A stretch of 64,000 nucleotides of DNA, from NCBI RefSeq assembly GCF_000317515.1, contig NC_019738.1, forward strand, positions 1,937,623 through 2,001,622. The letters run 5' to 3'. Source of the DNA: Allocoleopsis franciscana PCC 7113 (GTDB taxonomy: Bacteria; Cyanobacteriota; Cyanobacteriia; Cyanobacteriales; Coleofasciculaceae). The notes under the pieces were generated by a model. It did no database searches and had not been told where the DNA came from. It worked only from the letters and a program-made list of their open reading frames with translations. Made by a program: the position numbers and the translations under genes. This document shows, piece by piece, positions 1 to 64,000 of the stretch (within the stretch, counting starts at the first letter, position 1; each line of letters begins with the position of its first letter).

Positions 1-1
1 G

Positions 2-247
2 GCTTACGACAACAAGCTTCTGTCTTTGACCCCTAAGGAGTATGCCCTTTTGGAGCTCTTGGTTTCCAGTGGTCGGCGGGTGTTGAGCCGTGCGGGCATT
101 ATTGAACAAGTTTGGTCACTGGACAATTCTCCTGCCGAGGAAACCGTTACCTCTCATATCCGAGGGTTGCGGCACAAACTCAAGGATTTAGGTGCTCCTG
201 ATGATTTCATTGAAACGGTTCATGGATTGGGTTATCGCCTGAAGTAA
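2..247 (+). CDS. Two-component response regulator, OmpR/winged-helix C-terminal part; partial, 5' end lies outside the window
   Basis: The frame is open from position 2. The translation AYDNKLLSLTPKEYALLELL...ETVHGLGYRLK is the classic OmpR-family trans_reg_C DNA-binding domain. Stop TAA at 245-247. Confidence 0.8.
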   Translation, partial: AYDNKLLSLTPKEYALLELLVSSGRRVLSRAGIIEQVWSLDNSPAEETVTSHIRGLRHKLKDLGAPDDFIETVHGLGYRLK

Positions 248-573
248 CCTATCTAGAATAACGATGCACAGGGCAGCAAGCGCTTCTGCACGATTTCTGC
301 ATAAATTCTGCACGGTTATTACATCTGCTAATAGTATGGTTCTGGGTAGGTAATAGGAAAAGCACTTACGCATGATCCGTGAGGCAAGCCCCCTAATCCC
401 TTGATTTGGGAGTTAAGGTTATGTTCTCTTCACGATTGGAGGACTAAGGAGGTGATTGCGTAAGTTTCCGAAAAATACTTTTCCAGTTCAGGGAGCAGCG
501 AAGTCAAGGCAATAAGTTCTGATGAATCAGAGATGGAGGCAAGCCTTGCATGAAAGTGAAAGAGCTTTTGTGA

Positions 574-924
574 TTGCATCGAGGAAAAAATCTCAACGAC
601 CTCCCATCTAAGCAGAGGTTATTCATACTTTATTTGGTACTCAAGGCTATGAATAGATTCCTAAAAACTACCGCAGTCCAGGAACCCAAAACTTTGCCCG
701 AAGGCCAGCCAATTCTCTGTTTCTACAAAAACACAACCGATAAAATTCAAATTGCTAAAATCTCTAACTTCAAAAACTACCACTTTGAGCAAGTCGTTTT
801 CCCGGCAGAAAAAATTCTTTTCAATGCTTTTCCCGAAGCTGAGTTAGAAATTTATACGGGTTCGATGATGAGTGCTGTTTTAATCGAAAAAATACGCTGC
901 TCTCGGCTCCAAGTGAATGGATGA
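574..924 (+). CDS. DUF1830-like cyanobacterial small protein; real start may be the internal Met near 652
   Basis: ILCFYKNTTDKIQIAKISNFKNYHFEQVVFPAEKILFNAFPEAELEIYTG matches the conserved DUF1830 pattern (ILCYY.N...IQI.RI.N...YFERVVFPG..LLFEAP..A.LEI) from memory. Confidence 0.5.
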   Translation: MHRGKNLNDLPSKQRLFILYLVLKAMNRFLKTTAVQEPKTLPEGQPILCFYKNTTDKIQIAKISNFKNYHFEQVVFPAEKILFNAFPEAELEIYTGSMMSAVLIEKIRCSRLQVNG

Positions 925-1040
925 TTGGATTACGTAGGGGCTTTCCTGTCCTTCGCCCCTACCCCTATATTGGTATATTTACAGAAACGGGATGATCGTA
1001 AGTTTTTTGCCCATCCCTTTATCCAACTCAACTTCTATCT

Positions 1041-2048
1041 TTAGCACTCACTGTTGAATGAACTTGATAGAGTTAGATCTGTCATATTTGACCAGTTCTT
1101 AAAATTTCGCCTTACCCAATCCATACCAACTTCATTATTGAGCTTGATTTTTTGTGGTGTGTTCGGGTAAATCTTGGGCAAAATATCTGCATCCTGCTCG
1201 ACGATTACTTTGGCAAAATTGAGAAACTTTTGACCTAGGGCTTTAAAGGCAGGGTGTTTAGGTATCCCGTACATCAGTACATAAGTCCGCGTCCGAGTTG
1301 TGGACTCTGGCACAAACAAATGGACTTGGGCAACTTTACCCACCCAGTTTTCTACATGAGCTATTACTAAAGATGGAAAGTGATTTTCCAGATGAGCCTT
1401 GATAACTTTTGGCAGCAGGAGCAAATCGGGATTGCTTAGTTTTTCTGATAAATTAGTTGGGGACGTTGGCAGGCTGTAAAAAGCATGGGAATGATGACCG
1501 TCATCAATAAAATTTTCAAACTGCACTTCTTCAATCTTAAATAGAGGGCGATGCGTACCATTTTGGTGATTGTAGTCGTGCATAATTAGCAGCATTGAGA
1601 GCAAATCCGTCTCTACGCTGATATCAGCCGTATGACCAATAAACTCATATTGAGAAGTAATTTCATTCAGGATATTGGGAATCGGTACTTTGGGTTCATA
1701 TCCGCCATACGACCAAATAAAATCTCCTTGAATAATCAGTTCTAGCGGTTTGAGTTGCGGTAGCGTTTTCTTCTTCGACCCAGGTAAAATTGTGCACCCT
1801 TCACCATCAAACTCAAGGGCATGAAACGGGCAAACGACTACACTTGTTTTATCGTCACGCTCCTGACACCACCCTTCAGACAACATGGCCCCCATGTGCG
1901 GACAGGCATTGGGTAAAGCGTTAATTTTGCCCATTCGATCTTGCCACAGCACATAGTCTGTACCATAAAGAGATACTTTTTTAGGCTTATTAACTTCCAA
2001 CATCGATTTGTGTGCCAATAGCCAAGGTGCACCTTCAAGCATAGACAT
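1041..2048 (-). CDS. Rieske [2Fe-2S] non-haem-iron oxygenase (PAO/Tic55-like family)
   Basis: Rieske motifs CPHMG...CPFH, plus the mononuclear iron motif DYNHQNGTH (D-x2-H-x4-H). 335 aa. Confidence 0.7.
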   Translation of the reverse strand: MSMLEGAPWLLAHKSMLEVNKPKKVSLYGTDYVLWQDRMGKINALPNACPHMGAMLSEGWCQERDDKTSVVVCPFHALEFDGEGCTILPGSKKKTLPQLKPLELIIQGDFIWSYGGYEPKVPIPNILNEITSQYEFIGHTADISVETDLLSMLLIMHDYNHQNGTHRPLFKIEEVQFENFIDDGHHSHAFYSLPTSPTNLSEKLSNPDLLLLPKVIKAHLENHFPSLVIAHVENWVGKVAQVHLFVPESTTRTRTYVLMYGIPKHPAFKALGQKFLNFAKVIVEQDADILPKIYPNTPQKIKLNNEVGMDWVRRNFKNWSNMTDLTLSSSFNSEC

Positions 2049-2398
2049 AGGTGTTGTAATCCTTATTAAGTGAATGAACGTTTTTTGCCACTGGTTATTT
2101 CACCAGAAGCAATGCAATATATACCTTATGGGCAAGCATTTTGTAAAAAATTGTCAGCCCAAATTAGATGCAGGCAAGCATCCGAAAAGCGATGAACGTG
2201 CAACCAACAATTGACCTCTTATCGCTTAGTTTGTGGCAATGAATAGGTCAGGTGGAAGAACGAACGTAAATTAAAATGTGACAAATTTCTCGTATCTATT
2301 TAAAATTATGACGGAATATTCATGTTTGTCAAGGCAGAGTTGTAGCGTAGTGCTCACATCTATCAAAGCGGGGCGATCGCACGAGTTACGCTGAATTC

Positions 2399-3334
2399 AT
2401 GAACACTTCAAGCTCAAACACTACATCTCTGCGTCGCCAACCCAAGCAGAAACGCAGCCAACAACGGGTTGAGCGGATTTTGGCAGCGGCGGCAGAGGTG
2501 TTTGCCTCTGTGGGTTACGAGGCAGCCACAACCCATGCGATCGCATCTCGTGCAGGAACGGCGATCGGTTCACTTTACCAGTTCTTTCCAGATAAGTTGG
2601 CGATTTTTCATGCTCTAGAAGAACGTCACATGGAGCAGGTAAGAGCCATCCACGCCAAGTTAATGACTCCCCAGATGGCTCAACAGCCACTAGAGTCTAT
2701 GGTTGAGCAGATAGTGGAGACGTTTGCTGTCTACTTCGAGCATCCGGGGCCGAAAGTCGTCTACATTCAATACTGCGTGGCTCCGGAGATGTTTAAGTAT
2801 TTCGATGAAAGTTTTAATCAATCACTCATCCAAGCGTTTGCGACGCAGTTACGACTACGAAACCCTACTCTGAGTAAGGAAAAAAGCGAACTGCTAGCTG
2901 AGGTTTGCCTTCAGTGCTATAACTCTCTGCTGTTGGTAGCCTTACGTAGTAATCGCACCCATCGCAAGCAGCTTTACGAAGAGATGCGAGAGCTATTGGT
3001 GGCTTACTTACGTCCTTATGTTGGGGATGAGGAATTACAAAATGAGGGGCAACCTCGTGCTAGAGAGTCGATTCCCTACGATGTACTTTGCCAGCAGTAC
3101 CAACTTTCTGTGCGCCAATGCCAAGCCTTAATGTTTGCGATCGCGCAGGGTGGGCTAACCATTCAGAACTTTGAGGAAATTTGCCCGGAGACTTCCCGGC
3201 GGACGCTACAGCGAGAGTTACGCCAAATGGTGGAGAAGGGTTTGCTGCTGCCTGAGGGAAAAACCAATCGGCTTTACTACCGCCTCAATCTGTTGTGGCA
3301 AGAACTTGCGTCAAGTTGCGACAAAAGAAAATAA
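2399..3334 (+). CDS. TetR-family transcriptional regulator with an extra C-terminal winged-helix-like segment
   Basis: The N-terminus QRVERILAAAAEVFASVGYEAATTHAIASRAGTAIGSLYQFF is a TetR_N HTH. The ~90-aa C-terminal tail (LSVRQCQALMFAIAQGGLTIQNFEEICPETSRRTLQRELRQMVEKGLLL) looks like a second HTH/wHTH. Confidence 0.7.
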   Translation: MNTSSSNTTSLRRQPKQKRSQQRVERILAAAAEVFASVGYEAATTHAIASRAGTAIGSLYQFFPDKLAIFHALEERHMEQVRAIHAKLMTPQMAQQPLESMVEQIVETFAVYFEHPGPKVVYIQYCVAPEMFKYFDESFNQSLIQAFATQLRLRNPTLSKEKSELLAEVCLQCYNSLLLVALRSNRTHRKQLYEEMRELLVAYLRPYVGDEELQNEGQPRARESIPYDVLCQQYQLSVRQCQALMFAIAQGGLTIQNFEEICPETSRRTLQRELRQMVEKGLLLPEGKTNRLYYRLNLLWQELASSCDKRK

Positions 3335-3454
3335 GTGTCTGTACCGACTGCTATTTTTTAGGGTTCCAGGTCTTTACTTCTGCCATTTGCCCTCTGCCTT
3401 CTACCTTGTCTCCACCAAAAAATGAATAGTTAACCCGGATTTGGTATGAGATGG

Positions 3455-3850
3455 CTAACTCAACGATTCAACCAATTTTGCCACCCGTTCCTTCACTTCA
3501 TCTCGAACACGCTGAAACGTTTCGATGGATTCCCCTTCTGGGTCATCCAGTTGCCAATCTTCAAACACCTCCCGCACAACCCAAGATTCCGGCAAGTTCA
3601 CCCCACAACCGCAGAGGGAAATCACAGCATCATACTCTTCGGGATTAAAATCACTTAACGGTTTAGAAGTTTGCTCACTAATATCAATGCCAATTTCGGA
3701 CATCACTTCAACCGTCGTCGGATCGACCTGAGAAGCTTCCAGTCCCGAACTACTAACAGCAATCTTTCCTCCTCCCAACGTCCGAGCAAATCCTTCTGCC
3801 ATCTGAGAACGGCGAGAATTTTTCTTGCATACAAACATCACTCGTTTCAT
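3455..3850 (-). CDS. arsC: Arsenate reductase, LMW-PTP/thioredoxin-glutaredoxin-coupled type (Synechocystis ArsC-like)
   Basis: MKRVMFVCKKNSRRSQMAEGF contains the CX2NSXRS P-loop. ...LCGCGVNLP...EDWQLDDPEG is near-identical in pattern to cyanobacterial ArsC. AGGAGG Shine-Dalgarno sits 8 nt upstream of the ATG at 3850 (ORF track start 3895 is an upstream extension). Confidence 0.88.
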   Translation of the reverse strand: MKRVMFVCKKNSRRSQMAEGFARTLGGGKIAVSSSGLEASQVDPTTVEVMSEIGIDISEQTSKPLSDFNPEEYDAVISLCGCGVNLPESWVVREVFEDWQLDDPEGESIETFQRVRDEVKERVAKLVESLS

Positions 3851-3994
3851 ATTTAATACCTCCTGTTGAATACTCTGCACTAGCAGAAATTTCACTCTTC
3901 AAAAACTTGTAAAATCCTTCTTCATCTCTCTTTCTTCGTTTCCTCAAAATCCTTTGTGGTTCGTTTCTTTCCAAAATCAGATAAAGTGGCAATA

Positions 3995-5149
3995 TTACCT
4001 CAACGAACCGATACACCGGGGATCGCGTAACGTAGCTTTCTCCAGTTCTCGTGGAAACCACATTGCTGTACGCTTACACACCTCCACCAGCATCAGCATG
4101 ACTGGAACTTCAATTAACACACCCACAACAGTAGCCAGTGCCGCACCCGAATTTAAACCAAACAACATAACTGATGTGGCGATCGCAACTTCAAAATGAT
4201 TACTCGCTCCAATTAGGGCGGCTGGTGCTGCATCTTCATAGGCAAGATTCAATTTCAAGGCCGCAACATAACCGATTAAGAAAATGAAATTCGTTTGGAT
4301 AAACAGGGGTACTGCAATCAACAAAATGTGCAGGGGGTTGTTGACAATCAGTTCCCCTTTAAAGGCAAATAGCAGTACCAGAGTCATCAAAAGGGCTGTA
4401 ATTGCGATCGGACTGAGATATTTGAGAAACTCTCTTTCAAACCACTCTTTGCCCTTATATTTGAGAATCCAGTAACGGCTGTACATCCCTGCGATTAAGG
4501 GCAAACCCACATAAATCAGCACCGATAGCACAATTGTCTGCCAAGGTACGGTTAAATCATTCGCTGCTAGCAACCATCTTCCCAATGGTGCATACAGAAA
4601 CAGCATCGTTAGGGAGTTCACTGCCACCATGATTAAGGTGTGCCCCTGATTGCTATAGGAAAGATAGCCCCACATCAGCACCATCGCCGTACAAGGTGCA
4701 ATTCCTAATAAAATTGTCCCGGCAATGTATGAATTGGCGAGTGCCACTTCACTACCACGAATCAACTCTGTACCCGTAATTAGAGGGCGAAATAACCAAC
4801 TCAGGAAGAATTGAGAAAATGCCACCATTGTGAACGGTTTAATCAACCAGTTCACTACTAGGGTAAGGATGACAGGTTTGGGTGCTCTGAGTGCATTTGT
4901 GGCTTGGGTAAAGTCAATCTTCACCATGATTGGATACATCATGAAGAACAGGCAGATGGCGATCGGAATGGACACTTGATAAATGCTCATCGCATCTAAG
5001 GCGATCGCAATATTTGGAAATAATCGACCCAATGCGATGCCCACGAAGATGCAGAGAAACACCCAAACGGTTAAGTATTTTTCAAAAAAGCTGAGGCTAC
5101 TCCCTGCTTGAGGAGGTAGTGCACGACCGGAAGGATTCTTGGTACTCAT
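3995..5149 (-). CDS. acr3: Arsenite efflux permease, ACR3 family
   Basis: [24 protein letters not shown] is the Acr3 N-terminal signature. Polytopic membrane protein of 384 aa, placed in an ars operon context. Confidence 0.85.
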
Positions 5150-5286
5150 TGTGAATTGTTAATTGGAATAGAATTTTTTAACGCAGAGGGACACAGAGGG
5201 ACGCGCAGAGGAACGCAGAGTTTTGGAGCAAAATTCCTGTTAATTTTGATGGCAGGGAAAACCTATCAATCCAAAATGGGTTGACT

Positions 5287-6330
5287 CTAAAATGTGGCTT
5301 GTTTGCGTAATAACTCGCCTAGTGTCAGATTTAGCTGCGTTTGTCCACCAAAAACGGTACCGACTTTGCCGCGATTGAAGTGTACTTTAGCGAGGTGGTA
5401 GCCTTCATCGGGTAGAGGGATGTAGCCAACATCATCGACTAAGGTTGGTGCTTTCTCTAAGAAGAATTCCACGAAATCTCTCACCTCTGGTTTGTTTTGG
5501 GCAGATTGGTAGTTAACGTAAATGAACATTGGACGGGAAAGGGGTTGATACCGAGTCTTCTCCACGGTTTGACGTGAGGGTAAGACGGCACCTTTGCCGC
5601 TATCGACGGCTAACGCTTTTAACTGATTCGAGTTGGCTTCGTAGTAAGCCAAACCAAAGTAACCCAACGCATTCACGTCTTGGCGCACTCCTTGTACCAG
5701 GACGTTGTCATCTTCGCTGGCGGTATAGTCGTTGCGACTGGCTTTGCTGGTACCCACTGTTGCTTCTGTGAAGTAGTCGAAGGTACCCGAATCTTTCCCT
5801 GCACCATAAAGCTTCAGGGGTCGGTCGGGCCAAGAGGAACGAACTTGATTCCATTTGGTAATTTTTCCTTCAGCAGCAGGTTCCCAAGCTTTTCTCAACT
5901 CTTCTACCGTGATGTCTTTCGCCCAGTTATTTTCAGGATGAACGACTACGGTTAGCGCATCGAAGGCAATGGGTAATTCGATGTACCGCACATTATTGCG
6001 GTTGCACAGTGCCATCTCCTGTTTGAGGATGGGGCGCGAGGCGTTGCTGATGTCGGTTAAACCTTCGCAAAATGTTTTGAAGCCACCCCCTGTACCGGAC
6101 AAGGCAAACTCAACTTTGATTTTGTCGTTGTTGGCTTTGGTTTGGGCGGCTTGATACTCAGCGGCGATCGCATTGGTGATCGGATACACCGTACTGGAAC
6201 CATCGATCTTAACGACCTGTGCTTGGCGAGACTCGGCTGGCTTGCCACATGAGGAGAGCATTGCCGCCATACCAACGATGAATGCCAACACTCCCAAACG
6301 ACTGACTAACCCATCAGTTTTCTGATTCAT
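5287..6330 (-). CDS. PstS-like periplasmic phosphate(/oxyanion)-binding lipoprotein embedded in the ars operon
   Basis: Lipobox LSSCG after a signal peptide. GSSTVYPITNAIAAEY...SGTGGGFKTF is typical of the PBP_like_2/PstS family. Start chosen at the ATG at 6330 (MNQKTDG...). Confidence 0.7.
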   Translation of the reverse strand: MNQKTDGLVSRLGVLAFIVGMAAMLSSCGKPAESRQAQVVKIDGSSTVYPITNAIAAEYQAAQTKANNDKIKVEFALSGTGGGFKTFCEGLTDISNASRPILKQEMALCNRNNVRYIELPIAFDALTVVVHPENNWAKDITVEELRKAWEPAAEGKITKWNQVRSSWPDRPLKLYGAGKDSGTFDYFTEATVGTSKASRNDYTASEDDNVLVQGVRQDVNALGYFGLAYYEANSNQLKALAVDSGKGAVLPSRQTVEKTRYQPLSRPMFIYVNYQSAQNKPEVRDFVEFFLEKAPTLVDDVGYIPLPDEGYHLAKVHFNRGKVGTVFGGQTQLNLTLGELLRKQATF

Positions 6331-6530
6331 CACTTGTTCCCCTGTTCCCTCTGGCTTGAGGCATAATTTAATCATTTCAAAAAAAATTGATTTGTCAAGC
6401 CATAAAAAAGGCAAAGAGGTTAGGAAAACTTTAAGAAAAGTTGATGGAAGGCAAAGACGCCTTGTACCAAGTTGCAGTCAAAGATGGCAGACTATTTCCC
6501 CATCTCCCCGCTCCTCAGCTCCTCTGCTGT

Positions 6531-6851
6531 TTAACAGGGACGAGCCGGAATAATCGGGCTGAAACGGCGGAACTCGGCCAGGTACTCTTCTAGTAGCAAG
6601 AACTGGGTGAGATTGAGGCTGTAGTAAATCCAGCGACCTTCTTGGCGCGATCGCACGAGTTCAGCTTCCTTGAGGTTTTTGAGATGGAATGACAACTTGG
6701 ACTGAGTCACTCCCAAGCGATCGCACAATTCACAGACGCATAACTCTTGCGATCGCAGCAGCTCGATTACCTGAATTCTCAGGGGGTCAGACAGGGCGTG
6801 AAAGCCAGAGGCGATAACATCTGAAGTGATGGCTGAAGCTTTTCCCATCAA
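6531..6851 (-). CDS. arsR: ArsR/SmtB-family metalloregulator
   Basis: ELCVCEL metal-binding motif and the HTH LSFHLKNLKEAELV. First gene of the minus-strand ars operon. Confidence 0.85.
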   Translation of the reverse strand: MMGKASAITSDVIASGFHALSDPLRIQVIELLRSQELCVCELCDRLGVTQSKLSFHLKNLKEAELVRSRQEGRWIYYSLNLTQFLLLEEYLAEFRRFSPIIPARPC

Positions 6852-6984
6852 ATTTTATTGAAACGACCTTTTCATTCTAACGGAGTGCGATTGGGGCTGA
6901 GATTCAAGACCATGGCAGTAGTTCTCCCGCCTTCTTCATCCCTAAATCGAAAAAACGAGTCGTTAATATAGAAACTATGGCAAT

Positions 6985-7332
6985 TTGAAGTACTTAACCC
7001 AACAAACAGTGGAAATAGCTTCCGAGCAAAACAATTCAAACTCAAAAAAGCGTTGTGTCCTAGTTTGCCAGCATCGGTCTTGTCTGGCGAATGGTTCAGA
7101 GGCAGTACTGGCTGCCTTTGAGGCGGCTGACTTAACGGACTTTACAGTGATGGGTACAGGTTGCCAGGGACAGTGTACCTCCGGGCCGACGGTGCGAATT
7201 GTTCCAGAAGAGACATGGTACTGGCGAGTCCAACCTAGTGATGTCCCGATCATTGTGGAGCAACATCTCAAGGGGGGCGAACCGATAGACGCGAAACTTA
7301 ACACCCGCATTCATCTGCGTTATAGCTATTAA
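6985..7332 (+). CDS. Thioredoxin-like [2Fe-2S] ferredoxin (NuoE-like fold)
   Basis: Four Cys arranged CQHRSC...GCQGQC. 115 aa. Confidence 0.6.
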   Translation: MKYLTQQTVEIASEQNNSNSKKRCVLVCQHRSCLANGSEAVLAAFEAADLTDFTVMGTGCQGQCTSGPTVRIVPEETWYWRVQPSDVPIIVEQHLKGGEPIDAKLNTRIHLRYSY

Positions 7333-7422
7333 AGAAAAATAGCTGAAACAGTATTCTTCCGACTGATGTAAGGTTGGCACAGGGCATGGTACCCTGCTCA
7401 CCAACCATTTGGGAGAAAACCA

Positions 7423-8280
7423 GTGCAAAGACTACTGATTCGTGTGGGGATTGGGGTGTTATTTGCCCTGTTTGGCATAATTACCTACTTTACTAACGTC
7501 ACTGACAACCCAGTAACGGGGGAAAAACAGCGGGTACAGCTCTCACCGCGCCAGGAAGTCGCACTTGGTATACAGGCACGGGACAGTATGGCGTCACGAC
7601 ATGGGGGTCTTTACCCGGATTCTAGACTCCAAGCCTATATCGATCAGGTGGGAGAGCGAGTGGTCAAGCAGTCGCAAGCGGCTAAAGCTCCCTATCCTTT
7701 TCAATTCCATTTGCTGCGCGACCCCAAAACCATTAATGCGTTTGCCTTACCTGGAGGACAGGTTTTTATTACAGCGGCTTTGCTCAGTCGCCTCAATTCA
7801 GAAGCACAATTGGCAGGGGTATTGGGGCATGAAGTTGGACATGTGGTGGGGCGACACGGCGCGGAACATCTGGCTAAACAGCAATTGGGGGGATCACTGG
7901 TGAATGCGGTCGGTATTGCGGCTAGTGATAATCCAGACAGTGCAAGGCAAGCGGCAGTTGTGGCGCAGGCGGTTAATCAATTGGTTAGCTTACGGTACGG
8001 GCGTGAGGATGAATTGGAAAGCGATCGCCTCGGTTTTCAGTTTATGACCACAGCCGGCTATAACCCAAAAGGGATTGTGGAACTGATGCAAATCCTCGCC
8101 TCTGCTAGACAGGGGGGGCAACAACCGGAGTTTTTAAGTAGTCACCCCGACCCTGGAAATCGAGTACAACAGCTCAATGCACTGATTGCTGATAACTTTC
8201 CCAAGGGTGTTCCTGCCAATCTCACAGAGGGACGCGAGGACTTTGCCCGCAATGTCAAGACTAGCTTACCTACTCGTTGA
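7423..8280 (+). CDS. M48-family zinc metalloprotease (BepA/YfgC-like), membrane anchored
   Basis: HEVGHVVGRH is an HEXXH motif. There is an N-terminal TM helix and a peptidase_M48 layout. Confidence 0.8.
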   Translation: MQRLLIRVGIGVLFALFGIITYFTNVTDNPVTGEKQRVQLSPRQEVALGIQARDSMASRHGGLYPDSRLQAYIDQVGERVVKQSQAAKAPYPFQFHLLRDPKTINAFALPGGQVFITAALLSRLNSEAQLAGVLGHEVGHVVGRHGAEHLAKQQLGGSLVNAVGIAASDNPDSARQAAVVAQAVNQLVSLRYGREDELESDRLGFQFMTTAGYNPKGIVELMQILASARQGGQQPEFLSSHPDPGNRVQQLNALIADNFPKGVPANLTEGREDFARNVKTSLPTR

Positions 8281-8290
8281 GGATTTGCCT

Positions 8291-9898
8291 TTAAGAACGT
8301 CCCATCAGTTTGGTAACGAGAGCCACTAATTCAGCCGCATCGACGGGTTTGGATAGGTGGAGATGGAACCCGGCAGCCAGGGCACGATCGCGGTCTTCGT
8401 CTCCAGCATAGCCCGTCAAGGCGATCGCCTTCGGCATAGCTGGGCTGAGTTGGGGGATTTCCCGTGCCTGTTCAGCAACCATTGCCTTGATTTGGCGAAT
8501 CAAATCATAGCCGTTCTGAATTGGCATACTAATATCACTGATCAGCACATCGGGTTGAAACGCGGCAAAGACGGCGATCGCCTCCTCTACCGAACACGCC
8601 GTCTTCACTTGAGCGTCATACTCTTCCAGTAAAAGTGCCATGACCTCACGAACGTCGGTTTGGTCATCCACAACCAGCACCTTCACACCGTTGAGAATAC
8701 CGGAGGGCTTCTCAGTCGCCAATTCCTGAAAAGCATCCTTGGGTGGATGACGAATGGCTAACAGGGGAAATTGGACTGTAAAAGTTGTCCCTTGTTCCTT
8801 ACCCAAACTTTCGGCTTGAACCGTGCCACCGTGAAGTTCAACCAGATGACGCACAATCGCTAACCCCAATCCCAGTCCACTATGTATACGAGTGCTGGAG
8901 CTATCTGCTTGGCGAAAGCGATCAAACACATAAGGTAAAAACTCAGGACAAATGCCAATGCCTGTGTCGCTGACAATCAAGGCAACTTTCGCTTCCCTTC
9001 GCGTCAACTGAATTTGAACTCGTCCACCTTGCGGGGTAAACTTGACCGCATTGGACAAAAGATTCCAGATAATCTGTTGCAAGCGCAGGGTATCCCCGGA
9101 AATGGAACCCGCTTCGGGGTCTAGCTTGCATTCGAGTTCAATCGCCTTAGCCTGTGCGGCGGGACGCACGGTAGAAAGAGCCGCCTCAATGACTGGAATG
9201 AGTTCGACGGGTTGCATGTTCAGGGCAAGCTTGCCGGTAACGATGCGGGAAACATCGAGTAAGTCTTCTATGATTTGCGCCAGAGACTTAGCGTTGCGCT
9301 CAATGGTTTCCGTTGCTCGTTTGTAGTCCTCATCTTTCAACCTCTGGAGTCGCAGAAGCTGCACCCAACCGTACATGGCATTCAGGGGGGTACGCAATTC
9401 ATGAGAGAGGTTAGCGAGAAACTCATCTTTGAGACGATTGGCTTCTTCGGCTTCGGCACGAGCGGCTCGTTCTTGTATCAGCAACAGATCTCGCTCTTGT
9501 TGTAAACGTTTGGCTCTTTGCCGCCATTCAGCCCGCTCCAACGCTAAGCGTACAGCGGTGGGTACTCGAATATAACGATTAGGAGCCTTGAGGATGTAAT
9601 CATCCAGCCCTGATTTCATCGCTTCCACCGCAATCTCTTCGTTGCCACTGTTGGTAAACATAATCACAGGACAGTCAGGATAGCGGGACTTAAGCTGCTT
9701 GAGTACGGTAAGTCCATCACTCCAGCCCAGTTGATAGTCGGTTATGACTATATCAAAGCCCCCTTGATCCATCGCTTGTGCCAAGACTTTGGTATTAATA
9801 ATTTCTGTAACCTGAAGTTCTGTAAATTCTCGCTCCAACTCGCGAATAATTAACAGGCGGTCAGTCGGATTGTCATCAATGACAAGAATGTAGGGCAT
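8291..9898 (-). CDS. Hybrid sensor histidine kinase (REC - HisKA - HATPase - REC)
   Basis: N-terminal receiver MPYILVIDDNPTDRLL. H-box LSHELRTPLNAM. ATPase G-boxes SDTGIGI...GLGLAIV. C-terminal receiver VLVVDDQTDVREV. Confidence 0.85.
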   Translation of the reverse strand: MPYILVIDDNPTDRLLIIRELEREFTELQVTEIINTKVLAQAMDQGGFDIVITDYQLGWSDGLTVLKQLKSRYPDCPVIMFTNSGNEEIAVEAMKSGLDDYILKAPNRYIRVPTAVRLALERAEWRQRAKRLQQERDLLLIQERAARAEAEEANRLKDEFLANLSHELRTPLNAMYGWVQLLRLQRLKDEDYKRATETIERNAKSLAQIIEDLLDVSRIVTGKLALNMQPVELIPVIEAALSTVRPAAQAKAIELECKLDPEAGSISGDTLRLQQIIWNLLSNAVKFTPQGGRVQIQLTRREAKVALIVSDTGIGICPEFLPYVFDRFRQADSSSTRIHSGLGLGLAIVRHLVELHGGTVQAESLGKEQGTTFTVQFPLLAIRHPPKDAFQELATEKPSGILNGVKVLVVDDQTDVREVMALLLEEYDAQVKTACSVEEAIAVFAAFQPDVLISDISMPIQNGYDLIRQIKAMVAEQAREIPQLSPAMPKAIALTGYAGDEDRDRALAAGFHLHLSKPVDAAELVALVTKLMGRS

Positions 9899-9976
9899 CG
9901 GCTTTGTCAGGAGTGTTCAAGCTGCCGTTTAGCAAGGCGCTTGAATCAATAGTTCTCAAACACGATAAAATAAGCA

Positions 9977-10423
9977 CTAACTATACTGAAATTCAGGCGG
10001 TTCATTGAGCATTAGCCAGTATAGGTTAAGAGTCCTCAACATTTCTACTAAAGCCGTGAAACCAATCGGTTTGACTAAATAGGAATTAACCCCTAAATCA
10101 TAAGATTGGTTGACATCAAGGGTTTCCCTGGAAGACGTCAACATAATCACCGGCAGGCGTTTGAGGTCGGGTTGCTGTCGTATCCATTCTAGGACTTCAT
10201 GACCTGAGCGGCGGGGAAGCTTTAGGTCTAGTAACATAAGCATGGGCAGGGGGTAGCATTCTCGGTCTGAGTATTCTCCTTCACCACTGAGGTAGAGAAC
10301 CGCTGCATCTCCATCTCTAACGATTTGTAGGGAAATATGGGATAAATCGGCTTGACGAAAGGCACGTTGAATTAGAAGAATATCAGCAGGATTATCTTCT
10401 ACGATCAAAATTGTCTGTGTCAT
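9977..10423 (-). CDS. Single-domain CheY-like response regulator
   Basis: MTQTILIVEDNPADILLIQRAF...LDLKLP is a receiver domain with no output domain. Confidence 0.8.
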   Translation of the reverse strand: MTQTILIVEDNPADILLIQRAFRQADLSHISLQIVRDGDAAVLYLSGEGEYSDRECYPLPMLMLLDLKLPRRSGHEVLEWIRQQPDLKRLPVIMLTSSRETLDVNQSYDLGVNSYLVKPIGFTALVEMLRTLNLYWLMLNEPPEFQYS

Positions 10424-10793
10424 CCTTCTTAAGACATCTTCATTAGCTTAACTTCAGCCTAGGAGATGTCAGCTCATTTGCTAAACATGTCTCGTTTTGT
10501 ACAGGAATACTCAACTTGACCCCAAATCGACTGCCTTGACCGAGTTGAAATTCTACTCTGACTCTGTCCCTGATCGGTTTAATCCCTTTCTCCATCTTCT
10601 TCCATCTTTCCCTACCATGACTCATCGCACCCCATTGGATTACATGTCCACTAGAGTTGAGCATGTAATCTTAATGTCAAGCAATTTTAGCCCAAATGAA
10701 AGGCGTAAATTTCTTAATTTAATTCTCTGTTAATAGCTCTCAAATAAACCATATTTTTTTTGATTGATTGTTGACGAAAATCCTTCTTGAGCT

Positions 10794-11237
10794 TTATCGG
10801 TTTGCCATCGGCTCTTTAACATTATGGAGAGTGGAATCCAGCTCTTCAATTTCTGGTTCAGTAGCCTGAAGATGTTTCTCTAAAATGGCTAGATTGCGGA
10901 TATTCGACTTGTAATAAGCGTCGAACAGGTCACCAACCAGAGGTACTGTACCCACAACGGCTTCTAGACCAATATTCAATATCATTTTCTGGATATCTTT
11001 ACTGGGAATACCGAGGCGAGTTGCTAGATAAATAATGTAAGCCGAAAAAGATGTACTAATTAAGTCCCCTGCACCCGGTATTAGACCGATAATTGGGTCT
11101 AACCCAATACGAAATTTGGTGCCAGGGATACCAATGGCTGTATCCATCAAGCGGCTGAGCTTGCGGATACGATTAAGAGTTGCTACACGTTCTAGAGTAT
11201 TCATAAAAGTAATAGTGGCACAGATTAATCCGCCCAC
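10794..11237 (-). CDS. DUF4112 family membrane-associated protein
   Basis: AIGIPGTKFRIGLDPIIGLIPGAGDLIS...VPLVGDLFDAYYKSNIRN matches the DUF4112 conserved core. Confidence 0.6.
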   Translation of the reverse strand: MGGLICATITFMNTLERVATLNRIRKLSRLMDTAIGIPGTKFRIGLDPIIGLIPGAGDLISTSFSAYIIYLATRLGIPSKDIQKMILNIGLEAVVGTVPLVGDLFDAYYKSNIRNLAILEKHLQATEPEIEELDSTLHNVKEPMANR

Positions 11238-12070
11238 CTTTCTACCCGAAGAATGAATTTAGCACCAGTAGGAAGGGTGAAGCACAACACAACTATCATC
11301 TCCAGGTTGATTAATCTTTAGTATTAAACTGATTAATCTTTAATATTAAACAAGTATATAGGGCGAAGAGGCGAAAAATCGGGTTTCAAGGCTGGGCTTT
11401 GGCACCTGAATACGGGCTTAACAATTCGAGAGGTTTGCTTTTCTTTTTTTTATATTTTCTTTATTATTTTAGTTCATAGATTCAGGTAAAATAGCTTATT
11501 TTAAATTCAAGAAATAACAATAGTTTAGCCAATTCCATCTAAAGAATGACTGGGATTCTGCCTCTAGAGTGAGAAAGAAATGACGAAAAAATTGGTAACT
11601 TTAGAGACGAAAAGAAAAGGTACTGGATGGGAGTTTAACCGCTGCGACCCATAGTTGTACATCAAAACAGAGCGATGTTAGATGTACAAACAGTGCATAT
11701 AGTTAGCTGACATCAACGGTGTGGAGTTTCTATCGATTTCTCCACTTTGTAACTACCGATGAGGGACTAAAATTCCCAGCAGAGCGGTCATTGGTAGGAG
11801 ACGTAAGGATGTCATCATAAAAACGCAATTAAGACGCCCATTCCGTCTTGGCTCAACTTGGCCCAAGGCGGAATGGCCGTATCAGGGAAAACAGATGTTA
11901 ATCAGGGAGCGTCTAAGCTGTTACGCATCTAATTTGCTTGTTGAGGCGGCGGGGGAGCAGAGCCGGAGCTCATACGAGGACAGAGGAGCGGATGTGAACT
12001 GTTTTATCCTGTGTTGAGAATGTGCAAGTTAAATGCGCTTTAGCTTACAAATGTTTAAATGCGCGATCGC

Positions 12071-12799
12071 TTATGCATGAATTCGACCATCAGGTAAGAT
12101 AGCTCCAGACAAATTGGCTCCTGTTAATTTGACCAAAATTCGATCGCCAGACCCAATTTTAGCCCCCCTTAAGTCAGCGCCACTTAAATCAGCGCCACTC
12201 AAATCGGCTCCAATTAAGTTAGCCTCTCTTAAATTAGCTTGATTCAGGTTCGCTTGAAAGAGATTCGCTCTAAAAAGATTTGCCTTTTCCAAATTCGCTC
12301 CCTGAAGATTAACCTTATGCAAAAAACTATCACTTAAGTTGGCATTACTGAGATTGGCATGACTCAAATTGCGTCCTGACAAATCTTTTTCTTTTAAGTC
12401 AACACCTCGAAAGTCAGCTCCACTCAAATCAGGATTGGGCGTTCGAGTTTGGGAGGAAGATTGCGATCGCGATTGTGCAGTCGTTTCCCTTTGGGAGTAT
12501 CGCGGTTGGGAGCGGGGTGGTGTATATTGAGCTCGTTGCGGTGCAGGAGAAGGCGATCGCGTAGTTTGTGCTGTTGGCTTGTGACCCTTGCGTCGAGCTA
12601 AACGCAACTGATCGCGAGCGTGATTAATCTCCTTGAGTTTTTCCGCCGCTTTTTCCCGCAGCCGAGAATTATCGCTTGGGACGCGATCAGGATGCCAAAT
12701 AAACGCCAAATCTTTATAAGCCTGGTTCACCTCTTCGAGAGAGGCTCCCGGCTCTAACCCCAATATTCTATAGCAATGATCTAGCTCGTTCATCACCAC
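12071..12799 (-). CDS. J-domain protein with C-terminal pentapeptide repeats
   Basis: DnaJ domain CYRILGLEPGASLEEVNQAYKDLAFIWHPDR with an HPD motif. A Ser/Thr/Pro/Gln-rich linker follows, then more than 15 A(N/D)LSx pentapeptide repeats. Confidence 0.8.
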   Translation of the reverse strand: MVMNELDHCYRILGLEPGASLEEVNQAYKDLAFIWHPDRVPSDNSRLREKAAEKLKEINHARDQLRLARRKGHKPTAQTTRSPSPAPQRAQYTPPRSQPRYSQRETTAQSRSQSSSQTRTPNPDLSGADFRGVDLKEKDLSGRNLSHANLSNANLSDSFLHKVNLQGANLEKANLFRANLFQANLNQANLREANLIGADLSGADLSGADLRGAKIGSGDRILVKLTGANLSGAILPDGRIHA

Positions 12800-13354
12800 C
12801 TTCCTTAAACCGCCTCAACACTAGGCTCCAATCATCTGTGCCACAATCTTGCCTAAATTCATCACCCCAGGTAATCCTGCACCCGGATGAGTTCCCGCAC
12901 CAACTCAGTAGAGATTGGGTAGATTTTCCACTGGGGTTGGGGAGCATCTCAAATGTACACATTTAAACAAAGGGAAGGAAAATTGATCCCTAAATACATA
13001 CTCCTCAGCTCCTTAGCTCCTCCGCTCCTCCGCTCCCCCCAAGTAACTATTCACAGTATCGCGGAAGTGCAGGGAATCAATAGAGTGTTCTGTAACGATA
13101 TGTTGAGTTCAGGAAGCTCCACTCCCCCCACTCTCCCAATCAAAGAGGCATTAGCCTCTATCCAACTAAGGGAAGTTGGGTACTGCTGTTGTAGTGTGGT
13201 GTAATGGAAGCGTAGGGGTTTCCCAGTATAGCGACCAGCCGTAGTTGATTCAAAACTCAGTTGGTACCGAGGCTGGGGAATCTTATATAGCATTACGCTA
13301 GTTTTTGACTGTCACGGCTCTTGCATCCTCAGACTCTATCTTTAAAAACCTTTC

Positions 13355-14038
13355 ATGCAGACTAAAGCTTTTAATGAGCTTTTCCCACTGTTTAATACGG
13401 CTAACCCAGAGACATTAGAATGGCTCCTGTCTGTTGTAGTCGAACACGAGTATCCGGCAGGGAGAGCGGTTCTCATGGAAGATGCCTGGGGCAACGCAGT
13501 TTACTTTGTTGTCTCCGGCTGGGTGAAAGTACGACGCCTTTATGGAGAAAACGTTGTGACTCTAGCAATTTTGGGTCAGGGTGATTTTTTTGGGGAAATG
13601 GCAATTCTCGATGAATCTCCCCGCTCAACCGATGTTCTTGCCCTTTCTGACGTAAAATTACTCAGCGTCTCTGCCCAACGCTTCATTCAAACCCTGTTTA
13701 AAGACCCTCAATTACACCATCGCATGTTGCAACTGATGGTGCGGCGGCTACGTCAAACCAACATCCGCCTGCAACGACGCCATCAGCCACCCGCTGTCAA
13801 GTTAGTCAGTACGTTGGTTAGCTTGGCAGAAAACTATGGTCAACCCACAGAAAAGGGAACAGAAATCTTTAACTTCCCCTATAAAGACTTGGCAGATATT
13901 TCAGACATCAGTGCCGACGATACCGCCAAAATTATGGACAAGCTCGATAGTAAGGGCTGGATTAACATTGACCCGGAAAATCAGACACTGTGCCTACTCA
14001 ATATCAAGCAACTGGCTCATTTGGCAGGACGTGTTTAG
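13355..14038 (+). CDS. Crp/Fnr-family transcriptional regulator (cNMP-binding plus C-terminal HTH)
   Basis: GDFFGEMAIL cyclic-nucleotide-binding signature. C-terminal HTH YKDLADISDISADDTAKIMDKL. Confidence 0.8.
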   Translation: MQTKAFNELFPLFNTANPETLEWLLSVVVEHEYPAGRAVLMEDAWGNAVYFVVSGWVKVRRLYGENVVTLAILGQGDFFGEMAILDESPRSTDVLALSDVKLLSVSAQRFIQTLFKDPQLHHRMLQLMVRRLRQTNIRLQRRHQPPAVKLVSTLVSLAENYGQPTEKGTEIFNFPYKDLADISDISADDTAKIMDKLDSKGWINIDPENQTLCLLNIKQLAHLAGRV

Positions 14039-14377
14039 AGAGGGCAATGGGCGAGAAAATAGTGTGGCTCAATCGTGGAACATACGGTTCTGCAAAAAGC
14101 CGTCACTCAAGACTTCCCAATGGTCTGTAAAATGCTCTCTTCGCCAGCGTAACGCCTGAAAATCTGACCATTCGCTGCGTTACGCGCAGGCTGAACACAC
14201 CCTACATCTTGCATGTAATTCAAGTTAGGTGCATCTACTTATTCCCGTCCCTCAAGCCATCGTGGAACAGAATTAGCGGGGTGGGGGAATATCCACCCTC
14301 CCCAGACAATCAACCCCTGACCACTGCTACGCTAAAAGCTAATCGCCATTTGCTTATTTGCCCAATAATTTGCCGAA

Positions 14378-16162
14378 ATGACAGAAGCCACAACCTTTCG
14401 CCCCAGCAGCTTACTCACCACCGCACCGTCCATTCACTACCAAGTGGCGATGCCTCAGCCAGAATCGCACCTATTTGAGGTGACGCTTTTCGTGAAAGGC
14501 TGGCAGGAACCTGTGCTGGATTTAAAATTGCCTGTTTGGACTCCAGGTTCTTATCTAGTGCGGGAGTATGCGAAACATCTCCAAGACTTTTCTGCTGAAA
14601 CGGGTGAGCAACGACAGCGTTTGCTTTCACGAAAAATCAGCAAAAATCACTGGCAAATTGAGACGGCAGATACCTCAGAAATGACTGTTCGTTACCGCGT
14701 TTTTGCCAATGAACTCTCCGTGCGAACGAATCATTTAGATGCCACTCATGGCTATTTTAATGGGGCGGCGCTGTTCCTTTTTATCCCCGGATGGGAACAT
14801 CAACCCATTCGGGTAACTATTACACCACCCAAACCCGATTGGCAGGTTACGACTCCCTTGCCATCGCTTCCTGGAGAAGCCAACACCTTCGAGGCGGCAG
14901 ATTTCGATACCCTGGTCGATAGCCCGTTTGAAATTGGTTCTCAGCAACTGTATAACTTTCAAGTGTTGGGGAAACCCCATCAACTCGCCATCTGGGGACA
15001 GGGAAACGCTGACCCAGAGAGAATTATAGAGGACACGAAGCAGATTATTGAAGTGGAAGCCGAGTTATTTGGAGGCTTACCCTATGACCGCTATCTGTTT
15101 CTCTTGCATCTCTCCTCTGGTGGCTTCGGCGGTTTGGAACATAAGGATTCTTGTTCGTTAAATTACTCCCGTTTTGGATTTCGGGCGAAGGAGAAATATA
15201 ACCGCTTCATTCAATTAGTTGCCCACGAATTCTTTCACCTCTGGAATGTCAAGCGAATTCGCCCCAAAGCGCTAGAAAAATTTAATTACGAACAGGAAAA
15301 TTACACCACTTCTTTGTGGTTTTCTGAAGGAACGACGAGTTACTACGATATGGTGATTCCCTTCAGAGCAAAGATTTATGATGCTAAGAATTTGTTAGAA
15401 AACTTGAGTAAGGAAATTACTCAATTCCAATCTATACCCGGTCGTAAAGTCCAGCCGCTGAGTGAGTCGAGTTTTGATGCTTGGATTAAGCTTTATCGAC
15501 GGGATGCAAATAGCAATAATTCCCAGATTTCCTACTACTTGAAGGGGGAAATGGTTTCATTCTTGTTGGATTTGCTCATTCGGGCGCGACATGGAAATCA
15601 GCGATCGCTTGATGATGTGATGCGCCAAATGTGGCAGCGTTTCGGCATCAAGGAAATTGGCTTTACTCCCCAACAACTACGGGATGTGTTCGAGTCGGTG
15701 GCACAGACGGATTTAAGCGATTTCTTTAACCGTTACATCGATGGCACCGATGAATTAGCCTTTGATGAGTACCTCGAACCTTTTGGTTTGCGCCTATTGA
15801 GTGTGGAATCAGGGGAAAGTGTACCTCACTTAGGCGTAAATGTGAATTCAGACAATGGTAAAACCCTTATCCAATTTGTCGAAGCTGCTTCTCCCGCCGC
15901 TGTGGCAGGAGTCGATGCGGGAGACGAATTGTTAGCCCTTAATGGTTGGCGGGTAACGGCTGAACAATTAAGCGATCGCCTCAAAGATTACAAGGTGGGT
16001 GACACCATCCAGTTGAGCGTTTTCCACCAGGAAGAGCTCCGCACATTACCCGTTACCTTAGCTGCACCACGCCCCAGTCGTTACCAAATTGTGCCAGTGG
16101 AGAAGCCTTCCGATGCCCAGAGACAGAGCTTTACTGGGTGGCTGGGAACTTGGAATTGGTGA
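14378..16162 (+). CDS. M61 glycyl-aminopeptidase-family metallopeptidase with C-terminal PDZ domain
   Basis: HEFFHLWNV (HEXXH), plus a PDZ-like segment GVNVNSDNGKTLIQFVEAASPAAVAGVDAGDELLALNG. 594 aa. Confidence 0.75.
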   Translation: MTEATTFRPSSLLTTAPSIHYQVAMPQPESHLFEVTLFVKGWQEPVLDLKLPVWTPGSYLVREYAKHLQDFSAETGEQRQRLLSRKISKNHWQIETADTSEMTVRYRVFANELSVRTNHLDATHGYFNGAALFLFIPGWEHQPIRVTITPPKPDWQVTTPLPSLPGEANTFEAADFDTLVDSPFEIGSQQLYNFQVLGKPHQLAIWGQGNADPERIIEDTKQIIEVEAELFGGLPYDRYLFLLHLSSGGFGGLEHKDSCSLNYSRFGFRAKEKYNRFIQLVAHEFFHLWNVKRIRPKALEKFNYEQENYTTSLWFSEGTTSYYDMVIPFRAKIYDAKNLLENLSKEITQFQSIPGRKVQPLSESSFDAWIKLYRRDANSNNSQISYYLKGEMVSFLLDLLIRARHGNQRSLDDVMRQMWQRFGIKEIGFTPQQLRDVFESVAQTDLSDFFNRYIDGTDELAFDEYLEPFGLRLLSVESGESVPHLGVNVNSDNGKTLIQFVEAASPAAVAGVDAGDELLALNGWRVTAEQLSDRLKDYKVGDTIQLSVFHQEELRTLPVTLAAPRPSRYQIVPVEKPSDAQRQSFTGWLGTWNW

Positions 16163-16271
16163 TTGTAGGAAAGGACGATTCAGCTCATCCCTCGCCTTGA
16201 AAAGCGGGGGATTTCACCAACCCAAAGATTAGCATGAGTTTGTGTAGCGGTAGTGATATTAAGAGCAAAGC

Positions 16272-17012
16272 TTACCCTCTGTTTCTAAAACCGCCCTGAC
16301 GATACCAGCGCATTAGTTGAGTAGGAGAAATTCCCAGAAAATAGCCAGCAATAATCAGTTGGTTCATCAGCGTGGTTTTTAGTACCCCTAACTTTTGCCA
16401 ACGGCGTCCCGAAGTAAGTACAGAGGCTGAAACAAGGGTGATTTTTCCTTCCTGTTTCAATTGCCGCATCAATTCAAAGTCTTCCATAATTGGTAACTCT
16501 GGAAAACCACCGATTTCATCAAAAGTGGTGGCTTTGAGAAAGATAGCCTGGTCACCATAGGGCATGGAAAAAATGCGCGATCGCATATTTACTATCTTCT
16601 CAATCAACCGTAGCCCTCGCAAGTCGGAATCAATTCTCAATTCAAATGCCCCAGCAATAGTGCTGGGGTTTTCTAGCGATTGGCGGACTAAGGTATCAAA
16701 CTTAGAGGGCAAATGGGTGTCAGCGTGAAGAAATAACAAAATATCACCTGTCGCGATCGCTGCACCTGCATTCATTTGATTCGCACGACCGGCTGCCGCT
16801 GAAATCACTTTAATCTCTGACAAGGGCGCGAATCTGCCACAGCAGCGATGGGCTAACTCCACCGTTTCATCCCGACTTCCCCCATCGACTACGATGACTT
16901 CTATATCCGAGACATCCTGAAGCCGAGTGAGTGTTGCCTCAATTGTCGTCGCTTCATTGAGAACGGGAATGATAATGGAAATTTTGGCAGCTTTCATGCA
17001 GCGTTTGGTCAT
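16272..17012 (-). CDS. Family-2 glycosyltransferase (TIGR04283-like, partner of DUF2064)
   Basis: IIIPVLNEATTIEATLTRL...VIVVDGGSRDETVELA is a GT2 DXD region. Confidence 0.7.
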   Translation of the reverse strand: MTKRCMKAAKISIIIPVLNEATTIEATLTRLQDVSDIEVIVVDGGSRDETVELAHRCCGRFAPLSEIKVISAAAGRANQMNAGAAIATGDILLFLHADTHLPSKFDTLVRQSLENPSTIAGAFELRIDSDLRGLRLIEKIVNMRSRIFSMPYGDQAIFLKATTFDEIGGFPELPIMEDFELMRQLKQEGKITLVSASVLTSGRRWQKLGVLKTTLMNQLIIAGYFLGISPTQLMRWYRQGGFRNRG

Positions 17013-17200
17013 TAAAAGAGCAAGAACACAGGTTTTGCACGGCGAAGCCTCCTGAACCCGTCATTTCTGTTTGACAACGGGTGACTAAAAACTCACCATT
17101 CTTGCTGTGTTCTTATTGAGTTTTCAGGCGCAACATCCGGTAATCAGGGAGTTGAGCCTCTCAATTATGCAAGTTCAATAGACCACAATCAGAAAACGAC

Positions 17201-17824
17201 CTAAAGATGGGCTTGCTGCCAAACCCATAAATCCTCTGGGCGATCGACATCACTGAGTAGAGGCAACTTAGCAACAGTTAACCCAAGCCTCTGAGTAATA
17301 CTAAGTGTTTGTTGCAAAACCTCAGCCGTACTCCAAGGAATACCTGTAAAAAGTTCTGGAATCAACCGACGCAGCCCAATCAGATAATAGCCCCCATCCA
17401 GTGCCGGCCCAAGTACCAAGTCATGCTGACGCAATAACTGAAACGCTTCTACCATCAGGGGGGCATTCAATTCAGGGCAATCAGTACCGATAAGAACCAC
17501 AGCCGTCATTCCAGCCGAAAAAGAGGCTTGAAACGCTGATGCCATGCGATCGCCAATATCGCCTTCACTTTGGCATCGGTAGACCCAATTTAACCCCAAC
17601 CATTCTTGCATCAACTGCTCGTTTCCACCTGAAAAATGGACTTCCACCGATAGGGGATAAAAAGTTAGGAGTTGATTCACTTCAGCTAGCTTTTGTTCTG
17701 TCATCTGACGCTGAAGTGTTGCCGCACCTTCTGCGCCCAACAATGGGATGAGTCGTGTTTTCGTTTTTCCGGGTTCTGGGTAGCGGGTGAAAAGAATTAG
17801 GCATTCTGTAGCTGATTGAATCAC
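17201..17824 (-). CDS. DUF2064 (TIGR04282) glycosyltransferase-like protein
   Basis: LILFTRYPEPGKTKTRLIPLLG...ALDGGYYLIGL is the DUF2064 signature. It sits adjacent to the GT2 gene, as is commonly conserved. Confidence 0.65.
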   Translation of the reverse strand: MIQSATECLILFTRYPEPGKTKTRLIPLLGAEGAATLQRQMTEQKLAEVNQLLTFYPLSVEVHFSGGNEQLMQEWLGLNWVYRCQSEGDIGDRMASAFQASFSAGMTAVVLIGTDCPELNAPLMVEAFQLLRQHDLVLGPALDGGYYLIGLRRLIPELFTGIPWSTAEVLQQTLSITQRLGLTVAKLPLLSDVDRPEDLWVWQQAHL

Positions 17825-18139
17825 AATCTTTCAACAGTCAATCGATATAAAACACATCCAAAAGGCGATCACCTTTTTGTTACCTAGAATGGTGGAGTGC
17901 GATCACAGTGTTAGGGTTTGGAAAGAGAGAGGGCGATCGCTCTTGTGAGAGGACAGTGTGATCGCATTTCCTGTATAACGTGCGCTCTGCTTGGCAGCAG
18001 CGCTTCGCTATCGCCTATGGGCGTGAAGGTGCGATGAACATGAACAATTGCATTTGGAAAAATATCAGCCCAACCCGCTCTGTAGGGGCGGTGCCTCCTC
18101 GTATGAGCTCCGGGTGCCCGCCCCACCACTGTGGTTGCT

Positions 18140-19114
18140 CTACACACTCATTTCTAACATTCGCTGAATCGGTCGTAGAGCTGCTACTTGTATCTCTTCG
18201 GGTAGTGTAATTTCTGGTTGACGGTTCTTCATCGCAAGATACAGTTTTTCCAGCGTATTAAGCCGCATGAAGGGACACTCATTACAGGCACAATTGCTCT
18301 CCGGTGGTGCTGGGATGAAGCGTTTACCCGGTGCTTGCTTTTGCATTTGGTGAATAATTCCCGGTTCCGTCGCCACAATAAAAGTCTGATTGGAACTGGC
18401 TTGAGAATACTTCAACAATGCAGTTGTCGAGCCAATATAACTGGCGTGACGTAGTACCGAGGGTTCACATTCCGGGTGAGCAATTACTTCCGCCTCTGGA
18501 TGTTCAATTTTGAGCTGAACAATCTTACGTTCTGAGAAGGTTTCATGGACAATACAGCTACCCTGCCATAATACAAGGTCTCGTCCCGTTTGTTCCGCCA
18601 CATAGCGCCCTAAATTGCGATCGGGGGCAAAAATAATCGGTTGTTCTTTGGGAATTTGGTTAACAATTTTGACGGCATTGGAGCTGGTACAAATGATGTC
18701 GCTCATTGCCTTGATTTCGGCAGAGCAGTTGATATAAGAAACGACCAAATGATTGGGATGAGCGGCCTTAAATTCGGCAAAAGCATCGGGTGGACAACTA
18801 TCAGCGAGTGAGCAACCCGCCTCTAAATCGGGCAACAACACCAGTTTGTCAGGATTGAGGATTTTGGCGGTTTCTGCCATGAAGTGGACACCGACAAAGA
18901 CAATCACATCGGCATCGGTGTTGGCGGCTTTGCGGGAAAGTTCGAGGGAATCGCCAATGTAGTCTGCGATATCTTGAAGGTCAGGGTCTTGGTAGTAGTG
19001 AGCCAGCAAGACGGCATTGAGTTCTTTTTTGAGGGTACCAATCGCTTCAAATAGGTCGTCAGGTAAGGCACCAGTCTGGGCAGAGTCTCGTTGGGCAAGT
19101 GCAGTGGTAAACAC
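18140..19114 (-). CDS. nadA: Quinolinate synthase A
   Basis: 324 aa. ...[11 protein letters not shown]...[12 protein letters not shown]...AHPECEP carries the conserved NadA motifs and Cys ligands. Confidence 0.88.
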
Positions 19115-19355
19115 AGTTGGGAGTTGCCTTGGTTAAAAATTGCTACTTGGGGCAATTATAGTAGTTTTTACCAAAAATGGCTGGGGTCGCTAATGGTGTT
19201 GAGGCGTGACATTTTGAGGTAGGGGGACAACACCGCAAGGATGAAAAATCGAGAAATCCTTTTGTACCAAGAAATTAGGCTTCATCCTTCATACTTGTTT
19301 AATCAAAACGAGTCTGAGTTGCCTATCCTGGAAAAAGGTAGGCACAAAAAGGGAT

Positions 19356-20288
19356 ATGACCAGTTATCACATTAATCCCGTCAAAATTGCAGTTGTCGGG
19401 GACGTCCACGAGCAATGGGAAAACGAGGATGCGATCGCTCTTAAGCAGTTAGGCGTTGACCTCGTTCTATTTGTGGGAGATTTTGGCAATGAATCGGTTG
19501 AAATCGTGCGAAGGATTGCTGCTCTCGACCTTCCTAAAGCCGCAATTATGGGCAATCATGATGCCTGGTATACGGCTTCGGATTGGGGACGAAAGCGTTG
19601 CCCTTACGACCGAAACAAGGAAGATTGGGTACAGGAGCAATTAGATTTGCTGGGAGAGACTCATCTGGGTTATGGGTACTTGGATTTTCCCCAATTTCAA
19701 CTTTCTGTGGTGGGGAGTCGTCCGTTTAGTTGGGGTGGAGAAGTTTGGAAGAATCAGGAATTCTATCAAGAACGATATGGCGTTAACAGTTTTGGGGAGT
19801 CGGTTGAACGCATCGTGGCAGCAGCGCAGAGTGCGGCTTATGAGACCATTATTTTTTTAGGTCACAATGGCCCCACTGGCTTAGGTGACAAGGCTGAAGA
19901 CCCCTGTGGTCGAGACTGGCAACCTTTAGGTGGTGATCATGGTGACCCGGATTTGGCAGAAGCGATCGCACAAACTCAGGCGCTAGGTAAAAATGTTGCT
20001 TTTGTTACCTTTGGTCACATGCACCATTCTCTACGCCATACCAAAGAGCAACGACGAAAGGCAATTGTGGCGAGTCCAGAGGGGACTGTCTACTGGAATG
20101 GTGCCAGTGTCCCCCGGATTATCCAAACGGAAACGAACAGACTGCGTAATTTTTCCCTGGTGTCCCTGGAGGCGAATGGGGTTTCCCAAATCTCCCTGGT
20201 TTGGGTGGGTCAAGACTATTCAGTCGTATCTGAACAGGTGTTCTATCAACGTCCTGAAGCGGTGGAAGTGCAACCGGTTTATAGTTAG
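19356..20288 (+). CDS. Calcineurin-like metallophosphoesterase
   Basis: IAVVGDVHEQW...LVLFVGDFGNES...GNHD...GHNGP...GHMHH are the metallophosphatase motifs. Confidence 0.75.
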   Translation: MTSYHINPVKIAVVGDVHEQWENEDAIALKQLGVDLVLFVGDFGNESVEIVRRIAALDLPKAAIMGNHDAWYTASDWGRKRCPYDRNKEDWVQEQLDLLGETHLGYGYLDFPQFQLSVVGSRPFSWGGEVWKNQEFYQERYGVNSFGESVERIVAAAQSAAYETIIFLGHNGPTGLGDKAEDPCGRDWQPLGGDHGDPDLAEAIAQTQALGKNVAFVTFGHMHHSLRHTKEQRRKAIVASPEGTVYWNGASVPRIIQTETNRLRNFSLVSLEANGVSQISLVWVGQDYSVVSEQVFYQRPEAVEVQPVYS

Positions 20289-20328
20289 TTCGCCATAAGT
20301 GCCAAGGATTGATATTATAGATTAGCCC

Positions 20329-20413
20329 GGAGAGGTGGCAGAGTGGTCGAATGCGCTCGACTTGAAATCGAGTGACTCGAAAGAGTCCGTGGGTTCGAAT
20401 CCCACCCTCTCCG
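20329..20413 (+). tRNA. tRNA-Ser (anticodon UGA)
   Basis: Acceptor stem GGAGAGG/CCTCTCC. Anticodon stem-loop GCTCGA-CTTGAAA-TCGAGT, giving anticodon TGA. Long variable arm GACTCGAAAGAGTCC. T-arm GTGGGTTCGAATCCCAC. Discriminator G, no encoded CCA. Folded by eye. Confidence 0.8.
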
Positions 20414-20549
20414 TTATCCAGTGAAACAGTATTGTGAGCGATCGCTTGGTTATATTGGTTCGTGACAGTGCAAATACACAAGTCGTTGTGCGTGAATCTC
20501 TGAAAGACGGCTGAACGCTTCTTCTCTCGGTTTGGTTGCGAGAGTTTAG

Positions 20550-20680
20550 ATCCCCCCCAGCCCCCCCACCCCCCTAATCCCCCCTTGGTAAGGGGGGACA
20601 TTAGAAACGAGGGGGGAGAAAACTCTTAAAGTCCCCCTTTTTAAGCCGGAGCCGAAGGTGAGGAGATTTAGGGGGATCTA
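20550..20680. repeat. Cluster of poly-C/poly-G palindromic hairpin repeats (C6-TTGGTAA-G6 core at 20579-20597) just downstream of tRNA-Ser
   Basis: Direct reading. Related copies lie at 21021-21039, 21643-21661 (inverted loop), 22119-22137 and 48331-48349. Confidence 0.75.
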
Positions 20681-20866
20681 ATCGTCTACCTCATCTGGCA
20701 TTACGTCAAAAACAATTTCATAAGGAACGCTGGGTATCATTTGCTTGAGGATTCGCAGATGCCCCTCCGCATCAACTCGGCGGCGAAAGCGCCCGACGAT
20801 GAGGGTACGCATATCGGGGAAGGGGCGGATGATGCACCAGGGATTGAGGCGTTGTAAGTAGGTCAT
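20678..20866 (-). CDS. Hypothetical small protein (62 aa), overlaps the upstream ORF by 4 nt (ATGA)
   Basis: ORF only. The translationally coupled pair architecture is the sole support. Confidence 0.3.
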   Translation of the reverse strand: MTYLQRLNPWCIIRPFPDMRTLIVGRFRRRVDAEGHLRILKQMIPSVPYEIVFDVMPDEVDD

Positions 20867-21183
20867 GACGATGTCCTAATTGGGTTTGCGGGTTGCTTTT
20901 TTAGGGCGCTTTGAATGATGGTTTCAAGGGTTTGGCGTCTGATGTCGTTGTCTTGCGGGTGAAGTACCCAGGCGCTGATTGGGGCGGGTTGATAAGTCAG
21001 CGTGTAGAACCCCCCTGTTTCCCCCCTTGTTAAGGGGGGACCAAGGGTGATGATGATTTTCCAGACGGGTTGTTTGGGTTGTTTACGAAGTCGGTAGCCG
21101 CGTTGATGCAGTGCTGCTTTTATGGCAGCAATATCTGTGGCGACTCGGAGTGCTTCCGTCGCTTTTGATTTTTTCATTGGTAA
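20863..21183 (-). CDS. Hypothetical protein (probable start MKKSKATEAL); contains a copy of the C6/G6 palindromic repeat in-frame
   Basis: ORF only. No recognisable domain. The PPLTRGETGG segment is encoded by the repeat at 21021-21039. Confidence 0.3.
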   Translation of the reverse strand, partial: LPMKKSKATEALRVATDIAAIKAALHQRGYRLRKQPKQPVWKIIITLGPPLTRGETGGFYTLTYQPAPISAWVLHPQDNDIRRQTLETIIQSALKKQPANPIRTSS

Positions 21184-21265
21184 TCTATTAGTAGACACGA
21201 CAGCGATTGCCCAGCAAGCGCTTGGCGCTCTAGGCAATTGCTTTTTTTGTTGTGGTTCAAAAAAG

Positions 21266-21320
21266 ATGTTCTGAAGACAGAACATTTCTATCTTACCTCA
21301 ATGTTCTGAAGATAGAACAT
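21266..21320. promoter_or_regulatory. Twin 20-bp palindromic operator-like sites (ATGTTCTGAAGACAGAACAT at 21266-21285; ATGTTCTGAAGATAGAACAT at 21301-21320) in a divergent promoter region
   Basis: Perfect 8-bp arms AGAACAT/ATGTTCT. The two copies are 15 bp apart and sit 39-93 bp upstream of the XRE-HTH gene start. Confidence 0.6.
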
Positions 21321-21358
21321 TTATTCGGTTATAAGCCTCTGACAAAGTTTCACAAGGC

Positions 21359-21598
21359 ATGGGAAGAGCAGGCAAAGCCCTTAAGCAAGTATTGGAAAAC
21401 TACGACATTACTCAGAATCGATTAGCTGTGGAGATGGGGATTAGTCGCTCTAGCGTTCACCGTTGGGTTTATGAAATTGGCGATCCTGTGGCTGATGCAG
21501 TGATTGATATTCGAGATGCGCTTCACAAGATTAATTCAGAGGCGGCTGAGGAGTTTATCAGGCTTTACCTTGGTGTTGTAGGTGAGGAGAAGGAGTAG
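21359..21598 (+). CDS. XRE/Cro-like helix-turn-helix transcriptional regulator
   Basis: ITQNRLAVEMGISRSSVHRWV is an HTH_3-like motif. 79 aa. Confidence 0.65.
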   Translation: MGRAGKALKQVLENYDITQNRLAVEMGISRSSVHRWVYEIGDPVADAVIDIRDALHKINSEAAEEFIRLYLGVVGEEKE

Positions 21599-21722
21599 GG
21601 ATAGGGGAAGAAAGTGCGATCGCATTTCTCTTCTCTCTTGCTCCCCCCTTACCAAGGGGGGCTGGGGGGGTAAGAGGAGAAACACTTATAACGACTGACA
21701 TCTATAAAACCCAACTATAGCT

Positions 21723-22088
21723 ATGACCAAACTTTATAACAGAGCATCCGAAAAAGCGAAACGACAACAGCTTCGGCAGAATATGACAAAAGCTGAATTT
21801 ATGATTTGGCAAAAACTCAAAGGTAAGCAGATTGAAGGCTGTAAGTTTCGCAGCCAATATGGTGTCGGTCAGTTCGTTATTGATTTTTATTGCCCTGAAC
21901 TTAAACTAGCGATAGAAATTGATGGAGACAGCCATTTTCAAGATGGCGCACAAGAATATGATCGGGAAAGACAGGCTTTTATTGAATCTGTTGGGATTAG
22001 GTTTTTAAGGTTTACGAATAATGAGGTGTACGATAATTTGGAAGGGGTTTTGGAGAGGATTACTCAGGAAATTTGGGAATTATGGTGA
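21723..22088 (+). CDS. DUF559 endonuclease-domain protein (Vsr/restriction-endonuclease-like fold)
   Basis: FRSQYGVGQFVIDFYCPELKLAIEIDGDSHF...DRERQAFIESVGIRFLRFTNNEV matches DUF559. Confidence 0.7.
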   Translation: MTKLYNRASEKAKRQQLRQNMTKAEFMIWQKLKGKQIEGCKFRSQYGVGQFVIDFYCPELKLAIEIDGDSHFQDGAQEYDRERQAFIESVGIRFLRFTNNEVYDNLEGVLERITQEIWELW

Positions 22089-22234
22089 GGTGATGAGTTA
22101 CGGATCTTACCCCCCCACCCCCCCTTGTTAAGGGGGGAGTAATATCAATTTACTCGCCGACTGAAAACAGATACTTTTTCTGTTCCCCCCTTGATAAGCC
22201 GGAGCTTTAGTGAGGAGTTTAGGTGTTAGCTCTA

Positions 22235-22918
22235 TTACTGGCTAAGTAATTCAATTAAGTCGTTCTTCCTCTTCTTGCTGTAGCCAGCTATCCCACGCTT
22301 TTTAGCCATATCTCTCAGCTCTCCAGCAGTTAGGGTGTTTAAGCTAGTAGACTCTTTGATAACTTCAGGCATGGGTTGAGGGGTTAAGTAGAAGACTTCC
22401 TTTAAAGCATTTAGCTTCTTACCTTTGGTAATACCACACTTGAGTGTTGTAATTGGGTCTAGTGTTTTCCAGTACTGACGAGGAGCTTCATCAATGCGAT
22501 CGGTAGCAATCAAAAGCTTAACTCCCTTAAGTTCAGCACCAGGTTTTTCAATTAAATATTGGAGTGCAGCTTTAATGTCATCTCTCGTGGCTGTAGAAAG
22601 GTTGATTTTTGGTGTTACTTCGCCTGATAGAACTTTAGTCAGTTCTACAGTTTCGTTACTAGAATCAGCAATAATGCACCAGACTTTCTCTAAACCCGCT
22701 TCTTCAGCAACAGCATAGATAAATGAGTTGCCAATGACTTCATATTGGTCTTCGCCAATTTCTTTGACAATTACAGGAACCCAATTACGACCGCCTAACT
22801 TGTTGAGAGTTTTTGCTGTAGCGGTAATCAAAAATTCAGGAGCATCTGTCCCTTCACCAGGTTGAATTTCATCCATGTACAGATGCATTAAGTTACCAAT
22901 ATCACTTAAGTTGCTCAT
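22235..22918 (-). CDS. ParB-like N-terminal-domain protein with C-terminal Rho_N/SAP-like motif
   Basis: NWVPVIVKEIGEDQYEVIGNSFIYAVAEEAGL resembles the ParB/Srx fold but lacks the canonical GERRxRA arginines. The C-terminus LTAGELRDMAKKRGIAGYSKKRKNDLIELL is Rho_N-like. Its start overlaps the parA stop (ATGA). Confidence 0.55.
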   Translation of the reverse strand: MSNLSDIGNLMHLYMDEIQPGEGTDAPEFLITATAKTLNKLGGRNWVPVIVKEIGEDQYEVIGNSFIYAVAEEAGLEKVWCIIADSSNETVELTKVLSGEVTPKINLSTATRDDIKAALQYLIEKPGAELKGVKLLIATDRIDEAPRQYWKTLDPITTLKCGITKGKKLNALKEVFYLTPQPMPEVIKESTSLNTLTAGELRDMAKKRGIAGYSKKRKNDLIELLSQ

Positions 22919-23771
22919 TGCAGAAAATACTCCTTCGCTAACTCTAGATAATACTGACGAGCTGTTTTGTCTTTGTAAGCAGCAGGCATACGAGAAAAAG
23001 CCGCACTAGCTATATGAGCATAACTAGGTAGTTCAAAGATATGACGATCTTTTTTAGCTGGAGTGTAGCGAGGATAGAAATAGGGAAGCATGTCAAACTT
23101 TTTTTGTTTATCTTTCTTAGCCTCTTCAATGAGGTTATCTATCGCATGATAAGCAGTAATTTTTTGGGGTTCTGGAATCTTCTCGCCATTGAAGAAAATT
23201 GGTAGTGCAATAGGTCCACCATCTTTTCTTACTTGTTGAACTTCAGGGATAAATCGTTTGATAGCTATGGCTGCATTCTCTAGGGAAAAGATGTTGTTGT
23301 GCTTAGTTGGAATTAGCACAACATCTGAGGCATATATAGCACTTGCACTCAAGAATCGCCAGTTAGGAGGTGAATCAATCAAAATGTAATCATATTCAGA
23401 CTTTAAACTATCTAATATTTGACGAAGCCTGAATATTTTAAATCTTTGGCGTAACTGGTCTTCACTCAGACTAGCTAACAATTCATCAGCAGGAATAATA
23501 TCAAACTGAAATGATTGACCATTTCTTGCATTCTTTGTGACGAATGGCTGTATTACATCACCAGGTTTGACACTGTTTTTTTTATCTTCCAAGTAAGAAG
23601 AGAAGGTTTCCTTACCTTGTTTTATAGATAATGAATTAGTAAGGTCTTGCTGGTTAGGGTCGAAGTCAACAATGAGAGCTTTTTTCCCTTTAATGTGAGA
23701 ACAGCAGCTAAATTAACAGTAGTCGTCGTTTTGCCTACCCCGCCTTTATTGTTGTATATTGCTACTGTCAA
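22915..23771 (-). pseudogene. parA: ParA/MinD-family partition ATPase, reading frame broken by a 1-nt deficit in an A6 tract at about 23690-23700
   Basis: The Walker A box KGGVGKTT lies in the upstream ORF (23622-23936). The remainder (ALIVDFDPNQ-like continuation, YDYILIDSPPN) lies in ORF 22915-23592, which is in the +1 frame. One extra A in GGGAAAAAAGCT would fuse them. The TTG start near 23771 is inferred. Confidence 0.65.
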
Positions 23772-24052
23772 TGCTCTTGGCGTATTTTCGATTTTCTGTT
23801 TTATAGCTGTTACAATCTCAATGAGATTATCTGGCGTAATATCAAGACAGGATGTTGCTGGGTAAATAACCCTCCCATGCTTTCTGAATAATTGTATGTG
23901 GACTGAATTAGTAATAATACCCCGGGAGCATCCCAATTTTGCAAGAAGGCAAGAGAACGGGAAGTTTATTCGCGATTTTTACTCGCGAATAAAGGCCGAC
24001 TAGGCGGATGTTGCCCTAACTGCGACAATTTAATTAGTTAGGGAGCCTCTTT

Positions 24053-24268
24053 ATGACAATGACACCAGAAGACAAAAAACTTTTAGCCGACCATATCAAG
24101 GCGATAGCTAAAATTCTCTATAAAAATACTCCACAAGAGAAAATTGAGACGTTAGAGGGTATTGAAACAGCGGTGCGCGACCAAGTGCTAGAACATGTCA
24201 GCCCCCAAATAACCTTTTTTTTATCGGAGAAAAGACGGGAACAGAATCGGGACGCATCCGAACGATAA
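24053..24268 (+). CDS. IS orfA (71 aa, small N-terminal transposase component), copy A
   Basis: Identical to 44562-44777. Ends just after the U UUU UUA slippery site. Confidence 0.6.
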   Translation: MTMTPEDKKLLADHIKAIAKILYKNTPQEKIETLEGIETAVRDQVLEHVSPQITFFLSEKRREQNRDASER

Positions 24269-24289
24269 GAAGTTGTGTGGGTCGGATAA

Positions 24290-25132
24290 AAATCACTCAA
24301 AAACAAGCGTCACGTTTAGGAATTGAGCCGTATCGACGGTTAAGTCCTCTTCTGGAAAAAATGCTGTTTATTACTTGCAGCAAATGAATCATTTCAAGAT
24401 GCAGAGAATGACCTGAAAGTCTTGACCGGGGTAGAAGTAGGTCACAGCACTCATCATCGCCAAGCCCAGAAAGTAGAGCTATCGCCACCTAATATTAAAC
24501 AAAAACTGACAGAAGTTTGTCTCGATGGTGGGAAAGTGCGTTTACGCTCACAGGAAAAAGGTAAACCCGCCTACTGGAAGGAGTATAAAACCGGACGACT
24601 ACAAGGAATATATTACGGAGCCTTCTTTCAAGATAATTTTTCTCTAATTAATTGGGTGAACAGCCAAAACCTGGCTCGAACCATTTATTGCTTGGGTGAT
24701 GGACACGATGGGGTGTGGAACCTATTTGCACAAATAGCCGACGACCAGACCCGACAAGAAATTCTTGACTGGTATCATTTGAAAGAGAACCTCTATAAAA
24801 TTCAGGCATCGAAAAAGTTTTTAGAACAAATCGAAGCAGATTTGTGGCAAGGAGTGGTCGAAGAAGCGATTAGTAAACTCCGGAAAACTAACTATGTCGG
24901 GGCTACTAACTTTATAAGTTATCTACGTAAACATAGGCATCGCTTAGTCAATTATATGTACTTTCAAGCCGAACAATTAAGTTCGATTGCTTCGGGAGCT
25001 GTAGAGTCTGCGGTCAAACAGATAGACAAGCGGCTACAAATAGTCGGCGCTCAATGGAAGTCCCAAAATTTACCGCAAATGCTGCAACTGCGGTGCGCTT
25101 ATCTGAATCGACAGCTTGCTCCAAGCGCTTAA
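24290..25132 (+). pseudogene. IS orfB (catalytic transposase part), copy A; frame disturbed by an extra A (A6 vs A5) at about 24355-24360 relative to copy B
   Basis: The ORF track shows only the 236-aa tail (24422-25132). The comparison is with the intact 284-aa orfB of copy B. Confidence 0.55.
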
Positions 25133-25211
25133 AAAACCCAAAAACAGTATGAAAAGAAGCACGCTGCTTTTTTTCGCGAGTTACAATCGCGAATAATTAG
25201 GATTTATCTTT

Positions 25212-25622
25212 ATGCCTCGAAAGACTTCCAAGGATATTGAGCGAGATAAACTCGCTCGATTTGAGCGTATTAAAAAGGCGATAGCAGCGTTAGAAAAACA
25301 ACAAAGACAAATATTAAAACAGGGTGAGCTGGCTCCATCCGGGGCTTGGGTAGCGCGTTATCAAGTTCGGCAAAATAATAAGAAATATTGGTACTACAAA
25401 TTACAAGTGCCGACTCCATACTTCCCATGCGCGACCTCCGAAGAGTTGAGTAAATACAAGCATCTGGGGAAAGCTGGTACTACTGACCATATAGATGCTG
25501 TCATGTCTGTTTTTAGGCGTTCTGTTATCGATGAGATACAGAAGCTCATCCGTTCCCTAGATGATTGCTTGCTGGATATTACTTCTGGAGCCGAGCAGGA
25601 GGAAGAAAAACCGCAGGATTGA
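25212..25622 (+). CDS. IS-borne passenger ORF3 (136 aa), unknown function, copy A
   Basis: Identical to 45720-46130. No recognisable domain; charged and Lys-rich. Confidence 0.45.
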   Translation: MPRKTSKDIERDKLARFERIKKAIAALEKQQRQILKQGELAPSGAWVARYQVRQNNKKYWYYKLQVPTPYFPCATSEELSKYKHLGKAGTTDHIDAVMSVFRRSVIDEIQKLIRSLDDCLLDITSGAEQEEEKPQD

Positions 25623-25697
25623 ATCTCCCGAAGTATTCGCGATTATTACTCGCGAATAATGGCTGTCCCTTTATTTTTGCACAATTGGGATGCTCCC

Positions 25698-26049
25698 TAA
25701 TACCCCACTGTACCGTTTTACAATTACTATCTAACAAGTAGCCCTTAAGTTGCTTAAACGTAGATTGATATTGGGTAGATCCATCGCTCAGGTTAATGTG
25801 CCTACCCTTTAATTCAAGCAGAATATAAGGATTAGATTGAGTAGCTAGGAAAATATCTCCATTGGTATTATGACGAAGAGCATAATCAACCTTATCTGGA
25901 CGGATTCCAGTTGTATAGTGGGGAACACGTTCCATTAGTCCAAAACCCAGTGCTTGCAAAAATTCTGGTACAAAAATTCGATCGACTATGGATTCTTGTG
26001 CATCGTCAGGAAGGTTTAGCAGCGCTTGCTTAAGTGCTTGGTCATTCAT
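25698..26049 (-). pseudogene. HsdR_N-like PD-(D/E)xK nuclease-fold small protein, 3' end replaced by IS copy A
   Basis: GIRPDKVDYALRHNTNGDIFLATQSNPYILLELKG has a D...ELK motif, as in the type I restriction enzyme R N-terminal domain. The last ~40 codons of ORF 25579-26049 read into the IS terminal repeat. Confidence 0.5.
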
Positions 26050-26230
26050 GATTTAATGAAACTGATTAACGGATAAGCCCTGCGAAGGCTGATTTTTCCA
26101 CACTGAATAAAAGAGCATCGCTCTTTTTTGAGCCTAATTCAAGAAGCGCTGCCTCGCATTAGTATATTTACGGAATTTTGGTAAGCGAGACGCCTGGATT
26201 TGAGCTGATTCTGCTTTTTCAGAAGTCAAG

Positions 26231-27787
26231 TCACTTGTTGCTTAGACTTCCCAATAATTCAGATGTTTGTTGAGGGGTAACCAAGGTATTGGCACAGAGG
26301 ATGCCGGATGCTGCAACCGCAGGAACTCCAATCCCCGGCATGGTGCTATCACCGACACGATATAAACCAGCAATAGGGGTTTGGCAACTGGGAAACATGC
26401 CTTTACCAGCCGCGATCGCAGGGCCATAGGTTCCTTGATAACGGCGCAAGTAGTGGGCGTGAGTTAGGGGGGTGCCAATCAGTTCTAAGACGATGCGTTG
26501 TCGGATATCGGGAATAATGCGTTCCAAGGCACGAAATAAGGGTTGCGATCGCGCTTTCTTCCTTTCCTCATACCCCTCATCCCGTTGCCATCCTTCGTAA
26601 GGTTCTAAAGTATAGGCATGAACCGTATGATGCCCCTCTGGGGCGAGATTGGCATCCCACACGGAGGGGATGGAAATCATACAGGTATTTCCCGCTTCTG
26701 TAATATCCTTGTTGCGATCGTGAACAACGACATGATGTCCCGTTAGCCCCTCTAATCCCTCTGCCCGGATACCCAGGTGTAAGTGCATGAAACTATCAAC
26801 CGCAGGTGTCTCTAAAGCTAACTGTTGGTAAGACTGGGGCAAATCGTCCGGACGCAGTAGGGGCAAACGACCGTTTACTCCTACAAAAGTATCCCAAATC
26901 GTGGCATTGGAGATGACCACAGGGGCTTTGAGGATTTCTCCTTGGCGTAACCGTACTCCAACGACTTTATCGGCTTCTACCAGAATTTGCTCGACGTGAG
27001 CATTCAGTCGCAACTCGCCTCCCCAGCGTGTTAAGCCGCGTACCAAAGCGTCAACAATTGCCCCACTGCCCCCAACGGGATACTCCACGCCTGCGCGGGT
27101 GCGTTCGCCTAACATAAATGCTACTTCAGGTGCGATCGTGCCGTGTGCCTTTAGTCCAGATAGGAGAAAGCACTCTAAATCAATCAATCGCCGCACCCAA
27201 GGGTCACAAACCTCTTTGTCCATCACATCCCCGACGGAACCCTGGATGATACCCAGTTGGGGTAGCATTTTGAACAGGGAGGGCAAATAGCGTCCTAATA
27301 AGACAGGAATGAGCTGCCAATCGGCTCTCAGGGCAAGGGTTGGGATATCCCGTAAGCAGTCATAGAGAAGCAACAAACGTTTTTCAAATCCTTGGAGTTC
27401 CCTAGCTCCTTGGGGTGTAATCTGAGCAACAGCCTCTCGATAGCGAGTAGCATTGCTGTAAACTGGAAACGTTTCTTCCGGAAAATGGTAATATCCCAAG
27501 GGGTCGTAGGAAACGACTTGCAACGATTCTCCGAGAACGTCCAATACTTGCCGCAAAGGGTTGAGGCTGGGACGTTGGTCACTTAGCCCGCAGTAAAACG
27601 AAGGACCCGAATCAAACTCAAACCCCCGCCGTTTAAAACTATGAGCGGCACCTCCAGCGATCGCATGGCTCTCGCACACCAGCACTCGCTTACCGTACCG
27701 CGCCAGTAGAGAGGCACATGTTAAGCCGCCAATCCCACTACCAATAACAATTACATCAAGGCTCAATGCTGCTTCTCCGATTTCCAT
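26231..27787 (-). CDS. FAD-dependent oxidoreductase of the phytoene-desaturase/carotenoid-isomerase (CrtI/CrtH-like) superfamily
   Basis: N-terminal dinucleotide-binding fold VIVIGSGIGGLTCASLLARYGKRVLVCE. 518 aa. C-terminal GDSTMPGIGVPAVAASG. Confidence 0.65.
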   Translation of the reverse strand: MEIGEAALSLDVIVIGSGIGGLTCASLLARYGKRVLVCESHAIAGGAAHSFKRRGFEFDSGPSFYCGLSDQRPSLNPLRQVLDVLGESLQVVSYDPLGYYHFPEETFPVYSNATRYREAVAQITPQGARELQGFEKRLLLLYDCLRDIPTLALRADWQLIPVLLGRYLPSLFKMLPQLGIIQGSVGDVMDKEVCDPWVRRLIDLECFLLSGLKAHGTIAPEVAFMLGERTRAGVEYPVGGSGAIVDALVRGLTRWGGELRLNAHVEQILVEADKVVGVRLRQGEILKAPVVISNATIWDTFVGVNGRLPLLRPDDLPQSYQQLALETPAVDSFMHLHLGIRAEGLEGLTGHHVVVHDRNKDITEAGNTCMISIPSVWDANLAPEGHHTVHAYTLEPYEGWQRDEGYEERKKARSQPLFRALERIIPDIRQRIVLELIGTPLTHAHYLRRYQGTYGPAIAAGKGMFPSCQTPIAGLYRVGDSTMPGIGVPAVAASGILCANTLVTPQQTSELLGSLSNK

Positions 27788-28362
27788 ACCTTAGTTTACC
27801 CTTGGAGAAGGCTTTACCAAGCGCTAGAGAACTTGAGTGGTTAATGTGTTCAATAATTACAATTTTAGCTGAAAAAGTGGCAAAATTAGGAGGAGATTAA
27901 TCTGTAAATATTTCAACAAATATTACTGAGTCTTGACAACTATTTAGCGACAATTTTAGAGTTTATTTATTCAGAGGTAAAACAAGTCAGGAAAGGCAGA
28001 ATGTCTGATGCAAGTTAGCTCTAATTGAAAGTGTAGGTAAGGCTAAAAGACTAGATATAGGCTCAGGATTAAATTACTGGCTGATTTGTGTATCTAATGT
28101 AAAAACTCCTAGGGTTATTAATGGAAAATCAATCAAATCTCTGAACCTTTGATACAAAAAATCAAGTGCCATCCCCAAGAATGGCAAACCCTATAGTTTT
28201 GGGTCATTACATTAGCTAACCTCTAACAACACAGGAGTGTTAGCGACCTCGATAGATGAGTGTCGTTTAACATCCGGTGAAAAGGGTCGTGTCTTCAAAT
28301 TGAGGAGAAGTCAACCGTATCTTTTGATTCAAGCTCAACGTTTCAATTGGGCTTAATTTTTC

Positions 28363-29877
28363 TTGTCAGGGTTGCATTCTTATTCGTTCAGTAGAAGAGA
28401 ACAAAAGCTAAAAAAGAGCAGAGTGATGAACAGCAGAATAGTAGAAGAAGCGCAAGCAAGGCTGAAGCAGTCCATTATGACTTATCAGCAACAGCCAGTC
28501 GGGACGGTAGCAGCGAAGGAAGACGTTCTTGAAGAAGAACAACTCAACTATGGACATTGTTTTGTCCGCGATTTTGTTCCTTCAGGGCTTGCCTTTCTCA
28601 TGCAAGGAGAACGAGAAATCGTCCGGAATTTTCTTGAATTTACCTTAGCCTTGCAGTCTGATAGAGCTGGGTTAAAGAAAGGTCAAGGGTTATTTGGTGA
28701 AGTCAGACAACACTGGCAGGGGAAAGAACTTCTGATTGATGGAATTCGGTTAGGCGAAGGTTTAATGCCGGCTAGCTTTGAAGTAACATCAAATCAAGAA
28801 ATTGAACCTGATTTTGGTCAGCGAGCGATTGGCAGAGTAACACCCGTTGATTCAGGTTTGTGGTGGATTATTTTGTTACGAGCTTATGAAAAAGCTTGTC
28901 AAATAGCCAACCGACCAGAAGAAAAGATTGCTCATCGAATCGAATTCCAACGGGGCATTCAATTAATTCTGGATATTTGCTTGAGTAAGCGATTTGACAT
29001 GACCCCAACCATGTTAGTGCCAGAAGCGGCATTTATGATTGACCGTCGGATGGGAGTTTATGGACATCCGTTGGAAATTCAATCATTATTTCATCATGCT
29101 TTACGTGCTGCTCGTTATGAATTGCTCGTTAATGAAAGCTATATTGAAAAGCGGGAAGTGGATAGTCGGTTGCCGTTGCTGACGAAATACATTCGAGAAC
29201 GGTATTGGCTAGACCCCAAACGAGTGAGGGCAATCTATCGTTACCAGACGGAAGAGTTTGGGGAAACGGCTTTAAATAAGTTCAATATCTACGAGAATTC
29301 TGTTCCTGAATGGGTACTACCTTGGGTAGACAGAAAAGGAGGTTATTTAGTTGGAAATTTGGGTGTTGGCTGGATAGATTTTCGTTTTTTCTCTCAAGGT
29401 AACTTGCTCAGTATTATTTCTGGGCTAGCTACACCTGAGCAGTCAAACAGCATTATGCATTTAATTGAACTGCAATGGTCGAAGTTGATGGGAAATATGC
29501 CGATGAAGCTGTGTTATCCAGCCCTAGAGGAACGCGATTGGGAGAGTATTACGGGATGCGACCCCAAAAATGTCCCCTGGTCGTACCACAATGGTGGAAG
29601 TTGGCCTGTTTTGCTCTGGTCTTTAACAGCAGCAGCTCTAAAAACAAAGAAAATAGAGATAGCTGAACGTGCCATTCAACAGGCTGAACATTACTTATTA
29701 GATGATGAGTGGCCTGAATATTATGATGGAAAGAATGGCGATGTCATTGGCAGAGAGGCGAGACTTTATCAAACCTGGACAATTGCTGGATATTTAGTTG
29801 CCAAGTACCTGATTCAAGACCGCGATCATTTGAAATTAATTACCTTTGGTGATGAACCTGAATTAGGTGAGGAATGA
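28363..29877 (+). CDS. invA: Alkaline/neutral invertase (GH100)
   Basis: HCFVRDFVPSGLAFLMQGE...GRVTPVDSGLWWIILLRAY...YHNGGSWPVLLW are hallmark GH100 neutral invertase segments. The start may be the internal Met at 28417. Confidence 0.8.
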   Translation: MSGLHSYSFSRREQKLKKSRVMNSRIVEEAQARLKQSIMTYQQQPVGTVAAKEDVLEEEQLNYGHCFVRDFVPSGLAFLMQGEREIVRNFLEFTLALQSDRAGLKKGQGLFGEVRQHWQGKELLIDGIRLGEGLMPASFEVTSNQEIEPDFGQRAIGRVTPVDSGLWWIILLRAYEKACQIANRPEEKIAHRIEFQRGIQLILDICLSKRFDMTPTMLVPEAAFMIDRRMGVYGHPLEIQSLFHHALRAARYELLVNESYIEKREVDSRLPLLTKYIRERYWLDPKRVRAIYRYQTEEFGETALNKFNIYENSVPEWVLPWVDRKGGYLVGNLGVGWIDFRFFSQGNLLSIISGLATPEQSNSIMHLIELQWSKLMGNMPMKLCYPALEERDWESITGCDPKNVPWSYHNGGSWPVLLWSLTAAALKTKKIEIAERAIQQAEHYLLDDEWPEYYDGKNGDVIGREARLYQTWTIAGYLVAKYLIQDRDHLKLITFGDEPELGEE

Positions 29878-30169
29878 GCTAACAACTAAGTTTATCTGAA
29901 GTTATTAAAAGTAGGGTAACCCCCTACTTGTTCATTGGGGGTGGAGGTCGATATGATCTGATTTTTATCTCTTCATCCCCGGCTGTTTATTGCCTGTTTT
30001 ACTTTCTCAACTTCAGGAGACCGCAAAGTTCTGCAATTGCCTACGGCACCAGCGAAGCTGAGCGCCAAGAATTAGTAGTGTATGATGCCGTTAAACGATC
30101 AGCAAAAAGGGAATGTTTTACATTTAGTGCCACAGAGCCACCAACTCTATGCCTATAAACGATCTTTCC

Positions 30170-30952
30170 CTATTTGATCAGGCGAGCAATAAACTCATCA
30201 TAAGCCTCTTTCATCGGCAATTCTTCATCCACTTTGATCCGATGCCGTGTCACTACAACTTCTTGTTCCCGAACCGGATCGAAGCCTGATTTCTCGTAGT
30301 CTTCCCAGTACAAACCCACCCCTCGACGCTGCCAGGTAGGTAACGCATTGAAATTGATACCATGCTGAAAAAGCAACTCGTTTTTGAAGGCAATGGACTG
30401 ACCCTCCAGCGTTGCTGTCGCAGACCTTTTGCTTTCGCCTGCTTTGCGTAGCGTCCAGTAACACCAACCATTTAACGCACAACGAGTGGCATCTGCCTGC
30501 CGCCAACGAAAGTAATCCACGACTTGTGACTTGTCTACCCCTAACCAGACGCGGCTATCAAAATTGACGACACTTCCAGAGATATGGGTAAAAGTTGCAC
30601 TGGCAATACTGGCAGAAATTGAAACAATTTTTTCCAAACTGCGGTCAAACAAATCCCAGTTCGGACGAAATAACACAGAAATTTCATCGCTTTCTGTGTA
30701 GGCGTAAATTCCGTGAAGTTCTTCTAACAGCGCTGAAGCCGTTTGCACCATTACCCTGTGAAACTCCAAATCAAACGGCTTCTCAAATCGTGACTCTGTA
30801 AAGCGCGAGAACCCACGACCATCCACACGAATTACGACCCAAGCACCAGGCAAGAGGCGTAGGGAGTGAAAGTACTCCAAAGAACGCATTTTGTGTTCAA
30901 AGCGATCATTATCCATCAGCGACCTCCACTTCAGTCCACGCACGAATCTCAA
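30170..30952 (-). CDS. Thg1-like protein (tRNA-His guanylyltransferase family, bacterial TLP), a 3'-5' nucleotidyl transferase
   Basis: VVIRVDGRGFSRFTESRFEKPFDLEFHRVMVQTA...YTESDEISVLFRP matches the Thg1 catalytic core (RxDG.GF, KPFD, SDE). Confidence 0.8.
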   Translation of the reverse strand: MRFVRGLKWRSLMDNDRFEHKMRSLEYFHSLRLLPGAWVVIRVDGRGFSRFTESRFEKPFDLEFHRVMVQTASALLEELHGIYAYTESDEISVLFRPNWDLFDRSLEKIVSISASIASATFTHISGSVVNFDSRVWLGVDKSQVVDYFRWRQADATRCALNGWCYWTLRKAGESKRSATATLEGQSIAFKNELLFQHGINFNALPTWQRRGVGLYWEDYEKSGFDPVREQEVVVTRHRIKVDEELPMKEAYDEFIARLIK

Positions 30953-31382
30953 AAGCCGAGTTATCCGCCATCTTCACATAAAACAGTTGATGGAAGCCCT
31001 CCGCATAAGAAGGGGGGACTAACTTCTGATTTGTGGCGAAAATTCCTACATCGGGTACTCTGGCTTTACCCGTGCGTTGCTGGTTGCGTTCCAGACAATC
31101 ACTGACTTTGGATTGAAAGTAATATCCCAAAATCTGAGCGCCGTATAGCTTGCCTAGTTCAATGAGTGAGGCTCGTTCCTCAACTGTTGGGTTGGTATTA
31201 TCAACGACAACAGAACGACTCGCTTGTAGTGCCGCTTCAACGAGCTGTGCTTGCCTTCTAGCACGATTTTTATTGTTCCGCATCAAGTCTTTACTCACAA
31301 GTTCGTGGGTTGCCGCCCAATACTGATGGAAGAAGGTACTCTTCCCCGAAGCTTGTAGACCGATCAAGATGACTAACTCCAT
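30909..31382 (-). CDS. P-loop kinase (AAA_33 / polynucleotide-kinase-like), overlapping the Thg1-like gene by 44 nt
   Basis: Walker A ILIGLQASGKST. About 157 aa. A Walker B-like VVVDNTN follows. Confidence 0.7.
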   Translation of the reverse strand: MELVILIGLQASGKSTFFHQYWAATHELVSKDLMRNNKNRARRQAQLVEAALQASRSVVVDNTNPTVEERASLIELGKLYGAQILGYYFQSKVSDCLERNQQRTGKARVPDVGIFATNQKLVPPSYAEGFHQLFYVKMADNSAFEIRAWTEVEVADG

Positions 31383-31656
31383 AATCCGTGAGAGCTATCT
31401 ATTTGCGGGCGAGACAATTTGTCTTTTATCGACCTAATTTCGATAAAGGTTAACCGACTTGAGGATAGGATAAAACTTATTATTTGCCGTCACCTTTTTC
31501 TCTTGCTGTATAAAATGACGAATTCAAGATCATCATCAGTGGTACCAGTCTATCGAAGGAGGTTCATCCGCTCTGGCGTTGACGCGCAAACCAATCCGGT
31601 CAGAATCTTTTAAAGAAGCCCTGTTACGATTACAAATAATGGAGTAAAGGCAAGCG

Positions 31657-32745
31657 ATGAGCGCTCAATACAGCAGTCGTAGATGGCAAGAGCCAGCTAT
31701 TTGCCGCATTTTAGACGCCAATTTAGACCGAGCGAGAGAAGGCTTGCGAATTATTGAAGAGTGGTGCCGTTTTGGTCTCAATAGCGGCTCACTGGCACAA
31801 GAATGCAAGCAAATGCGCCAGGAATTAGCTAGCTGGCATACTCAAGAAATTCGGGCATCACGGGATACTCCACAAGACCCTGGCACCGATTTGACTCACC
31901 CGAAGGAAGAACAGCGCTCCAGTATTGAGCAGCTTTTGCAGGCTAATCTTTGCCGAGTGGAAGAAGCGCTGCGGGTGTTGGAAGAATACGGCAAGCTTTA
32001 TCACCCAGAGATGGGTGCAGTCTTTAAGCAGATGCGCTACCGAGTTTATACATTGGAGAGCAATTTGCTGACCTATCGGCGTCATCAACTCTTGGAGCGA
32101 TCGCATCTTTACCTGGTTACGTCTGCTTCAGAACAGCTATTTACCACGGTAGAAGCGGCGCTTCAAGGTGGACTCACCCTGGTACAGTACCGAGAAAAAA
32201 CCGCAGACGATACGGAGAGGCTCTCCTATGCCCAGAAACTATGCCAGATGTGCCATCACTACGGGGCGTTGTTTATCATGAACGACCGGGTCGATTTAGC
32301 CTTGGCGGTGGATGCGGATGGTGTGCATTTAGGGCAACAGGATATCCCGATCGCCCTAGCACGGCAACTCCTTGGCTCCCAGCGCCTCATTGGTCGCTCG
32401 ACCACCAATCCGGAGGAAATGCGACGTGCGATTGATGAAGGTGCAGACTATATCGGTGTGGGGCCGATTTATGAGACGCCGACCAAAGAAGGGAAGGCCG
32501 CAGCGGGTTTGGAGTATGTGCAATATGCCGCTAAGCAGGCCACCATACCCTGGTTTGCGATCGGAGGCATCGATCCAAGTAATATTAACGAGGTTCTAGG
32601 AGCCGGTGCCCAGCGAGTAGCCATTGTGCGTGCCATCATGCAAGCTGACCAACCGACCCTAGTCACGCAGTACTTTTTGTCTCAACTCACACGACAGCAC
32701 ACTCTCCGTAGCATCGAAGCCCGTGTCACTCAATCTCATGTCTAA
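31657..32745 (+). CDS. thiE: Thiamine-phosphate synthase with cyanobacterial-type N-terminal extension
   Basis: The C-terminal ~215 aa (LYLVTSASEQ...HLGQQD...IGRSTTN...IGVGPIYETPTK...FAIGGI) are a canonical ThiE. The N-terminal ~130 aa are an extra domain. Confidence 0.85.
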   Translation: MSAQYSSRRWQEPAICRILDANLDRAREGLRIIEEWCRFGLNSGSLAQECKQMRQELASWHTQEIRASRDTPQDPGTDLTHPKEEQRSSIEQLLQANLCRVEEALRVLEEYGKLYHPEMGAVFKQMRYRVYTLESNLLTYRRHQLLERSHLYLVTSASEQLFTTVEAALQGGLTLVQYREKTADDTERLSYAQKLCQMCHHYGALFIMNDRVDLALAVDADGVHLGQQDIPIALARQLLGSQRLIGRSTTNPEEMRRAIDEGADYIGVGPIYETPTKEGKAAAGLEYVQYAAKQATIPWFAIGGIDPSNINEVLGAGAQRVAIVRAIMQADQPTLVTQYFLSQLTRQHTLRSIEARVTQSHV

Positions 32746-32959
32746 CACAAGCGATCGCATTACTCTTCAAGTAAATGGTGAAACCCGTACCTGTGAACCC
32801 CACACTTTGCTTCCGCAACTTCTAGAACAGTTAGGCTTAAATCCCCGCCTAGTCGCCGTGGAGTATAACGGCGAGATTCTCCATCGGCAATATTGGTCCG
32901 AAACTCAAATCCAGGAGGGCGACAAGCTGGAAATTGTCACGATTGTTGGGGGTGGGTAA
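32738..32959 (+). CDS. thiS: Sulfur-carrier protein ThiS
   Basis: ITLQVNGETRTCE...EIVTIVGGG is a beta-grasp protein with a C-terminal GG. It overlaps the thiE stop. Confidence 0.8.
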   Translation: MSNTSDRITLQVNGETRTCEPHTLLPQLLEQLGLNPRLVAVEYNGEILHRQYWSETQIQEGDKLEIVTIVGGG

Positions 32960-33171
32960 GCCAGACAAACGGTAAAAGTCAAAGTGAAAGTACGGCTATT
33001 TGTGTCGGGAATCCCTCCAGAGCGGTTTCCCAGCCCAGTAAGTGATAGCGGTAAATTAGAGAAGGAGCTAGCAGAACCCCTTGCGGATTTCCCTTTTCTT
33101 GGCTCTCCACCTTAAGACTTGTTGGTCAAAAGATGTTTTGAGCTACTAGAGCCGCTAAAGTTTCACTTAGC

Positions 33172-34161
33172 TTGGAGATTAATGGTTTTCCTATGCGTAA
33201 CAAAATTTTTTCAGCGATTAAACCTTTTTTGAAATCCCTTTTTCTATTTGGGCTGATCTGTTCCCTCGTTTTGGGGAACGCCGGTAATGCCCTAGCCGCG
33301 AGAAGTGGGGGTCGGATTGGGGGTGGTTCATTCCGTGCCCCCAGTCGTACCTACTCACCTCCGAGTGGTGGTTACCGCTCACCGGGTGGCGGCTATGGTT
33401 ATGGTTATGGATATGGCGGCGGATTTGGAGGGTCGTTCTTTCTGATGCCCTTCTTATTTGGCGGTGGATTTGGCAGTATATTCGGTATCCTGATTTTTTT
33501 TGCGATCGCTAATTTCTTGGTACAAACCTTCCGCCGCATGGGTGAGGGTGGCGATAATGATGTTCCAGGCTACAGCAACCCCAAGATTTCCGTCGGTCGG
33601 GTACAAGTAGGTCTGTTAGAAGGGGCGCGTGGTCTCCAGAAAGAGTTAGATGAGTTAGCGCTGAGTGCGGATACAGGTTCTGCTCAAGGGAGAGCTCAAG
33701 TTCTGCAAGAGTCAACTTTAGCTTTACTGCGTCACCCTGAATACTGGGTTTATGGTGCGGCTCAATCTCAACAAACTGCACTGGAAGCGGCAGAAGCCAA
33801 ATTTAATCAATTTGCACTGGCGGAGCGGAGCAAGTTTACCGCAGAAACCCTCTCGAATGTCAACAATCAACTTAGAGACGGTTCTTCTCAGACTTCTTTA
33901 CCGGCTGATGGTGGACAAATCGTTGGCGCAGAGGCACCGGGTGAATACATTGTCGTTACCCTGGTGGTCGGGACTCAAGGCAAGCTGGAACTCCCAACCA
34001 TCAATAGCTCAGATGACCTGCGTCAAGCTCTGCGTCAAATGGGTAGTATTTCTAGTGAGCGGTTACTGGCTGTAGAAATTCTCTGGACACCTCAAGCCGA
34101 AGGCGATACTCTCACCTCAGATGACTTGATGGCTGAGTATCCAGACCTGAAGCTCGTTTAA
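33172..34161 (+). CDS. DUF1517 family protein with Gly/Tyr-rich N-terminal region
   Basis: Signal/TM segment, then a GGYGYGYGYGGGFGG low-complexity stretch, then a conserved DUF1517 C-terminal core (LAVEILWTPQAEGDTLTSDDL). Confidence 0.6.
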   Translation: MEINGFPMRNKIFSAIKPFLKSLFLFGLICSLVLGNAGNALAARSGGRIGGGSFRAPSRTYSPPSGGYRSPGGGYGYGYGYGGGFGGSFFLMPFLFGGGFGSIFGILIFFAIANFLVQTFRRMGEGGDNDVPGYSNPKISVGRVQVGLLEGARGLQKELDELALSADTGSAQGRAQVLQESTLALLRHPEYWVYGAAQSQQTALEAAEAKFNQFALAERSKFTAETLSNVNNQLRDGSSQTSLPADGGQIVGAEAPGEYIVVTLVVGTQGKLELPTINSSDDLRQALRQMGSISSERLLAVEILWTPQAEGDTLTSDDLMAEYPDLKLV

Positions 34162-34187
34162 GTTTTGACAATATCTCAAAAATAGTC

Positions 34188-34217
34188 GGGGTAGGTCTTG
34201 TACCTACCCTTTTTTTA
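34188..34217 (+). terminator. Rho-independent terminator
   Basis: GGGTAGGT-cttgt-ACCTACCC followed by a T7 run, immediately after the DUF1517 stop. Confidence 0.7.
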
Positions 34218-34632
34218 GCCCGGTTTTGTAACAAAACTATATAAACTCTAGTGGAAGTTTAATATTGTTTTTATCTTTTAGTCAGACAATCAGGAGGTAA
34301 ACCCTTTCCTCCAGGAGAACTCCTTAGCACCATGAGGCTTGTGCGACATGATTCAAATCATAGAAATTTTCCCCCAATGGTTGTATACCTTAACTTAGCA
34401 GTAACTCTTGTCCTCACCCCCCAGTGATTAAAAGACTTCCACAAAAAATTATTCATGCGCCATCCTAGGGGCACGGCATTGTCGTGCCCCTTAAACTTAA
34501 AACTATTATCCTGACTTAGCCTCTCGACACTTAAAGCTTTCAGCCATATCCAGCTAACGCCATAACAACAGGGAAATCCTGGCGCAGAAATTCTTTTGGA
34601 TAGATGTGATTACGGCTGACTCAATCTGAACC

Positions 34633-37179
34633 ATGGAAGACTCAATCACTCAATCTCATCAATCAGAAGCCACTCTTTCTAAGAGCGAACTGCGATGGCG
34701 AAGAATCTCTGCTCGTGTGCCGGGAGTCATTTACCAATTTTTGAGGTATCCAGATGGCACTCTGGCTTTTCCCTTTATCAGTCCGAGTTGTCGCCGGATT
34801 TTTGAAGTGGAGGCGATTGAGATTGAAGCCGATGCCAGTGTTCTCATGTCGATGATTCACCCACAGGATGAAGAAGACTTCAACCGCTCAGTGACCCATT
34901 CCATTGAAACCTTACAGCCATGGTCTTGGGAAGGCCGGTTTATCTTACCATCGGGGCAGATTAAATGGATTCAAGCGGCTTCTGCACCGGAACGACAGGC
35001 GGATGGAGAGATTCTCTGGGATGGCTTGCTCATCGACATCACGGCACGCAAACAAGCGGAAGATGAGTTGTGGCAGACGAGGAAAGAACTTGAACATAGT
35101 GTGGAGGAAAGGACAGGTGAGTTAAGCCCGGTTAATGAACCGCTACGATTCACGCAGTTTTCCATGGATTATGCTCCTGAGGCGATTTTGTGGATGGATG
35201 GCGAGGCTCACTTCTTTTACGTCAACGAAGCGGCTTGCCAAATGTTGGGCTATTCTCGTAAGGAACTGCTCTCGATGAGTGTCTATGATGTCGATCCCAA
35301 CCTTCCTGCTCAATCTTGGCCAGAATACCGAAAAAAACTAAAACCTTTGGGTTCTGTGACTTTAGAGTCTACAAACCGTGCTAAAGATGGTCGAATTTTC
35401 CCGGTTGAGATTAGCATCAATCATCTAGAATTCAAGGGTCAAGAGTATAACTGCATCTTTGTCCGCGACATCAGCGAGCGCTATAAAGCAAAGGAAGCGC
35501 TTCAACAAAGCGAACAAAAGTTTCGCAGCATGGTGGAAAATGCGAACGATATTATTTATCAGTTAACACCGGATGGCATCTTTTCTTATGTTTCCCCGAA
35601 CTGGGTTGAACTTTTAGGGCACGAAATTTCAGAGGTTGAGGGCAAAGTTTTTACTCTGTTTGTCCATCCCGATGACGTACCCGTCTGTTTGGGTACCTTA
35701 CGTCGAGCGATCGAAAAGGCTCAAAATCAATCTGGGGTTGAGTACCGAGTTAGACACAAGACTGGTACTTGGCGATGGTATATCTCCAATCTGTCACTGT
35801 TGAGAGACGCTAGCGGGCGCGTGGTGTCAGTGATTGGGATTGCTCGTGATATTAGCGATCGCAAACAAGCCGAGGACGCCTTGCGAGAGAGTGAGGAGCG
35901 ATTTCGGAATCTGGTTGAAAGCACTAACGATTTCATTTGGGAGGTTGACCGGAATGCCATATACACCTACGTTAGTCCCCAAATTAAAGATACTTTAGGT
36001 TATGAAGTGGCAGAGGTTTTAGGTAAAACACCCTTTGACTTCATGCCCTCCGAAGAAGCCTGTTGTGTAAGTGAGCTGATGAGTAATCGGGTGGCTTTGC
36101 GACAGTCAATTACCAATCTTGAGAACAGCAACTTTCACAAAGATGGACATATTGTAGTACTCGAAATGAGTGGTGTACCTTTCTTTGATCAGGCGGGTAA
36201 TTTCCAAGGGTATCGCGGTATCGATAGAGATATTACTAAGCGCAAGCAAACGGAGGAAGCCGTCCGGCAATCGAAAGTGCAGCTACAACGACAAGCCAAT
36301 CAATTAGAACAAACCTTACGCAAACTTCAGAATACGCAGGCACAGCTCATTCAAACTGAGAAAATGTCTTCTCTAGGGCAGTTGGTGGCGGGGATGGCTC
36401 ACGAAATTAATAATCCCATTAATTTCATTTATGGCAATATTAACCATGCCCATAATTATATTAGTGACTTATTCTATCTGATTAATTTGTATCAAAAAAA
36501 TCTGCCTCATTCTACCCTAGAAATTGCAGCAAAAATTGATGAGGTTGACCTAGATTTTGTAATAGAAGATTTCCCCAAACTCCTTGATTCTATGAAATTA
36601 GGGGCTGAACGGATTCGGAAAATTGTTCAGAGTTTAAGTACTTTTTCTCGTGTGGATGAAGCGGCTGTTAAAGAGGTGGATATTCATCAAGGAATTGATA
36701 GTACTTTAATTCTTTTAGAAGGTCGTTTGAAGCCACCGTTGAACTCTCAGACGATTCAGGTGATTAAAGACTATAGTAATCTGCCTTTGGTCAAGTGCTA
36801 TCCAGGAGAACTCAATCAGGTTTTCATGAATCTCCTGAATAATGCCATTGATGCGTTAGAGAAACAGAACCGTCATCAGAATTTTGCCGAAATTAGTGCT
36901 AACCCTGGCATGATCAAAATTCGCACGGAAATAAGTTCAAAATCTGCCTCCAAGCCCTGGATTGTGATTCGCATTGTAGATAATGGTTCAGGTATGACAG
37001 AAGAAGTGAGTTCCAGAGCTTTTGACCCCTTTTTCACGACAAAACCCGTCGGCGAAGGTACGGGTTTAGGGTTAGCCATTAGCTACCAAATTGTGGTTGA
37101 GCTCCACAAGGGGCGATTGTACTGTATTTCCTCTCCGGGTCAAGGAACTGAATTTGTGATTGAACTTCCTAATTTCTAA
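34633..37179 (+). CDS. Multi-PAS sensor histidine kinase
   Basis: At least 4 PAS/PAC modules (ARDISDRKQAEDAL, GIDRDITKRKQTEEA-type PAC ends). H-box AGMAHEINNPINF. ATPase GTGLGLAIS. 848 aa. Confidence 0.85.
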   Translation: MEDSITQSHQSEATLSKSELRWRRISARVPGVIYQFLRYPDGTLAFPFISPSCRRIFEVEAIEIEADASVLMSMIHPQDEEDFNRSVTHSIETLQPWSWEGRFILPSGQIKWIQAASAPERQADGEILWDGLLIDITARKQAEDELWQTRKELEHSVEERTGELSPVNEPLRFTQFSMDYAPEAILWMDGEAHFFYVNEAACQMLGYSRKELLSMSVYDVDPNLPAQSWPEYRKKLKPLGSVTLESTNRAKDGRIFPVEISINHLEFKGQEYNCIFVRDISERYKAKEALQQSEQKFRSMVENANDIIYQLTPDGIFSYVSPNWVELLGHEISEVEGKVFTLFVHPDDVPVCLGTLRRAIEKAQNQSGVEYRVRHKTGTWRWYISNLSLLRDASGRVVSVIGIARDISDRKQAEDALRESEERFRNLVESTNDFIWEVDRNAIYTYVSPQIKDTLGYEVAEVLGKTPFDFMPSEEACCVSELMSNRVALRQSITNLENSNFHKDGHIVVLEMSGVPFFDQAGNFQGYRGIDRDITKRKQTEEAVRQSKVQLQRQANQLEQTLRKLQNTQAQLIQTEKMSSLGQLVAGMAHEINNPINFIYGNINHAHNYISDLFYLINLYQKNLPHSTLEIAAKIDEVDLDFVIEDFPKLLDSMKLGAERIRKIVQSLSTFSRVDEAAVKEVDIHQGIDSTLILLEGRLKPPLNSQTIQVIKDYSNLPLVKCYPGELNQVFMNLLNNAIDALEKQNRHQNFAEISANPGMIKIRTEISSKSASKPWIVIRIVDNGSGMTEEVSSRAFDPFFTTKPVGEGTGLGLAISYQIVVELHKGRLYCISSPGQGTEFVIELPNF

Positions 37180-37902
37180 ATGGAGGATTTTATGGATATT
37201 TTAATTGTCGAGGATGAACCAGAAATTGCCAAACTCATCCAGATCGCTTTAGAAAGAGAAGGGTTTGTCTGCAACTGGTGTGCCGATGGACTAACGGCTT
37301 TACAGGCGTTTCCCCAACAACAACCCGATGTAATCATTTTAGATTTGATGCTTCCAGGTCTGGATGGTTTGGAAGTCTGTGCCAGAATTCGACAAAAGCC
37401 CGGTGTGAAAGACCCCTATATTTTGATGTTGACGGCTAAGGGTGAGGAAATCGACCGGGTGATTGGTCTATCCACAGGTGCAGATGATTATTTGGTTAAA
37501 CCTTTTAGTCCGACAGAATTAGTAGCCAGAGTTCGGGCGCTATTACGGCGCAGTCTACGTCATGGGGGACAGCATTTAATCTATCAAACCCAACATTTTG
37601 TAGTTAATGTCGATCAGCGCACTGCAACACGCCAACTGGAGGTAGGTGACACAGAAGTGCTGGACTTAACCACTTTAGAATTTAATCTGTTGGCAACATT
37701 TATTAGTCAGCCGGGTCGAGTTTGGAATCGGACTCAGCTCATTGATAAACTTTGGGGAGATAACTTTTTTGGTGATGAACGAGTCGTTGATACCCATGTA
37801 GCGCGGTTGCGAAAAAAAATTGAGCCTGACTCCGCTAATCCGACTTTTGTTAAGACGGTGATTGGCGTCGGCTACAAGTTTGAAGACTTAGCTACAACTT
37901 AA
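37180..37902 (+). CDS. OmpR-family response regulator
   Basis: Receiver ILIVEDEPEIAKLIQ...LDLMLPGLDG. Winged-helix C-terminus TVIGVGYKFE. The start abuts the kinase stop. Confidence 0.85.
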   Translation: MEDFMDILIVEDEPEIAKLIQIALEREGFVCNWCADGLTALQAFPQQQPDVIILDLMLPGLDGLEVCARIRQKPGVKDPYILMLTAKGEEIDRVIGLSTGADDYLVKPFSPTELVARVRALLRRSLRHGGQHLIYQTQHFVVNVDQRTATRQLEVGDTEVLDLTTLEFNLLATFISQPGRVWNRTQLIDKLWGDNFFGDERVVDTHVARLRKKIEPDSANPTFVKTVIGVGYKFEDLATT

Positions 37903-37938
37903 AACTTCCACATCATTTCACGGGAATTTTGTCAGCCA

Positions 37939-39075
37939 ATGAGTAAGGATAATTTGCGTCGGATGAAATCCTTGCCTTTAGCCTCACGCCTGTTTTTTTC
38001 CCATCTTTTAGTGATGATTGTGGGCGTAGGTTCTCTTGTGATTATTGGCAAGTTGTCTTCCCCTCGCTTGTTTGTCCTGCACCTGCAACAACTCGAAGGC
38101 AGAGGTCTCACGTTACGCTTTGCTCGGACTTATCTGGTTAAGGGGTTTGAAACCGCTTGGAATCGAAGTACCTTTTGGTCAGTGATTGTTGGGACTACGG
38201 CTGCCGGTGGACTGAGTTATTGGATTTCTAAGCGAATTGTACAGCCTCTGACTCAAATCGAACAAATTACCCAACAGTTTGCAGCAGGACAACTCGATGA
38301 GCGACTGCCACCGAGTGAGATTCCTGAAATTAATCAACTGGCTAATAGTTTTAACCGGATGGCTGTCAGTTTGGAAGATGTAGAACAGCGACGGCGAGAC
38401 TTAGTCAGTGACCTCACCCATGAACTGCGAACTCCTTTAACGGTGCTGCGGGGTTATCTTGAAGAACTAGCTGATGGTCAAATTGAGCCTACTCCAGTAG
38501 TTTATCAGCGCTTAGCCAAGGAAACTAGGCGGCTAGAACGTTTGATTAATGATTTACAAGAACTTTCTAAAGCAGAAGCTGGGTATCTCCCGATTAAGAT
38601 TGGGTCTGTCAATATCCGTCCCTTGTTAGAGTCTTTGGTGGAAAAATTTGCTGACCAGATATTAGAAGATGGCCCACAGTTGCATTTAGACTGTCCGGAG
38701 CAATTGCCAATTGTACTGGCTGATATTGACCGGGTGGAACAGGTGTTAGTTAACCTTTTAGGTAACGCTCTCACCTATACGGAGTCGGGTTCAATCATCA
38801 TCCGTGCTTGGACAGAAAGCGAAGGGGCAAAAGCTTTTATCCCGCGATTGTGGATTGCGGTGACTGATACGGGGATTGGACTTTCACCCGAAGATTTACC
38901 TCGTGTTTTTGAGCGCTTCTGGCGGGCAGAAAAGTCTCGAAATCAGCACACAGGAGGAACGGGTATTGGTCTGGCGATTTCTCAACGGTTGATTGAATTG
39001 CAAGGCGGTGAGATTGAAGTCGAAAGTCAACTGGGCGTTGGTAGTACGTTTCGGTTTTATCTACCTCTGGCTTGA
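37939..39075 (+). CDS. HAMP-domain sensor histidine kinase
   Basis: Two TM segments and a HAMP domain. H-box LTHELRTPLTVLRGYLE. ATPase TGGTGIGLAISQRLIE. Confidence 0.85.
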   Translation: MSKDNLRRMKSLPLASRLFFSHLLVMIVGVGSLVIIGKLSSPRLFVLHLQQLEGRGLTLRFARTYLVKGFETAWNRSTFWSVIVGTTAAGGLSYWISKRIVQPLTQIEQITQQFAAGQLDERLPPSEIPEINQLANSFNRMAVSLEDVEQRRRDLVSDLTHELRTPLTVLRGYLEELADGQIEPTPVVYQRLAKETRRLERLINDLQELSKAEAGYLPIKIGSVNIRPLLESLVEKFADQILEDGPQLHLDCPEQLPIVLADIDRVEQVLVNLLGNALTYTESGSIIIRAWTESEGAKAFIPRLWIAVTDTGIGLSPEDLPRVFERFWRAEKSRNQHTGGTGIGLAISQRLIELQGGEIEVESQLGVGSTFRFYLPLA

Positions 39076-39241
39076 CGACTCCCGATAGCTGAAGCTAGGG
39101 GATTCTTCTTACTATCTGAGTAGACGCAGATAGTGTATAGTCGGGAGTTTAATCATTGTGCTTGTAGACTAGGCATACAAGCCTTGCCCATGAAAGGATA
39201 GTTGAGATTAGTGCAAGACCTGAACCCGTTGACTTGTTTTT

Positions 39242-40129
39242 ATGTCTCACTCTACTGACTCAACCCCCCTGGAAAACGCCCTGCCTCCCCTAGCACCTGC
39301 CGTTTACATTATTGGTGCAGGGCCAGGAGACCCTGAATTATTGACCGTTAAGGCACAGAAAATTCTCGCCCAAGCGGATGTGATTGTGCTGGCGGATTCC
39401 CTCGTCCCCCCGCAGATGTTGCAGGGTGTCCGTCCCGATGCGGAATTGGTTCGCACGGGGAATAAAACCCTAGAAGAGATTGTGCCATTGATGATTGAAC
39501 GGGTGCGATCGCACAAATCCGTCGTTCGCTTACATTCCGGTGACCTGAGTCTCTACAGCGCCATCCATGAGCAAATGCAAGCCCTTGCCGAAGCCTCCAT
39601 CCCCTTTGAACTCATTCCAGGGATTAGCGCCTTCCAAGCCGCCGCTGCTAAACTCGGTGTTGAGCTGACAGTGCCGGGACTGGTACAGTCCATTATTCTC
39701 ACTCGCATCAGTGGGCGTGCTTCCGCTGTACCGGAGTCGGAAGAACTGGCATCTTTAGCCGCTCATCAAGCCAGTTTGTGCCTCTACCTCAGCGCCCGTC
39801 ATATCGAAGACGCTCAAGCCAAACTGCTGGAACATTACCCTGCTGATACTCCTGTCGCCGTTTGCTTCCGCATCGGATGGCCGGATGAGAAAATCTGGCT
39901 GGTTCCCCTAGAACAGATGGCGGCACTGACGCAAGCCGAAAATCTTATTCGGACAACCCTTTATCTGATTAGTCCGGCGCTGAGAACGGCAAGGAACGAA
40001 CTAACATCCCAGACAGACTTCAGCCTTAGTACCCCTGAAAGCGTAGACGCTGGGCATGAATTAGCCCGTTCCCGTCTGTACCATCCCGAACACTCCCATT
40101 TGTTTCGACCCTCTCGCCCTGTTGGATAA
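39242..40129 (+). CDS. cobM: Precorrin-4 C11-methyltransferase-like tetrapyrrole methylase
   Basis: VYIIGAGPGDPELLTVKAQKILAQADVIV is the TP_methylase motif. About 250-aa core plus a ~45-aa tail. Confidence 0.6.
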   Translation: MSHSTDSTPLENALPPLAPAVYIIGAGPGDPELLTVKAQKILAQADVIVLADSLVPPQMLQGVRPDAELVRTGNKTLEEIVPLMIERVRSHKSVVRLHSGDLSLYSAIHEQMQALAEASIPFELIPGISAFQAAAAKLGVELTVPGLVQSIILTRISGRASAVPESEELASLAAHQASLCLYLSARHIEDAQAKLLEHYPADTPVAVCFRIGWPDEKIWLVPLEQMAALTQAENLIRTTLYLISPALRTARNELTSQTDFSLSTPESVDAGHELARSRLYHPEHSHLFRPSRPVG

Positions 40130-40156
40130 CCTGAAAACAGGTGCCATTTCAAAATT

Positions 40157-40555
40157 ATGAATTCAACTGTCTGCCCAAAATGTAGAGGACGCTTAGAGCC
40201 AGTCGTCTGGGCTGGAATTGAAGTAGACCGTTGCCTTGGTTGCAAAGGAATTTGGTTTGATTCCCTTGAGGCGGAACAGCTCAAAACAATTCAAGGTTCT
40301 GAAGGCTTGGATATTGGCGACCAAGAAATTGGCAGCCAACTCGATAATATAACGGGCGATATTCAATGCCCTCGTTGCCACACGAAAATGACTCGCCTGG
40401 TGGACATTGACCAGTACTGTATCTGGTATGAAGTATGCCCCAAATGTCAAGGGGTGTGGTTAGATGCCGGTGAATTTACTCAGTTTAAAGATAACTTCAA
40501 GCCTAAAGGCTTTCTCGGACGCATCAGTCAAGTGTTTCGTCCAGGCAGTCATTAG
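40157..40555 (+). CDS. Tandem zinc-ribbon (zf-TFIIB-like) protein
   Basis: Two CPxC...CxxC modules (CPKCRG...CLGC and CPRCH...CPKC). Confidence 0.6.
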   Translation: MNSTVCPKCRGRLEPVVWAGIEVDRCLGCKGIWFDSLEAEQLKTIQGSEGLDIGDQEIGSQLDNITGDIQCPRCHTKMTRLVDIDQYCIWYEVCPKCQGVWLDAGEFTQFKDNFKPKGFLGRISQVFRPGSH

Positions 40556-40714
40556 AGTAACAGGGCGGGCAGGAGGCTCACCCCACAGGCAGATTATTGC
40601 TGTCAATATTGGCATAGGCTGAGCATTTTAGCGATTGGCTAGGAACCGATACCCCTTGTCCCTTGCCTGTTGGTACACTTAATGCGATGTGTGAGCACTT
40701 AGGGAGAATAATCC

Positions 40715-41197
40715 TTGCTAGACGAACAAGCGAAAAAGACAATGCTGCGGAAGATTCCTCACGGTCTTCATATCTGCGGAGTGAAAGAGGGTGAGGAAAT
40801 GAATGGTTTCACGGTGAGCTGGGTGATGCAGTCTTCGTTTGAGCCGCCGTTGGTGGTGAATTGCATTAAAAAAGATAGTGGCTCTCATGAAATGCTGAAA
40901 AACACGGGAGTGTTTACCCTCAGCTTCCTAGAGAGTGGACAAAAGGACATGGCGGCGAAATTTTTCAAGCCGCAGAGGCGAGTTGGCAATAAGTTGGAAG
41001 ATGTAGATTTCTATGAGGGAGCAGAAACGGGCTGTCCCATTATTTCTGATACTCTGGGTTACGTTGAATGTAAGGTGGTAGCCACTGTAGATCAAGGTGA
41101 CCATACCGTGTTTGTCGCTCAAGTGATTGGTGCGGGTGTGCACCGCGAGGGTGAGCCGCTTTTGCTGGAAAGCACTGGCTGGAATTACGGTGGATAG
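40715..41197 (+). CDS. Flavin reductase-like FMN-binding domain protein
   Basis: GLHICGVKEGEEMNGFTVSWVMQSSFEPPLVV matches Flavin_Reduct. Confidence 0.7.
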   Translation: MLDEQAKKTMLRKIPHGLHICGVKEGEEMNGFTVSWVMQSSFEPPLVVNCIKKDSGSHEMLKNTGVFTLSFLESGQKDMAAKFFKPQRRVGNKLEDVDFYEGAETGCPIISDTLGYVECKVVATVDQGDHTVFVAQVIGAGVHREGEPLLLESTGWNYGG

Positions 41198-41258
41198 ATA
41201 GCCGCTAACTGCTCCTTAAAATCTGAAATCGTTTTAACCAAGTGGTGATTACAAGCCT

Positions 41259-41612
41259 ATGCCTCTAATTAAGGTGCAAACTTCTGCTGATGCTCCAGAA
41301 TCAACAGCCGTTGAAGGGTTGCTGAAGATTCTTTCTAGCAAATTAGCCAATCATCTGGGTAAGCCGGAATCTTATGTGATGACTGCATTTGAACCCAATG
41401 TCGCGATGACTTTTGGGGGCACAATTGAGCCAACCTGTTACATAGAAGTGAAAAGTATTGGCTCCATGAGTCCCGCGCAAACTAAAGCCATGAGTCAGGA
41501 TTTTTGCCAGACGATTAGCGAAAAGCTCGGCGTATCTATCAATCGAATCTATATCGAATTTGCCGATGCTAAAGGGGCGATGTGGGGTTGGAATGGCTCA
41601 ACGTTTGGTTAA
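41259..41612 (+). CDS. MIF/tautomerase-family protein
   Basis: Starts MPLIKVQTS, with an N-terminal catalytic Pro after Met. 117 aa. Confidence 0.6.
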   Translation: MPLIKVQTSADAPESTAVEGLLKILSSKLANHLGKPESYVMTAFEPNVAMTFGGTIEPTCYIEVKSIGSMSPAQTKAMSQDFCQTISEKLGVSINRIYIEFADAKGAMWGWNGSTFG

Positions 41613-41675
41613 TTTTTAAATTGATGCGAACGAAAGAATAAGACCGAAACCGAGTAGTTAGTAATATTCGATAAA

Positions 41676-41706
41676 CTGCTGAAAACATGATGTTTCAGCA
41701 GTTTTA
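41676..41706. terminator. Bidirectional rho-independent terminator between convergent genes
   Basis: CTGCTGAAAACATGATGTTTCAGCAG hairpin followed by TTTT. The reverse strand gives ...CTGCTGAAACATCATGTTTTCAGCAG plus TTTAT. Confidence 0.6.
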
Positions 41707-41714
41707 GACTAGAC

Positions 41715-42923
41715 TTATTTGGGCAAGAGTTTCTGAATCGCTTCCAAGATAATCTCTGGCTGATCAATCCAAACAAAGTGAGAACTTTGGGTCGCTGGTA
41801 ATGACGTAGAATGGGTTGACAATTTGAGGATTTCAGTGTGCATTTTATCTCGTAAATGATCGGCGGCTTGAACAGGTAGATAAAAATTCCAGATGGAGCG
41901 TTTAAAGAAGGTACTTGATTTGATACTAACCATCGGAAGATTGCCTAAGCTCTTAACTTGACTCACCTGAACACTACTCAAATCTAAGTTCCACATTTCG
42001 CGCCACATGGTCAGCCAGTGTCGATAATGATAAAACGAACGTTTGACTTGTTTTAGTATTTTCTTGGGGAAATGACGCAGCTCTTTTTTGAGCAGTTCAA
42101 ACATTCCCAATGTGCCTAAAAGCCTAACAATGCCCAAAATTGAACCCAGGATGGACATGGCAAATCCAGACATAAAAAATAATTTTAATGCCTGCAAACT
42201 TATAGACATCTTTAACAAGCCGACTTCATGAAGCCCATCTGTCATTACGATGCCAATGACTTTTTCGGGAAATTGATGGGCATAAAGCCTCATATTGTAA
42301 CTGCCAAAAGAGTCACCCACTAAAATATAGGGGGGCTGAATTTCAGCTATGTTCAGGAGTGTATCTAATTCTTTAACAATTTCTTGCGTTGAACGGGGTT
42401 TGGGGCTTGAATCGCTCCACCCATATCCAGCGCGATCGTATATACATACTTGTGTAAGTTTGGCAATTTCTTCTATGAGAAAGTAACCATCGATTCCACC
42501 AAGGCTATGGTCAACGATAACCGTTGGTTTGCCTTGACCTTTGGAGTATAAATGCAGTTTGTAACCGCCGATGTCAATCAGTTGTCCTGGTGGATGATAC
42601 TTTTTATTTTCAAGCCAAGTCGCAATCAGGTGATAACTGGTGGTAATTGATAGAACTAATAAATTTATGGGAATTGGCATTAATAATTTTCCTGGAGTGG
42701 TCTTTTTTTGCTTTGCCGTAACCAGACTAACAGCTTCAATGTAATTATTTGAGACTGACTTAAATACTTTTCTAGCTGAACTTGATAGAATATTGGTAGC
42801 ATTTTTGATGGCGGTCTTGTTTTCGCTAATAAGACCGTTCTTTTTTACCATACATTGGGTACACCTTCGTCTCTCCTTCCTGCCTCCATCCATCTCATTG
42901 TCAATAAACTCGGTATTTGGCAC
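41715..42923 (-). CDS. Alpha/beta-hydrolase fold protein with N-terminal membrane-anchored extension
   Basis: Nucleophile elbow GDSFG. HSLGG and DGLHE motifs. The C-terminal ~270 aa form a hydrolase fold. Confidence 0.65.
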   Translation of the reverse strand: MPNTEFIDNEMDGGRKERRRCTQCMVKKNGLISENKTAIKNATNILSSSARKVFKSVSNNYIEAVSLVTAKQKKTTPGKLLMPIPINLLVLSITTSYHLIATWLENKKYHPPGQLIDIGGYKLHLYSKGQGKPTVIVDHSLGGIDGYFLIEEIAKLTQVCIYDRAGYGWSDSSPKPRSTQEIVKELDTLLNIAEIQPPYILVGDSFGSYNMRLYAHQFPEKVIGIVMTDGLHEVGLLKMSISLQALKLFFMSGFAMSILGSILGIVRLLGTLGMFELLKKELRHFPKKILKQVKRSFYHYRHWLTMWREMWNLDLSSVQVSQVKSLGNLPMVSIKSSTFFKRSIWNFYLPVQAADHLRDKMHTEILKLSTHSTSLPATQSSHFVWIDQPEIILEAIQKLLPK

Positions 42924-43022
42924 GAGGGCTTGTTGGGTAAAACCCTTTACACTTCCGGCTTTGGGGGCGCTTGTCGCCCCCTGAATTAGAGCGAATCCGA
43001 AATGTAGCGCTCTTTTGTCACT

Positions 43023-43937
43023 CTAGGCAGAGAAAAAGTGGAAATCAGCAGGAGCGTCAGCTAGGGGAATGGCTCCGGGGAACCGATTCATAAAAGCAAG
43101 TAACCGATTTAAGCCCACAGAAAGCTCAGGAATAGGAAAGACTTTGAGCCAAAATTGCATCAGTTGAGAAGCCACAAAGGGTTGTACAATTAAACGGAGG
43201 TTGTTCAGCAAGTTTTTCCAACCGGTCTTGAAGTCCCAGTAACGGTGTTCGGCTAACAGAATTCCCAGCCCTGTGTTCGGGATATTAGCTAGTGGTTTCT
43301 GAAGAGTTGGCAAGGCGTTTGAATGGAGACTCACAAGTAGGTAAGCACTACAGACAAGTTCCCACCATTTTTCAATATTGGTGTAACTGGTAAGGCGAAA
43401 ATCTGCCCAGCCTAATTCATTTTTACTTGGTTTTAGCCCATACTCTACCCAATTGCGTAACCTGTAAAGGTTGCCAACTTGGTGATATTTAACATCAGGG
43501 ATTCTCGTCATTACAGACCAAGTTTCGTTGGGGGGAAGAGTTTGGGGATTCGTTGTAATTTCCCAGTACTGTCGTGACCGCCTTTTGCCATAAATAACTT
43601 CTCGAATGTAGCGAACTTGCTTGGTTCCATCGGCAAAAATCCGGTCAAATTTTCGCCACTTATTGTACCTTATCCTTTGATGAGAGGGCATCCAGACTCC
43701 GTGATTACTTCTTATCGCTACCACATAATCATGTTTATTGTGAAACCACTTCTTAGCAAAAGTCGCAATTTGTTGGTCATCAAAGTCAGCAATCTCTACC
43801 TGAGTAAACGGCTCAAAAATGTAGTCTCGTGCAGCAATACGACAAGTTATAATAAATTGATTGCGGTGAAATTGATTGGAAAAACCCTGAATTTGTCCTA
43901 ATGTATAGTTGCTATCGGCTTCTTTAAGTTCGTCCAA
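43023..43937 (-). pseudogene. Chimeric degenerate ORF: NACHT-NTPase fragment (N-terminal ~80 aa) fused in frame to an IS4/IS701-like transposase C-terminal fragment
   Basis: FIITCRIAARDYIFEPFTQVEIADFDDQQIATFAKKWF matches the NACHT ITSRP...ELxxF...QIxxFIxKWF region. YRLRNWVEYGLKPSKNELG matches the transposase Y..R.W.E...K (YREK) motif. Confidence 0.5.
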
Positions 43938-43953
43938 TGCATCCCTGTATTTT

Positions 43954-44277
43954 TTACCGCATTTCTTGAACTAGCTCATTGATCGTTGGTTTTAACGAGT
44001 CAGGAGTTGAAAGAGCCAGAGATTGTGCTTGCGAGAACCGTTTAATCAAAAATTCGCGCAGTCGATTCTCCTTCGTCGGCCCGCAGCCACTAATCTTGAA
44101 TTTTTTATAGATTCCCGTCAGGTAAGTACTCAGACTACTCTCAGAGAGTATCAGCTCTTGTGTCGCCTGTACTCGACTTAAATCGCGACCAAAGATTACC
44201 AGGAAAACAGTCCTTTCTCCGGCAGACAATTCACCGTATTGTTCCAATTGGATCAGGAAGTTTTCGGGGAGTGACAT
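43954..44277 (-). CDS. LuxR/sigma-70-region-4-like HTH protein (likely former N-terminal effector domain of a STAND NTPase)
   Basis: LSAGERTVFLVIFGRDLSRVQATQELILSESSLSTYLTGIYKKF is an HTH_LuxR-like segment. It lies directly upstream of the NACHT fragment on the same strand. Confidence 0.45.
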   Translation of the reverse strand: MSLPENFLIQLEQYGELSAGERTVFLVIFGRDLSRVQATQELILSESSLSTYLTGIYKKFKISGCGPTKENRLREFLIKRFSQAQSLALSTPDSLKPTINELVQEMR

Positions 44278-44561
44278 AAGCGAGTTTTGAAATCATTTAG
44301 CGTCAGTTTAACCAAATTTTGGGCAACGCAAGGAACTTGTCAGGGCAAGTCAGGAAATGTCAGCTGAAACCCACATTCCGCAGGTTGCTGATAGAGTCAG
44401 AGGTATTTTTCAGTACTCTAGAGAGTTTTTTCGGGAGCATCCCAATTTTGCAAGAAGGCAAGAGAACGGGAAGTTTATTCGCGATTTTTACTCGCGAATA
44501 AAGGCCGACTAGGCGGATGTTGCCCTAACTGCGACAATTTAATTAGTTAGGGAGCCTCTTT

Positions 44562-45640
44562 ATGACAATGACACCAGAAGACAAAAAACTTTTAGCCGAC
44601 CATATCAAGGCGATAGCTAAAATTCTCTATAAAAATACTCCACAAGAGAAAATTGAGACGTTAGAGGGTATTGAAACAGCGGTGCGCGACCAAGTGCTAG
44701 AACATGTCAGCCCCCAAATAACCTTTTTTTTATCGGAGAAAAGACGGGAACAGAATCGGGACGCATCCGAACGATAAGAAGTTGTGTGGGTCGGATAAAA
44801 ATCACTCAAAAACAAGCGTCACGTTTAGGAATTGAGCCGTATCGACGGTTAAGTCCTCTTCTGGAAAAATGCTGTTTATTACTTGCAGCAAATGAATCAT
44901 TTCAAGATGCAGAGAATGACCTGAAAGTCTTGACCGGGGTAGAAGTAGGTCACAGCACTCATCATCGCCAAGCCCAGAAAGTAGAGCTATCGCCACCTAA
45001 TATTAAACAAAAACTGACAGAAGTTTGTCTCGATGGTGGGAAAGTGCGTTTACGCTCACAGGAAAAAGGTAAACCCGCCTACTGGAAGGAGTATAAAACC
45101 GGACGACTACAAGGAATATATTACGGAGCCTTCTTTCAAGATAATTTTTCTCTAATTAATTGGGTGAACAGCCAAAACCTGGCTCGAACCATTTATTGCT
45201 TGGGTGATGGACACGATGGGGTGTGGAACCTATTTGCACAAATAGCCGACGACCAGACCCGACAAGAAATTCTTGACTGGTATCATTTGAAAGAGAACCT
45301 CTATAAAATTCAGGCATCGAAAAAGTTTTTAGAACAAATCGAAGCAGATTTGTGGCAAGGAGTGGTCGAAGAAGCGATTAGTAAACTCCGGAAAACTAAC
45401 TATGTCGGGGCTACTAACTTTATAAGTTATCTACGTAAACATAGGCATCGCTTAGTCAATTATATGTACTTTCAAGCCGAACAATTAAGTTCGATTGCTT
45501 CGGGAGCTGTAGAGTCTGCGGTCAAACAGATAGACAAGCGGCTACAAATAGTCGGCGCTCAATGGAAGTCCCAAAATTTACCGCAAATGCTGCAACTGCG
45601 GTGCGCTTATCTGAATCGACAGCTTGCTCCAAGCGCTTAA
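44562..45640 (+). CDS. IS transposase, orfA plus orfB, predicted to be fused by programmed -1 ribosomal frameshift at U UUU UUA (44726-44732)
   Basis: orfB is in the -1 frame relative to orfA and is open upstream through the slippery site. orfB carries GDGHDG...DWYHLKEN, acidic residues of a possible DDE-type catalytic core. Confidence 0.6.
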
Positions 45641-45719
45641 AAAACCCAAAAACAGTATGAAAAGAAGCACGCTGCTTTTTTTCGCGAGTTACAATCGCGA
45701 ATAATTAGGATTTATCTTT

Positions 45720-46130
45720 ATGCCTCGAAAGACTTCCAAGGATATTGAGCGAGATAAACTCGCTCGATTTGAGCGTATTAAAAAGGCGATAGCAGCGTTA
45801 GAAAAACAACAAAGACAAATATTAAAACAGGGTGAGCTGGCTCCATCCGGGGCTTGGGTAGCGCGTTATCAAGTTCGGCAAAATAATAAGAAATATTGGT
45901 ACTACAAATTACAAGTGCCGACTCCATACTTCCCATGCGCGACCTCCGAAGAGTTGAGTAAATACAAGCATCTGGGGAAAGCTGGTACTACTGACCATAT
46001 AGATGCTGTCATGTCTGTTTTTAGGCGTTCTGTTATCGATGAGATACAGAAGCTCATCCGTTCCCTAGATGATTGCTTGCTGGATATTACTTCTGGAGCC
46101 GAGCAGGAGGAAGAAAAACCGCAGGATTGA
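45720..46130 (+). CDS. IS-borne passenger ORF3, copy B
   Basis: Identical to copy A orf3. Confidence 0.45.
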   Translation: MPRKTSKDIERDKLARFERIKKAIAALEKQQRQILKQGELAPSGAWVARYQVRQNNKKYWYYKLQVPTPYFPCATSEELSKYKHLGKAGTTDHIDAVMSVFRRSVIDEIQKLIRSLDDCLLDITSGAEQEEEKPQD

Positions 46131-46503
46131 ATCTCCCGAAGTATTCGCGATTATTACTCGCGAATAATGGCTGTCCCTTTATTTTTGCACAATTGGGATG
46201 CTCTCGTTTTTTCTGAAAAAGGCGATCGCAAAAGACGTTTCCAGTATGTTATTGATGATGATAATCACAACGACTCAGCGTTGACTTCAATGAAGGCATC
46301 AAAAGCCAAGGAAATACAACGCTAATTAGTGAGCATATACTGCCGCCCAGAAATAGTGACAGATTCAACACAGCCCAATCAGCTCAAGCCACCGACTCAG
46401 CCAGCATGATAATAACGCCTCGCTTCGGTTCCCAAAAAGCGGAGGATTTTCTGTCGTTCCGGTGTCAGATTAGTAATGTGCTCCACACCATCGACAATCA
46501 ATT

Positions 46504-49500
46504 GTGACAGTTGCGTACGTCCTGATAGAGTTTGACAAACGATATACTTTGGGAAACGGATGGCAGTCCTTCATCGGGGAGCATTCAATGATTACCCTGC
46601 CTGGAATTACTATCCACAGCAAAATTTATGAGAGCTTAGCTTCTTTGGTGTATCGGGGCATCAGAGAGCAAGATGATTGTGCAGTGATTGCCAAAGTTCT
46701 CAAGCAGGATTATCCCTCTCCTCAGGAATTAACTCGCTATCGGCAGGAGTATGAAATTACTCGTTTTCTCAACATTGAAGGCGTAGTCAAGGCATACAGC
46801 CAGCAAGACTACCAGCGCACGCTGGTTATTCTTTTGGAAGACTTTGGTGGAGAGTCTTTAGAATGCTGGATGCGGCAACAGTTAGACTTCTCTCCCATGC
46901 CGTTGTCGGTTTTTCTGAAAATGGCGATCGCCATTACTGATACTCTAGGCAAAATCCATGCGGCTCATGTCATCCATAAGGACATTAATCCTGGCAACAT
47001 TGTCTTTAATCCGAGGACTGGCGTTGTCAAAATCATTGATTTTGGCATTGCCACTCGCTTCAGTCGCACCAATCCCACCTTCAAAAGTCTCCATCTTCTA
47101 GAAGGAACCCCCGCCTATTTGTCGCCAGAGCAAACCGGACGAATGAACCGGATGCTCGACTATCGCACTGATTTCTACTCGCTGGGTGCAACCTTCTACG
47201 AACTGTTGACGGGACAATTGCCGTTTCCCACCCGTGATCTCCTGGAACTAGTCCACTGTCACATTGCTACACCGCCGATTCCTCCACACGAAGTTAGGGG
47301 TATGGGGGATGGGGTGTGGGGTGTGGGCAGGGATGGTTCATCATCGACCAGGCATACAATTCCTAAAGCAGTTTCCGACATTGTGATGAAACTGATGGCG
47401 AAGAATGCAGAGGATCGCTATCAGAGTGCCTGGGGCATCAAAGCAGATCTAGAATGCTGTGCTCAACAACTGGCAGAAACGGGTCAGATTAACGCCATAT
47501 CGTTGGGACTGCAAGATGTTTCCGAGCAGTTCCGCATTCCTCAAAAACTGTATGGGCGAGAAGCGGAGATTGCAGCATTATGGGTAGCGTTTGACAGAGT
47601 GACGGGGAATCGGGAATCGGAAGTCGAGAATCGGGAAAAACACCCCACACCCTACACCCCACACCCCACACCCTACACCCCACACCCCACACCCCACACC
47701 CTACACCCTACACCCTCATGCAGCGAAATGATGCTGGTCTCTGGTTACGCTGGCGTTGGCAAAACAGCATTGGTACAGGAACTCTCTAAACCGATTACCG
47801 CAAAGCACGGCTATTTTATCTCTGGCAAATTTGACCAATTCCGGCGCAACATTCCCTACAGCGCGATCGTTGATGCTCTGCAAAATTTGGTGCAGCAACT
47901 CTTGGGAGAACCCAATGAACAGGTGGAAGTATGGCGATCGCGTTTACTCACTGCTTTGGGAAGCAACGGACAAATTATCATAGATGTCATTCCCGAAGTT
48001 GAGTTCATTATTGGCAAGCAGCCCCCTGTGCCCGAAGTTGGAGCAACTGAGGCACAGAATCGCTTCAATCTTACGTTTCAAAGGTTTGTGCGGGCGTTTT
48101 GTGCAAAAGAGCATCCCCTAGTCATTTTCTTAGACGATCTACAGTGGATCGATTCTGCGACGTTGAAGTTAATCGAACTCGTCTTACTTGATGAGCAAAT
48201 CCAGTATTTGTTTTTGATCGGAGCCTACCGAAATAACGAACTGACTCCAACGCATCCGGTGGTCTTAACGCTCTTAGAACTGCGAAACCAGGGAGCAGTA
48301 TTTCAGGAAATCATCCTGACCCCCCTCAATCCCCCCTTGGTAAGGGGGGAAGTAAAGGGGGGTGGCAGTGGAACCTGGCTGAGATTGAAGCTCAAGATAT
48401 CACCGATAATGTGGTGGAGTTGCTGCTGCGTCAGTTGCAAAAATTACCGGAAGCAACACAGCAAGTTCTCTCCATCGCTGCTTGTGTTGGGTCTGAGTTT
48501 GATTTAGAAACGTTGGCGATCGTTTGCGAAAAATCACCGAAAGCAATTTTCCAGGATTTATTAGAAGCAATACAATCTGGATTAATTCAACCTTTGTCTG
48601 AATTGGACGAAGACTTGTTGGTTCAAGAGTATAAGTTTCTGCACGATCGCGTTCAGCAAGCGGCTTATGCTTTGATTGATGAATCGCAGAAACAAGTGGT
48701 TCATCTCCAAATCGGTGGCAATTTGCTCGAAAAAACTTCACCAGAGCAACGATCCGATCGGTTGTTTGAAATCATCGATCATCTCAATCAGGGAATTGAG
48801 CTAGTCACTGCTCAACCAGAACGAACTGAAATTGCCAGATTGAATTTAATAGCAGGTCAGAAAGCGAAGGCAGCAACGGCTTATGAAGCCGCGTTTAAGT
48901 ATTTCACTACAGGGATTCAACTTCTCAATCCAGAGAGTTGGCAGAGTGAGTATGACCTTACTTTAGCGCTGTACTCAGAAGCAGCAGAAGCAGCATATCT
49001 TCATGGTTGCTTTGATGAGATGGAACAATTCGTAGAAGTGGTACTCGTTCACGCTAAGACAGTGGTTGACAAAGTGCAGGTTTACGACAGCAGAATTCAA
49101 AGACATTTGTCACAGGGCAACCTGAAAGAAGCACTTAAAATTGGATTGGAAGTGTTAAAGCTTCTGGGAGTGATTTTACCAGAAAATCCAAGTGAGTTAG
49201 ATGTTCGAGGCGGATTGGAGTCAACGGCTGCACTACTCGCTGAACGAGAAATTGAAGACTTGATTAATTTACCAGAGATGACTGCACCAGAACCGCTAGC
49301 AGCAATGTCAATCCTAGCGAGTATTGGAGCGACTGCGTTTATAGTTTCGACAGCACTACAGGTACTTATTGCGTGCAAAATGGTAAATTTATCGCTCGAC
49401 TACGGCAATTCTACCTGGTCACCAATGAGTTATGCTGCCTATGGAGTTGTTCTATGTGGAGTTGTTAAAGACATTGAACTTGGTTATAAATTTGGCAAAT

Positions 49501-52500
49501 TGGCTCTCGGTTCGCTAGAACGATTGAATACCAAAAAAAGGGATGCTAAAGCATTTGTGGTATCGGTTGCCCTAATCATGCACTGGAAAGTGCATCTTAG
49601 GAACACAATACCCATGCTGATTGATGCTTATCAAAACGGAGTGGACACTGGAGACTTTGAATTCGCTGGCTATGCTGCATGTGACGTGTGCTACAACTCG
49701 TTTTTCGTCGGTGAGGAACTCACCCAACTGGAACAGAAAACGGCAACATACAGCAAAGCAGTTGATCGAATCAGACGGGAAAGCCCCTCGACTTGGATTG
49801 CAATAGTGTGGCAGACCATTCTTAATTTGCTAGACAGGTCTGAGAATCCCAGTCGCTTAGTTGGTCGAGTGTGTAATGAAGAGCAGGCATTACCACACGC
49901 CCTTGAAGTTAAAGATGGAACTGCAATTCAAATGCTATATCTGCACAAAGTTATACTGTGTTATCTATTTGAAGAATATCATCAAGCTGTACAGAGTGCT
50001 ATTCTGGCAAGGCAACATTTTGAAGAAGTGACAGCAACAAAGGTTTTACCTGTATTCTGTTTCTATCATTCTCTAGCGTTTTTGAGTCTATCGCTCGATG
50101 CTTCAAACTCTGAAAAAGTAGCTTGGCTAAACTGTGTTAACACCAACCAAGAAAAGATGCAGAAATGGGCAGAACACGCCCCAATGAATTATCTACATAA
50201 ATTTTATCTAGTCGAGGCAGAGAAAGCGCGAGTCTTAGGGCAATTTCTTGAGGCTGAAGAGTTTTATGAACGGGCGATCGCAGGTGCTGCTGAAAATGAG
50301 TATATCCAGGAGGAAGCATTAGCTTATGAATTAGCGGCTAAGCATTATCTAGCGCGAGGTCGAGAGAAAATTGCTCAAACTTATATGAAAGAGGCGCACT
50401 ATTGCTATAGTCGCTGGGGCGCGATCGCTAAAGTTAAAGACTTAGAAAAACGCTATCCACAGTTCTTTTGTCAGTCGTCTAGAGCCGCTTCCGCATCAGT
50501 TCCTATTACTGCTGAAACTATCTCTAATTCCTTCCATACTGCTTTCGATTTAGCAGCAGTGATGAAAGCTTCACAGGCGATTTCTCGTGAAATTGAACTG
50601 AAGCAATTGCTGCGATCGCTGATGCAAATTTTAATTGAGAATGCTGGCGCACAAACCGGATATCTGATTTTAGAAAACTCAGGAGAATGGTCGATTGAAG
50701 CGGCTTGTGAACTCAATGCCGAGGAGAATGCTTGTGCGACTCAGGTGTTACAGTCTACTCCAATTGCCGCTCAATTGCCAGAATCAATCATTCAATATGT
50801 GATTCGGACTCTGAAGCCTGTCACCTTAAATGATGCGACTCGTGAAGATGCTTTTATTAATGAGCCATACATTCAACAGAACCAGCCTCAATCTATTTTC
50901 TGTTTGCCGCTGCTGAATCAAGCCAAGCTGGTCGGTGTATTGTATTTAGAAAATCGGTTAGCCGCTGGAGTATTTACACCAGAGCGATCGCAAGTCTTGC
51001 AGCTATTATCGACTCAAGCCGCAATCGCCATCGAAAATGCCAACCTTTACTCAGAACTGCGGGCTAAGGAAAGCAAGATCACCCAGTTCCTCGAAGCGAT
51101 TCCGGTGGGAATTGGGATCGTGGATGCGACGGGTCGCCTTTACTATACCAACCAATGCGGCAATCAACTCGTGGGCAAAGAGACTGATCCTTCCATCGCA
51201 CCAGAGCAGATCTCAGAGGCTTATCAGCTTTATGTAGCGGGAACGGATCAAGTCTATCCAGCGGAGAGCTTGCCTATTGTGCAGGCATTAAAGGGCGAAC
51301 GCATCAGGACTGAAGATATAGAAATTCGTCGAGATCATGTCTCAATTCTACTTGAGGCACGGGGAACACCAGTTTTTGATCAACAGGGCAATATCATTTA
51401 TGCGATCGCTACCTTTCAGGACATTACGGAGCGCAAACAAGCCGAGAAACTCCTAGCTGACTACAACTGCACTTTAGAGCAACAGGTTGCAGAACGAACT
51501 GCTGCGTTACGACAAAGTGAGGCTAATTACCGCAACCTGCTACAAACCGCGAATTCAGTCATCGTTCGCTATGATCCGCAAGGACGGATTCACTACATCA
51601 ACGATTATGGGGTAAAACTTCTGGGCTATGAAGAACATGAGATTTTAGGGCGAACCTTATTTGAAACCATCCTTCCAGATATCGAACTCTCTGGACGCGA
51701 TATGAAACCCTTTGTCCATGATTTACTTCGTAATCCTCAATCGTACCCGCGAGGTGAGGGTGAAAATTTGTGTCGAGATGGTCGGCGAGTTTGGATGGAG
51801 TGGTCGAATCAAGCCATTTTCAATGACCAGGGAGATGTCGTTGAAATCTTATCGGTGGGCAACGACACCACCCAGCGTAGACAAGCAGAAGAGGCATTAC
51901 AACGCAGTGAAGCCAAGTTCCGAGCTATCTTTGCAAACTCCCAGGTTGGCATCTACCGCACCCGCATCGGTGATGGATTAATTCTTGATGCCAATCAACG
52001 CTTTGCAGAACTGTTTGGCTTTGATTCACCCCAAGAGATGATTGGAATTGAACACACTATAGGCTATTGGGTCAATCCCAGCGATCGCCAACGAGGCATT
52101 GAAGTGATGAAGCGGGATGGGGAAGTGCGAAGCTTTGAAGCACAGTTGCAAAAACGAGATGGGACAGTGTTTTGGGGACTTTTCTCTTCCTATCTGAATG
52201 CAGGCGATGACTACATCGAAGGGGTGCTTGCAGATATTAGCGATCGCAAACAAGCAGAAGCAGCCCTACAAGTCTCAGAGTCAAAGCTACGGACTCTAAT
52301 TGAGGCAATTCCCGATCCATTGTTTGTATTCTCTGCTGAAGGGCGATTCCTTGAAATAATGGTACTGGAACCAAATCTGCTATGGCAACCCTTTGAGGAG
52401 ATGATTGGTAAAACTATGCATCAACTCGGAAGGGAAGAAGCTGATGAGTTTCTAGGTTATATTCAGCAGGTACTGAGAACCCAACAAATCCTCACGGTCG

Positions 52501-53237
52501 AGTATGGTGCGTTTCTAAATGGACGAGAAATGTGGTTTTCGGCTCGCATTGCCCCAATCAGCCACGATCAGGTGATTTGGCTGGTGCGAGATATTACGGC
52601 GCAGAAGCAAGCAGAAGCCACCTCGATTCTGGAAGAGCGTAACCGCATGGCACGCGAAATTCACGACACACTCGCTCAGTCGTTTACGGGCATTCTGGCT
52701 CAGGTGGGAGCGGCGAAACAGGTGCTAACGGATGATTTAGAAGCAACTGGGGCACATCTCGATCTGATCAAAGAATTGGCGCGAACTGGACTGACTGAAG
52801 CGCGGCGATCGGTTGTCGCGCTCCGTCCTCAGCTTTTGGAGGAAGGCAGTTTACAAAGTGCTCTCCATCGTCTCGTCGCTCAGGTTAGAGCTGCCGCAAT
52901 GGATACCACTTTGTACTATGAGATTGAGGGTGCAGTGTATGCTCTACCCAGCGAAGTCGAGAGTAACCTACTGCGGATTGGGCAGGAAGCCTTAACCAAT
53001 GCGATTAGACACGCCCATGCTGACGAAATTCGAGTGGAGCTAGTCTACAAGTATGATCAGTTTTTGTTGCGCGTAAAAGACAATGGACAGGGCTTTGGAG
53101 TGGGCAGTATTCCCTCCTCTGAGGGCTTTGGCTTACTCGGCATGAGCGAGCGGGCAGAGCGCATCGGTGCACAACTCACGATTCGGAGTCAACCCGGACA
53201 CGGAACAGAGATTATTGTCACCATCGATCGGGAGTAA
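46504..53237 (+). CDS. Giant multidomain signalling protein: Ser/Thr protein kinase - AAA/STAND ATPase - TPR-like - GAF - 3xPAS - HisKA_3/HATPase histidine kinase (HstK-like); frame interrupted at 48331-48374
   Basis: Kinase HKDINPGNIVFN...DFGIA...PAYLSPEQ. Walker A GYAGVGKTAL. GAF region around aa 690-850 of the second ORF. PAC ends (ITERKQAE, DISDRKQAEAAL, ITAQKQAEA). H-box EIHDTLAQSFTGI, with a GFGLLGMSERAE ATPase. Two ORFs (46504-48507 and 48411-53237) overlap in different frames across a palindromic repeat insertion. Confidence 0.75.
47296..47335. repeat. Heptanucleotide tandem repeat block (GGGGTGT/GGGGATG type), translated within the kinase domain
   Basis: ggggtatgggggatggggtgtggggtgtgggcagggatgg encodes RGMGDGVWGVGRDG. 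Confidence 0.7.
47605..47715. repeat. Heptanucleotide tandem repeat blocks: (GAATCGG)n then (CCCCACA/CCCTACA)n, about 11 units, in inverted orientation to the 47296 block
   Basis: Encodes NRESEVENREK then HPTPYTPHPTPYTPHPTPHTLHPTP. A 21-nt periodicity keeps the frame. Confidence 0.8.
48331..48374. repeat. Inserted copy of the C6-TTGGTAA-G6 palindromic repeat family inside the giant kinase gene (about 44 bp, not a multiple of 3)
   Basis: Flanking codons read ...IILTPLN | insert | LAEIEAQ... in frames that differ by one nucleotide. Confidence 0.65.
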
Positions 53238-53244
53238 GCTCACG

Positions 53245-53874
53245 ATGAGCCAAGCCACGACCATTCGGGTTCTAATTGCGGACGATCATGCTATCTTTCG
53301 GCAAGGATTAGCCACGATTATTAACCGTGACCCTGATATGAACGTGATTGCCCAAGCGGAAAATGGGGAACAAGCGATCGCGCTATTTGAGGAACACCAA
53401 CCGGATGTCACGCTCATGGATCTGCGAATGCCTGAAGTTGAAGGAGTTGCCGCCATCGGTGCAATTCGTGCTATTGCTAAATCTGCTCGGATTATTGTAC
53501 TAACCACGTATGATAGTGACGAAGATATTTACCGGGGATTGCAGGCAGGAGCCAAAGGATATCTGTTGAAAGAAACTGAACCAGACGAGCTTCTGAATGC
53601 GATTCGTACCGTTTATCGGGGTCAGCAGTATATTCCGCCCGATGTGGGAGCAAAATTAGCACAGCGACTCAGCAATCCAGAACTGAGTGAAAGAGAACTA
53701 GAAGTACTTCGCTCACTAGCACAGGGAATGAGTAATGCGGAAATTGCGGCGGCTTTGAGTATTGGTGAAGGCACGGTTAAATCTCATGTCAATCGGATTT
53801 TGAATAAGTTAGATGTGAGCGATCGCACCCAGGCTGTGATTGTTGCGGTTAAGCGCGGCATTGTTAGTTTGTAG
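53245..53874 (+). CDS. NarL/FixJ-family response regulator (REC plus LuxR-type HTH)
   Basis: IRVLIADDHAIFRQGL receiver. C-terminus ELEVLRSLAQGMSNAEIAAALSIGEGTVKSHVNRILNKL. GGAG Shine-Dalgarno before the ATG at 53245. It is the cognate regulator for the HisKA_3 kinase upstream. Confidence 0.85.
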   Translation: MSQATTIRVLIADDHAIFRQGLATIINRDPDMNVIAQAENGEQAIALFEEHQPDVTLMDLRMPEVEGVAAIGAIRAIAKSARIIVLTTYDSDEDIYRGLQAGAKGYLLKETEPDELLNAIRTVYRGQQYIPPDVGAKLAQRLSNPELSERELEVLRSLAQGMSNAEIAAALSIGEGTVKSHVNRILNKLDVSDRTQAVIVAVKRGIVSL

Positions 53875-54271
53875 GGTGTACTTTCGATCAAATGGAGATT
53901 CTAACTTAAGTTAGAGTCAGCCTTCTACTCTGCGATGGCAGGGTTACTCTATCAATTTGTACTATAAAACTTTTAACTCTCTATAGACGACAGCTTGAAG
54001 GCGATCGCCTATATTGAGTTTATGCAAATAGAAGTGCATCCAATCAGGCAAATCATGCTCGTGGGTGGTGGTTACCCTTTATAGCAAAAGGCAGAAGGCA
54101 GGAGGCAGAAGGCTTTTATGTTTTTTACTGGTATAGCAGTCGCCAAGGCGATTAGAACAAATGCCCCAAAGCTAATTGTCAATCCCAGCTTTTGCAATGT
54201 CCTAACGGTTGTGGCGGTTGCTATACGTGGTCGTTTAAGCCGTTCAATCTGTCCTAAGAGGCTGTTTGTAA

Positions 54272-54802
54272 ATGATTATGAAGTCATCAATCAATACATC
54301 ATTGACCTGGAAAACAACGTTGTCATTTGTAACCCTTGCCACCCTACTCATTCTGCTGATTGGCTGGCTCATCAAAAATCAAGTATTGCCAGTCAAGACA
54401 GTTATAGATTACAGCGCATGGGAAACCAACTTTATACAATTTTGGATCTGGGTGGCTATTGGAGTTGGGCTACTACTCCCTGGCATTGCTTTCTTGGTTT
54501 GGCTGCGTTATCCCGAACCTCGAAAAATTTTAGGCTTCTATTTACTAGTTTTACTTGTTCAGATAATAACTGAACAAATTTTAAGTAGCATTTTGTTTCC
54601 CAGTTTACTGGTAATTATCGGAACTATTTACACGATTTATCGGATTTGGCAATTATGGCAGAGTCAACAGGTTGTAAATAAAAATACTCAACTCAATACA
54701 TTTAGCCCAAAAGTTCTTAATAGTTTATTGCATCTCTTACTACTTTTTTGGTCAATCAATTTAGCAGTTCTCTTAGTTTTGTGTTTTCCTGCCATTGTAT
54801 AG
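54272..54802 (+). CDS. Hypothetical polytopic membrane protein
   Basis: 4-5 hydrophobic helices. No recognisable motif. Confidence 0.4.
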   Translation: MIMKSSINTSLTWKTTLSFVTLATLLILLIGWLIKNQVLPVKTVIDYSAWETNFIQFWIWVAIGVGLLLPGIAFLVWLRYPEPRKILGFYLLVLLVQIITEQILSSILFPSLLVIIGTIYTIYRIWQLWQSQQVVNKNTQLNTFSPKVLNSLLHLLLLFWSINLAVLLVLCFPAIV

Positions 54803-54925
54803 ATGGATGCAGAATTTATTTACCGCATCAGTACGTGATTCAACAACGGGTGGAACGGGCGAAATCGATGTTATCGAAAACGGATTTAACGAACTTTGGG
54901 GGTTTAAATCCCCGTCCCAAAACGT

Positions 54926-54958
54926 AATTGCGAATTGCGAATTGCGAATTGCGAATTG
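54926..54958. repeat. STRR-like heptanucleotide tandem repeat (AATTGCG) x 4.5
   Basis: aattgcgaattgcgaattgcgaattgcgaattg, read directly. Confidence 0.8.
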
Positions 54959-54961
54959 TTT

Positions 54962-55065
54962 TAACCATTGCTGATATTGCTTTCCAAACCGGGTTTTCCA
55001 GTCAGAGCCATTTGAACCAATAGTTTAAGCGAATTACTCGAATGACACCAAAGCAGGTTCGTTAA
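54962..55065 (+). pseudogene. AraC-family regulator C-terminal remnant with in-frame stop
   Basis: Translation IADIAFQTGFSSQSHLNQ*FKRITRMTPKQVR* matches the last AraC HTH helix consensus (...GFSSQSHFSRxFKRxxGxTPxxYR). There is no upstream ORF. Confidence 0.5.
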
Positions 55066-55162
55066 TTCCACAAGAATCTGACAAATCATTGTAAGAATTT
55101 GAAAGAAGTCGAGCCTTGGAACTCAATACACTTTAAATAAATAGAACTAGGAGAATCCAATC

Positions 55163-55756
55163 ATGGTCAAACAGCAATCTGTAGACGAACAAGCAAATGG
55201 AAAGGCAACTAGTAATCTGACACCAGCCCAGGAGTTTTTGCAAGAACTCTGGGATGAGCATCTGCGGCTTGAGTTTGACGCTCACAACACTGAAGATACT
55301 CTCGCCACGATGGTTGAGGATGCTTACGTTAACGGCATTCCGGTAATGATTGGGGGAGTAGGAAAACCGGCACTGCGCGAGTTTTATTCCAAGTACTTCA
55401 TTCCACAGATGCCGCCGGACATGGAGTTGACTCCGGTCTCGCGCACAATCGGGACTAATCAACTCGTCGATGAAATGCTAGTTAAGTTCACTCATACCAT
55501 CCAGATGGACTGGATGCTACCTGGCATTGCTCCGACTCTTAAACGGGTTGAAATGGCATTGGTAGTAATTGTTCAGTTTCGTGACGACAAGCTAGCCCAC
55601 GAACACCTCTACTGGGATCAGGCGAGTGTATTGGTTCAACTCGGTATGCTTGATCCGGGTACACTGCCCGTTGTAGGAGTTGACAGTGCGCGCAAGGTAC
55701 TTGATCCGAACTTGCCCTCAAACGCACTGATCGATCGTGCCAGCGATCGCAACTAA
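55163..55756 (+). CDS. SnoaL/NTF2-like ester cyclase family protein
   Basis: The C-terminal LAHEHLYWDQASVLVQLGMLDP resembles the ester-cyclase/SnoaL_2 tail (EHWD..D...QLG). 197 aa. Confidence 0.5.
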   Translation: MVKQQSVDEQANGKATSNLTPAQEFLQELWDEHLRLEFDAHNTEDTLATMVEDAYVNGIPVMIGGVGKPALREFYSKYFIPQMPPDMELTPVSRTIGTNQLVDEMLVKFTHTIQMDWMLPGIAPTLKRVEMALVVIVQFRDDKLAHEHLYWDQASVLVQLGMLDPGTLPVVGVDSARKVLDPNLPSNALIDRASDRN

Positions 55757-56085
55757 GTGCAGGAGCCAGCAAATATCAATGCCTAAACCCGCCATTTTGC
55801 AACCAGGATCGTACTCATCCTGGTTGTAGGAGGTGCTTCTTATTGCTGGCTCCTACACGTATTGCTCATTGAGTTTTTGACAAAGTGACACAGCCATTCA
55901 CAACAAGAGGTAACTATCATAATGCTGAAAGACAAGGTTGCTTTGGTGACTGACTGTAAAAATTTTAACTCGCTATAGAAGACAGCTTGAAGGCAATTTC
56001 CTATATTGAATGTATGCAAATAGAGATGCAGTCAATGGATTGAGCAAGTCAATTGCAAAGTTCCGTACTTGCTGCAAACGTAAAA

Positions 56086-56645
56086 AAATGAACGACGATC
56101 GCAGCTACAGTTCCTTACTTGTACCCCCCTCAACTCAAGATTGGATGCAAGGTGTGCTGAGTGCCAAGGTCGTGCTGGTGATGTATGGAGACTATCAATG
56201 CTCTAGAAGTGCGGACGTTTACAGGATAATTCAAAGAATCAAACAAGAGCTGAGTGCTTCTTTTGGAGAAGATTATTTATGCTTTATCTTCCGTCATTTT
56301 CCGCAAACACAGATTCATCCTCATGCTCAACGAGCCGCCGAAGTTGCTGAAGCCGCCGCTGCACAAGGACAATTTTGGTTGATGCACGATACTTTATTTG
56401 TTCATCAACAGAAGTTAGAGAACGGTTACCTGATCGAGTATGCCAATGATTTAGGGCTTGATATGCCTCAATTTCTCAAAGATGTGTCTAAACAAGTGCA
56501 TAGCGATCGCATCAATGAAAATGTTGAAGGCGGAATACACAGTGGAGTAACAACTGCTCCAGCCCTATTCATCAATAACATTCGATATGCCGGACGCTGG
56601 AAGATGACAGAGTTAATGACAGCCATTGTTGCTGCAAATCACTAA
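56086..56645 (+). CDS. DsbA-like thioredoxin-fold protein (CxxS variant)
   Basis: VVLVMYGDYQCSRSADVYRII is a thioredoxin-like active-site region with CSRS. Thioredoxin_4 layout. The probable start is MNDDRSY; the ORF track begins at 56010. Confidence 0.6.
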
Positions 56646-56853
56646 GCTCTATTCATAACTGGTCAACCGTTAGTGATTGATAACAGATATACAGTGAGTT
56701 CATCAAGCCTCGTGAATGAGCAACTTGTAAATGCTCGGTTTTAATCTCAGGAATAAGTGCCTCCAATGAAGCTAGCGGATTTTAGTAAGCACACCGCTGA
56801 GGCAATTCGATTTGAACTATTCAATCAATAAGTTTTACACAAGGAAAACAATG

Positions 56854-57228
56854 AAAACACTCTTTAAAAGAGTCACATTATTCTTCACTCTGCCTATCTG
56901 TATTTCAGGTTATTTCTCCTTGCCTGCTGCTGCTGATTCTACAGCCGACCTCATCTTGAGTACCCAATGCCAGGGCGGTTACACCATTAACATTTGGCGA
57001 AACTATCAGTCTGGTGAACTGCTTTATCGTGCCATCAGTCCTAACGGTAATTTAAGTTTGGGTGGAGGAACCAGCCAGGCGACTGAAGGCGTTCGAGTGT
57101 ACAAATTTGGGAGTGGCAACTATGAATATTGGGTTTGGGATGGGACGTTGGATGATCCACAGGCTGGGACATTAGAGGTCTATCAAAACAACCGCCTTTT
57201 AATGCAACAAGCTTGTACGAGAAGCTGA
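56854..57228 (+). CDS. Small secreted protein of unknown function (signal peptide, 2 Cys)
   Basis: MKTLFKRVTLFFTLPICISGYFSLPAAADS is a signal peptide. The mature part is ~95 aa with a Cys pair (QCQGG...QACTRS). Confidence 0.45.
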   Translation, partial: KTLFKRVTLFFTLPICISGYFSLPAAADSTADLILSTQCQGGYTINIWRNYQSGELLYRAISPNGNLSLGGGTSQATEGVRVYKFGSGNYEYWVWDGTLDDPQAGTLEVYQNNRLLMQQACTRS

Positions 57229-57462
57229 ACTTTATTCACTGGTGGATTGGGACTATTTCTCTGAACCAGAACCCTACCTGAGTTATCGCAAATGCTTTGT
57301 TCCCGTGGCACAAAAAAGTAACTGGAATACCTTTAGGTGGCTCAATTTACAACATGACGAGAAACCATGACCATTACGCTGCTTGATTGACAAAACTTTT
57401 CTGTAGGTTGGGTTCGCGATACTCAACTCAACCTTAGACACGCACGAGTAAAGGAGACAACG

Positions 57463-58443
57463 ATGAGGATCAAAGCAACCCAAGGAAAGCAGGGAAGCGG
57501 AGCGGAAGGGAAAGACGCAACTTACGTCGAGGCTGCCGGGTGGGGGAAGTATCGGTGGTGGCGGTATGTTCTGGGATTAGTCATCATCTTCTTTGTGGGG
57601 CTGGTGGTCGGCGGCATCGCCATCCCCCGCATCGCGTTCCTGTTTGGCGGTCAGGAGGCGCTTGCGGCGGTCAATCGGCTGGATTACGCTGCGCTCGGTC
57701 TCGTGGGGGGCTTCGTTGCGTTCAGGGCGAGTTTTCTGTTCTTCCTCGCGGGAATCCTGATCGCCGTCACCCTCATTCACCAGCGTCATCCCCGGACGCT
57801 GGTCACAGCGCGGGAAAAGATTAGCTGGCGGCGTGTCGGTCAGGGGTTTGTGGCGTGGTTCGTGCCAGTCTGGCTGATCGCTGGGCTGGGACAGTACTTC
57901 TTGTATCCCGACACCTTCTCTTTTAACTTTGACCTCACAACGTTCGCGCTCTTCGTGCCGATCGCACTGATTTTCGTTGCGATCCAGACCACCACAGAGG
58001 AGCTTTTCTTTCGCGGCTACATTGTGCAGGGTGCGAGTATTGTTTGGTCTAACCGCGTGTTTCTGGCGCTGGTGCCAGCCACGATCTTCGCCCTATCGCA
58101 CCTGCTCAACCCGGAGGCAAGTGCGGGCGGTTGGCTCACGGTATTCTTCAACTACTTCCTCGTTCCCGGTCTGGTGTGGACCGTGGTTTCGTTGATTGAC
58201 GGAACCACCGAACTCGCCATCGGCGTACACTTCGCGAACAACATCGGCGGCAATCTCTTGATGGGCGTAGCCGGAAGCGCCGTAGCCGGAAGCGCCGTGA
58301 CCGCGCCGACTCTATTCACAGTCAGCAAGTTCCACGCGACCTACACGGCGCTATCGATGCTGATTGTCGTACCCGTGTTTCTGGCGATCGCCTACGGGGT
58401 GTTCAAGCAGGAGTCGCCCCAATCCGTTTCTCAGAGCCACTAG
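57463..58443 (+). CDS. CPBP-family (CAAX protease/Abi) intramembrane metalloprotease, GC-rich gene
   Basis: Motif 1 EELFFRGY, motif 2 FALSHL, motif 3 HFANN. Multiple TM helices. GC content is visibly far above the window average. Confidence 0.8.
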   Translation: MRIKATQGKQGSGAEGKDATYVEAAGWGKYRWWRYVLGLVIIFFVGLVVGGIAIPRIAFLFGGQEALAAVNRLDYAALGLVGGFVAFRASFLFFLAGILIAVTLIHQRHPRTLVTAREKISWRRVGQGFVAWFVPVWLIAGLGQYFLYPDTFSFNFDLTTFALFVPIALIFVAIQTTTEELFFRGYIVQGASIVWSNRVFLALVPATIFALSHLLNPEASAGGWLTVFFNYFLVPGLVWTVVSLIDGTTELAIGVHFANNIGGNLLMGVAGSAVAGSAVTAPTLFTVSKFHATYTALSMLIVVPVFLAIAYGVFKQESPQSVSQSH

Positions 58444-58516
58444 AAGGGTCGTTGGTGACCCCGGCAAATCCCGAACCCATCAGCAACTGAAGTCAGCAAC
58501 CCGATAAAAGGAGTCA

Positions 58517-58961
58517 ATGATCATGCCTCGTGTTTCTTCAAATCACCTGCGGGAGTCGGGAAAGCCCCCTTCCGCATCCTCGGCTCGGTCTAGCAAAACC
58601 TCCCGTCCGGGCTGGCCCGAGATTATTGTCGGACTCGTTGTCTATTTAATTGTAGGGTTCGGAGGCGTCTCGCTGTTCAAGCAACTCGGTCTTCTCACCC
58701 CTTGGCGAGGAGCTGCTCTACCGAGGCATCGTCACCAACGCCCTGCTGCGCTACGGTCCGTTCGCTGGGGTCGTGGGTAGCACTGTGATCTTTGCCCTCA
58801 TGCATGGGATCAACAGCATCTTTCCCGCTGCTGTGGTGGCTGGTCTTGCCACCGCCGAGGTCTTCCGTCGCAGTGGATCGATCTGGCCGGGTCTCGTCGT
58901 CCACTTCGTTTTCAACCTGCCCTCGTTCCTGCTGATGGTGCTGTTCACCAGCACGGGCTAA
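58517..58961 (+). pseudogene. Second CPBP-family protease, frameshifted (N-terminal TM part in frame 2, catalytic part in frame 0)
   Basis: Frame 0 of 58683-58961 gives GEELLYRGIVTNALL...IFALMHG...HFVFN (motifs 1-3) but has no start codon after the TAG at 58653. Frame 2 from 58517 gives the TM helix, then runs on to a stop at 58778-58780. Confidence 0.6.
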
Positions 58962-58989
58962 TAGGACAGATCATCTGGAGATTAAACCA

Positions 58990-59781
58990 ATGGTAATTCT
59001 GAAACAATTTGGGATTTTATTTGTATTGGGCAGTGTCGGAATTGTCATGTTCACGATCACGTCTATTCCTTTAATCGAGCAACAGTTAGCGAAACTGTCT
59101 CCAGAAAGACTGGAAAAAGTACCTCCATTGTGGACTTTAATGCTTCTGCAAGGACTACAGTATTCAGTTCTACTGGCAATCAGCATTCTAATCGGCATTG
59201 GTTGTGCCTATCGCGTTGGATTAAACTCCCATTTGATTGATCATTGGGTGTTTCATACCACTAAGTCTCCATCTTTTGCTATCGAGATAAAGTGGAGTTT
59301 GGGTGTGGGTGCAGCGGCGGCGATCGTTCTCCTGTTGCTCGATCGGTTGATGCAACCTGCTCTACCTGAAGCGCTACGGGCAGCCAATAATCCAGAGCCA
59401 AGTGGGTTGAATTTGCTTACAGCAATGTCCTATGGCGGCATCACTGAGGAAATTCTGCTGCGTTGGGGTTTAATGTCGCTGCTTGTTTGGATCGTGTGGA
59501 AAGTTCTAAAACAAGGCGTTACGTTGCCCAGTCAAGGGATTTACCAGGGTGCGATCGTTCTAGCCGCGTTGGTATTTGGACTACTACACCTGCCAGCGAC
59601 TGCTGCGATCGTTCCCCTCACGACCGTTGTGATTATTCGAGCATTGTTACTGAATGGAATTGCGGGAATTGCGTTTGGCTGGCTCTTTTGGCAATACTCG
59701 CTAGAAGCTGCAATGTTAGCCCACATCAGCGTTCATGCTTTTACCTTTGTTCTTAACGGTTTACTGGCAAGGTTGGTTTAA
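58990..59781 (+). CDS. Third CPBP-family (Abi) intramembrane protease
   Basis: TEEILLRWG, FGLLHL and HISVHAF...LNG motifs. 6-7 TM helices. Confidence 0.7.
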   Translation: MVILKQFGILFVLGSVGIVMFTITSIPLIEQQLAKLSPERLEKVPPLWTLMLLQGLQYSVLLAISILIGIGCAYRVGLNSHLIDHWVFHTTKSPSFAIEIKWSLGVGAAAAIVLLLLDRLMQPALPEALRAANNPEPSGLNLLTAMSYGGITEEILLRWGLMSLLVWIVWKVLKQGVTLPSQGIYQGAIVLAALVFGLLHLPATAAIVPLTTVVIIRALLLNGIAGIAFGWLFWQYSLEAAMLAHISVHAFTFVLNGLLARLV

Positions 59782-59897
59782 GTTTTGGAATAGATCTCGT
59801 AGGGCTATCACTGCCCATAAAGCTTTACTGTGAAAGGTTTTAAAGATGGTGGGCGATGCCCACTACTTGAATTGATGCTCAACTCTACAGTTTTAAG

Positions 59898-60197
59898 GTG
59901 GTCAATCACATGATTCAATGCAAAGATTTTGCGCCTCGAATTACTGAACGGGGACCCTTCGGCGGACCTTCCGAGTATGAATCTTTTTCTGAGGTTGTGA
60001 GTGCTGTCAATCAGTGGATCGAAAGTACAACGATACAGGTAATCAATGTTGAAACCGTTGTTTTACCTGATCGGATTGAAGGCACCAGTGATGATGTCTA
60101 CGGAGTGACGACCAGTAATGCTTTCCACCCAGTGATGATCAGTCAGGGGCTTGCAATCAAATGCTTTCAATGTGTGCGTGTTTGGTACAGAGAATAA
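59898..60197 (+). CDS. Hypothetical protein
   Basis: ORF only. Confidence 0.3.
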   Translation: MVNHMIQCKDFAPRITERGPFGGPSEYESFSEVVSAVNQWIESTTIQVINVETVVLPDRIEGTSDDVYGVTTSNAFHPVMISQGLAIKCFQCVRVWYRE

Positions 60198-60217
60198 GCT
60201 TCACCAGAGAAGAAAGA

Positions 60218-60589
60218 ATGAAACGATCTACCTTGTTTACTTTCCTGTACCTCGCGCTGGGAGTCTGTCTGACGGCGATCGCGTTTGGATACCCAAACCT
60301 ACCTTCGGGCCTTCAAACTAGCCTGTTGATCAGTGCAGGAGTGTCCTACATCGCTTGTATTTTCAATCCATCTTGGCGGGAGAGGACAATCCGCTTCTAT
60401 CGCAGCCGCAATTCATCGGTAATCCTATCCTCGTTGGTGATTGGATTCACTATTATTTGGATAATTTGGGAGGTTCAAAGTCAGAACTGGACGATGGAAG
60501 CTATTTTACGAGCGTTTTCGCGGCTAATCGTTGTTTTACTGTTTGCTGAAAATATTGTGATTATAAGGCAAGTGAATCCTGAAAATTAG
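60218..60589 (+). CDS. Hypothetical small membrane protein (3-4 TM)
   Basis: MKRSTLFTFLYLALGVCLTAIAFG... is hydrophobic. GAAAGAA precedes the ATG. Confidence 0.4.
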   Translation: MKRSTLFTFLYLALGVCLTAIAFGYPNLPSGLQTSLLISAGVSYIACIFNPSWRERTIRFYRSRNSSVILSSLVIGFTIIWIIWEVQSQNWTMEAILRAFSRLIVVLLFAENIVIIRQVNPEN

Positions 60590-60634
60590 GGATGACAATC
60601 TGCAAATTTCTGAATCGCTCGATTCATCGTTCTG

Positions 60635-61153
60635 TTGATGAAAACCGCTTTCACAGAGGTTGAACCGAATAGTACAGATATCGAGTTGAAGTGCAACACT
60701 GGGATGAGCATTATGGTGCAGCATGAATGGCAAGATGAAACACGACAATTGGCGATCGCACCTCGCCTGTGGCTCTGGTGGACATTGGCGACTACAATTT
60801 TTAATATCGGTCATGCCATTGAATTGACAAACTTTAGTATCTCTGAAGTTCAGCCTTTAGCTGTGGGATTGGAGAGAATTGCCAGCAACCCAATAGCGGT
60901 GCTGCAAGCGGTATTGGACTGGACAGGGGGGCAGCCGTTTCTGACTCAAAAAGTCTTTCAACTGATTCAGAAGGCTTCTGAACCAATTCCCGCAGGAGGA
61001 GAAGCGCAGTGGGTCGAGACTTTAGTGCAAAAACAGGCGATCAACAACTGGGAAACCTCCGATGATCCAGAGCATCTGAGGACAATTCGCGATCGCCTTT
61101 GCCGATGCCGTTCCGGCGATCGCATCCTCAATTCGTTGAAGTTGGGCACTTAA
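60635..61153 (+). pseudogene. Fragment of an AAA-like-domain (pfam14516-type) NTPase-associated protein
   Basis: AVLQAVLDWTGGQPFLTQKVFQLI matches the conserved ...L.WTGGQPFLTQ.LC.L segment found after AAA-like domains in cyanobacterial STAND proteins. There is no ATPase core upstream. Confidence 0.45.
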
Positions 61154-61396
61154 GCACCGGGGTACAAAGCAGCACGGAAGGCGTTAGACGACTTCATAAG
61201 TAAAAATGCTTAAGTGACTCCACACATCCTGTTTATGTCCTAAATAGGTTTCATTTAGGCCCTAGTAGCTGCTCGGTATAAGACACGTTTAGACCTCAAA
61301 TAGGACTCTTTTAGGGGTAGACACAGAATGGCTATTCCAGTCCCCGGTGGCGGCAATATTATCGTTCCACTGACAGTGTGGAAGCAAGCCTTGGCT

Positions 61397-62182
61397 CTAC
61401 CTCAATGGGTCTACCTCACAGATCAGTTGGTGCAGGTCTTGGGAAAGGAGTTTTAGCAGGAGTGACTGAGCGGAGTGTAGGAAGAAGTGATTGCCAGGAA
61501 GCATATGTAGTGAGAACGCTATATTTGTCTGCTCTTGCCAAGCTTTTAACTCGTCGTAGCTCACCTCTCGATCCTGCAACCCCCCAAAAGCAGTAATAGG
61601 ACAATCTAGCGGTGGCTCGGCAGTATAAGCATAAGTTTCGACAACAGTAAAGTCTGCACGTAGGGTAGGAAGGAGTAGTTGCATCAGTTCAGCATTTTCT
61701 AACACCGCTTGAGGGGTACCCTCAAGGTCGCGTAGTTCCTCCAGGAATTCGGGTTCTGGCAGGTTGTGGATCGGTGGGTCTGGATCGGGAAGTTGAGGGG
61801 CACGATGACCGGAGACATACAGCTGAACTGGATTCAAGTTGTAGTTTCTGCGGAGTAGGCGGGTCAATTCAAAGCTAACCAGTCCACCCATGCTGTGTCC
61901 AAAGAAGGCAAATGGCTTGTCTAAACGGGGAAGGAGGGCATCGGCGATCGCTTGAACCAAGGGATCGAGATTCGTAAACGCAGCCTCTGTCAACCGGAAT
62001 CCCCGTCCGGGTAATTCAACAGAGCAAACCTCAACAGATGACGGTAAATTATCTGACCAAGTGCGAAAACTCCATGCTCCTCCACCAGCATAGTGAAAGC
62101 AGAAGAGTCGCAGCTTTGCTTGAGCATTGGGTTGAGGACAGATAACCCATGACTTTGAGGTTTGTGCTGTTGTCATTGTCAA
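61397..62182 (-). CDS. Type II thioesterase (alpha/beta hydrolase, NRPS/PKS editing type)
   Basis: FCFHYAGGGAWSF...ELPGRG...FFGHSMGG (GxSxG) fits the Thioesterase (PF00975) pattern. 261 aa. Confidence 0.75.
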   Translation of the reverse strand: MTMTTAQTSKSWVICPQPNAQAKLRLFCFHYAGGGAWSFRTWSDNLPSSVEVCSVELPGRGFRLTEAAFTNLDPLVQAIADALLPRLDKPFAFFGHSMGGLVSFELTRLLRRNYNLNPVQLYVSGHRAPQLPDPDPPIHNLPEPEFLEELRDLEGTPQAVLENAELMQLLLPTLRADFTVVETYAYTAEPPLDCPITAFGGLQDREVSYDELKAWQEQTNIAFSLHMLPGNHFFLHSAQSLLLKLLSQDLHQLICEVDPLR

Positions 62183-62207
62183 CTATCAATAAAATAGTTT
62201 CTATAAA

Positions 62208-63572
62208 TTAGCAAGGTTTGGAAGAATGATTTTTTTTAAATTCTATCCAAGTCAACAAAGAAATTATCACAAAAGCCAGTGTATCTACAAACGGAAAACC
62301 ATAGTAAATTCCATTAACTCCAAAAAATATTGGTAAAATCAAAAATATTGGTAAAAATAAAACTAATTGTCTTAACAGGGTAATAAATCCTGCCATTTTA
62401 CCATTACCTATAGACTGAAACAAGGCAATACTACAGGATATAAAAGAAGCAAATGGTAGGAAAAAAACAACCAGGCGAAAGTTTAGTAAATCATTATAAG
62501 TAAAAGCAAAATTTGGTATTAACCAGCTAAGAAATATTTTGGGATCTAATTGTAAAGGTAGCCAGATTAGAATTAAAAAAATGGTTCCTCCTATTCCAAA
62601 AATTAAGTAGGCATCCTTGATTCTTTTATAGTCTCTAGCTCCATAATTCATACCAATTACTGGATTTAGGGCTTGCACAAATCCATATAAAGGAGTGATT
62701 ACCAAGGAATATAAGCTAATCGTTGCTCCCGCGAAAGCAATATCACTATCCGTTCCATAGTAAGCGATTGATTTAAAAAACACGATTTGTTGAACTATGC
62801 CTATGACTTGCATGAGCATTACTGATGTCCCTACTGATAGTATTGTTGGTAGTAAATCTACTGCAAGAGTAATTTGTTTGGGATTAACCGAAATCAAACT
62901 TTTACCGGAAATAAAGTATGTACAATTTACAAAACAATAAACTACACCTGAGATAACTGTAGCCCAAGCAATTCCTTTAATTCCCAAATTAAATACACTC
63001 ACAAAGAGAGGATTTAAAATATTATTAAGCACAACATAAATTCCAGCAAATAAGCTCGCTAGTGCAATTCTACCTTCAGCTTTTATTAACTGACTAGAAG
63101 AGACGGCTACGACCAAAAATACTGACCCCAACAGATAGGTTTTAAAGTACTCTGAACCATAGGCAGCTACTTCACCTTCTCCTCCCATAAAGGAAATTAA
63201 TTCATCACTAAAACTGTATCCAAAAATAGTGATAAAAGAAGAAATAATGACACTTATAATTATCAAGGTACCAAATATTCTTGACTGAGTTTTGGTATCT
63301 CCTGAACCAATGGCTCGACTGAGGATTGAGGCAGAACCGACTCCGACGGACATGCCACATCCAATAACAATAAACGTGAGTGGCAAAGCAAGGGATATAG
63401 CGGCTAAGGCAGTTTCACCAATAAGTCGTCCGGCAAATAAAGCATCAAGAAAAGTATTCAAGGCAATTAGCAGCATTCCCAGAATACCGGGAGTTGATAA
63501 CTTGAACATCAGTTTAACGAGATTGCCATTGAGGATCTCATTGGTCAGTTGAGATTGTTTGTGGGAAGTCAT
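62208..63572 (-). CDS. MATE-family efflux transporter
   Basis: 454 aa, about 12 TM. The N-terminus LVKLMFKLSTPGILGMLLIALNTFLDALFAGRLIGETALAAISLALP is MatE-like. Very AT-rich. Confidence 0.75.
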   Translation of the reverse strand: MTSHKQSQLTNEILNGNLVKLMFKLSTPGILGMLLIALNTFLDALFAGRLIGETALAAISLALPLTFIVIGCGMSVGVGSASILSRAIGSGDTKTQSRIFGTLIIISVIISSFITIFGYSFSDELISFMGGEGEVAAYGSEYFKTYLLGSVFLVVAVSSSQLIKAEGRIALASLFAGIYVVLNNILNPLFVSVFNLGIKGIAWATVISGVVYCFVNCTYFISGKSLISVNPKQITLAVDLLPTILSVGTSVMLMQVIGIVQQIVFFKSIAYYGTDSDIAFAGATISLYSLVITPLYGFVQALNPVIGMNYGARDYKRIKDAYLIFGIGGTIFLILIWLPLQLDPKIFLSWLIPNFAFTYNDLLNFRLVVFFLPFASFISCSIALFQSIGNGKMAGFITLLRQLVLFLPIFLILPIFFGVNGIYYGFPFVDTLAFVIISLLTWIEFKKNHSSKPC

Positions 63573-63825
63573 TCTGAATGCTGAAGTATGAAGGATGTTA
63601 GCGCAGCGAGGTGATAGCCCCGGATTAAATTAACCGCCATTCCAAATGTAGGGACTTAAAATAAAGACGCACCAATTCGACTGCTCACTTGTACTGGCTC
63701 CCTCTCGCTTGGATATTTCTTTATCTTTATCATAGAGAAAGCTGGGGACTTGAAACGATTGCTTACAAGACTTTTCATCGTTCATGAGTATTTTTTATTA
63801 GTGATTGTTGAATTATCGATCGCTG

Positions 63826-64000
63826 TTAAATTGAACCAACAACCAATGGCTGAGACTGTCCTTGATGCTGACGCCGACCCTGCATGAGCATTTTCACGCC
63901 ACTAGCTGGGTAGCACATCAAACCCCCAAACTTCGGTTTCTCTGGTCGCTTGTCAACCAGTGCTAATTGATAGCGCGAAAGAATCGTCGCCAACACCAGC
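63826..64000 (-). CDS. 3' end of a gene continuing beyond the window; unknown product
   Basis: Open minus-strand frame ...LVLATILSRYQLALVDKRPEKPKFGGLMCYPASGVKMLMQGRRQHQGQSQPLVVGSI*, stop at 63826-63828. Confidence 0.4.
   Translation of the reverse strand, partial: LVLATILSRYQLALVDKRPEKPKFGGLMCYPASGVKMLMQGRRQHQGQSQPLVVGSI

Follow-up and report, generated by a model that had tools for sequence, protein, structure and literature searches.

Heptanucleotide repeat arrays, probably tolerated slippage products, in a split sensor kinase gene of Allocoleopsis franciscana PCC 7113

Three 7-base tandem arrays lie in frame within a single plus-strand open reading frame (46504-48507) of Allocoleopsis franciscana PCC 7113. 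We describe them here together with their surroundings in the window, by which we mean the whole 64-kb stretch of DNA that was analysed. The relevant features, in window coordinates, are these.

46504-48507, + strand: ORF1, N-terminal fragment of a giant Ser/Thr-kinase / AAA_16 / GAF / PAS / HisKA_3 sensor kinase
47297-47327, + strand: block 1, TRF period 7, 4.4 copies, consensus GGGGTAT; written here as GGGGTRT x4.4
47489-47692, - strand: antisense ORF, 67 aa, GTG start; its N-terminus, VWGVGCRVWGVGCRVWGV, is the stop-free reverse reading of block 2b
47605-47637, + strand: block 2a, 4.7 copies of GGGAATC by TRF; encodes NRESEVENRE
47640-47716, + strand: block 2b, ACACCCY x11; encodes (HPTPxTP)n, the kinase-AAA linker
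48317-48362, + strand: deletion junction and hairpin element, TGACCCCCC TCAAT CCCCCC TTGGTAA GGGGGG AAGTAAA GGGGGG
48363-53237, + strand: ORF2, remainder of the sensor kinase gene, read in the -1 frame; GAF, three PAS, HisKA_3 and HATPase_c
53167-53874, + strand: response regulator of NarL/LuxR type, Response_reg plus GerE; overlaps the end of ORF2

TRF and direct reading agree on the arrays, and both recover the three repeats and their peptides as a first-pass annotation of this DNA had described them. Block 1 sits inside a 54-nt insertion (47293-47350, VRGMGDGVWGVGRDGSSSTRH) in a loop of the kinase C-lobe, between CHIA and KLMAK. Read directly, block 2a runs GGGAATC GGGAATC GGAAGTC GAGAATC GGGAA. 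Block 2b, which TRF delimits at 47640-47715 (10.9 copies, 92% matches, consensus ACACCCC), comprises 11 full ACACCCY units with C T C C T C C C T T T at the successive Y positions. The in-frame translations of the arrays are RGMGDGVWGVGRDG and NRESEVENREKHPTPYTPHPTPYTPHPTPHTLHPTP. Pfam assigns Pkinase to residues 47-307 of ORF1 (3e-33) and AAA_16 to residues 405-572 (2.5e-39), and these bounds place block 1 within the kinase domain and block 2 between the two domains, just as had been proposed for STRR-like arrays in a kinase loop and in a linker ahead of the AAA domain. The AlphaFold model is poor (mean pLDDT 53.7) and gives only a weak hint of disorder in the insertions.

Blocks 1 and 2b are reverse complements of each other, with 31-nt arms that are 87% complementary and lie 316-358 nt apart; the inverted arrangement noted at first reading is thus real. 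With up to two mismatches allowed, the window contains 12 occurrences of the 14-mer CCCCACACCCCACA, where 0.18 would be expected; 11 of them fall inside the two blocks. ACACCCC, GGGGTGT and GGGAATC contain no stop codon in any frame on either strand, and ACACCCT contains one on the antisense strand only. The antisense ORF at 47489-47692, already suspected of being spurious, does exist, but it is mostly a reverse translation of the array: it is a by-product, and no gene.

The arrays had been placed inside a kinase gene. That gene is not intact in PCC 7113: its frame is shifted at 48317-48362. This break, about 600 nt 3' of the arrays and involving a third G/C-rich repeat, had been missed. Orthologues are single ORFs of 2102-2443 aa, compared with 676 + 1666 codons in PCC 7113. 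ORF1, for which NCBI has a product of either 639 aa (from ATG 46588) or 667 aa (from GTG 46504), stays in sense to about 48330 (..EIILTPL) and then enters an out-of-frame tail of roughly 60 codons. The ORF2 frame is open from 48237, homology restarts at WQWNLAEIEAQDITDNVVE, and the first listed start codon is GTG 48411. Where orthologues carry 180 nt, the window has 38 nt; what is missing is 169 nt (about 56 codons, the KTEGNPFF motif included) between the native TGACCCCC and a copy made by the hairpin element, and it is this loss that shifts the reading frame and splits the gene into two ORFs. In one orthologue (L002) the TGACCCCC copies stand at 3799 and 3968, 169 nt apart, which is 1 mod 3. 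The element itself, CCCCCC-TTGKTAA-GGGGGG, is present in five copies in the window, mainly intergenic. It also occurs in frame at one common codon position in several orthologues, and in L002 and L007 it lies in frame ahead of WQW.

Repeats and C6/G6 runs are error-prone, and some short-read contigs (L080, L204, L205) end within the array, so we considered whether the arrays or the frameshift might stem from mistakes in assembling the reference genome or in sequencing its homopolymers. This is extremely improbable. The same arrays recur in many independent orthologue assemblies; the deletion junction is 100% identical, all homopolymer lengths included, in the Logan assemblies of two separate read sets (SRR610358 and SRR29904085); and the deletion matches the slippage prediction between two TGACCCCC copies 169 nt apart. 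What PCC 7113 has at this locus is most likely a sensor kinase that was recently inactivated or truncated. Since each half of the gene is still a long open frame, expression of the two products after the split is conceivable. The downstream NarL/LuxR-type response regulator is the expected partner of a HisKA_3 kinase.

A different reading would rescue a single protein by -1 ribosomal frameshifting at A_AAG_GGG (48354-48360), entering ORF2 just before WQW. A slippery heptamer of the form X_XXY_YYZ is indeed present in the zero frame and leads into the downstream frame: read from the sequence, the ORF1 codons GTA AAG GGG would become, after a -1 slip, AAA GGG GGG TGG CAG TGG, and the two frames overlap openly over 48237-48504. 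However, we estimate that such a heptamer would arise by chance in the 89 overlapping codons about one time in three, and the motif here belongs to the hairpin element, which in L002 and L007 is read unshifted in another frame. The strong hairpin lies upstream of the slippery site, and no stimulatory structure was found downstream of it. Relatives are single-frame ORFs, so that no two-frame arrangement is conserved, and the fused product would in any case still lack 56 conserved residues. We therefore think such recoding very improbable. The same very low standing applies to its extended form, in which the split kinase is rejoined by -1 frameshifting while the upstream G4-prone complementary arrays tune translation or mRNA stability; if true, it would make small G/C-run repeats into recoding or regulatory modules of giant cyanobacterial signalling genes.

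The sites occupied by the arrays are variable among related genes. Of 61 loci, 46 have a block-1 loop (CHIA..KLMAK) of exactly 31 aa and the other 15 one of 35-87 aa; block 1 is missing from most orthologues. In 23 loci the block-2 linker measures 30-32 aa; elsewhere it reaches as much as 107 aa, and about 40 of 63 relatives have insertions there. In the closest orthologues one or both arrays are lacking and the linker is 6 aa long. Other lineages have unrelated heptamers in these loops (AGTTCTG/AACTCAA in L003 and L023, CAGTCAC in L055, AACGGGG in L068, GGGAGCA in L072), and a third insertion-tolerant loop is located in HATPase_c. The unrelated insertion at the block-2 site of L003 forms a strong predicted hairpin (z -4.9). 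Two relatives (L025 and L027) carry what look like proto-units, a lone GGGGTGT where block 1 would be and a lone GGAAATC where block 2 would be, and these single copies point to array birth in place, presumably by slippage. In a rough NJ tree built from the kinase-AAA region, the array-bearing genes do not form one clade, which suggests that recombination between gene copies, rather than simple descent, spreads the arrays.

Two other origins were considered. Targeted insertion at one exact nucleotide finds no support, because independent insertions differ in their boundaries within the linker of about six codons and because proto-units are present. A MITE-like mobile origin with the inverted blocks as termini was rejected, since the intervening 312 nt are conserved kinase coding sequence that is present in array-free orthologues.

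How ordinary are such arrays? Across 961 kb of related loci, tandem repeats most often have a period of 7 (156 arrays out of roughly 590), and the copy number of these arrays peaks at 4.x in a distribution that is clipped by the TRF score floor. Period-7 arrays are abundant in loci from Microcoleus, Okeania, Nodosilinea and others, and the array unit itself has copies outside the kinase gene in L002, L011 and L018. At least 120 metagenome contigs have 4.5 or more CCCYACA units; 40 of 120 matches were excluded before counting for a GC of at least 0.50 or for telomere-type CCCTAAA-like arrays. Several of the excluded matches resemble eukaryotic subtelomeres. In cyanobacteria-like metagenome contigs, 7 of 96 internal CCCYACA arrays lie in open frames, two of the 96 in ORFs of at least 300 codons, and three of them reach 11 or more units. 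Among the in-frame examples are arrays between the domains of PEP-synthase-like and CheA-like proteins and one within the ABC_tran match of a MalK-like ATPase. For comparison, the fraction of heptamer arrays that lie within ORFs is 7-11% in Xanthomonas and about 32% in Anabaena (PMC4692102).

The metagenome scan also returned many abutting pairs of unrelated heptamers (122) and many inverted pairs (21). The inverted layout, the abutting unrelated heptamers and the 4-5-unit mode seen at our locus are typical of the repeat class. Like heptanucleotide SSRs and STRRs generally, the repeats have at least three head-to-tail copies, are dispersed on both strands and mostly non-coding in related loci and metagenome contigs, and differ in copy number between relatives. 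The first-pass annotation had referred to heptamer STRRs as normally intergenic in heterocystous cyanobacteria; PCC 7113 belongs to the Coleofasciculales and is non-heterocystous, and the restriction of STRRs to heterocystous cyanobacteria looks outdated. The PCC 7113 arrays are an ordinary addition to the already described class of STRRs and G-quadruplex-prone heptamers.

The prediction that copy number varies between relatives was confirmed: at one and the same site, orthologues have 0 (L083 and others), 2 (L033) or 5 ACACCCY units, and the window has 11, so the constancy that would have spoken against an expandable repeat is not what we see. The 5-unit state is shared by L001, L002, L005, L006, L081 and L082, six lineages of roughly 75-90% nucleotide identity that keep the array with identical flanks. 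Wherever both flanks of an allele are known, the difference amounts to 21 or 42 nt (three or six units) and the frame is kept. L080, on a 1.3-kb contig chimeric at both ends, has 15 ACACCCY units and three fewer GGGAATC, and its order of variant units is not the same as that in the window.

It had been suggested that repeat number drives phase variation, and one can imagine a contingency locus in which changes in unit number switch the kinase by frameshift, or the inverted copies flip the 312-bp segment between them. The ingredients are there: a 7-nt unit, not divisible by three, inside ORF1; copy numbers that differ among orthologues; an 11-unit array in the upper tail of its class; variant units ordered differently in the window and in L080; and 31-nt inverted arms. 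Nevertheless, no frame-switching allele was found among the orthologue alleles with both flanks known, where every variant keeps the frame in multiples of three units, and no contig in inverted orientation was found among those examined. The sole possibly out-of-frame case is L080, with its doubly chimeric contig. A 5-unit state common to six diverged lineages implies, moreover, that the array is not hypermutable in the sense of a contingency locus. The gene encodes a cytoplasmic sensor kinase and has to do with neither the cell surface nor restriction-modification, and Rehm et al. judge phase variation unlikely for the G-rich heptamer class (PMC4692102). We conclude that a switch of this kind is quite unlikely, and that the length changes are better read as tolerated slippage.

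We also examined the potential of the arrays for G-quadruplex formation and pairing. The motif expression G3+N1-7 x4 picks out 47297-47321 on the + strand, and 47643-47667 and 47671-47695 on the - strand. The + strand of the 64-kb window holds no canonical G4 motif other than block 1 (G4Hunter 2.76), and block 2b is G4-prone on the - strand (G4Hunter -2.40). Block 2a, with 4.7 copies of GGGAATC of which two are degenerate units, falls short of the motif. In the predicted RNA fold (MFE -159.5 kcal/mol) blocks 1 and 2 pair with each other (z = -2.98 versus shuffles), as expected from the potential stem that had been pointed out, and the pairing is kept in L002 and L006 with a spacing of 311-315 nt. 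A structural role for this pairing, at the RNA or the DNA level, would be compatible with these folding predictions. By contrast, a hairpin formed within block 2 itself, by pairing of its GGGAATC and ACACCCY arms, has no advantage over shuffled sequences (z +1.3 and -0.5). The idea that G4 formation lies behind the four-unit mode was weakened by heptamers without a G3 tract, which have the same mode (37 of 108 at 4.x copies).

These observations bear on the possibility that the arrays are functional elements, either selected flexible peptide linkers or a G-quadruplex and long-range hairpin that regulate transcription or translation of the kinase, or both. Pro/Thr-rich repeats are classical extended linkers, and the arrays stay in frame in intact orthologues of 2,100-2,400 aa. 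The solitary + strand motif and the pairing conserved in two relatives would also fit, as does the formation of G4s in vitro by GGGAATC and GGGGAYT repeat oligonucleotides (PMC4692102), which represent the class of block 2a and extend to GGGGTGT by analogy only. Yet the closest orthologues do without one or both arrays, unrelated sequences fill the same sites in other lineages, the unit sequence drifts among relatives (HSTSHTPHPTP, ETYPTPHTPHPTPQ), and block 2 on its own has no folding preference. We regard selected function as unlikely, if somewhat less so than a switch; the persistence of the 5-unit array in six lineages could mean that the linker is useful rather than neutral.

Overall, these data lead us to consider it likely that the whole pattern reflects passive, tolerated slippage repeats in a probably decaying sensor kinase gene. 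The arrays would be ordinary cyanobacterial heptanucleotide repeats of the G-tract subclass, born in place from single-copy heptamers by replication slippage. They would survive inside an ORF because the strand that is read is stop-free in all three frames, because two surface or linker sites accept almost any insertion, and because only length changes of three units, hence multiples of 3 nt, persist. Their products, (G-V-W-G-V-G)-like and (HPTPxTP)n peptides, are most likely disordered passenger linkers. G/C-run repeats would also make the region locally unstable: in PCC 7113 the ACACCCY array appears to have grown from 5 to 11 units, and a sister hairpin element with C6/G6 runs, inserted elsewhere in this gene, would have supplied the second TGACCCCC, leading to the 169-nt slippage deletion that cut a gene for 2,200-2,400 aa into two ORFs.

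As a routine example of a known repeat class, the locus is of small importance alone. It has modest value as a natural series that runs from the birth of heptamers out of single-copy units, through growth by three units, to filtering into two or three permissive loops, and as a case in which a sister G/C hairpin repeat creates the microhomology for a 169-nt deletion that splits the gene. Annotators should note that in PCC 7113 the 'ATP-binding protein' ORF and the histidine-kinase ORF next to it are the two parts of a single gene that has been disrupted. Where low-complexity peptides of the HPTP or GVWG kind, or antisense ORFs, turn up in cyanobacterial proteomes, they are usually repeats that have been translated.

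Among known systems, the closest are the G-rich heptameric SSRs GGGAATC and GGGGA(C/T)T of Xanthomonas and Nostoc PCC 7120 (Rehm et al. 2015; PMC4692102). Shared with them are the 7-nt unit with a G3-4 tract (block 2a is the exact GGGAATC unit), dispersal on both strands, a mode of about four units, frequent convergent inverted pairs, G4 and i-motif potential, an ORF-internal minority and strong length variation among relatives. Blocks 1 and 2b, however, are GGGGTGT / ACACCCY rather than GGGNATC / GGGGAYT, and their G4 potential is predicted from the motif. PCC 7113 also differs in being a non-heterocystous member of the Coleofasciculales, and in that its inverted partners flank 312 nt of conserved coding sequence, in frame in a gene of the 2,000-aa class.

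[quoted passage not shown] Our arrays resemble them as tandem heptanucleotides with many families per genome, mostly intergenic and occasionally tolerated in a functional gene at a structurally permissive spot. In contrast to the classical STRRs, the units of PCC 7113 are different ones, and they are also found in Coleofasciculales, Microcoleus, Nodosilinea, Okeania and Symploca.

The TAACTGA heptamer repeats of Beggiatoaceae and cyanobacteria (MacGregor 2015; PMC4679880) offer a further parallel: close strains differ by 7-nt indels, and ORF-internal arrays lie at the periphery or between domains, where the stop-free orientation alone survives. Every forward frame of TAACTGA contains a stop, and its arrays cluster immediately ahead of start codons (PMC4679880). 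The PCC 7113 arrays, in contrast, are mid-gene and stop-free, except on the antisense strand of the ACACCCT variant.

Phase-variable contingency loci of host-adapted bacteria, such as the heptanucleotide repeats at hmw in Haemophilus influenzae, likewise have a unit that is not a multiple of three, in or near a gene, with a copy number that varies between isolates; our locus departs from them in its want of frame-switching alleles, its 5-unit state stable across lineages and its cytoplasmic signalling gene. Finally, the CCCCCC-TTGKTAA-GGGGGG element, mostly intergenic, is reminiscent of REP-like palindromes and of the very small dispersed repeats (SDRs) and hairpin elements of cyanobacteria that Elhai and colleagues reportedly described in 2008, with which we compare it by description only. 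Unlike SDRs, the hairpin element of PCC 7113 has as its documented effect a microhomology deletion.

[quoted passage not shown] All three lie in the open reading frame (ORF) 46504-48507, here ORF1, whose product is 100% identical to AFZ17588.1 / WP_015181740.1, and the earlier translations of them were correct.

47297-47327, in ORF1 (plus strand): block 1, period 7, consensus GGGGTAT, 4.4 copies
47605-47637, in ORF1 (plus strand): block 2a, period 7, GGGAATC, 4.7 copies
47640-47715, in ORF1 (plus strand): block 2b, period 7, ACACCCC, 92% matches, 10.9 copies

By eye, block 2b has 11 complete units (47640-47716), whose variable C/T position reads C T C C T C C C T T T from first to last. A two-unit 14-mer, expected 0.18 times in the window, is found there 12 times, and all but one of these occurrences (11/12) fall within the blocks. 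Blocks 1 and 2b are indeed inverted copies, as had been proposed: their 31-nt arms are 87% complementary and stand 316-358 nt apart. Because Pfam assigns residues 47-307 to Pkinase and 405-572 to AAA_16, block 1 falls within the C-lobe of the kinase, block 2 in the inter-domain linker. ACACCCC/GGGGTGT and GGGAATC are stop-free in all frames of both strands; for the ACACCCT variant this holds on the strand read here alone, the reverse strand giving TAG. Since 7 and 3 are coprime, every frame of a heptamer encodes the same cyclic 7-aa peptide. The antisense ORF 47489-47692 that had been attributed to the repeats exists as an ORF, but its N-terminus is merely the stop-free reverse reading of the array.

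Block 1 is the sole canonical G4 motif on the plus strand of the window (G4Hunter 2.76), and block 2b holds two predicted motifs on the minus strand (G4Hunter -2.40). In the predicted RNA fold of 47280-47730 (-159.5 kcal/mol, z = -2.98), blocks 1 and 2b are paired with each other; block 2 folded by itself gave no hairpin. AlphaFold returned a poor model of the kinase-AAA fragment (pLDDT 53.7), in which neither insertion shows secondary structure, a weak hint. That the arrays serve as a selected linker or a G4 regulator is conceivable at most.

Orthologous loci from relatives and metagenomes (L numbers) differ in array state. The CHIA-to-KLMAK loop is exactly 31 aa long in 46 of 61 loci, and the 18-aa block-1 insertion is present in the window, L080 (a Microcoleus sp. 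SIO2G3 MAG), L002 and L006. L025, L027 and L022 have a shorter insertion of 10 aa; its flanking residues are similar and it contains GGGGTGT or GGGGGTG only once, so that the block-1 array looks amplified in place, from 1 to 4 units. The kinase-AAA linker has a baseline of 30-32 aa (..FDRVAGSKAVREMMLVSG). There, L025 and L027 carry one GGAAATC followed by AGAAAAA, and the array of L002 starts with GGGAGTC, close to the native GGGAGTA; these sequences indicate that the linker arrays, too, were probably born in place.

The length polymorphism expected by the first-pass annotation is found between relatives: the nearest genes without an array have no ACACCCY unit, L033 has 2, L001, L002, L005, L006, L081 and L082 have 5, and the window has 11. 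L080 has 15, with three fewer GGGAATC units, but this count is unreliable because its 1.3-kb contig folds back on itself at one end and runs into antisense hemB at the opposite end. With L080 set aside, copy number moves in steps of 3 and 6 units, which preserves the reading frame every time. A contingency locus, or a switch by inversion between the blocks, can be imagined from such anatomy; frame-toggling alleles, the defining feature of a contingency locus, are missing among these copy states, which leaves the proposal of phase variation unsupported.

The same sites have been used repeatedly. Inside the kinase ORFs of 22 loci we counted 37 period-7 arrays (at least 3 copies), about 29 of them at the two window sites (C-lobe loop and kinase-AAA linker), 7 within or just before HATPase_c of more distant relatives, and 1 elsewhere. 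Units at these sites are lineage-specific: AGTTCTG/AACTCAA (L003, L023), CAGTCAC/CAGTTAT (L055), AACGGGG (L068) and GGGAGCA/CCCCCTG (L072); G/C hairpin-type inserts also occur there (L043, L071). One tight clade shows three linker states, namely none (L004, L007, L083), GGGAATC plus ACACCCY (L001, window) and AGTTCTG plus AACTCAA (L003), and independent linker insertions have boundaries a few nucleotides apart. A selection filter on permissive loops would explain this recurrence, and targeting need not be invoked.

Heptamer arrays are often arranged as inverted same-unit pairs, spaced 1-400 nt and forming strong hairpins, as at L003 6967-7043 (its insertion hairpin, -26.6 kcal/mol, z -4.9), L019 3296-3366, L018 2469-2592, L011 9045-9492 and L162 1180-1308. 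In the kinase gene family a further indel element of very small size, 27 nt and in frame (CTTAGCGCAGAGCGCAACTCCGAAGGA, peptide LSAERNSEG), is inserted between ..DLETLA and IVCEK in many orthologues (L024 7968-7998, also L001, L002, L006, L011, L033, L044 and L054), the window lacking it at the equivalent position, ~48520. Beggiatoa and Parabeggiatoa (L065, L069, L071, L073, L079) have relatives of the cyanobacterial kinase-AAA protein that are 50-52% identical, which fits reported gene exchange between cyanobacteria and Beggiatoaceae; the L071 insert at the block-2 site is a C-run/G-run hairpin.

Among the ~590 tandem-repeat arrays in 961 kb of related loci, a period of 7 is much the most frequent (156 arrays), and the copy-number mode is 4.x for heptamers both with and without a G3 tract. 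Three more heptamer arrays lie in the window.

5148-5169, outside long ORFs: ATTGTGA x3.3
54084-54113, outside long ORFs: GCAGAAG x4.3, ending 4 nt before an ATG at 54118
54926-54958, outside long ORFs: AATTGCG x4.7, perfect, downstream of ORF 54272-54802

At least 120 metagenome contigs carry CCCCACA/CCCTACA arrays of 4.5 or more units. Of the 120 contigs listed, 80 passed as cyanobacteria-like, on the criteria of a GC content below 0.50 and the absence of telomere-type arrays. The other 40 (GC of 0.50 or above, or telomere-type arrays; for example L084, L094, L151, L152, L203) include several with long CCCTAAA arrays and the appearance of eukaryotic subtelomeres, which suggests that the CCCCACA-type heptamer also occurs in eukaryotic telomere-adjacent DNA. 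Among the matches listed, the 80 cyanobacteria-like contigs hold 96 internal arrays, of which 7 are in open frames; just 2 fall in ORFs of 300 codons or longer, and only 3 reach 11 units. Unrelated heptamers that abut make up most pairs of neighbouring arrays in this set, again among the matches listed (122), and same-heptamer pairs are more often inverted (21) than direct (10). Elsewhere, in-frame ACACCCC arrays separate the domains of two proteins, one PEP-synthase-like and one CheA-like, and a MalK-like ATPase has one within its ABC_tran match.

The gene carrying the arrays is itself broken. ORF1 reads as nonsense beyond ..EIILTPL, and ORF2 (48411-53237, frame open from 48237) encodes the remainder of the same protein (GAF, three PAS, HisKA_3, HATPase_c), followed by an overlapping NarL-type response regulator gene. 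Orthologues in more than 20 related genomes are single ORFs of 2102-2443 aa; the window has 676 + 1666 codons in two frames. Window 48325-48362 is 38 nt long against 180 nt in orthologues, and the absent stretch encodes TLEPLSQLIAETLH..KTEGNPFF..LLTFDAQQLS. This 38-nt stretch is a G/C hairpin element, CCCCCC-TTGGTAA-GGGGGG-AAGTAAA-GGGGGG. In L007 (Nodosilinea LEGE 06152) and L002 (an Elainellaceae MAG) an in-frame copy immediately precedes the WQW codons, and the 60-codon segment is complete. The L002 copy gives rise to a second TGACCCCC(C), which lies 169 nt further downstream than the native TGACCCCC at the LTPL codons; the window has just one such sequence, at 48317. Deletion across these direct repeats, by slippage or microhomology, yields exactly the window sequence and, because 169 = 1 mod 3, would unavoidably shift the frame. 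From this comparison, ORF1 and the downstream GAF-PAS-HisKA_3 kinase (46504-53237) are halves of one gene, split at 48317-48362 by a 169-nt deletion, probably through microhomology, and presumably no longer functional; public annotation takes ORF1 (639/667-aa 'ATP-binding protein') for an ordinary protein. Rescue through -1 frameshifting at A_AAG_GGG (48354-48360) is imaginable, little more.

An error in the reference assembly could in principle create such a junction. It is ruled out by two separate read sets: the Logan assemblies of SRR610358 and SRR29904085 reproduce the junction at 100% identity, down to its homopolymer lengths.

L083 (JGI 3300041964 contig, 8001-10878), an orthologue that has no heptamer array, likewise consists of two ORFs; its break falls elsewhere in the gene (after ..LILLDEQT), and DDE_5 and IS66-type transposase genes flank the locus; from this, the kinase gene seems prone to disruption.

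The 19-nt core of the hairpin element (C6-7 N4 CCCCCC-TTGKTAA-GGGGGG) has five copies in the window. Four are intergenic, clustered within 1.6 kb between small genes; the in-gene copy recurs in frame, at the same codon position, in L002, L007 and P0005-like proteins.

11620-11696: CyVA-1 sRNA, Rfam match, 74 bits against a gathering score of 41.4
20328-20414: tRNA-Ser(TGA), followed by a small-gene patch
20579: hairpin element
21021: hairpin element
21643 (minus strand): hairpin element
22119: hairpin element
48331: hairpin element, in the kinase gene

The patch contains HTH_3, a DUF559 endonuclease, a weak ParB_N/Rho_N protein and a ParA-like ATPase split into two minus-strand ORFs (23622-23936 and 22915-23592) that lack AAA_31 profile positions 34-76; 20328-23936 looks like a decaying integrated element. 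Tandem repeats of 22-nt and 15-nt units lie near CyVA-1, at 11308-11351 and 12168-12371.

The best-supported reading is that the arrays are passenger heptamer repeats, generated and resized by replication slippage. They would be retained, neutrally, because their units are stop-free, the loops accept anything and size changes come only in 21-nt steps; their products would be disordered peptide, Gly/Trp-rich and Pro/Thr/His-rich. The observation of the first-pass annotation is confirmed, its interpretation only in part. Instability is the main demonstrable effect in this gene family: a 5 to 11 unit expansion in the PCC 7113 lineage and, from the related hairpin element, the gene-breaking deletion.

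[quoted passage not shown] Their old restriction to heterocystous strains does not hold for the window arrays, whose host lineage, Coleofasciculales, is non-heterocystous, and it appears outdated. TAACTGA heptamers show 7-nt indels between strains, with in-ORF copies only at protein peripheries (MacGregor 2015, PMC4679880). The closest description is the class of G-rich heptameric simple sequence repeats (SSRs) of Rehm et al. 2015 (PMC4692102), which includes GGGAATC in Xanthomonas and GGGGAYT in Nostoc PCC 7120. That class prefers four units, has convergent inverted pairs, forms G4 and i-motif structures in vitro, and is intragenic in 7-11% (Xanthomonas) and ~32% (Anabaena) of cases; no function was found and phase variation was judged unlikely (PMC4692102). 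Unlike contingency loci, the window arrays show no frame-toggling alleles across the loci compared; they show every structural feature of the general heptamer SSR/STRR class, and are a further example of it, in a gene already disrupted by a sister repeat.

Follow-up and report, generated by a model that had tools for sequence, protein, structure and literature searches.

Three CPBP-family genes of Allocoleopsis franciscana PCC 7113 as probable cargo of a mobile island widespread in cyanobacteria

The three adjacent CPBP-family genes lying at positions 57463-59781 of the window (i.e., the whole stretch of 64,000 nucleotides of the Allocoleopsis franciscana PCC 7113 contig NC_019738.1 that was analysed) are best explained as belonging to the cargo of a mobile island found widely among cyanobacteria, two of them, g1 and g3, acting as membrane proteases of an induced gene array; to this explanation, taken as a whole, we assign a probability of about 0.7. 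According to it, the cassettes of the island would have been assembled from sources differing in GC content, and the island would then have spread faster than its composition could drift toward that of each host. A sensor kinase and its response regulator would switch on g1, g3 and the rest of the array under some condition, and the products of g1 and g3, which are putatively active glutamic intramembrane endopeptidases, would then cleave or process membrane or exported proteins.

As delimited by DNA identity with other loci, the island covers about 14 kb of the window (about 46.5-60.8 kb; 46528-60800, plus strand, as all the island features described below). It is a conserved same-strand array in which the kinase is followed by a NarL-type regulator, a DsbA-like gene, repeated AraC-HTH genes or their remnants, and then by interchangeable short cassettes, mostly oxidoreductases and hydrolases, together with the CPBP genes g1, g2 and g3 and the pair o95-o123. 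The giant sensor kinase (46504-53237; slr0311 in Synechocystis), with Ser/Thr-kinase, AAA_16, GAF, PAS and HisKA_3 Pfam domains, is split in two ORFs (46504-48507 and 48411-53237): the single 2350-aa protein of Gloeocapsopsis dulcis aligns with frame 1 through its residues 1-528 (46588-48327) and with frame 3 through residues 588-1913 (48363-52325), and the junction bears a CCCCCCTTGGTAAGGGGGG hairpin. The NarL/LuxR-type response regulator (53245-53874; Pfam Response_reg and GerE) corresponds to Synechocystis Rre32 (slr0312) and has a counterpart in the related locus L088; its protein identity reaches 94-96% across orders, with a dN/dS of about 0.07. After it, sequence reading revealed the remnant of an AraC-family HTH pseudogene (54823-55066), interrupted by a small repeat element and by (AATTGCG)n; the remnant matches AraC gene ends that are present several times in each related locus, and the repeat element matches many Nostoc plasmids. 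Then come a SnoaL/NTF2-like cassette assigned through Pfam (55163-55756), which shares 97-98% DNA identity and 98-99% protein identity (dS 0.08) with Calothrix, and a DsbA-like, thioredoxin-fold cassette (56085-56645; Pfam Thioredoxin_4/DSBA), which is the counterpart of slr0313 and in most of the related loci lies directly 3' of the regulator gene.

Downstream of the CPBP genes, the small soluble protein o95 (59910-60197; no Pfam or NCBIfam match), the counterpart of ssr0515, follows g3 in most loci, L088 included, and is co-linear in most loci with o123 (60218-60589), a small membrane protein with about 3-4 hydrophobic segments according to its hydropathy. The right-hand edge of the island is marked by the remnant of a further island gene (60664-60799; 90-94% identity with L006, L007, L017, L030 and L038, 88% with L088), where homology ends and an unrelated AAA_35 fragment begins; at the left end, the sequence immediately upstream contains the remnant of a DDE transposase and an IS-like element whose inverted repeats are 25 nt long. 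At the ends present in this window, to which the search was confined, neither an integrase nor flanking direct repeats were found, and no att site or definite mechanism of transfer emerged for the island or for the exchange of its cassettes. Rfam searches returned nothing within it, and promoter-like and terminator-like sites were in no excess over shuffled sequence, and we draw no operon boundaries. The copy of PCC 7113 shows partial decay, with a dead g2, a split kinase and no more than a remnant of the AraC gene, a state suggesting that it may be non-functional in this strain.

The gene g1 (57463-58443) codes for an intact CPBP intramembrane glutamic endopeptidase of 326 aa (AFZ17595.1) and g3 (58990-59781) for an intact CPBP protein of 263 aa (AFZ17596.1), whereas g2 (58517-58961) is a pseudogene. 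All three match PF02517 (Rce1-like) above its gathering score of 22.4 bits, with 43.3 bits for g1, 62.5 for the C-terminal frame of g2 and 40.0 for g3. The expected three tandem protease genes are therefore present as family members, but the second is broken. Indeed, alignments to intact homologues of 245-246 aa and to the DNA of locus L004 revealed that a deletion between two GTCTT microhomologies, joined at 58689-58693, has removed 302 bp (some 100 codons) from g2, and that its N-terminal frame (from 58517, 61 homologous residues) and its motif-bearing frame (58704-58961) are one base apart. The GenBank accessions of g1 and g3 are consecutive (AFZ17595, AFZ17596), hence no protein record lies between them, at g2. 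The complete motif triad that had been ascribed to each of the three ORFs is found in g1 (EELFFR179, FALSH209, HFANN256) and in g2 (EELLYR, FALMH, HFVFN), while g3 keeps the first two motifs (EEILLR153, FGLLH196) and has HISVH245, that is HxxxH instead of HxxxN, in the place of the third. A related 246-aa protein of locus L001 likewise has HxxxH (HLTVH), and the change in g3 appears to be a subfamily variant that leaves its Pfam membership intact.

The island resides in the chromosomes and in large plasmids of several cyanobacterial orders. Across these orders its DNA is 82-98% identical overall (83-98% by blastn), the identity being 83-91% with loci of Nodosilinea, Thainema, Leptolyngbya, Stenomitos and Calothrix; 74% of the island query is covered at 89.4% identity by a plasmid of Gloeocapsopsis dulcis, and further matches lie on plasmids of Oscillatoria nigro-viridis PCC 7112, Nostoc MS1 and Chroococcidiopsis. 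Large parts of the island are borne by seven plasmids, two of which were typed as conjugative (pNFSY08 of N. flagelliforme and plasmid C of Trichormus variabilis, the latter carrying g1-g2-g3-o95). Between PCC 7113 (Coleofasciculales) and Nostocales, Nodosilineales and other lineages (Leptolyngbya, Gloeocapsopsis), the dS of the island is mostly 0.08-0.6, with a few divergent copies at 0.8-1.45; between cyanobacterial orders, synonymous sites are as a rule saturated. In addition, the 90% clusters of island genes span orders, unlike that of the housekeeping protein CobM, whose named members, apart from one Stenomitos MAG, are mainly close relatives (three strains of Microcoleus). On a comparison whose housekeeping side consists of general knowledge and of this cluster contrast, the island DNA of distant lineages appears far more alike than the divergence of those lineages would allow. 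The identity across orders and the plasmid copies thus bear out the original prediction insofar as it regarded the block as horizontally mobile DNA.

The nearest relative of the PCC 7113 copy differs segment by segment, and the copy is therefore a recombinant mosaic. In g1, positions 57700-58000 match L004 at 98-100% identity; the spacer between g1 and g2 and the N-terminus of g2 match Calothrix and Trichormus at 94-97%; and SnoaL is 98% identical to Calothrix, yet the g1 protein shares only 71% identity with that of Calothrix. The backbone of the island is closest to Nostocales copies, while its g1 is an allele that it shares with Nodosilinea, Elainellaceae, Fortiea and L004. The order of the cluster is broadly conserved among related loci, although gene content differs between copies and cassettes occur in different orders in different genomes. 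The sequence 54000-54044 resembles 55992-56036, so that an inserted cassette has a copy of one junction sequence on either side, and in L011 the segment 53820-54044 is present twice, flanking SnoaL.

The same island is harbored by Synechocystis sp. PCC 6803 (slr0311-slr0319), with segments of 82-87% DNA identity and shared order and strand. Its layout comprises Hik, Rre32, the DsbA slr0313, the hydrolase slr0314, the SDR slr0315, the CPBP slr0316, ssr0515, the NmrA slr0317, RidA and slr0319. The protein slr0316 is 87% identical to g3, and a 3' remnant of g2 persists upstream of it; the Synechocystis copy differs from that of PCC 7113 in lacking g1, in retaining g2 only as this remnant, in carrying another set of cargo and in having a shorter kinase (759 aa) without the Ser/Thr-kinase/AAA part. 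The slr0311-slr0319 proteins went undetected in more than 1000 MS runs of Synechocystis (PMC10243305), which fits conditional expression. Judging only from the conserved order and orientation of its genes, the array is probably co-regulated by the kinase-regulator pair, and our guess is that the CPBP proteins serve as membrane proteases in a regulon that stays silent until certain conditions induce it. A bolder version, which we regard as rather doubtful, would make of the island a self-contained "sensor plus regulon" module moving among cyanobacteria, with cargo swapped cassette-wise, without an integrase, by recombination at the recurring AraC-HTH genes and at the duplicated promoter-like junctions, and with the CPBP trio, o95 and o123 forming a sub-module for membrane-protein processing that answers to one signal. 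If it were true, the Synechocystis copy would make the module directly testable.

The GC anomaly that first drew attention to this locus is real. The segment 57463-58961 has a GC content of 58.5% against 45.7% for the whole window, a value that no other 1500-bp window reaches (z = 3.56), and the GC3 of g1 is 0.737, compared with a mean of 0.444 (sd 0.079; z about 3.7) for the 36 ORFs of the window of at least 200 aa. Third codon positions are thus enriched in G and C, but to about three quarters (0.78 in the C-terminal frame of g2) and not almost throughout, as had been stated. The numerous additional ORFs noticed on the opposite strand are indeed there, as are others in the remaining frames of the block; GC-rich DNA with few stop codons yields such ORFs, which are not taken as coding. 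The edges of the GC-rich block (57439-58974) coincide with the edges of cassette homology, since homology with other loci begins at 57439-57462 and that of the g3 cassette at 58961-58974.

Each cassette retains its own base composition whatever the host. In about 30 cyanobacterial hosts with a local GC of 0.44-0.57, g1 has a GC of 0.56-0.59 and a GC3 of 0.69-0.77, and g2 a GC of 0.58-0.63; g1 and g2 are therefore GC-rich everywhere, and the contrast is an inherited property of the cassettes and not the trace of a recent import. In the same way g3, with 46.2% GC and a GC3 of 0.45, was described as host-like, but it has a GC of 0.46-0.48 in every one of these hosts, and its likeness to the present one is a coincidence.

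Constancy of this kind might also be expected of an old, vertically inherited cyanobacterial cluster in which gene-specific selection (on codon usage or mRNA structure) or GC-biased gene conversion between paralogues had kept the GC3 of g1 and g2 high. The GC and GC3 of g1 are steady even among alleles that are merely 60-71% identical, with dS up to 0.8; g1 paralogues lie side by side in loci L003, L004, L010, L011 and L021; and the cluster order, as said, is broadly conserved. Since alleles with a dS of 0.6-0.8 still have a GC3 of about 0.7, part of the signature could also come from gene-specific selection or from biased gene conversion. As an account of the whole locus, however, vertical inheritance is improbable in view of the low dS across orders, the occurrence of the island on plasmids (two of them typed as conjugative), the different orders from which the nearest relatives of its segments come, the IS remnants at its edge and the variable gene content of its copies; moreover, the data already suggest that island gene trees conflict with the species tree.

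As far as the function of the CPBP genes is concerned, g1 and g3 have intact catalytic motifs and are under purifying selection. In an alignment of 92 sequences from the three subfamilies, E179, E180, F209 and H213 are invariant and R184 and H256 nearly so; in a sliding analysis of g1, the catalytic core is under the strongest purifying selection (pN/pS 0.08-0.3 in the motif region), and the dN/dS of the gene is about 0.4. We know of no reason to expect a CAAX-prenylation system in cyanobacteria. The likeness to Methanococcus Rce1 (PDB 4CAD; PF02517) resides in the EExxxR, FxxxH and HxxxN motifs and in the Pfam match of the CPBP genes, but sequence identity is only about 15%, g3 has HxxxH and g2 is broken. 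The protein g1 is predicted to have a polytopic membrane fold of the Rce1/SpdC type in an AF2 model computed from a mixed alignment of g1, g2 and g3 (with the alignment of 36 close homologues alone, pLDDT was 38.9); PDB sequences gave no match to the g1-alignment profile at E values up to 10.

This fold, which in the model g1 would share with SpdC/LyrA of S. aureus (PDB 6U0O), the Abi/CPBP membrane partner of the glucosaminidase SagB, raises a further possibility, that is, that the CPBP proteins are not mainly proteases but membrane partners tuning a signalling or cell-wall enzyme, with an island or host kinase as the target. We give it little chance. The constant linkage of the CPBP genes with the kinase-regulator pair speaks in its favor. 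Against it stand the near-complete invariance of the catalytic residues and the strong constraint on the core, both described above; moreover, many island copies keep the kinase but lack g1 and g2, and the kinase itself has no clear membrane anchor in its hydropathy profile, its N-terminal part having none and its 1608-aa part a single hydrophobic stretch. As to SpdC itself, its identity with the present proteins is 14-16%, no SagB-like partner is encoded near the CPBP genes, and the catalytic motifs of g1 are strictly conserved. Proteolysis by g1 and g3 remains the preferred reading of their role.

The original prediction was that g1 and g2 had recently been imported from a high-GC actinobacterium or proteobacterium, and that the trio conferred immunity to a toxin or metabolite, in whose production the neighboring secreted protein and thioesterase would take part and which the MATE protein would export. 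Apart from the reality of the GC anomaly, two points favor it: some CPBP/Abi proteins act as bacteriocin-immunity factors, and the nearest relatives of g1 outside cyanobacteria belong to high-GC lineages (a Nesterenkonia MAG, at 44-45% identity on a contig of 66% GC, followed by Anaerolineales at about 36%), which leaves room for a very old high-GC origin. Nonetheless, it is very improbable, being already contradicted on donor and on gene linkage. Among the best 120 matches listed for each of g1, g2 and g3, all are cyanobacterial names or unnamed metagenome proteins, with none named from outside the phylum, and the close homologues (60-92% identical) are all cyanobacterial, so that neither the actinobacterial or proteobacterial best hits foreseen for g1 and g2 nor, given the same GC in about 30 hosts, a recent donor were recovered. 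Best homologues confined to close cyanobacterial relatives at syntenic positions had been named in advance as telling against the import; the homologues are indeed cyanobacterial and the cluster order is conserved, but their carriers are distant.

The supposed partners fare no better. The thioesterase and the MATE exporter are encoded on the opposite strand, beyond the limits of the conserved island, and have no homologue beside the g1 relatives in any of 86 related loci. The small protein of 124 aa (56854-57228; signal-peptide-like N-terminal stretch, two cysteines, no Pfam match) is a floating cassette of the same island, with homologues at 72-92% identity, at other positions, in L021, L022 and L027. 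The proposed search for a precursor around 55-64 kb yielded no small ORF with a double-glycine leader (crude regular expression, 53.9-64 kb), and neither the annotation of three plasmid copies (L085, L086, L089) nor the Pfam matches of genes called in the Synechocystis copy include a bacteriocin gene, a C39 exporter or HlyD. In lactic acid bacteria, the Abi-type bacteriocin immunity proteins, such as PlnI, PlnLR and SkkI, share the superfamily with g1-g3 and are often encoded in tandem near a two-component system; unlike at their loci, no bacteriocin precursor or dedicated exporter was found here or in the related loci. Furthermore, no stretch of g1 has a pN/pS above 1 in the sliding analysis, hence there is no sign of an arms race. 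Taken together, g1 and g3 are probably not bacteriocin-immunity factors. A defence-system role was dropped as well, since PADLOC gave no match for the CPBP genes, o95, o123 or the 124-aa secreted protein, and elsewhere only generic kinase-domain and HTH matches.

Finally, the short, one-strand, reshuffled cassettes of mixed composition, tightly bounded from the ribosome-binding site to just beyond the stop codon, with an order varying between genomes and with the duplicated junctions described above, recall integron arrays exchanging promoterless cassettes by site-specific recombination, but we reject this as extremely unlikely, because the annotation of the three plasmid copies shows no integrase inside or next to the island and none was seen in the window, no attC-like consensus was recognised by eye at cassette ends (nor does the palindrome that follows SnoaL, at 55754-55861, conform to the attC core consensus), and breakpoints also fall within genes, which fits ordinary homologous recombination between island variants.

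Our literature searches yielded no account of the island as a unit, but only scattered mentions of single Synechocystis genes. What has been overlooked is an island present in several cyanobacterial orders, on plasmids and chromosomes and even in the model strain Synechocystis 6803, through which a regulon that is conditionally expressed and has spread horizontally, as well as the substrates of bacterial CPBP proteases, becomes accessible to study. Those who scan genomes can also take a warning from this locus, whose sharp GC anomaly had been interpreted as a recent import from beyond the phylum but turned out to be a stable, gene-specific signature carried through dozens of hosts.

As to the subfamily of the CPBP proteins, no NCBIfam family scored above its cut-off for any island protein, and the myxosortase-type CPBP sorting proteases (Mrt) were rejected on this basis (22.9 bits against a cut-off of 100 for g1; 28.5 against 75 and 26.8 against 130 for an intact g2 homologue). 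The perfect 15-bp tandem duplication noticed in g1 was confirmed (58266-58298, 2.2 copies with 100% matches, the two perfect copies at 58266-58295, encoding VAGSA VAGSA). It is not private to this strain: the insertion of five residues is common to a subclade of homologues (P0001, P0003, P0005, P0006, P0007 and P0013), most of them with copies that have since diverged, and in the model it maps to a low-confidence loop (residues 270-279) that follows the HxxxN helix.

The region 57463-58961, which spans the first two of the three tandem CPBP genes (g1, 57463-58443; g2, 58517-58961; g3, 58990-59781; all on the forward strand), is indeed GC-rich, as the original prediction had it: it has 58.5% GC vs. 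45.7% for the whole window and is the top 1500-bp stretch by GC within the 64 kb (z = 3.56), and the GC3 of g1 is 0.737, compared with a mean of 0.444 ± 0.079 for the 36 window ORFs of at least 200 aa. The extra ORFs that had been noticed within the block do exist, both antisense and in other reading frames; however, they are those expected from GC-rich DNA, since such sequence has few stop codons. The idea that this composition marks a recent import into PCC 7113 is refuted by the comparison among hosts. The GC content of each gene is steady in every host, even though the overall GC of the locus varies from 0.44 to 0.57: 0.56-0.59 for g1 (GC3 0.69-0.77), 0.58-0.63 for g2, 0.46-0.48 for g3, 0.43-0.49 for the small soluble protein gene o95 (also listed as o99; 59910-60197, +), 0.43-0.48 for the small membrane protein gene o123 (also listed as o142; 60218-60589, +), 0.43-0.47 for DsbA (56085-56645), and 0.49-0.52 for SnoaL (55163-55756). 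A metagenome locus (L004), co-linear with the window over g1, an intact g2, g3, o95, and o123 (DNA identity 86-89%), steps down in GC from g2 to g3 just as the window does. Since the gene-specific GC is the same in all hosts, the GC contrast is inherited together with the cassettes, with no sign of a recent import. An outlier in the opposite direction is the MATE exporter gene (62208-63572, -), which is very AT-rich (35% GC; GC3 0.27, about 2 sd below the window mean) and adjoins a type II thioesterase gene of normal GC.

The actinobacterial or proteobacterial high-GC donor that had been expected is not borne out either. Among the best 120 matches for each of g1, g2, and g3, all the named ones are cyanobacterial, from many orders, and the rest are unnamed metagenome proteins. 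In a scan of species-representative genomes, the cyanobacterial relatives of g1 share 60-87% identity, and the closest non-cyanobacterial ones belong to a Nesterenkonia MAG (only 44-45%) and then to Anaerolineales (about 36%).

The comparison (blastn) of the whole window with the fetched loci revealed that the conserved region, hereafter the island, begins far upstream of the CPBP genes. It includes a sensor kinase (Ser/Thr-kinase/AAA_16/GAF/PAS/HisKA_3; 46504-53237) and a NarL-type regulator (53245-53874), which are 83-91% identical to those of Nodosilinea, Thainema, Leptolyngbya, Stenomitos, and Calothrix. In most loci the genes lie on one strand in the order kinase, regulator, DsbA, AraC-HTH, g1, (g2), g3 or g3-like, o95, and o123; other copies are arrays of more than 27 kb with repeated AraC-HTH genes, whose cargo comprises SDR, NmrA, pirin, cupin, α/β-hydrolase, RidA, alcohol dehydrogenase, SnoaL/SgcJ, and DUF5996 genes. 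The island is also found on large plasmids, those of Gloeocapsopsis dulcis (covering 74% of the query, 89.4% identical), Oscillatoria nigro-viridis PCC 7112, Nostoc sp. MS1, Chroococcidiopsis, N. flagelliforme (pNFSY08), and Trichormus variabilis (plasmid C); the last two are typed as conjugative, and plasmid C includes g1-g2-g3-o95. It is widespread and highly similar across cyanobacterial orders; a literature search did not find it described as a unit.

Synonymous sites are normally saturated between cyanobacterial orders. The dS values between PCC 7113 (Coleofasciculales) and other orders are mostly 0.08-0.6, with a few divergent copies at 0.8-1.45: 0.08 for SnoaL vs. Calothrix, 0.17 for g3 vs. 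Calothrix brevissima, 0.16-0.17 for g1 vs. L001, L002 (Fortiea), and L004, and 0.29-0.44 for the regulator vs. all loci (dN/dS about 0.07). At 90% clustering, SnoaL, g1, and g3 group with proteins from Nostocales, Nodosilineales, Elainellaceae, and Oculatella. The housekeeping protein CobM served as a partial control: the named members of its 90% cluster come mainly from close relatives (three strains of Microcoleus), with one Stenomitos MAG in addition. Of the interpretation originally proposed, the mobility of the DNA stands, but the donor, the timing, and the immunity role are not supported; the observation was largely right, its interpretation only on this point.

The nearest relative differs segment by segment along the island. 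SnoaL and DsbA are 98% and 90-92% identical, respectively, to Calothrix DNA; the g1 protein shares 71% identity with Calothrix vs. 84-87% with Nodosilinea, Almyronema, Vasconcelosia, Elainellaceae, Fortiea, and L004; inside the g1 gene, positions 57700-58000 match L004 at 98-100%. Calothrix UHCC 0171 and T. variabilis share 94-97% identity with the g1-g2 spacer and the N-terminal part of g2, and the nearest relatives of g3 are Calothrix and an Elainellaceae MAG. This shifting relationship shows that the PCC 7113 island is a recombinant patchwork, in which g1 is a replaced allele; such a replacement does not explain the GC, because both g1 allele types are GC-rich. A promoter-like junction downstream of the regulator (-10 TATATT) is duplicated at 54000-54044 and 55992-56036, flanking the inserted SnoaL/176-aa ORF/AraC-remnant segment, and a comparable duplication occurs in another related locus (L011, about 4720-4922 and 7314-7539), which hints at the mode of cassette insertion.

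The PCC 7113 copy is partly decayed. The kinase, a single ORF of 2106-2361 aa on the G. dulcis, T. variabilis, and N. flagelliforme plasmids, is broken into two overlapping ORFs by a deletion plus a small GC hairpin (CCCCCCTTGGTAAGGGGGG; junction 48328-48362) that replaces about 59 residues and changes the frame. The kinase gene also contains heptanucleotide tandem repeats (47297-47715: GGGGTAT x4.4, GGGAATC x4.7, and ACACCCC x10.9, the last encoding an HPTPYTP-like linker). Of the AraC gene upstream of SnoaL, only a remnant is left, carrying a stop codon, a small inserted repeat, and (AATTGCG)n; the small repeat element that interrupts it (54897-54966) consists of a GGGGGTTTAAATCCCC hairpin and AATTGCG x4.7, and 34-70 bp stretches of this element have 92-100% matches on many plasmids of Nostoc and Trichormus. 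A 176-aa ORF (54272-54802) of low GC (35-40%) with several hydrophobic segments, for which no homologue turned up in the 86 related loci and no family in Pfam or NCBIfam, is probably a local insertion. On the right, the gene following o123 is cut off at about 60800: ORF 60635-61153 fuses its first ~55 codons (90-94% identical to L006, L007, L017, and L030) to an unrelated AAA_35-like fragment and is the right-hand break of the island. On the left, about 320 bp upstream, lies an IS-like element (44432-46206) with 25-nt terminal inverted repeats (44432-44456 and 46182-46206) and three copies of a TATTCGCGA...TCGCGAATA palindrome, preceded by a DDE transposase remnant (43023-43937).

The CPBP genes belong to a known family and are annotated as such, and the three genes originally claimed all match Pfam PF02517 above the cut-off; no NCBIfam subfamily, myxosortases included, is reached. 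An exact look-up of window proteins places the window on the chromosome of Allocoleopsis franciscana PCC 7113 and gives AFZ17595.1 for g1 and AFZ17596.1 for g3; these being consecutive, no protein record lies between them. Indeed, g2 is not the ORF it had been taken for: its first 61 codons and the 85 motif-bearing ones lie in different frames. Protein and DNA alignments with intact homologues (245-246 aa) show that 302 bp were lost between two GTCTT microhomologies (junction 58689-58693), a deletion that removed ~100 residues and shifted the frame. Of the motif triad attributed to g3, EEILLR and FGLLH are present, but the third motif is HISVH instead of HxxxN. In g1, residues E179, E180, R184, F209, H213, H256, and N260 are invariant in 36 homologues (67-89% identity), and E179, E180, F209, and H213 in 92 sequences covering all three subfamilies; the AF2 model built from the mixed alignment of these 92 has pLDDT 74.8 and pTM 0.75. 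Purifying selection acts over the full length of g1 (pN/pS never above 1), most strongly on the catalytic core (0.08-0.3) and least on the first two helices (0.5-0.77). Together, motif invariance, model, and selection identify g1 and g3 as ordinary CPBP proteins and probably active intramembrane glutamic endopeptidases. The 15-bp tandem duplication reported in g1 was recovered by TRF (58266-58298, 2.2 copies, 100%); the five-residue insertion that it creates, which the model places in a loop predicted with low confidence, is common to a subclade of homologues, most of them with two copies that are no longer identical. Several island copies (L003, L004, L010, L011, and L021) carry two g1 paralogues per array (62-65% identical to the window g1), both equally GC-rich, with one lying roughly 1 kb upstream of the g1 homologue or at another place in the array.

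The chromosome of Synechocystis 6803 harbors a compact copy (DNA identity 82-87%) with, in order, slr0311 (kinase), slr0312/Rre32, slr0313 (DsbA), slr0314, slr0315, slr0316 (87% identical to g3), ssr0515, slr0317, RidA, and slr0319. A remnant of ~65 nt of a g2-type 3' end upstream of slr0316 (9911-9975 of this locus, L088) shows that the g2-g3 adjacency is ancestral and that g1-g2 were lost there by deletion. The slr0311-slr0319 locus is among three chromosomal regions enriched in proteins unseen in more than 1000 MS runs, and a transcript was detected within it for slr0316 only (PMC10243305); slr0317 is up 5.7-fold in a lexA mutant (PMC4759255), and a passage in PMC10485101 cites slr0312 as responsive to inorganic-carbon stress.

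As for function, the toxin-immunity role first proposed finds no support: the thioesterase and MATE genes lie on the opposite strand, outside the island, and in 0/86 related loci; the secreted 124-aa protein (56854-57228) is a floating cassette of the island; PADLOC gave no match for the CPBP genes; a crude regex found no double-glycine-leader ORF at 53.9-64 kb of the window; and the plasmid copies that have annotation list neither a bacteriocin gene nor an exporter, and neither appears among the Pfam matches of the Synechocystis copy. The CPBP genes instead travel with the sensor kinase, the regulator, DsbA, and many oxidoreductase, hydrolase, and RidA-type genes. From this context we tentatively speculate (probability about 0.3) that the island might be a conditionally induced stress or detoxification regulon, with g1 and g3 as its predicted membrane endopeptidases. 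Elsewhere in the window, 11620-11696 (+) matches the cyanobacterial CyVA-1 sRNA in Rfam (74 bits vs. a gathering score of 41.4).
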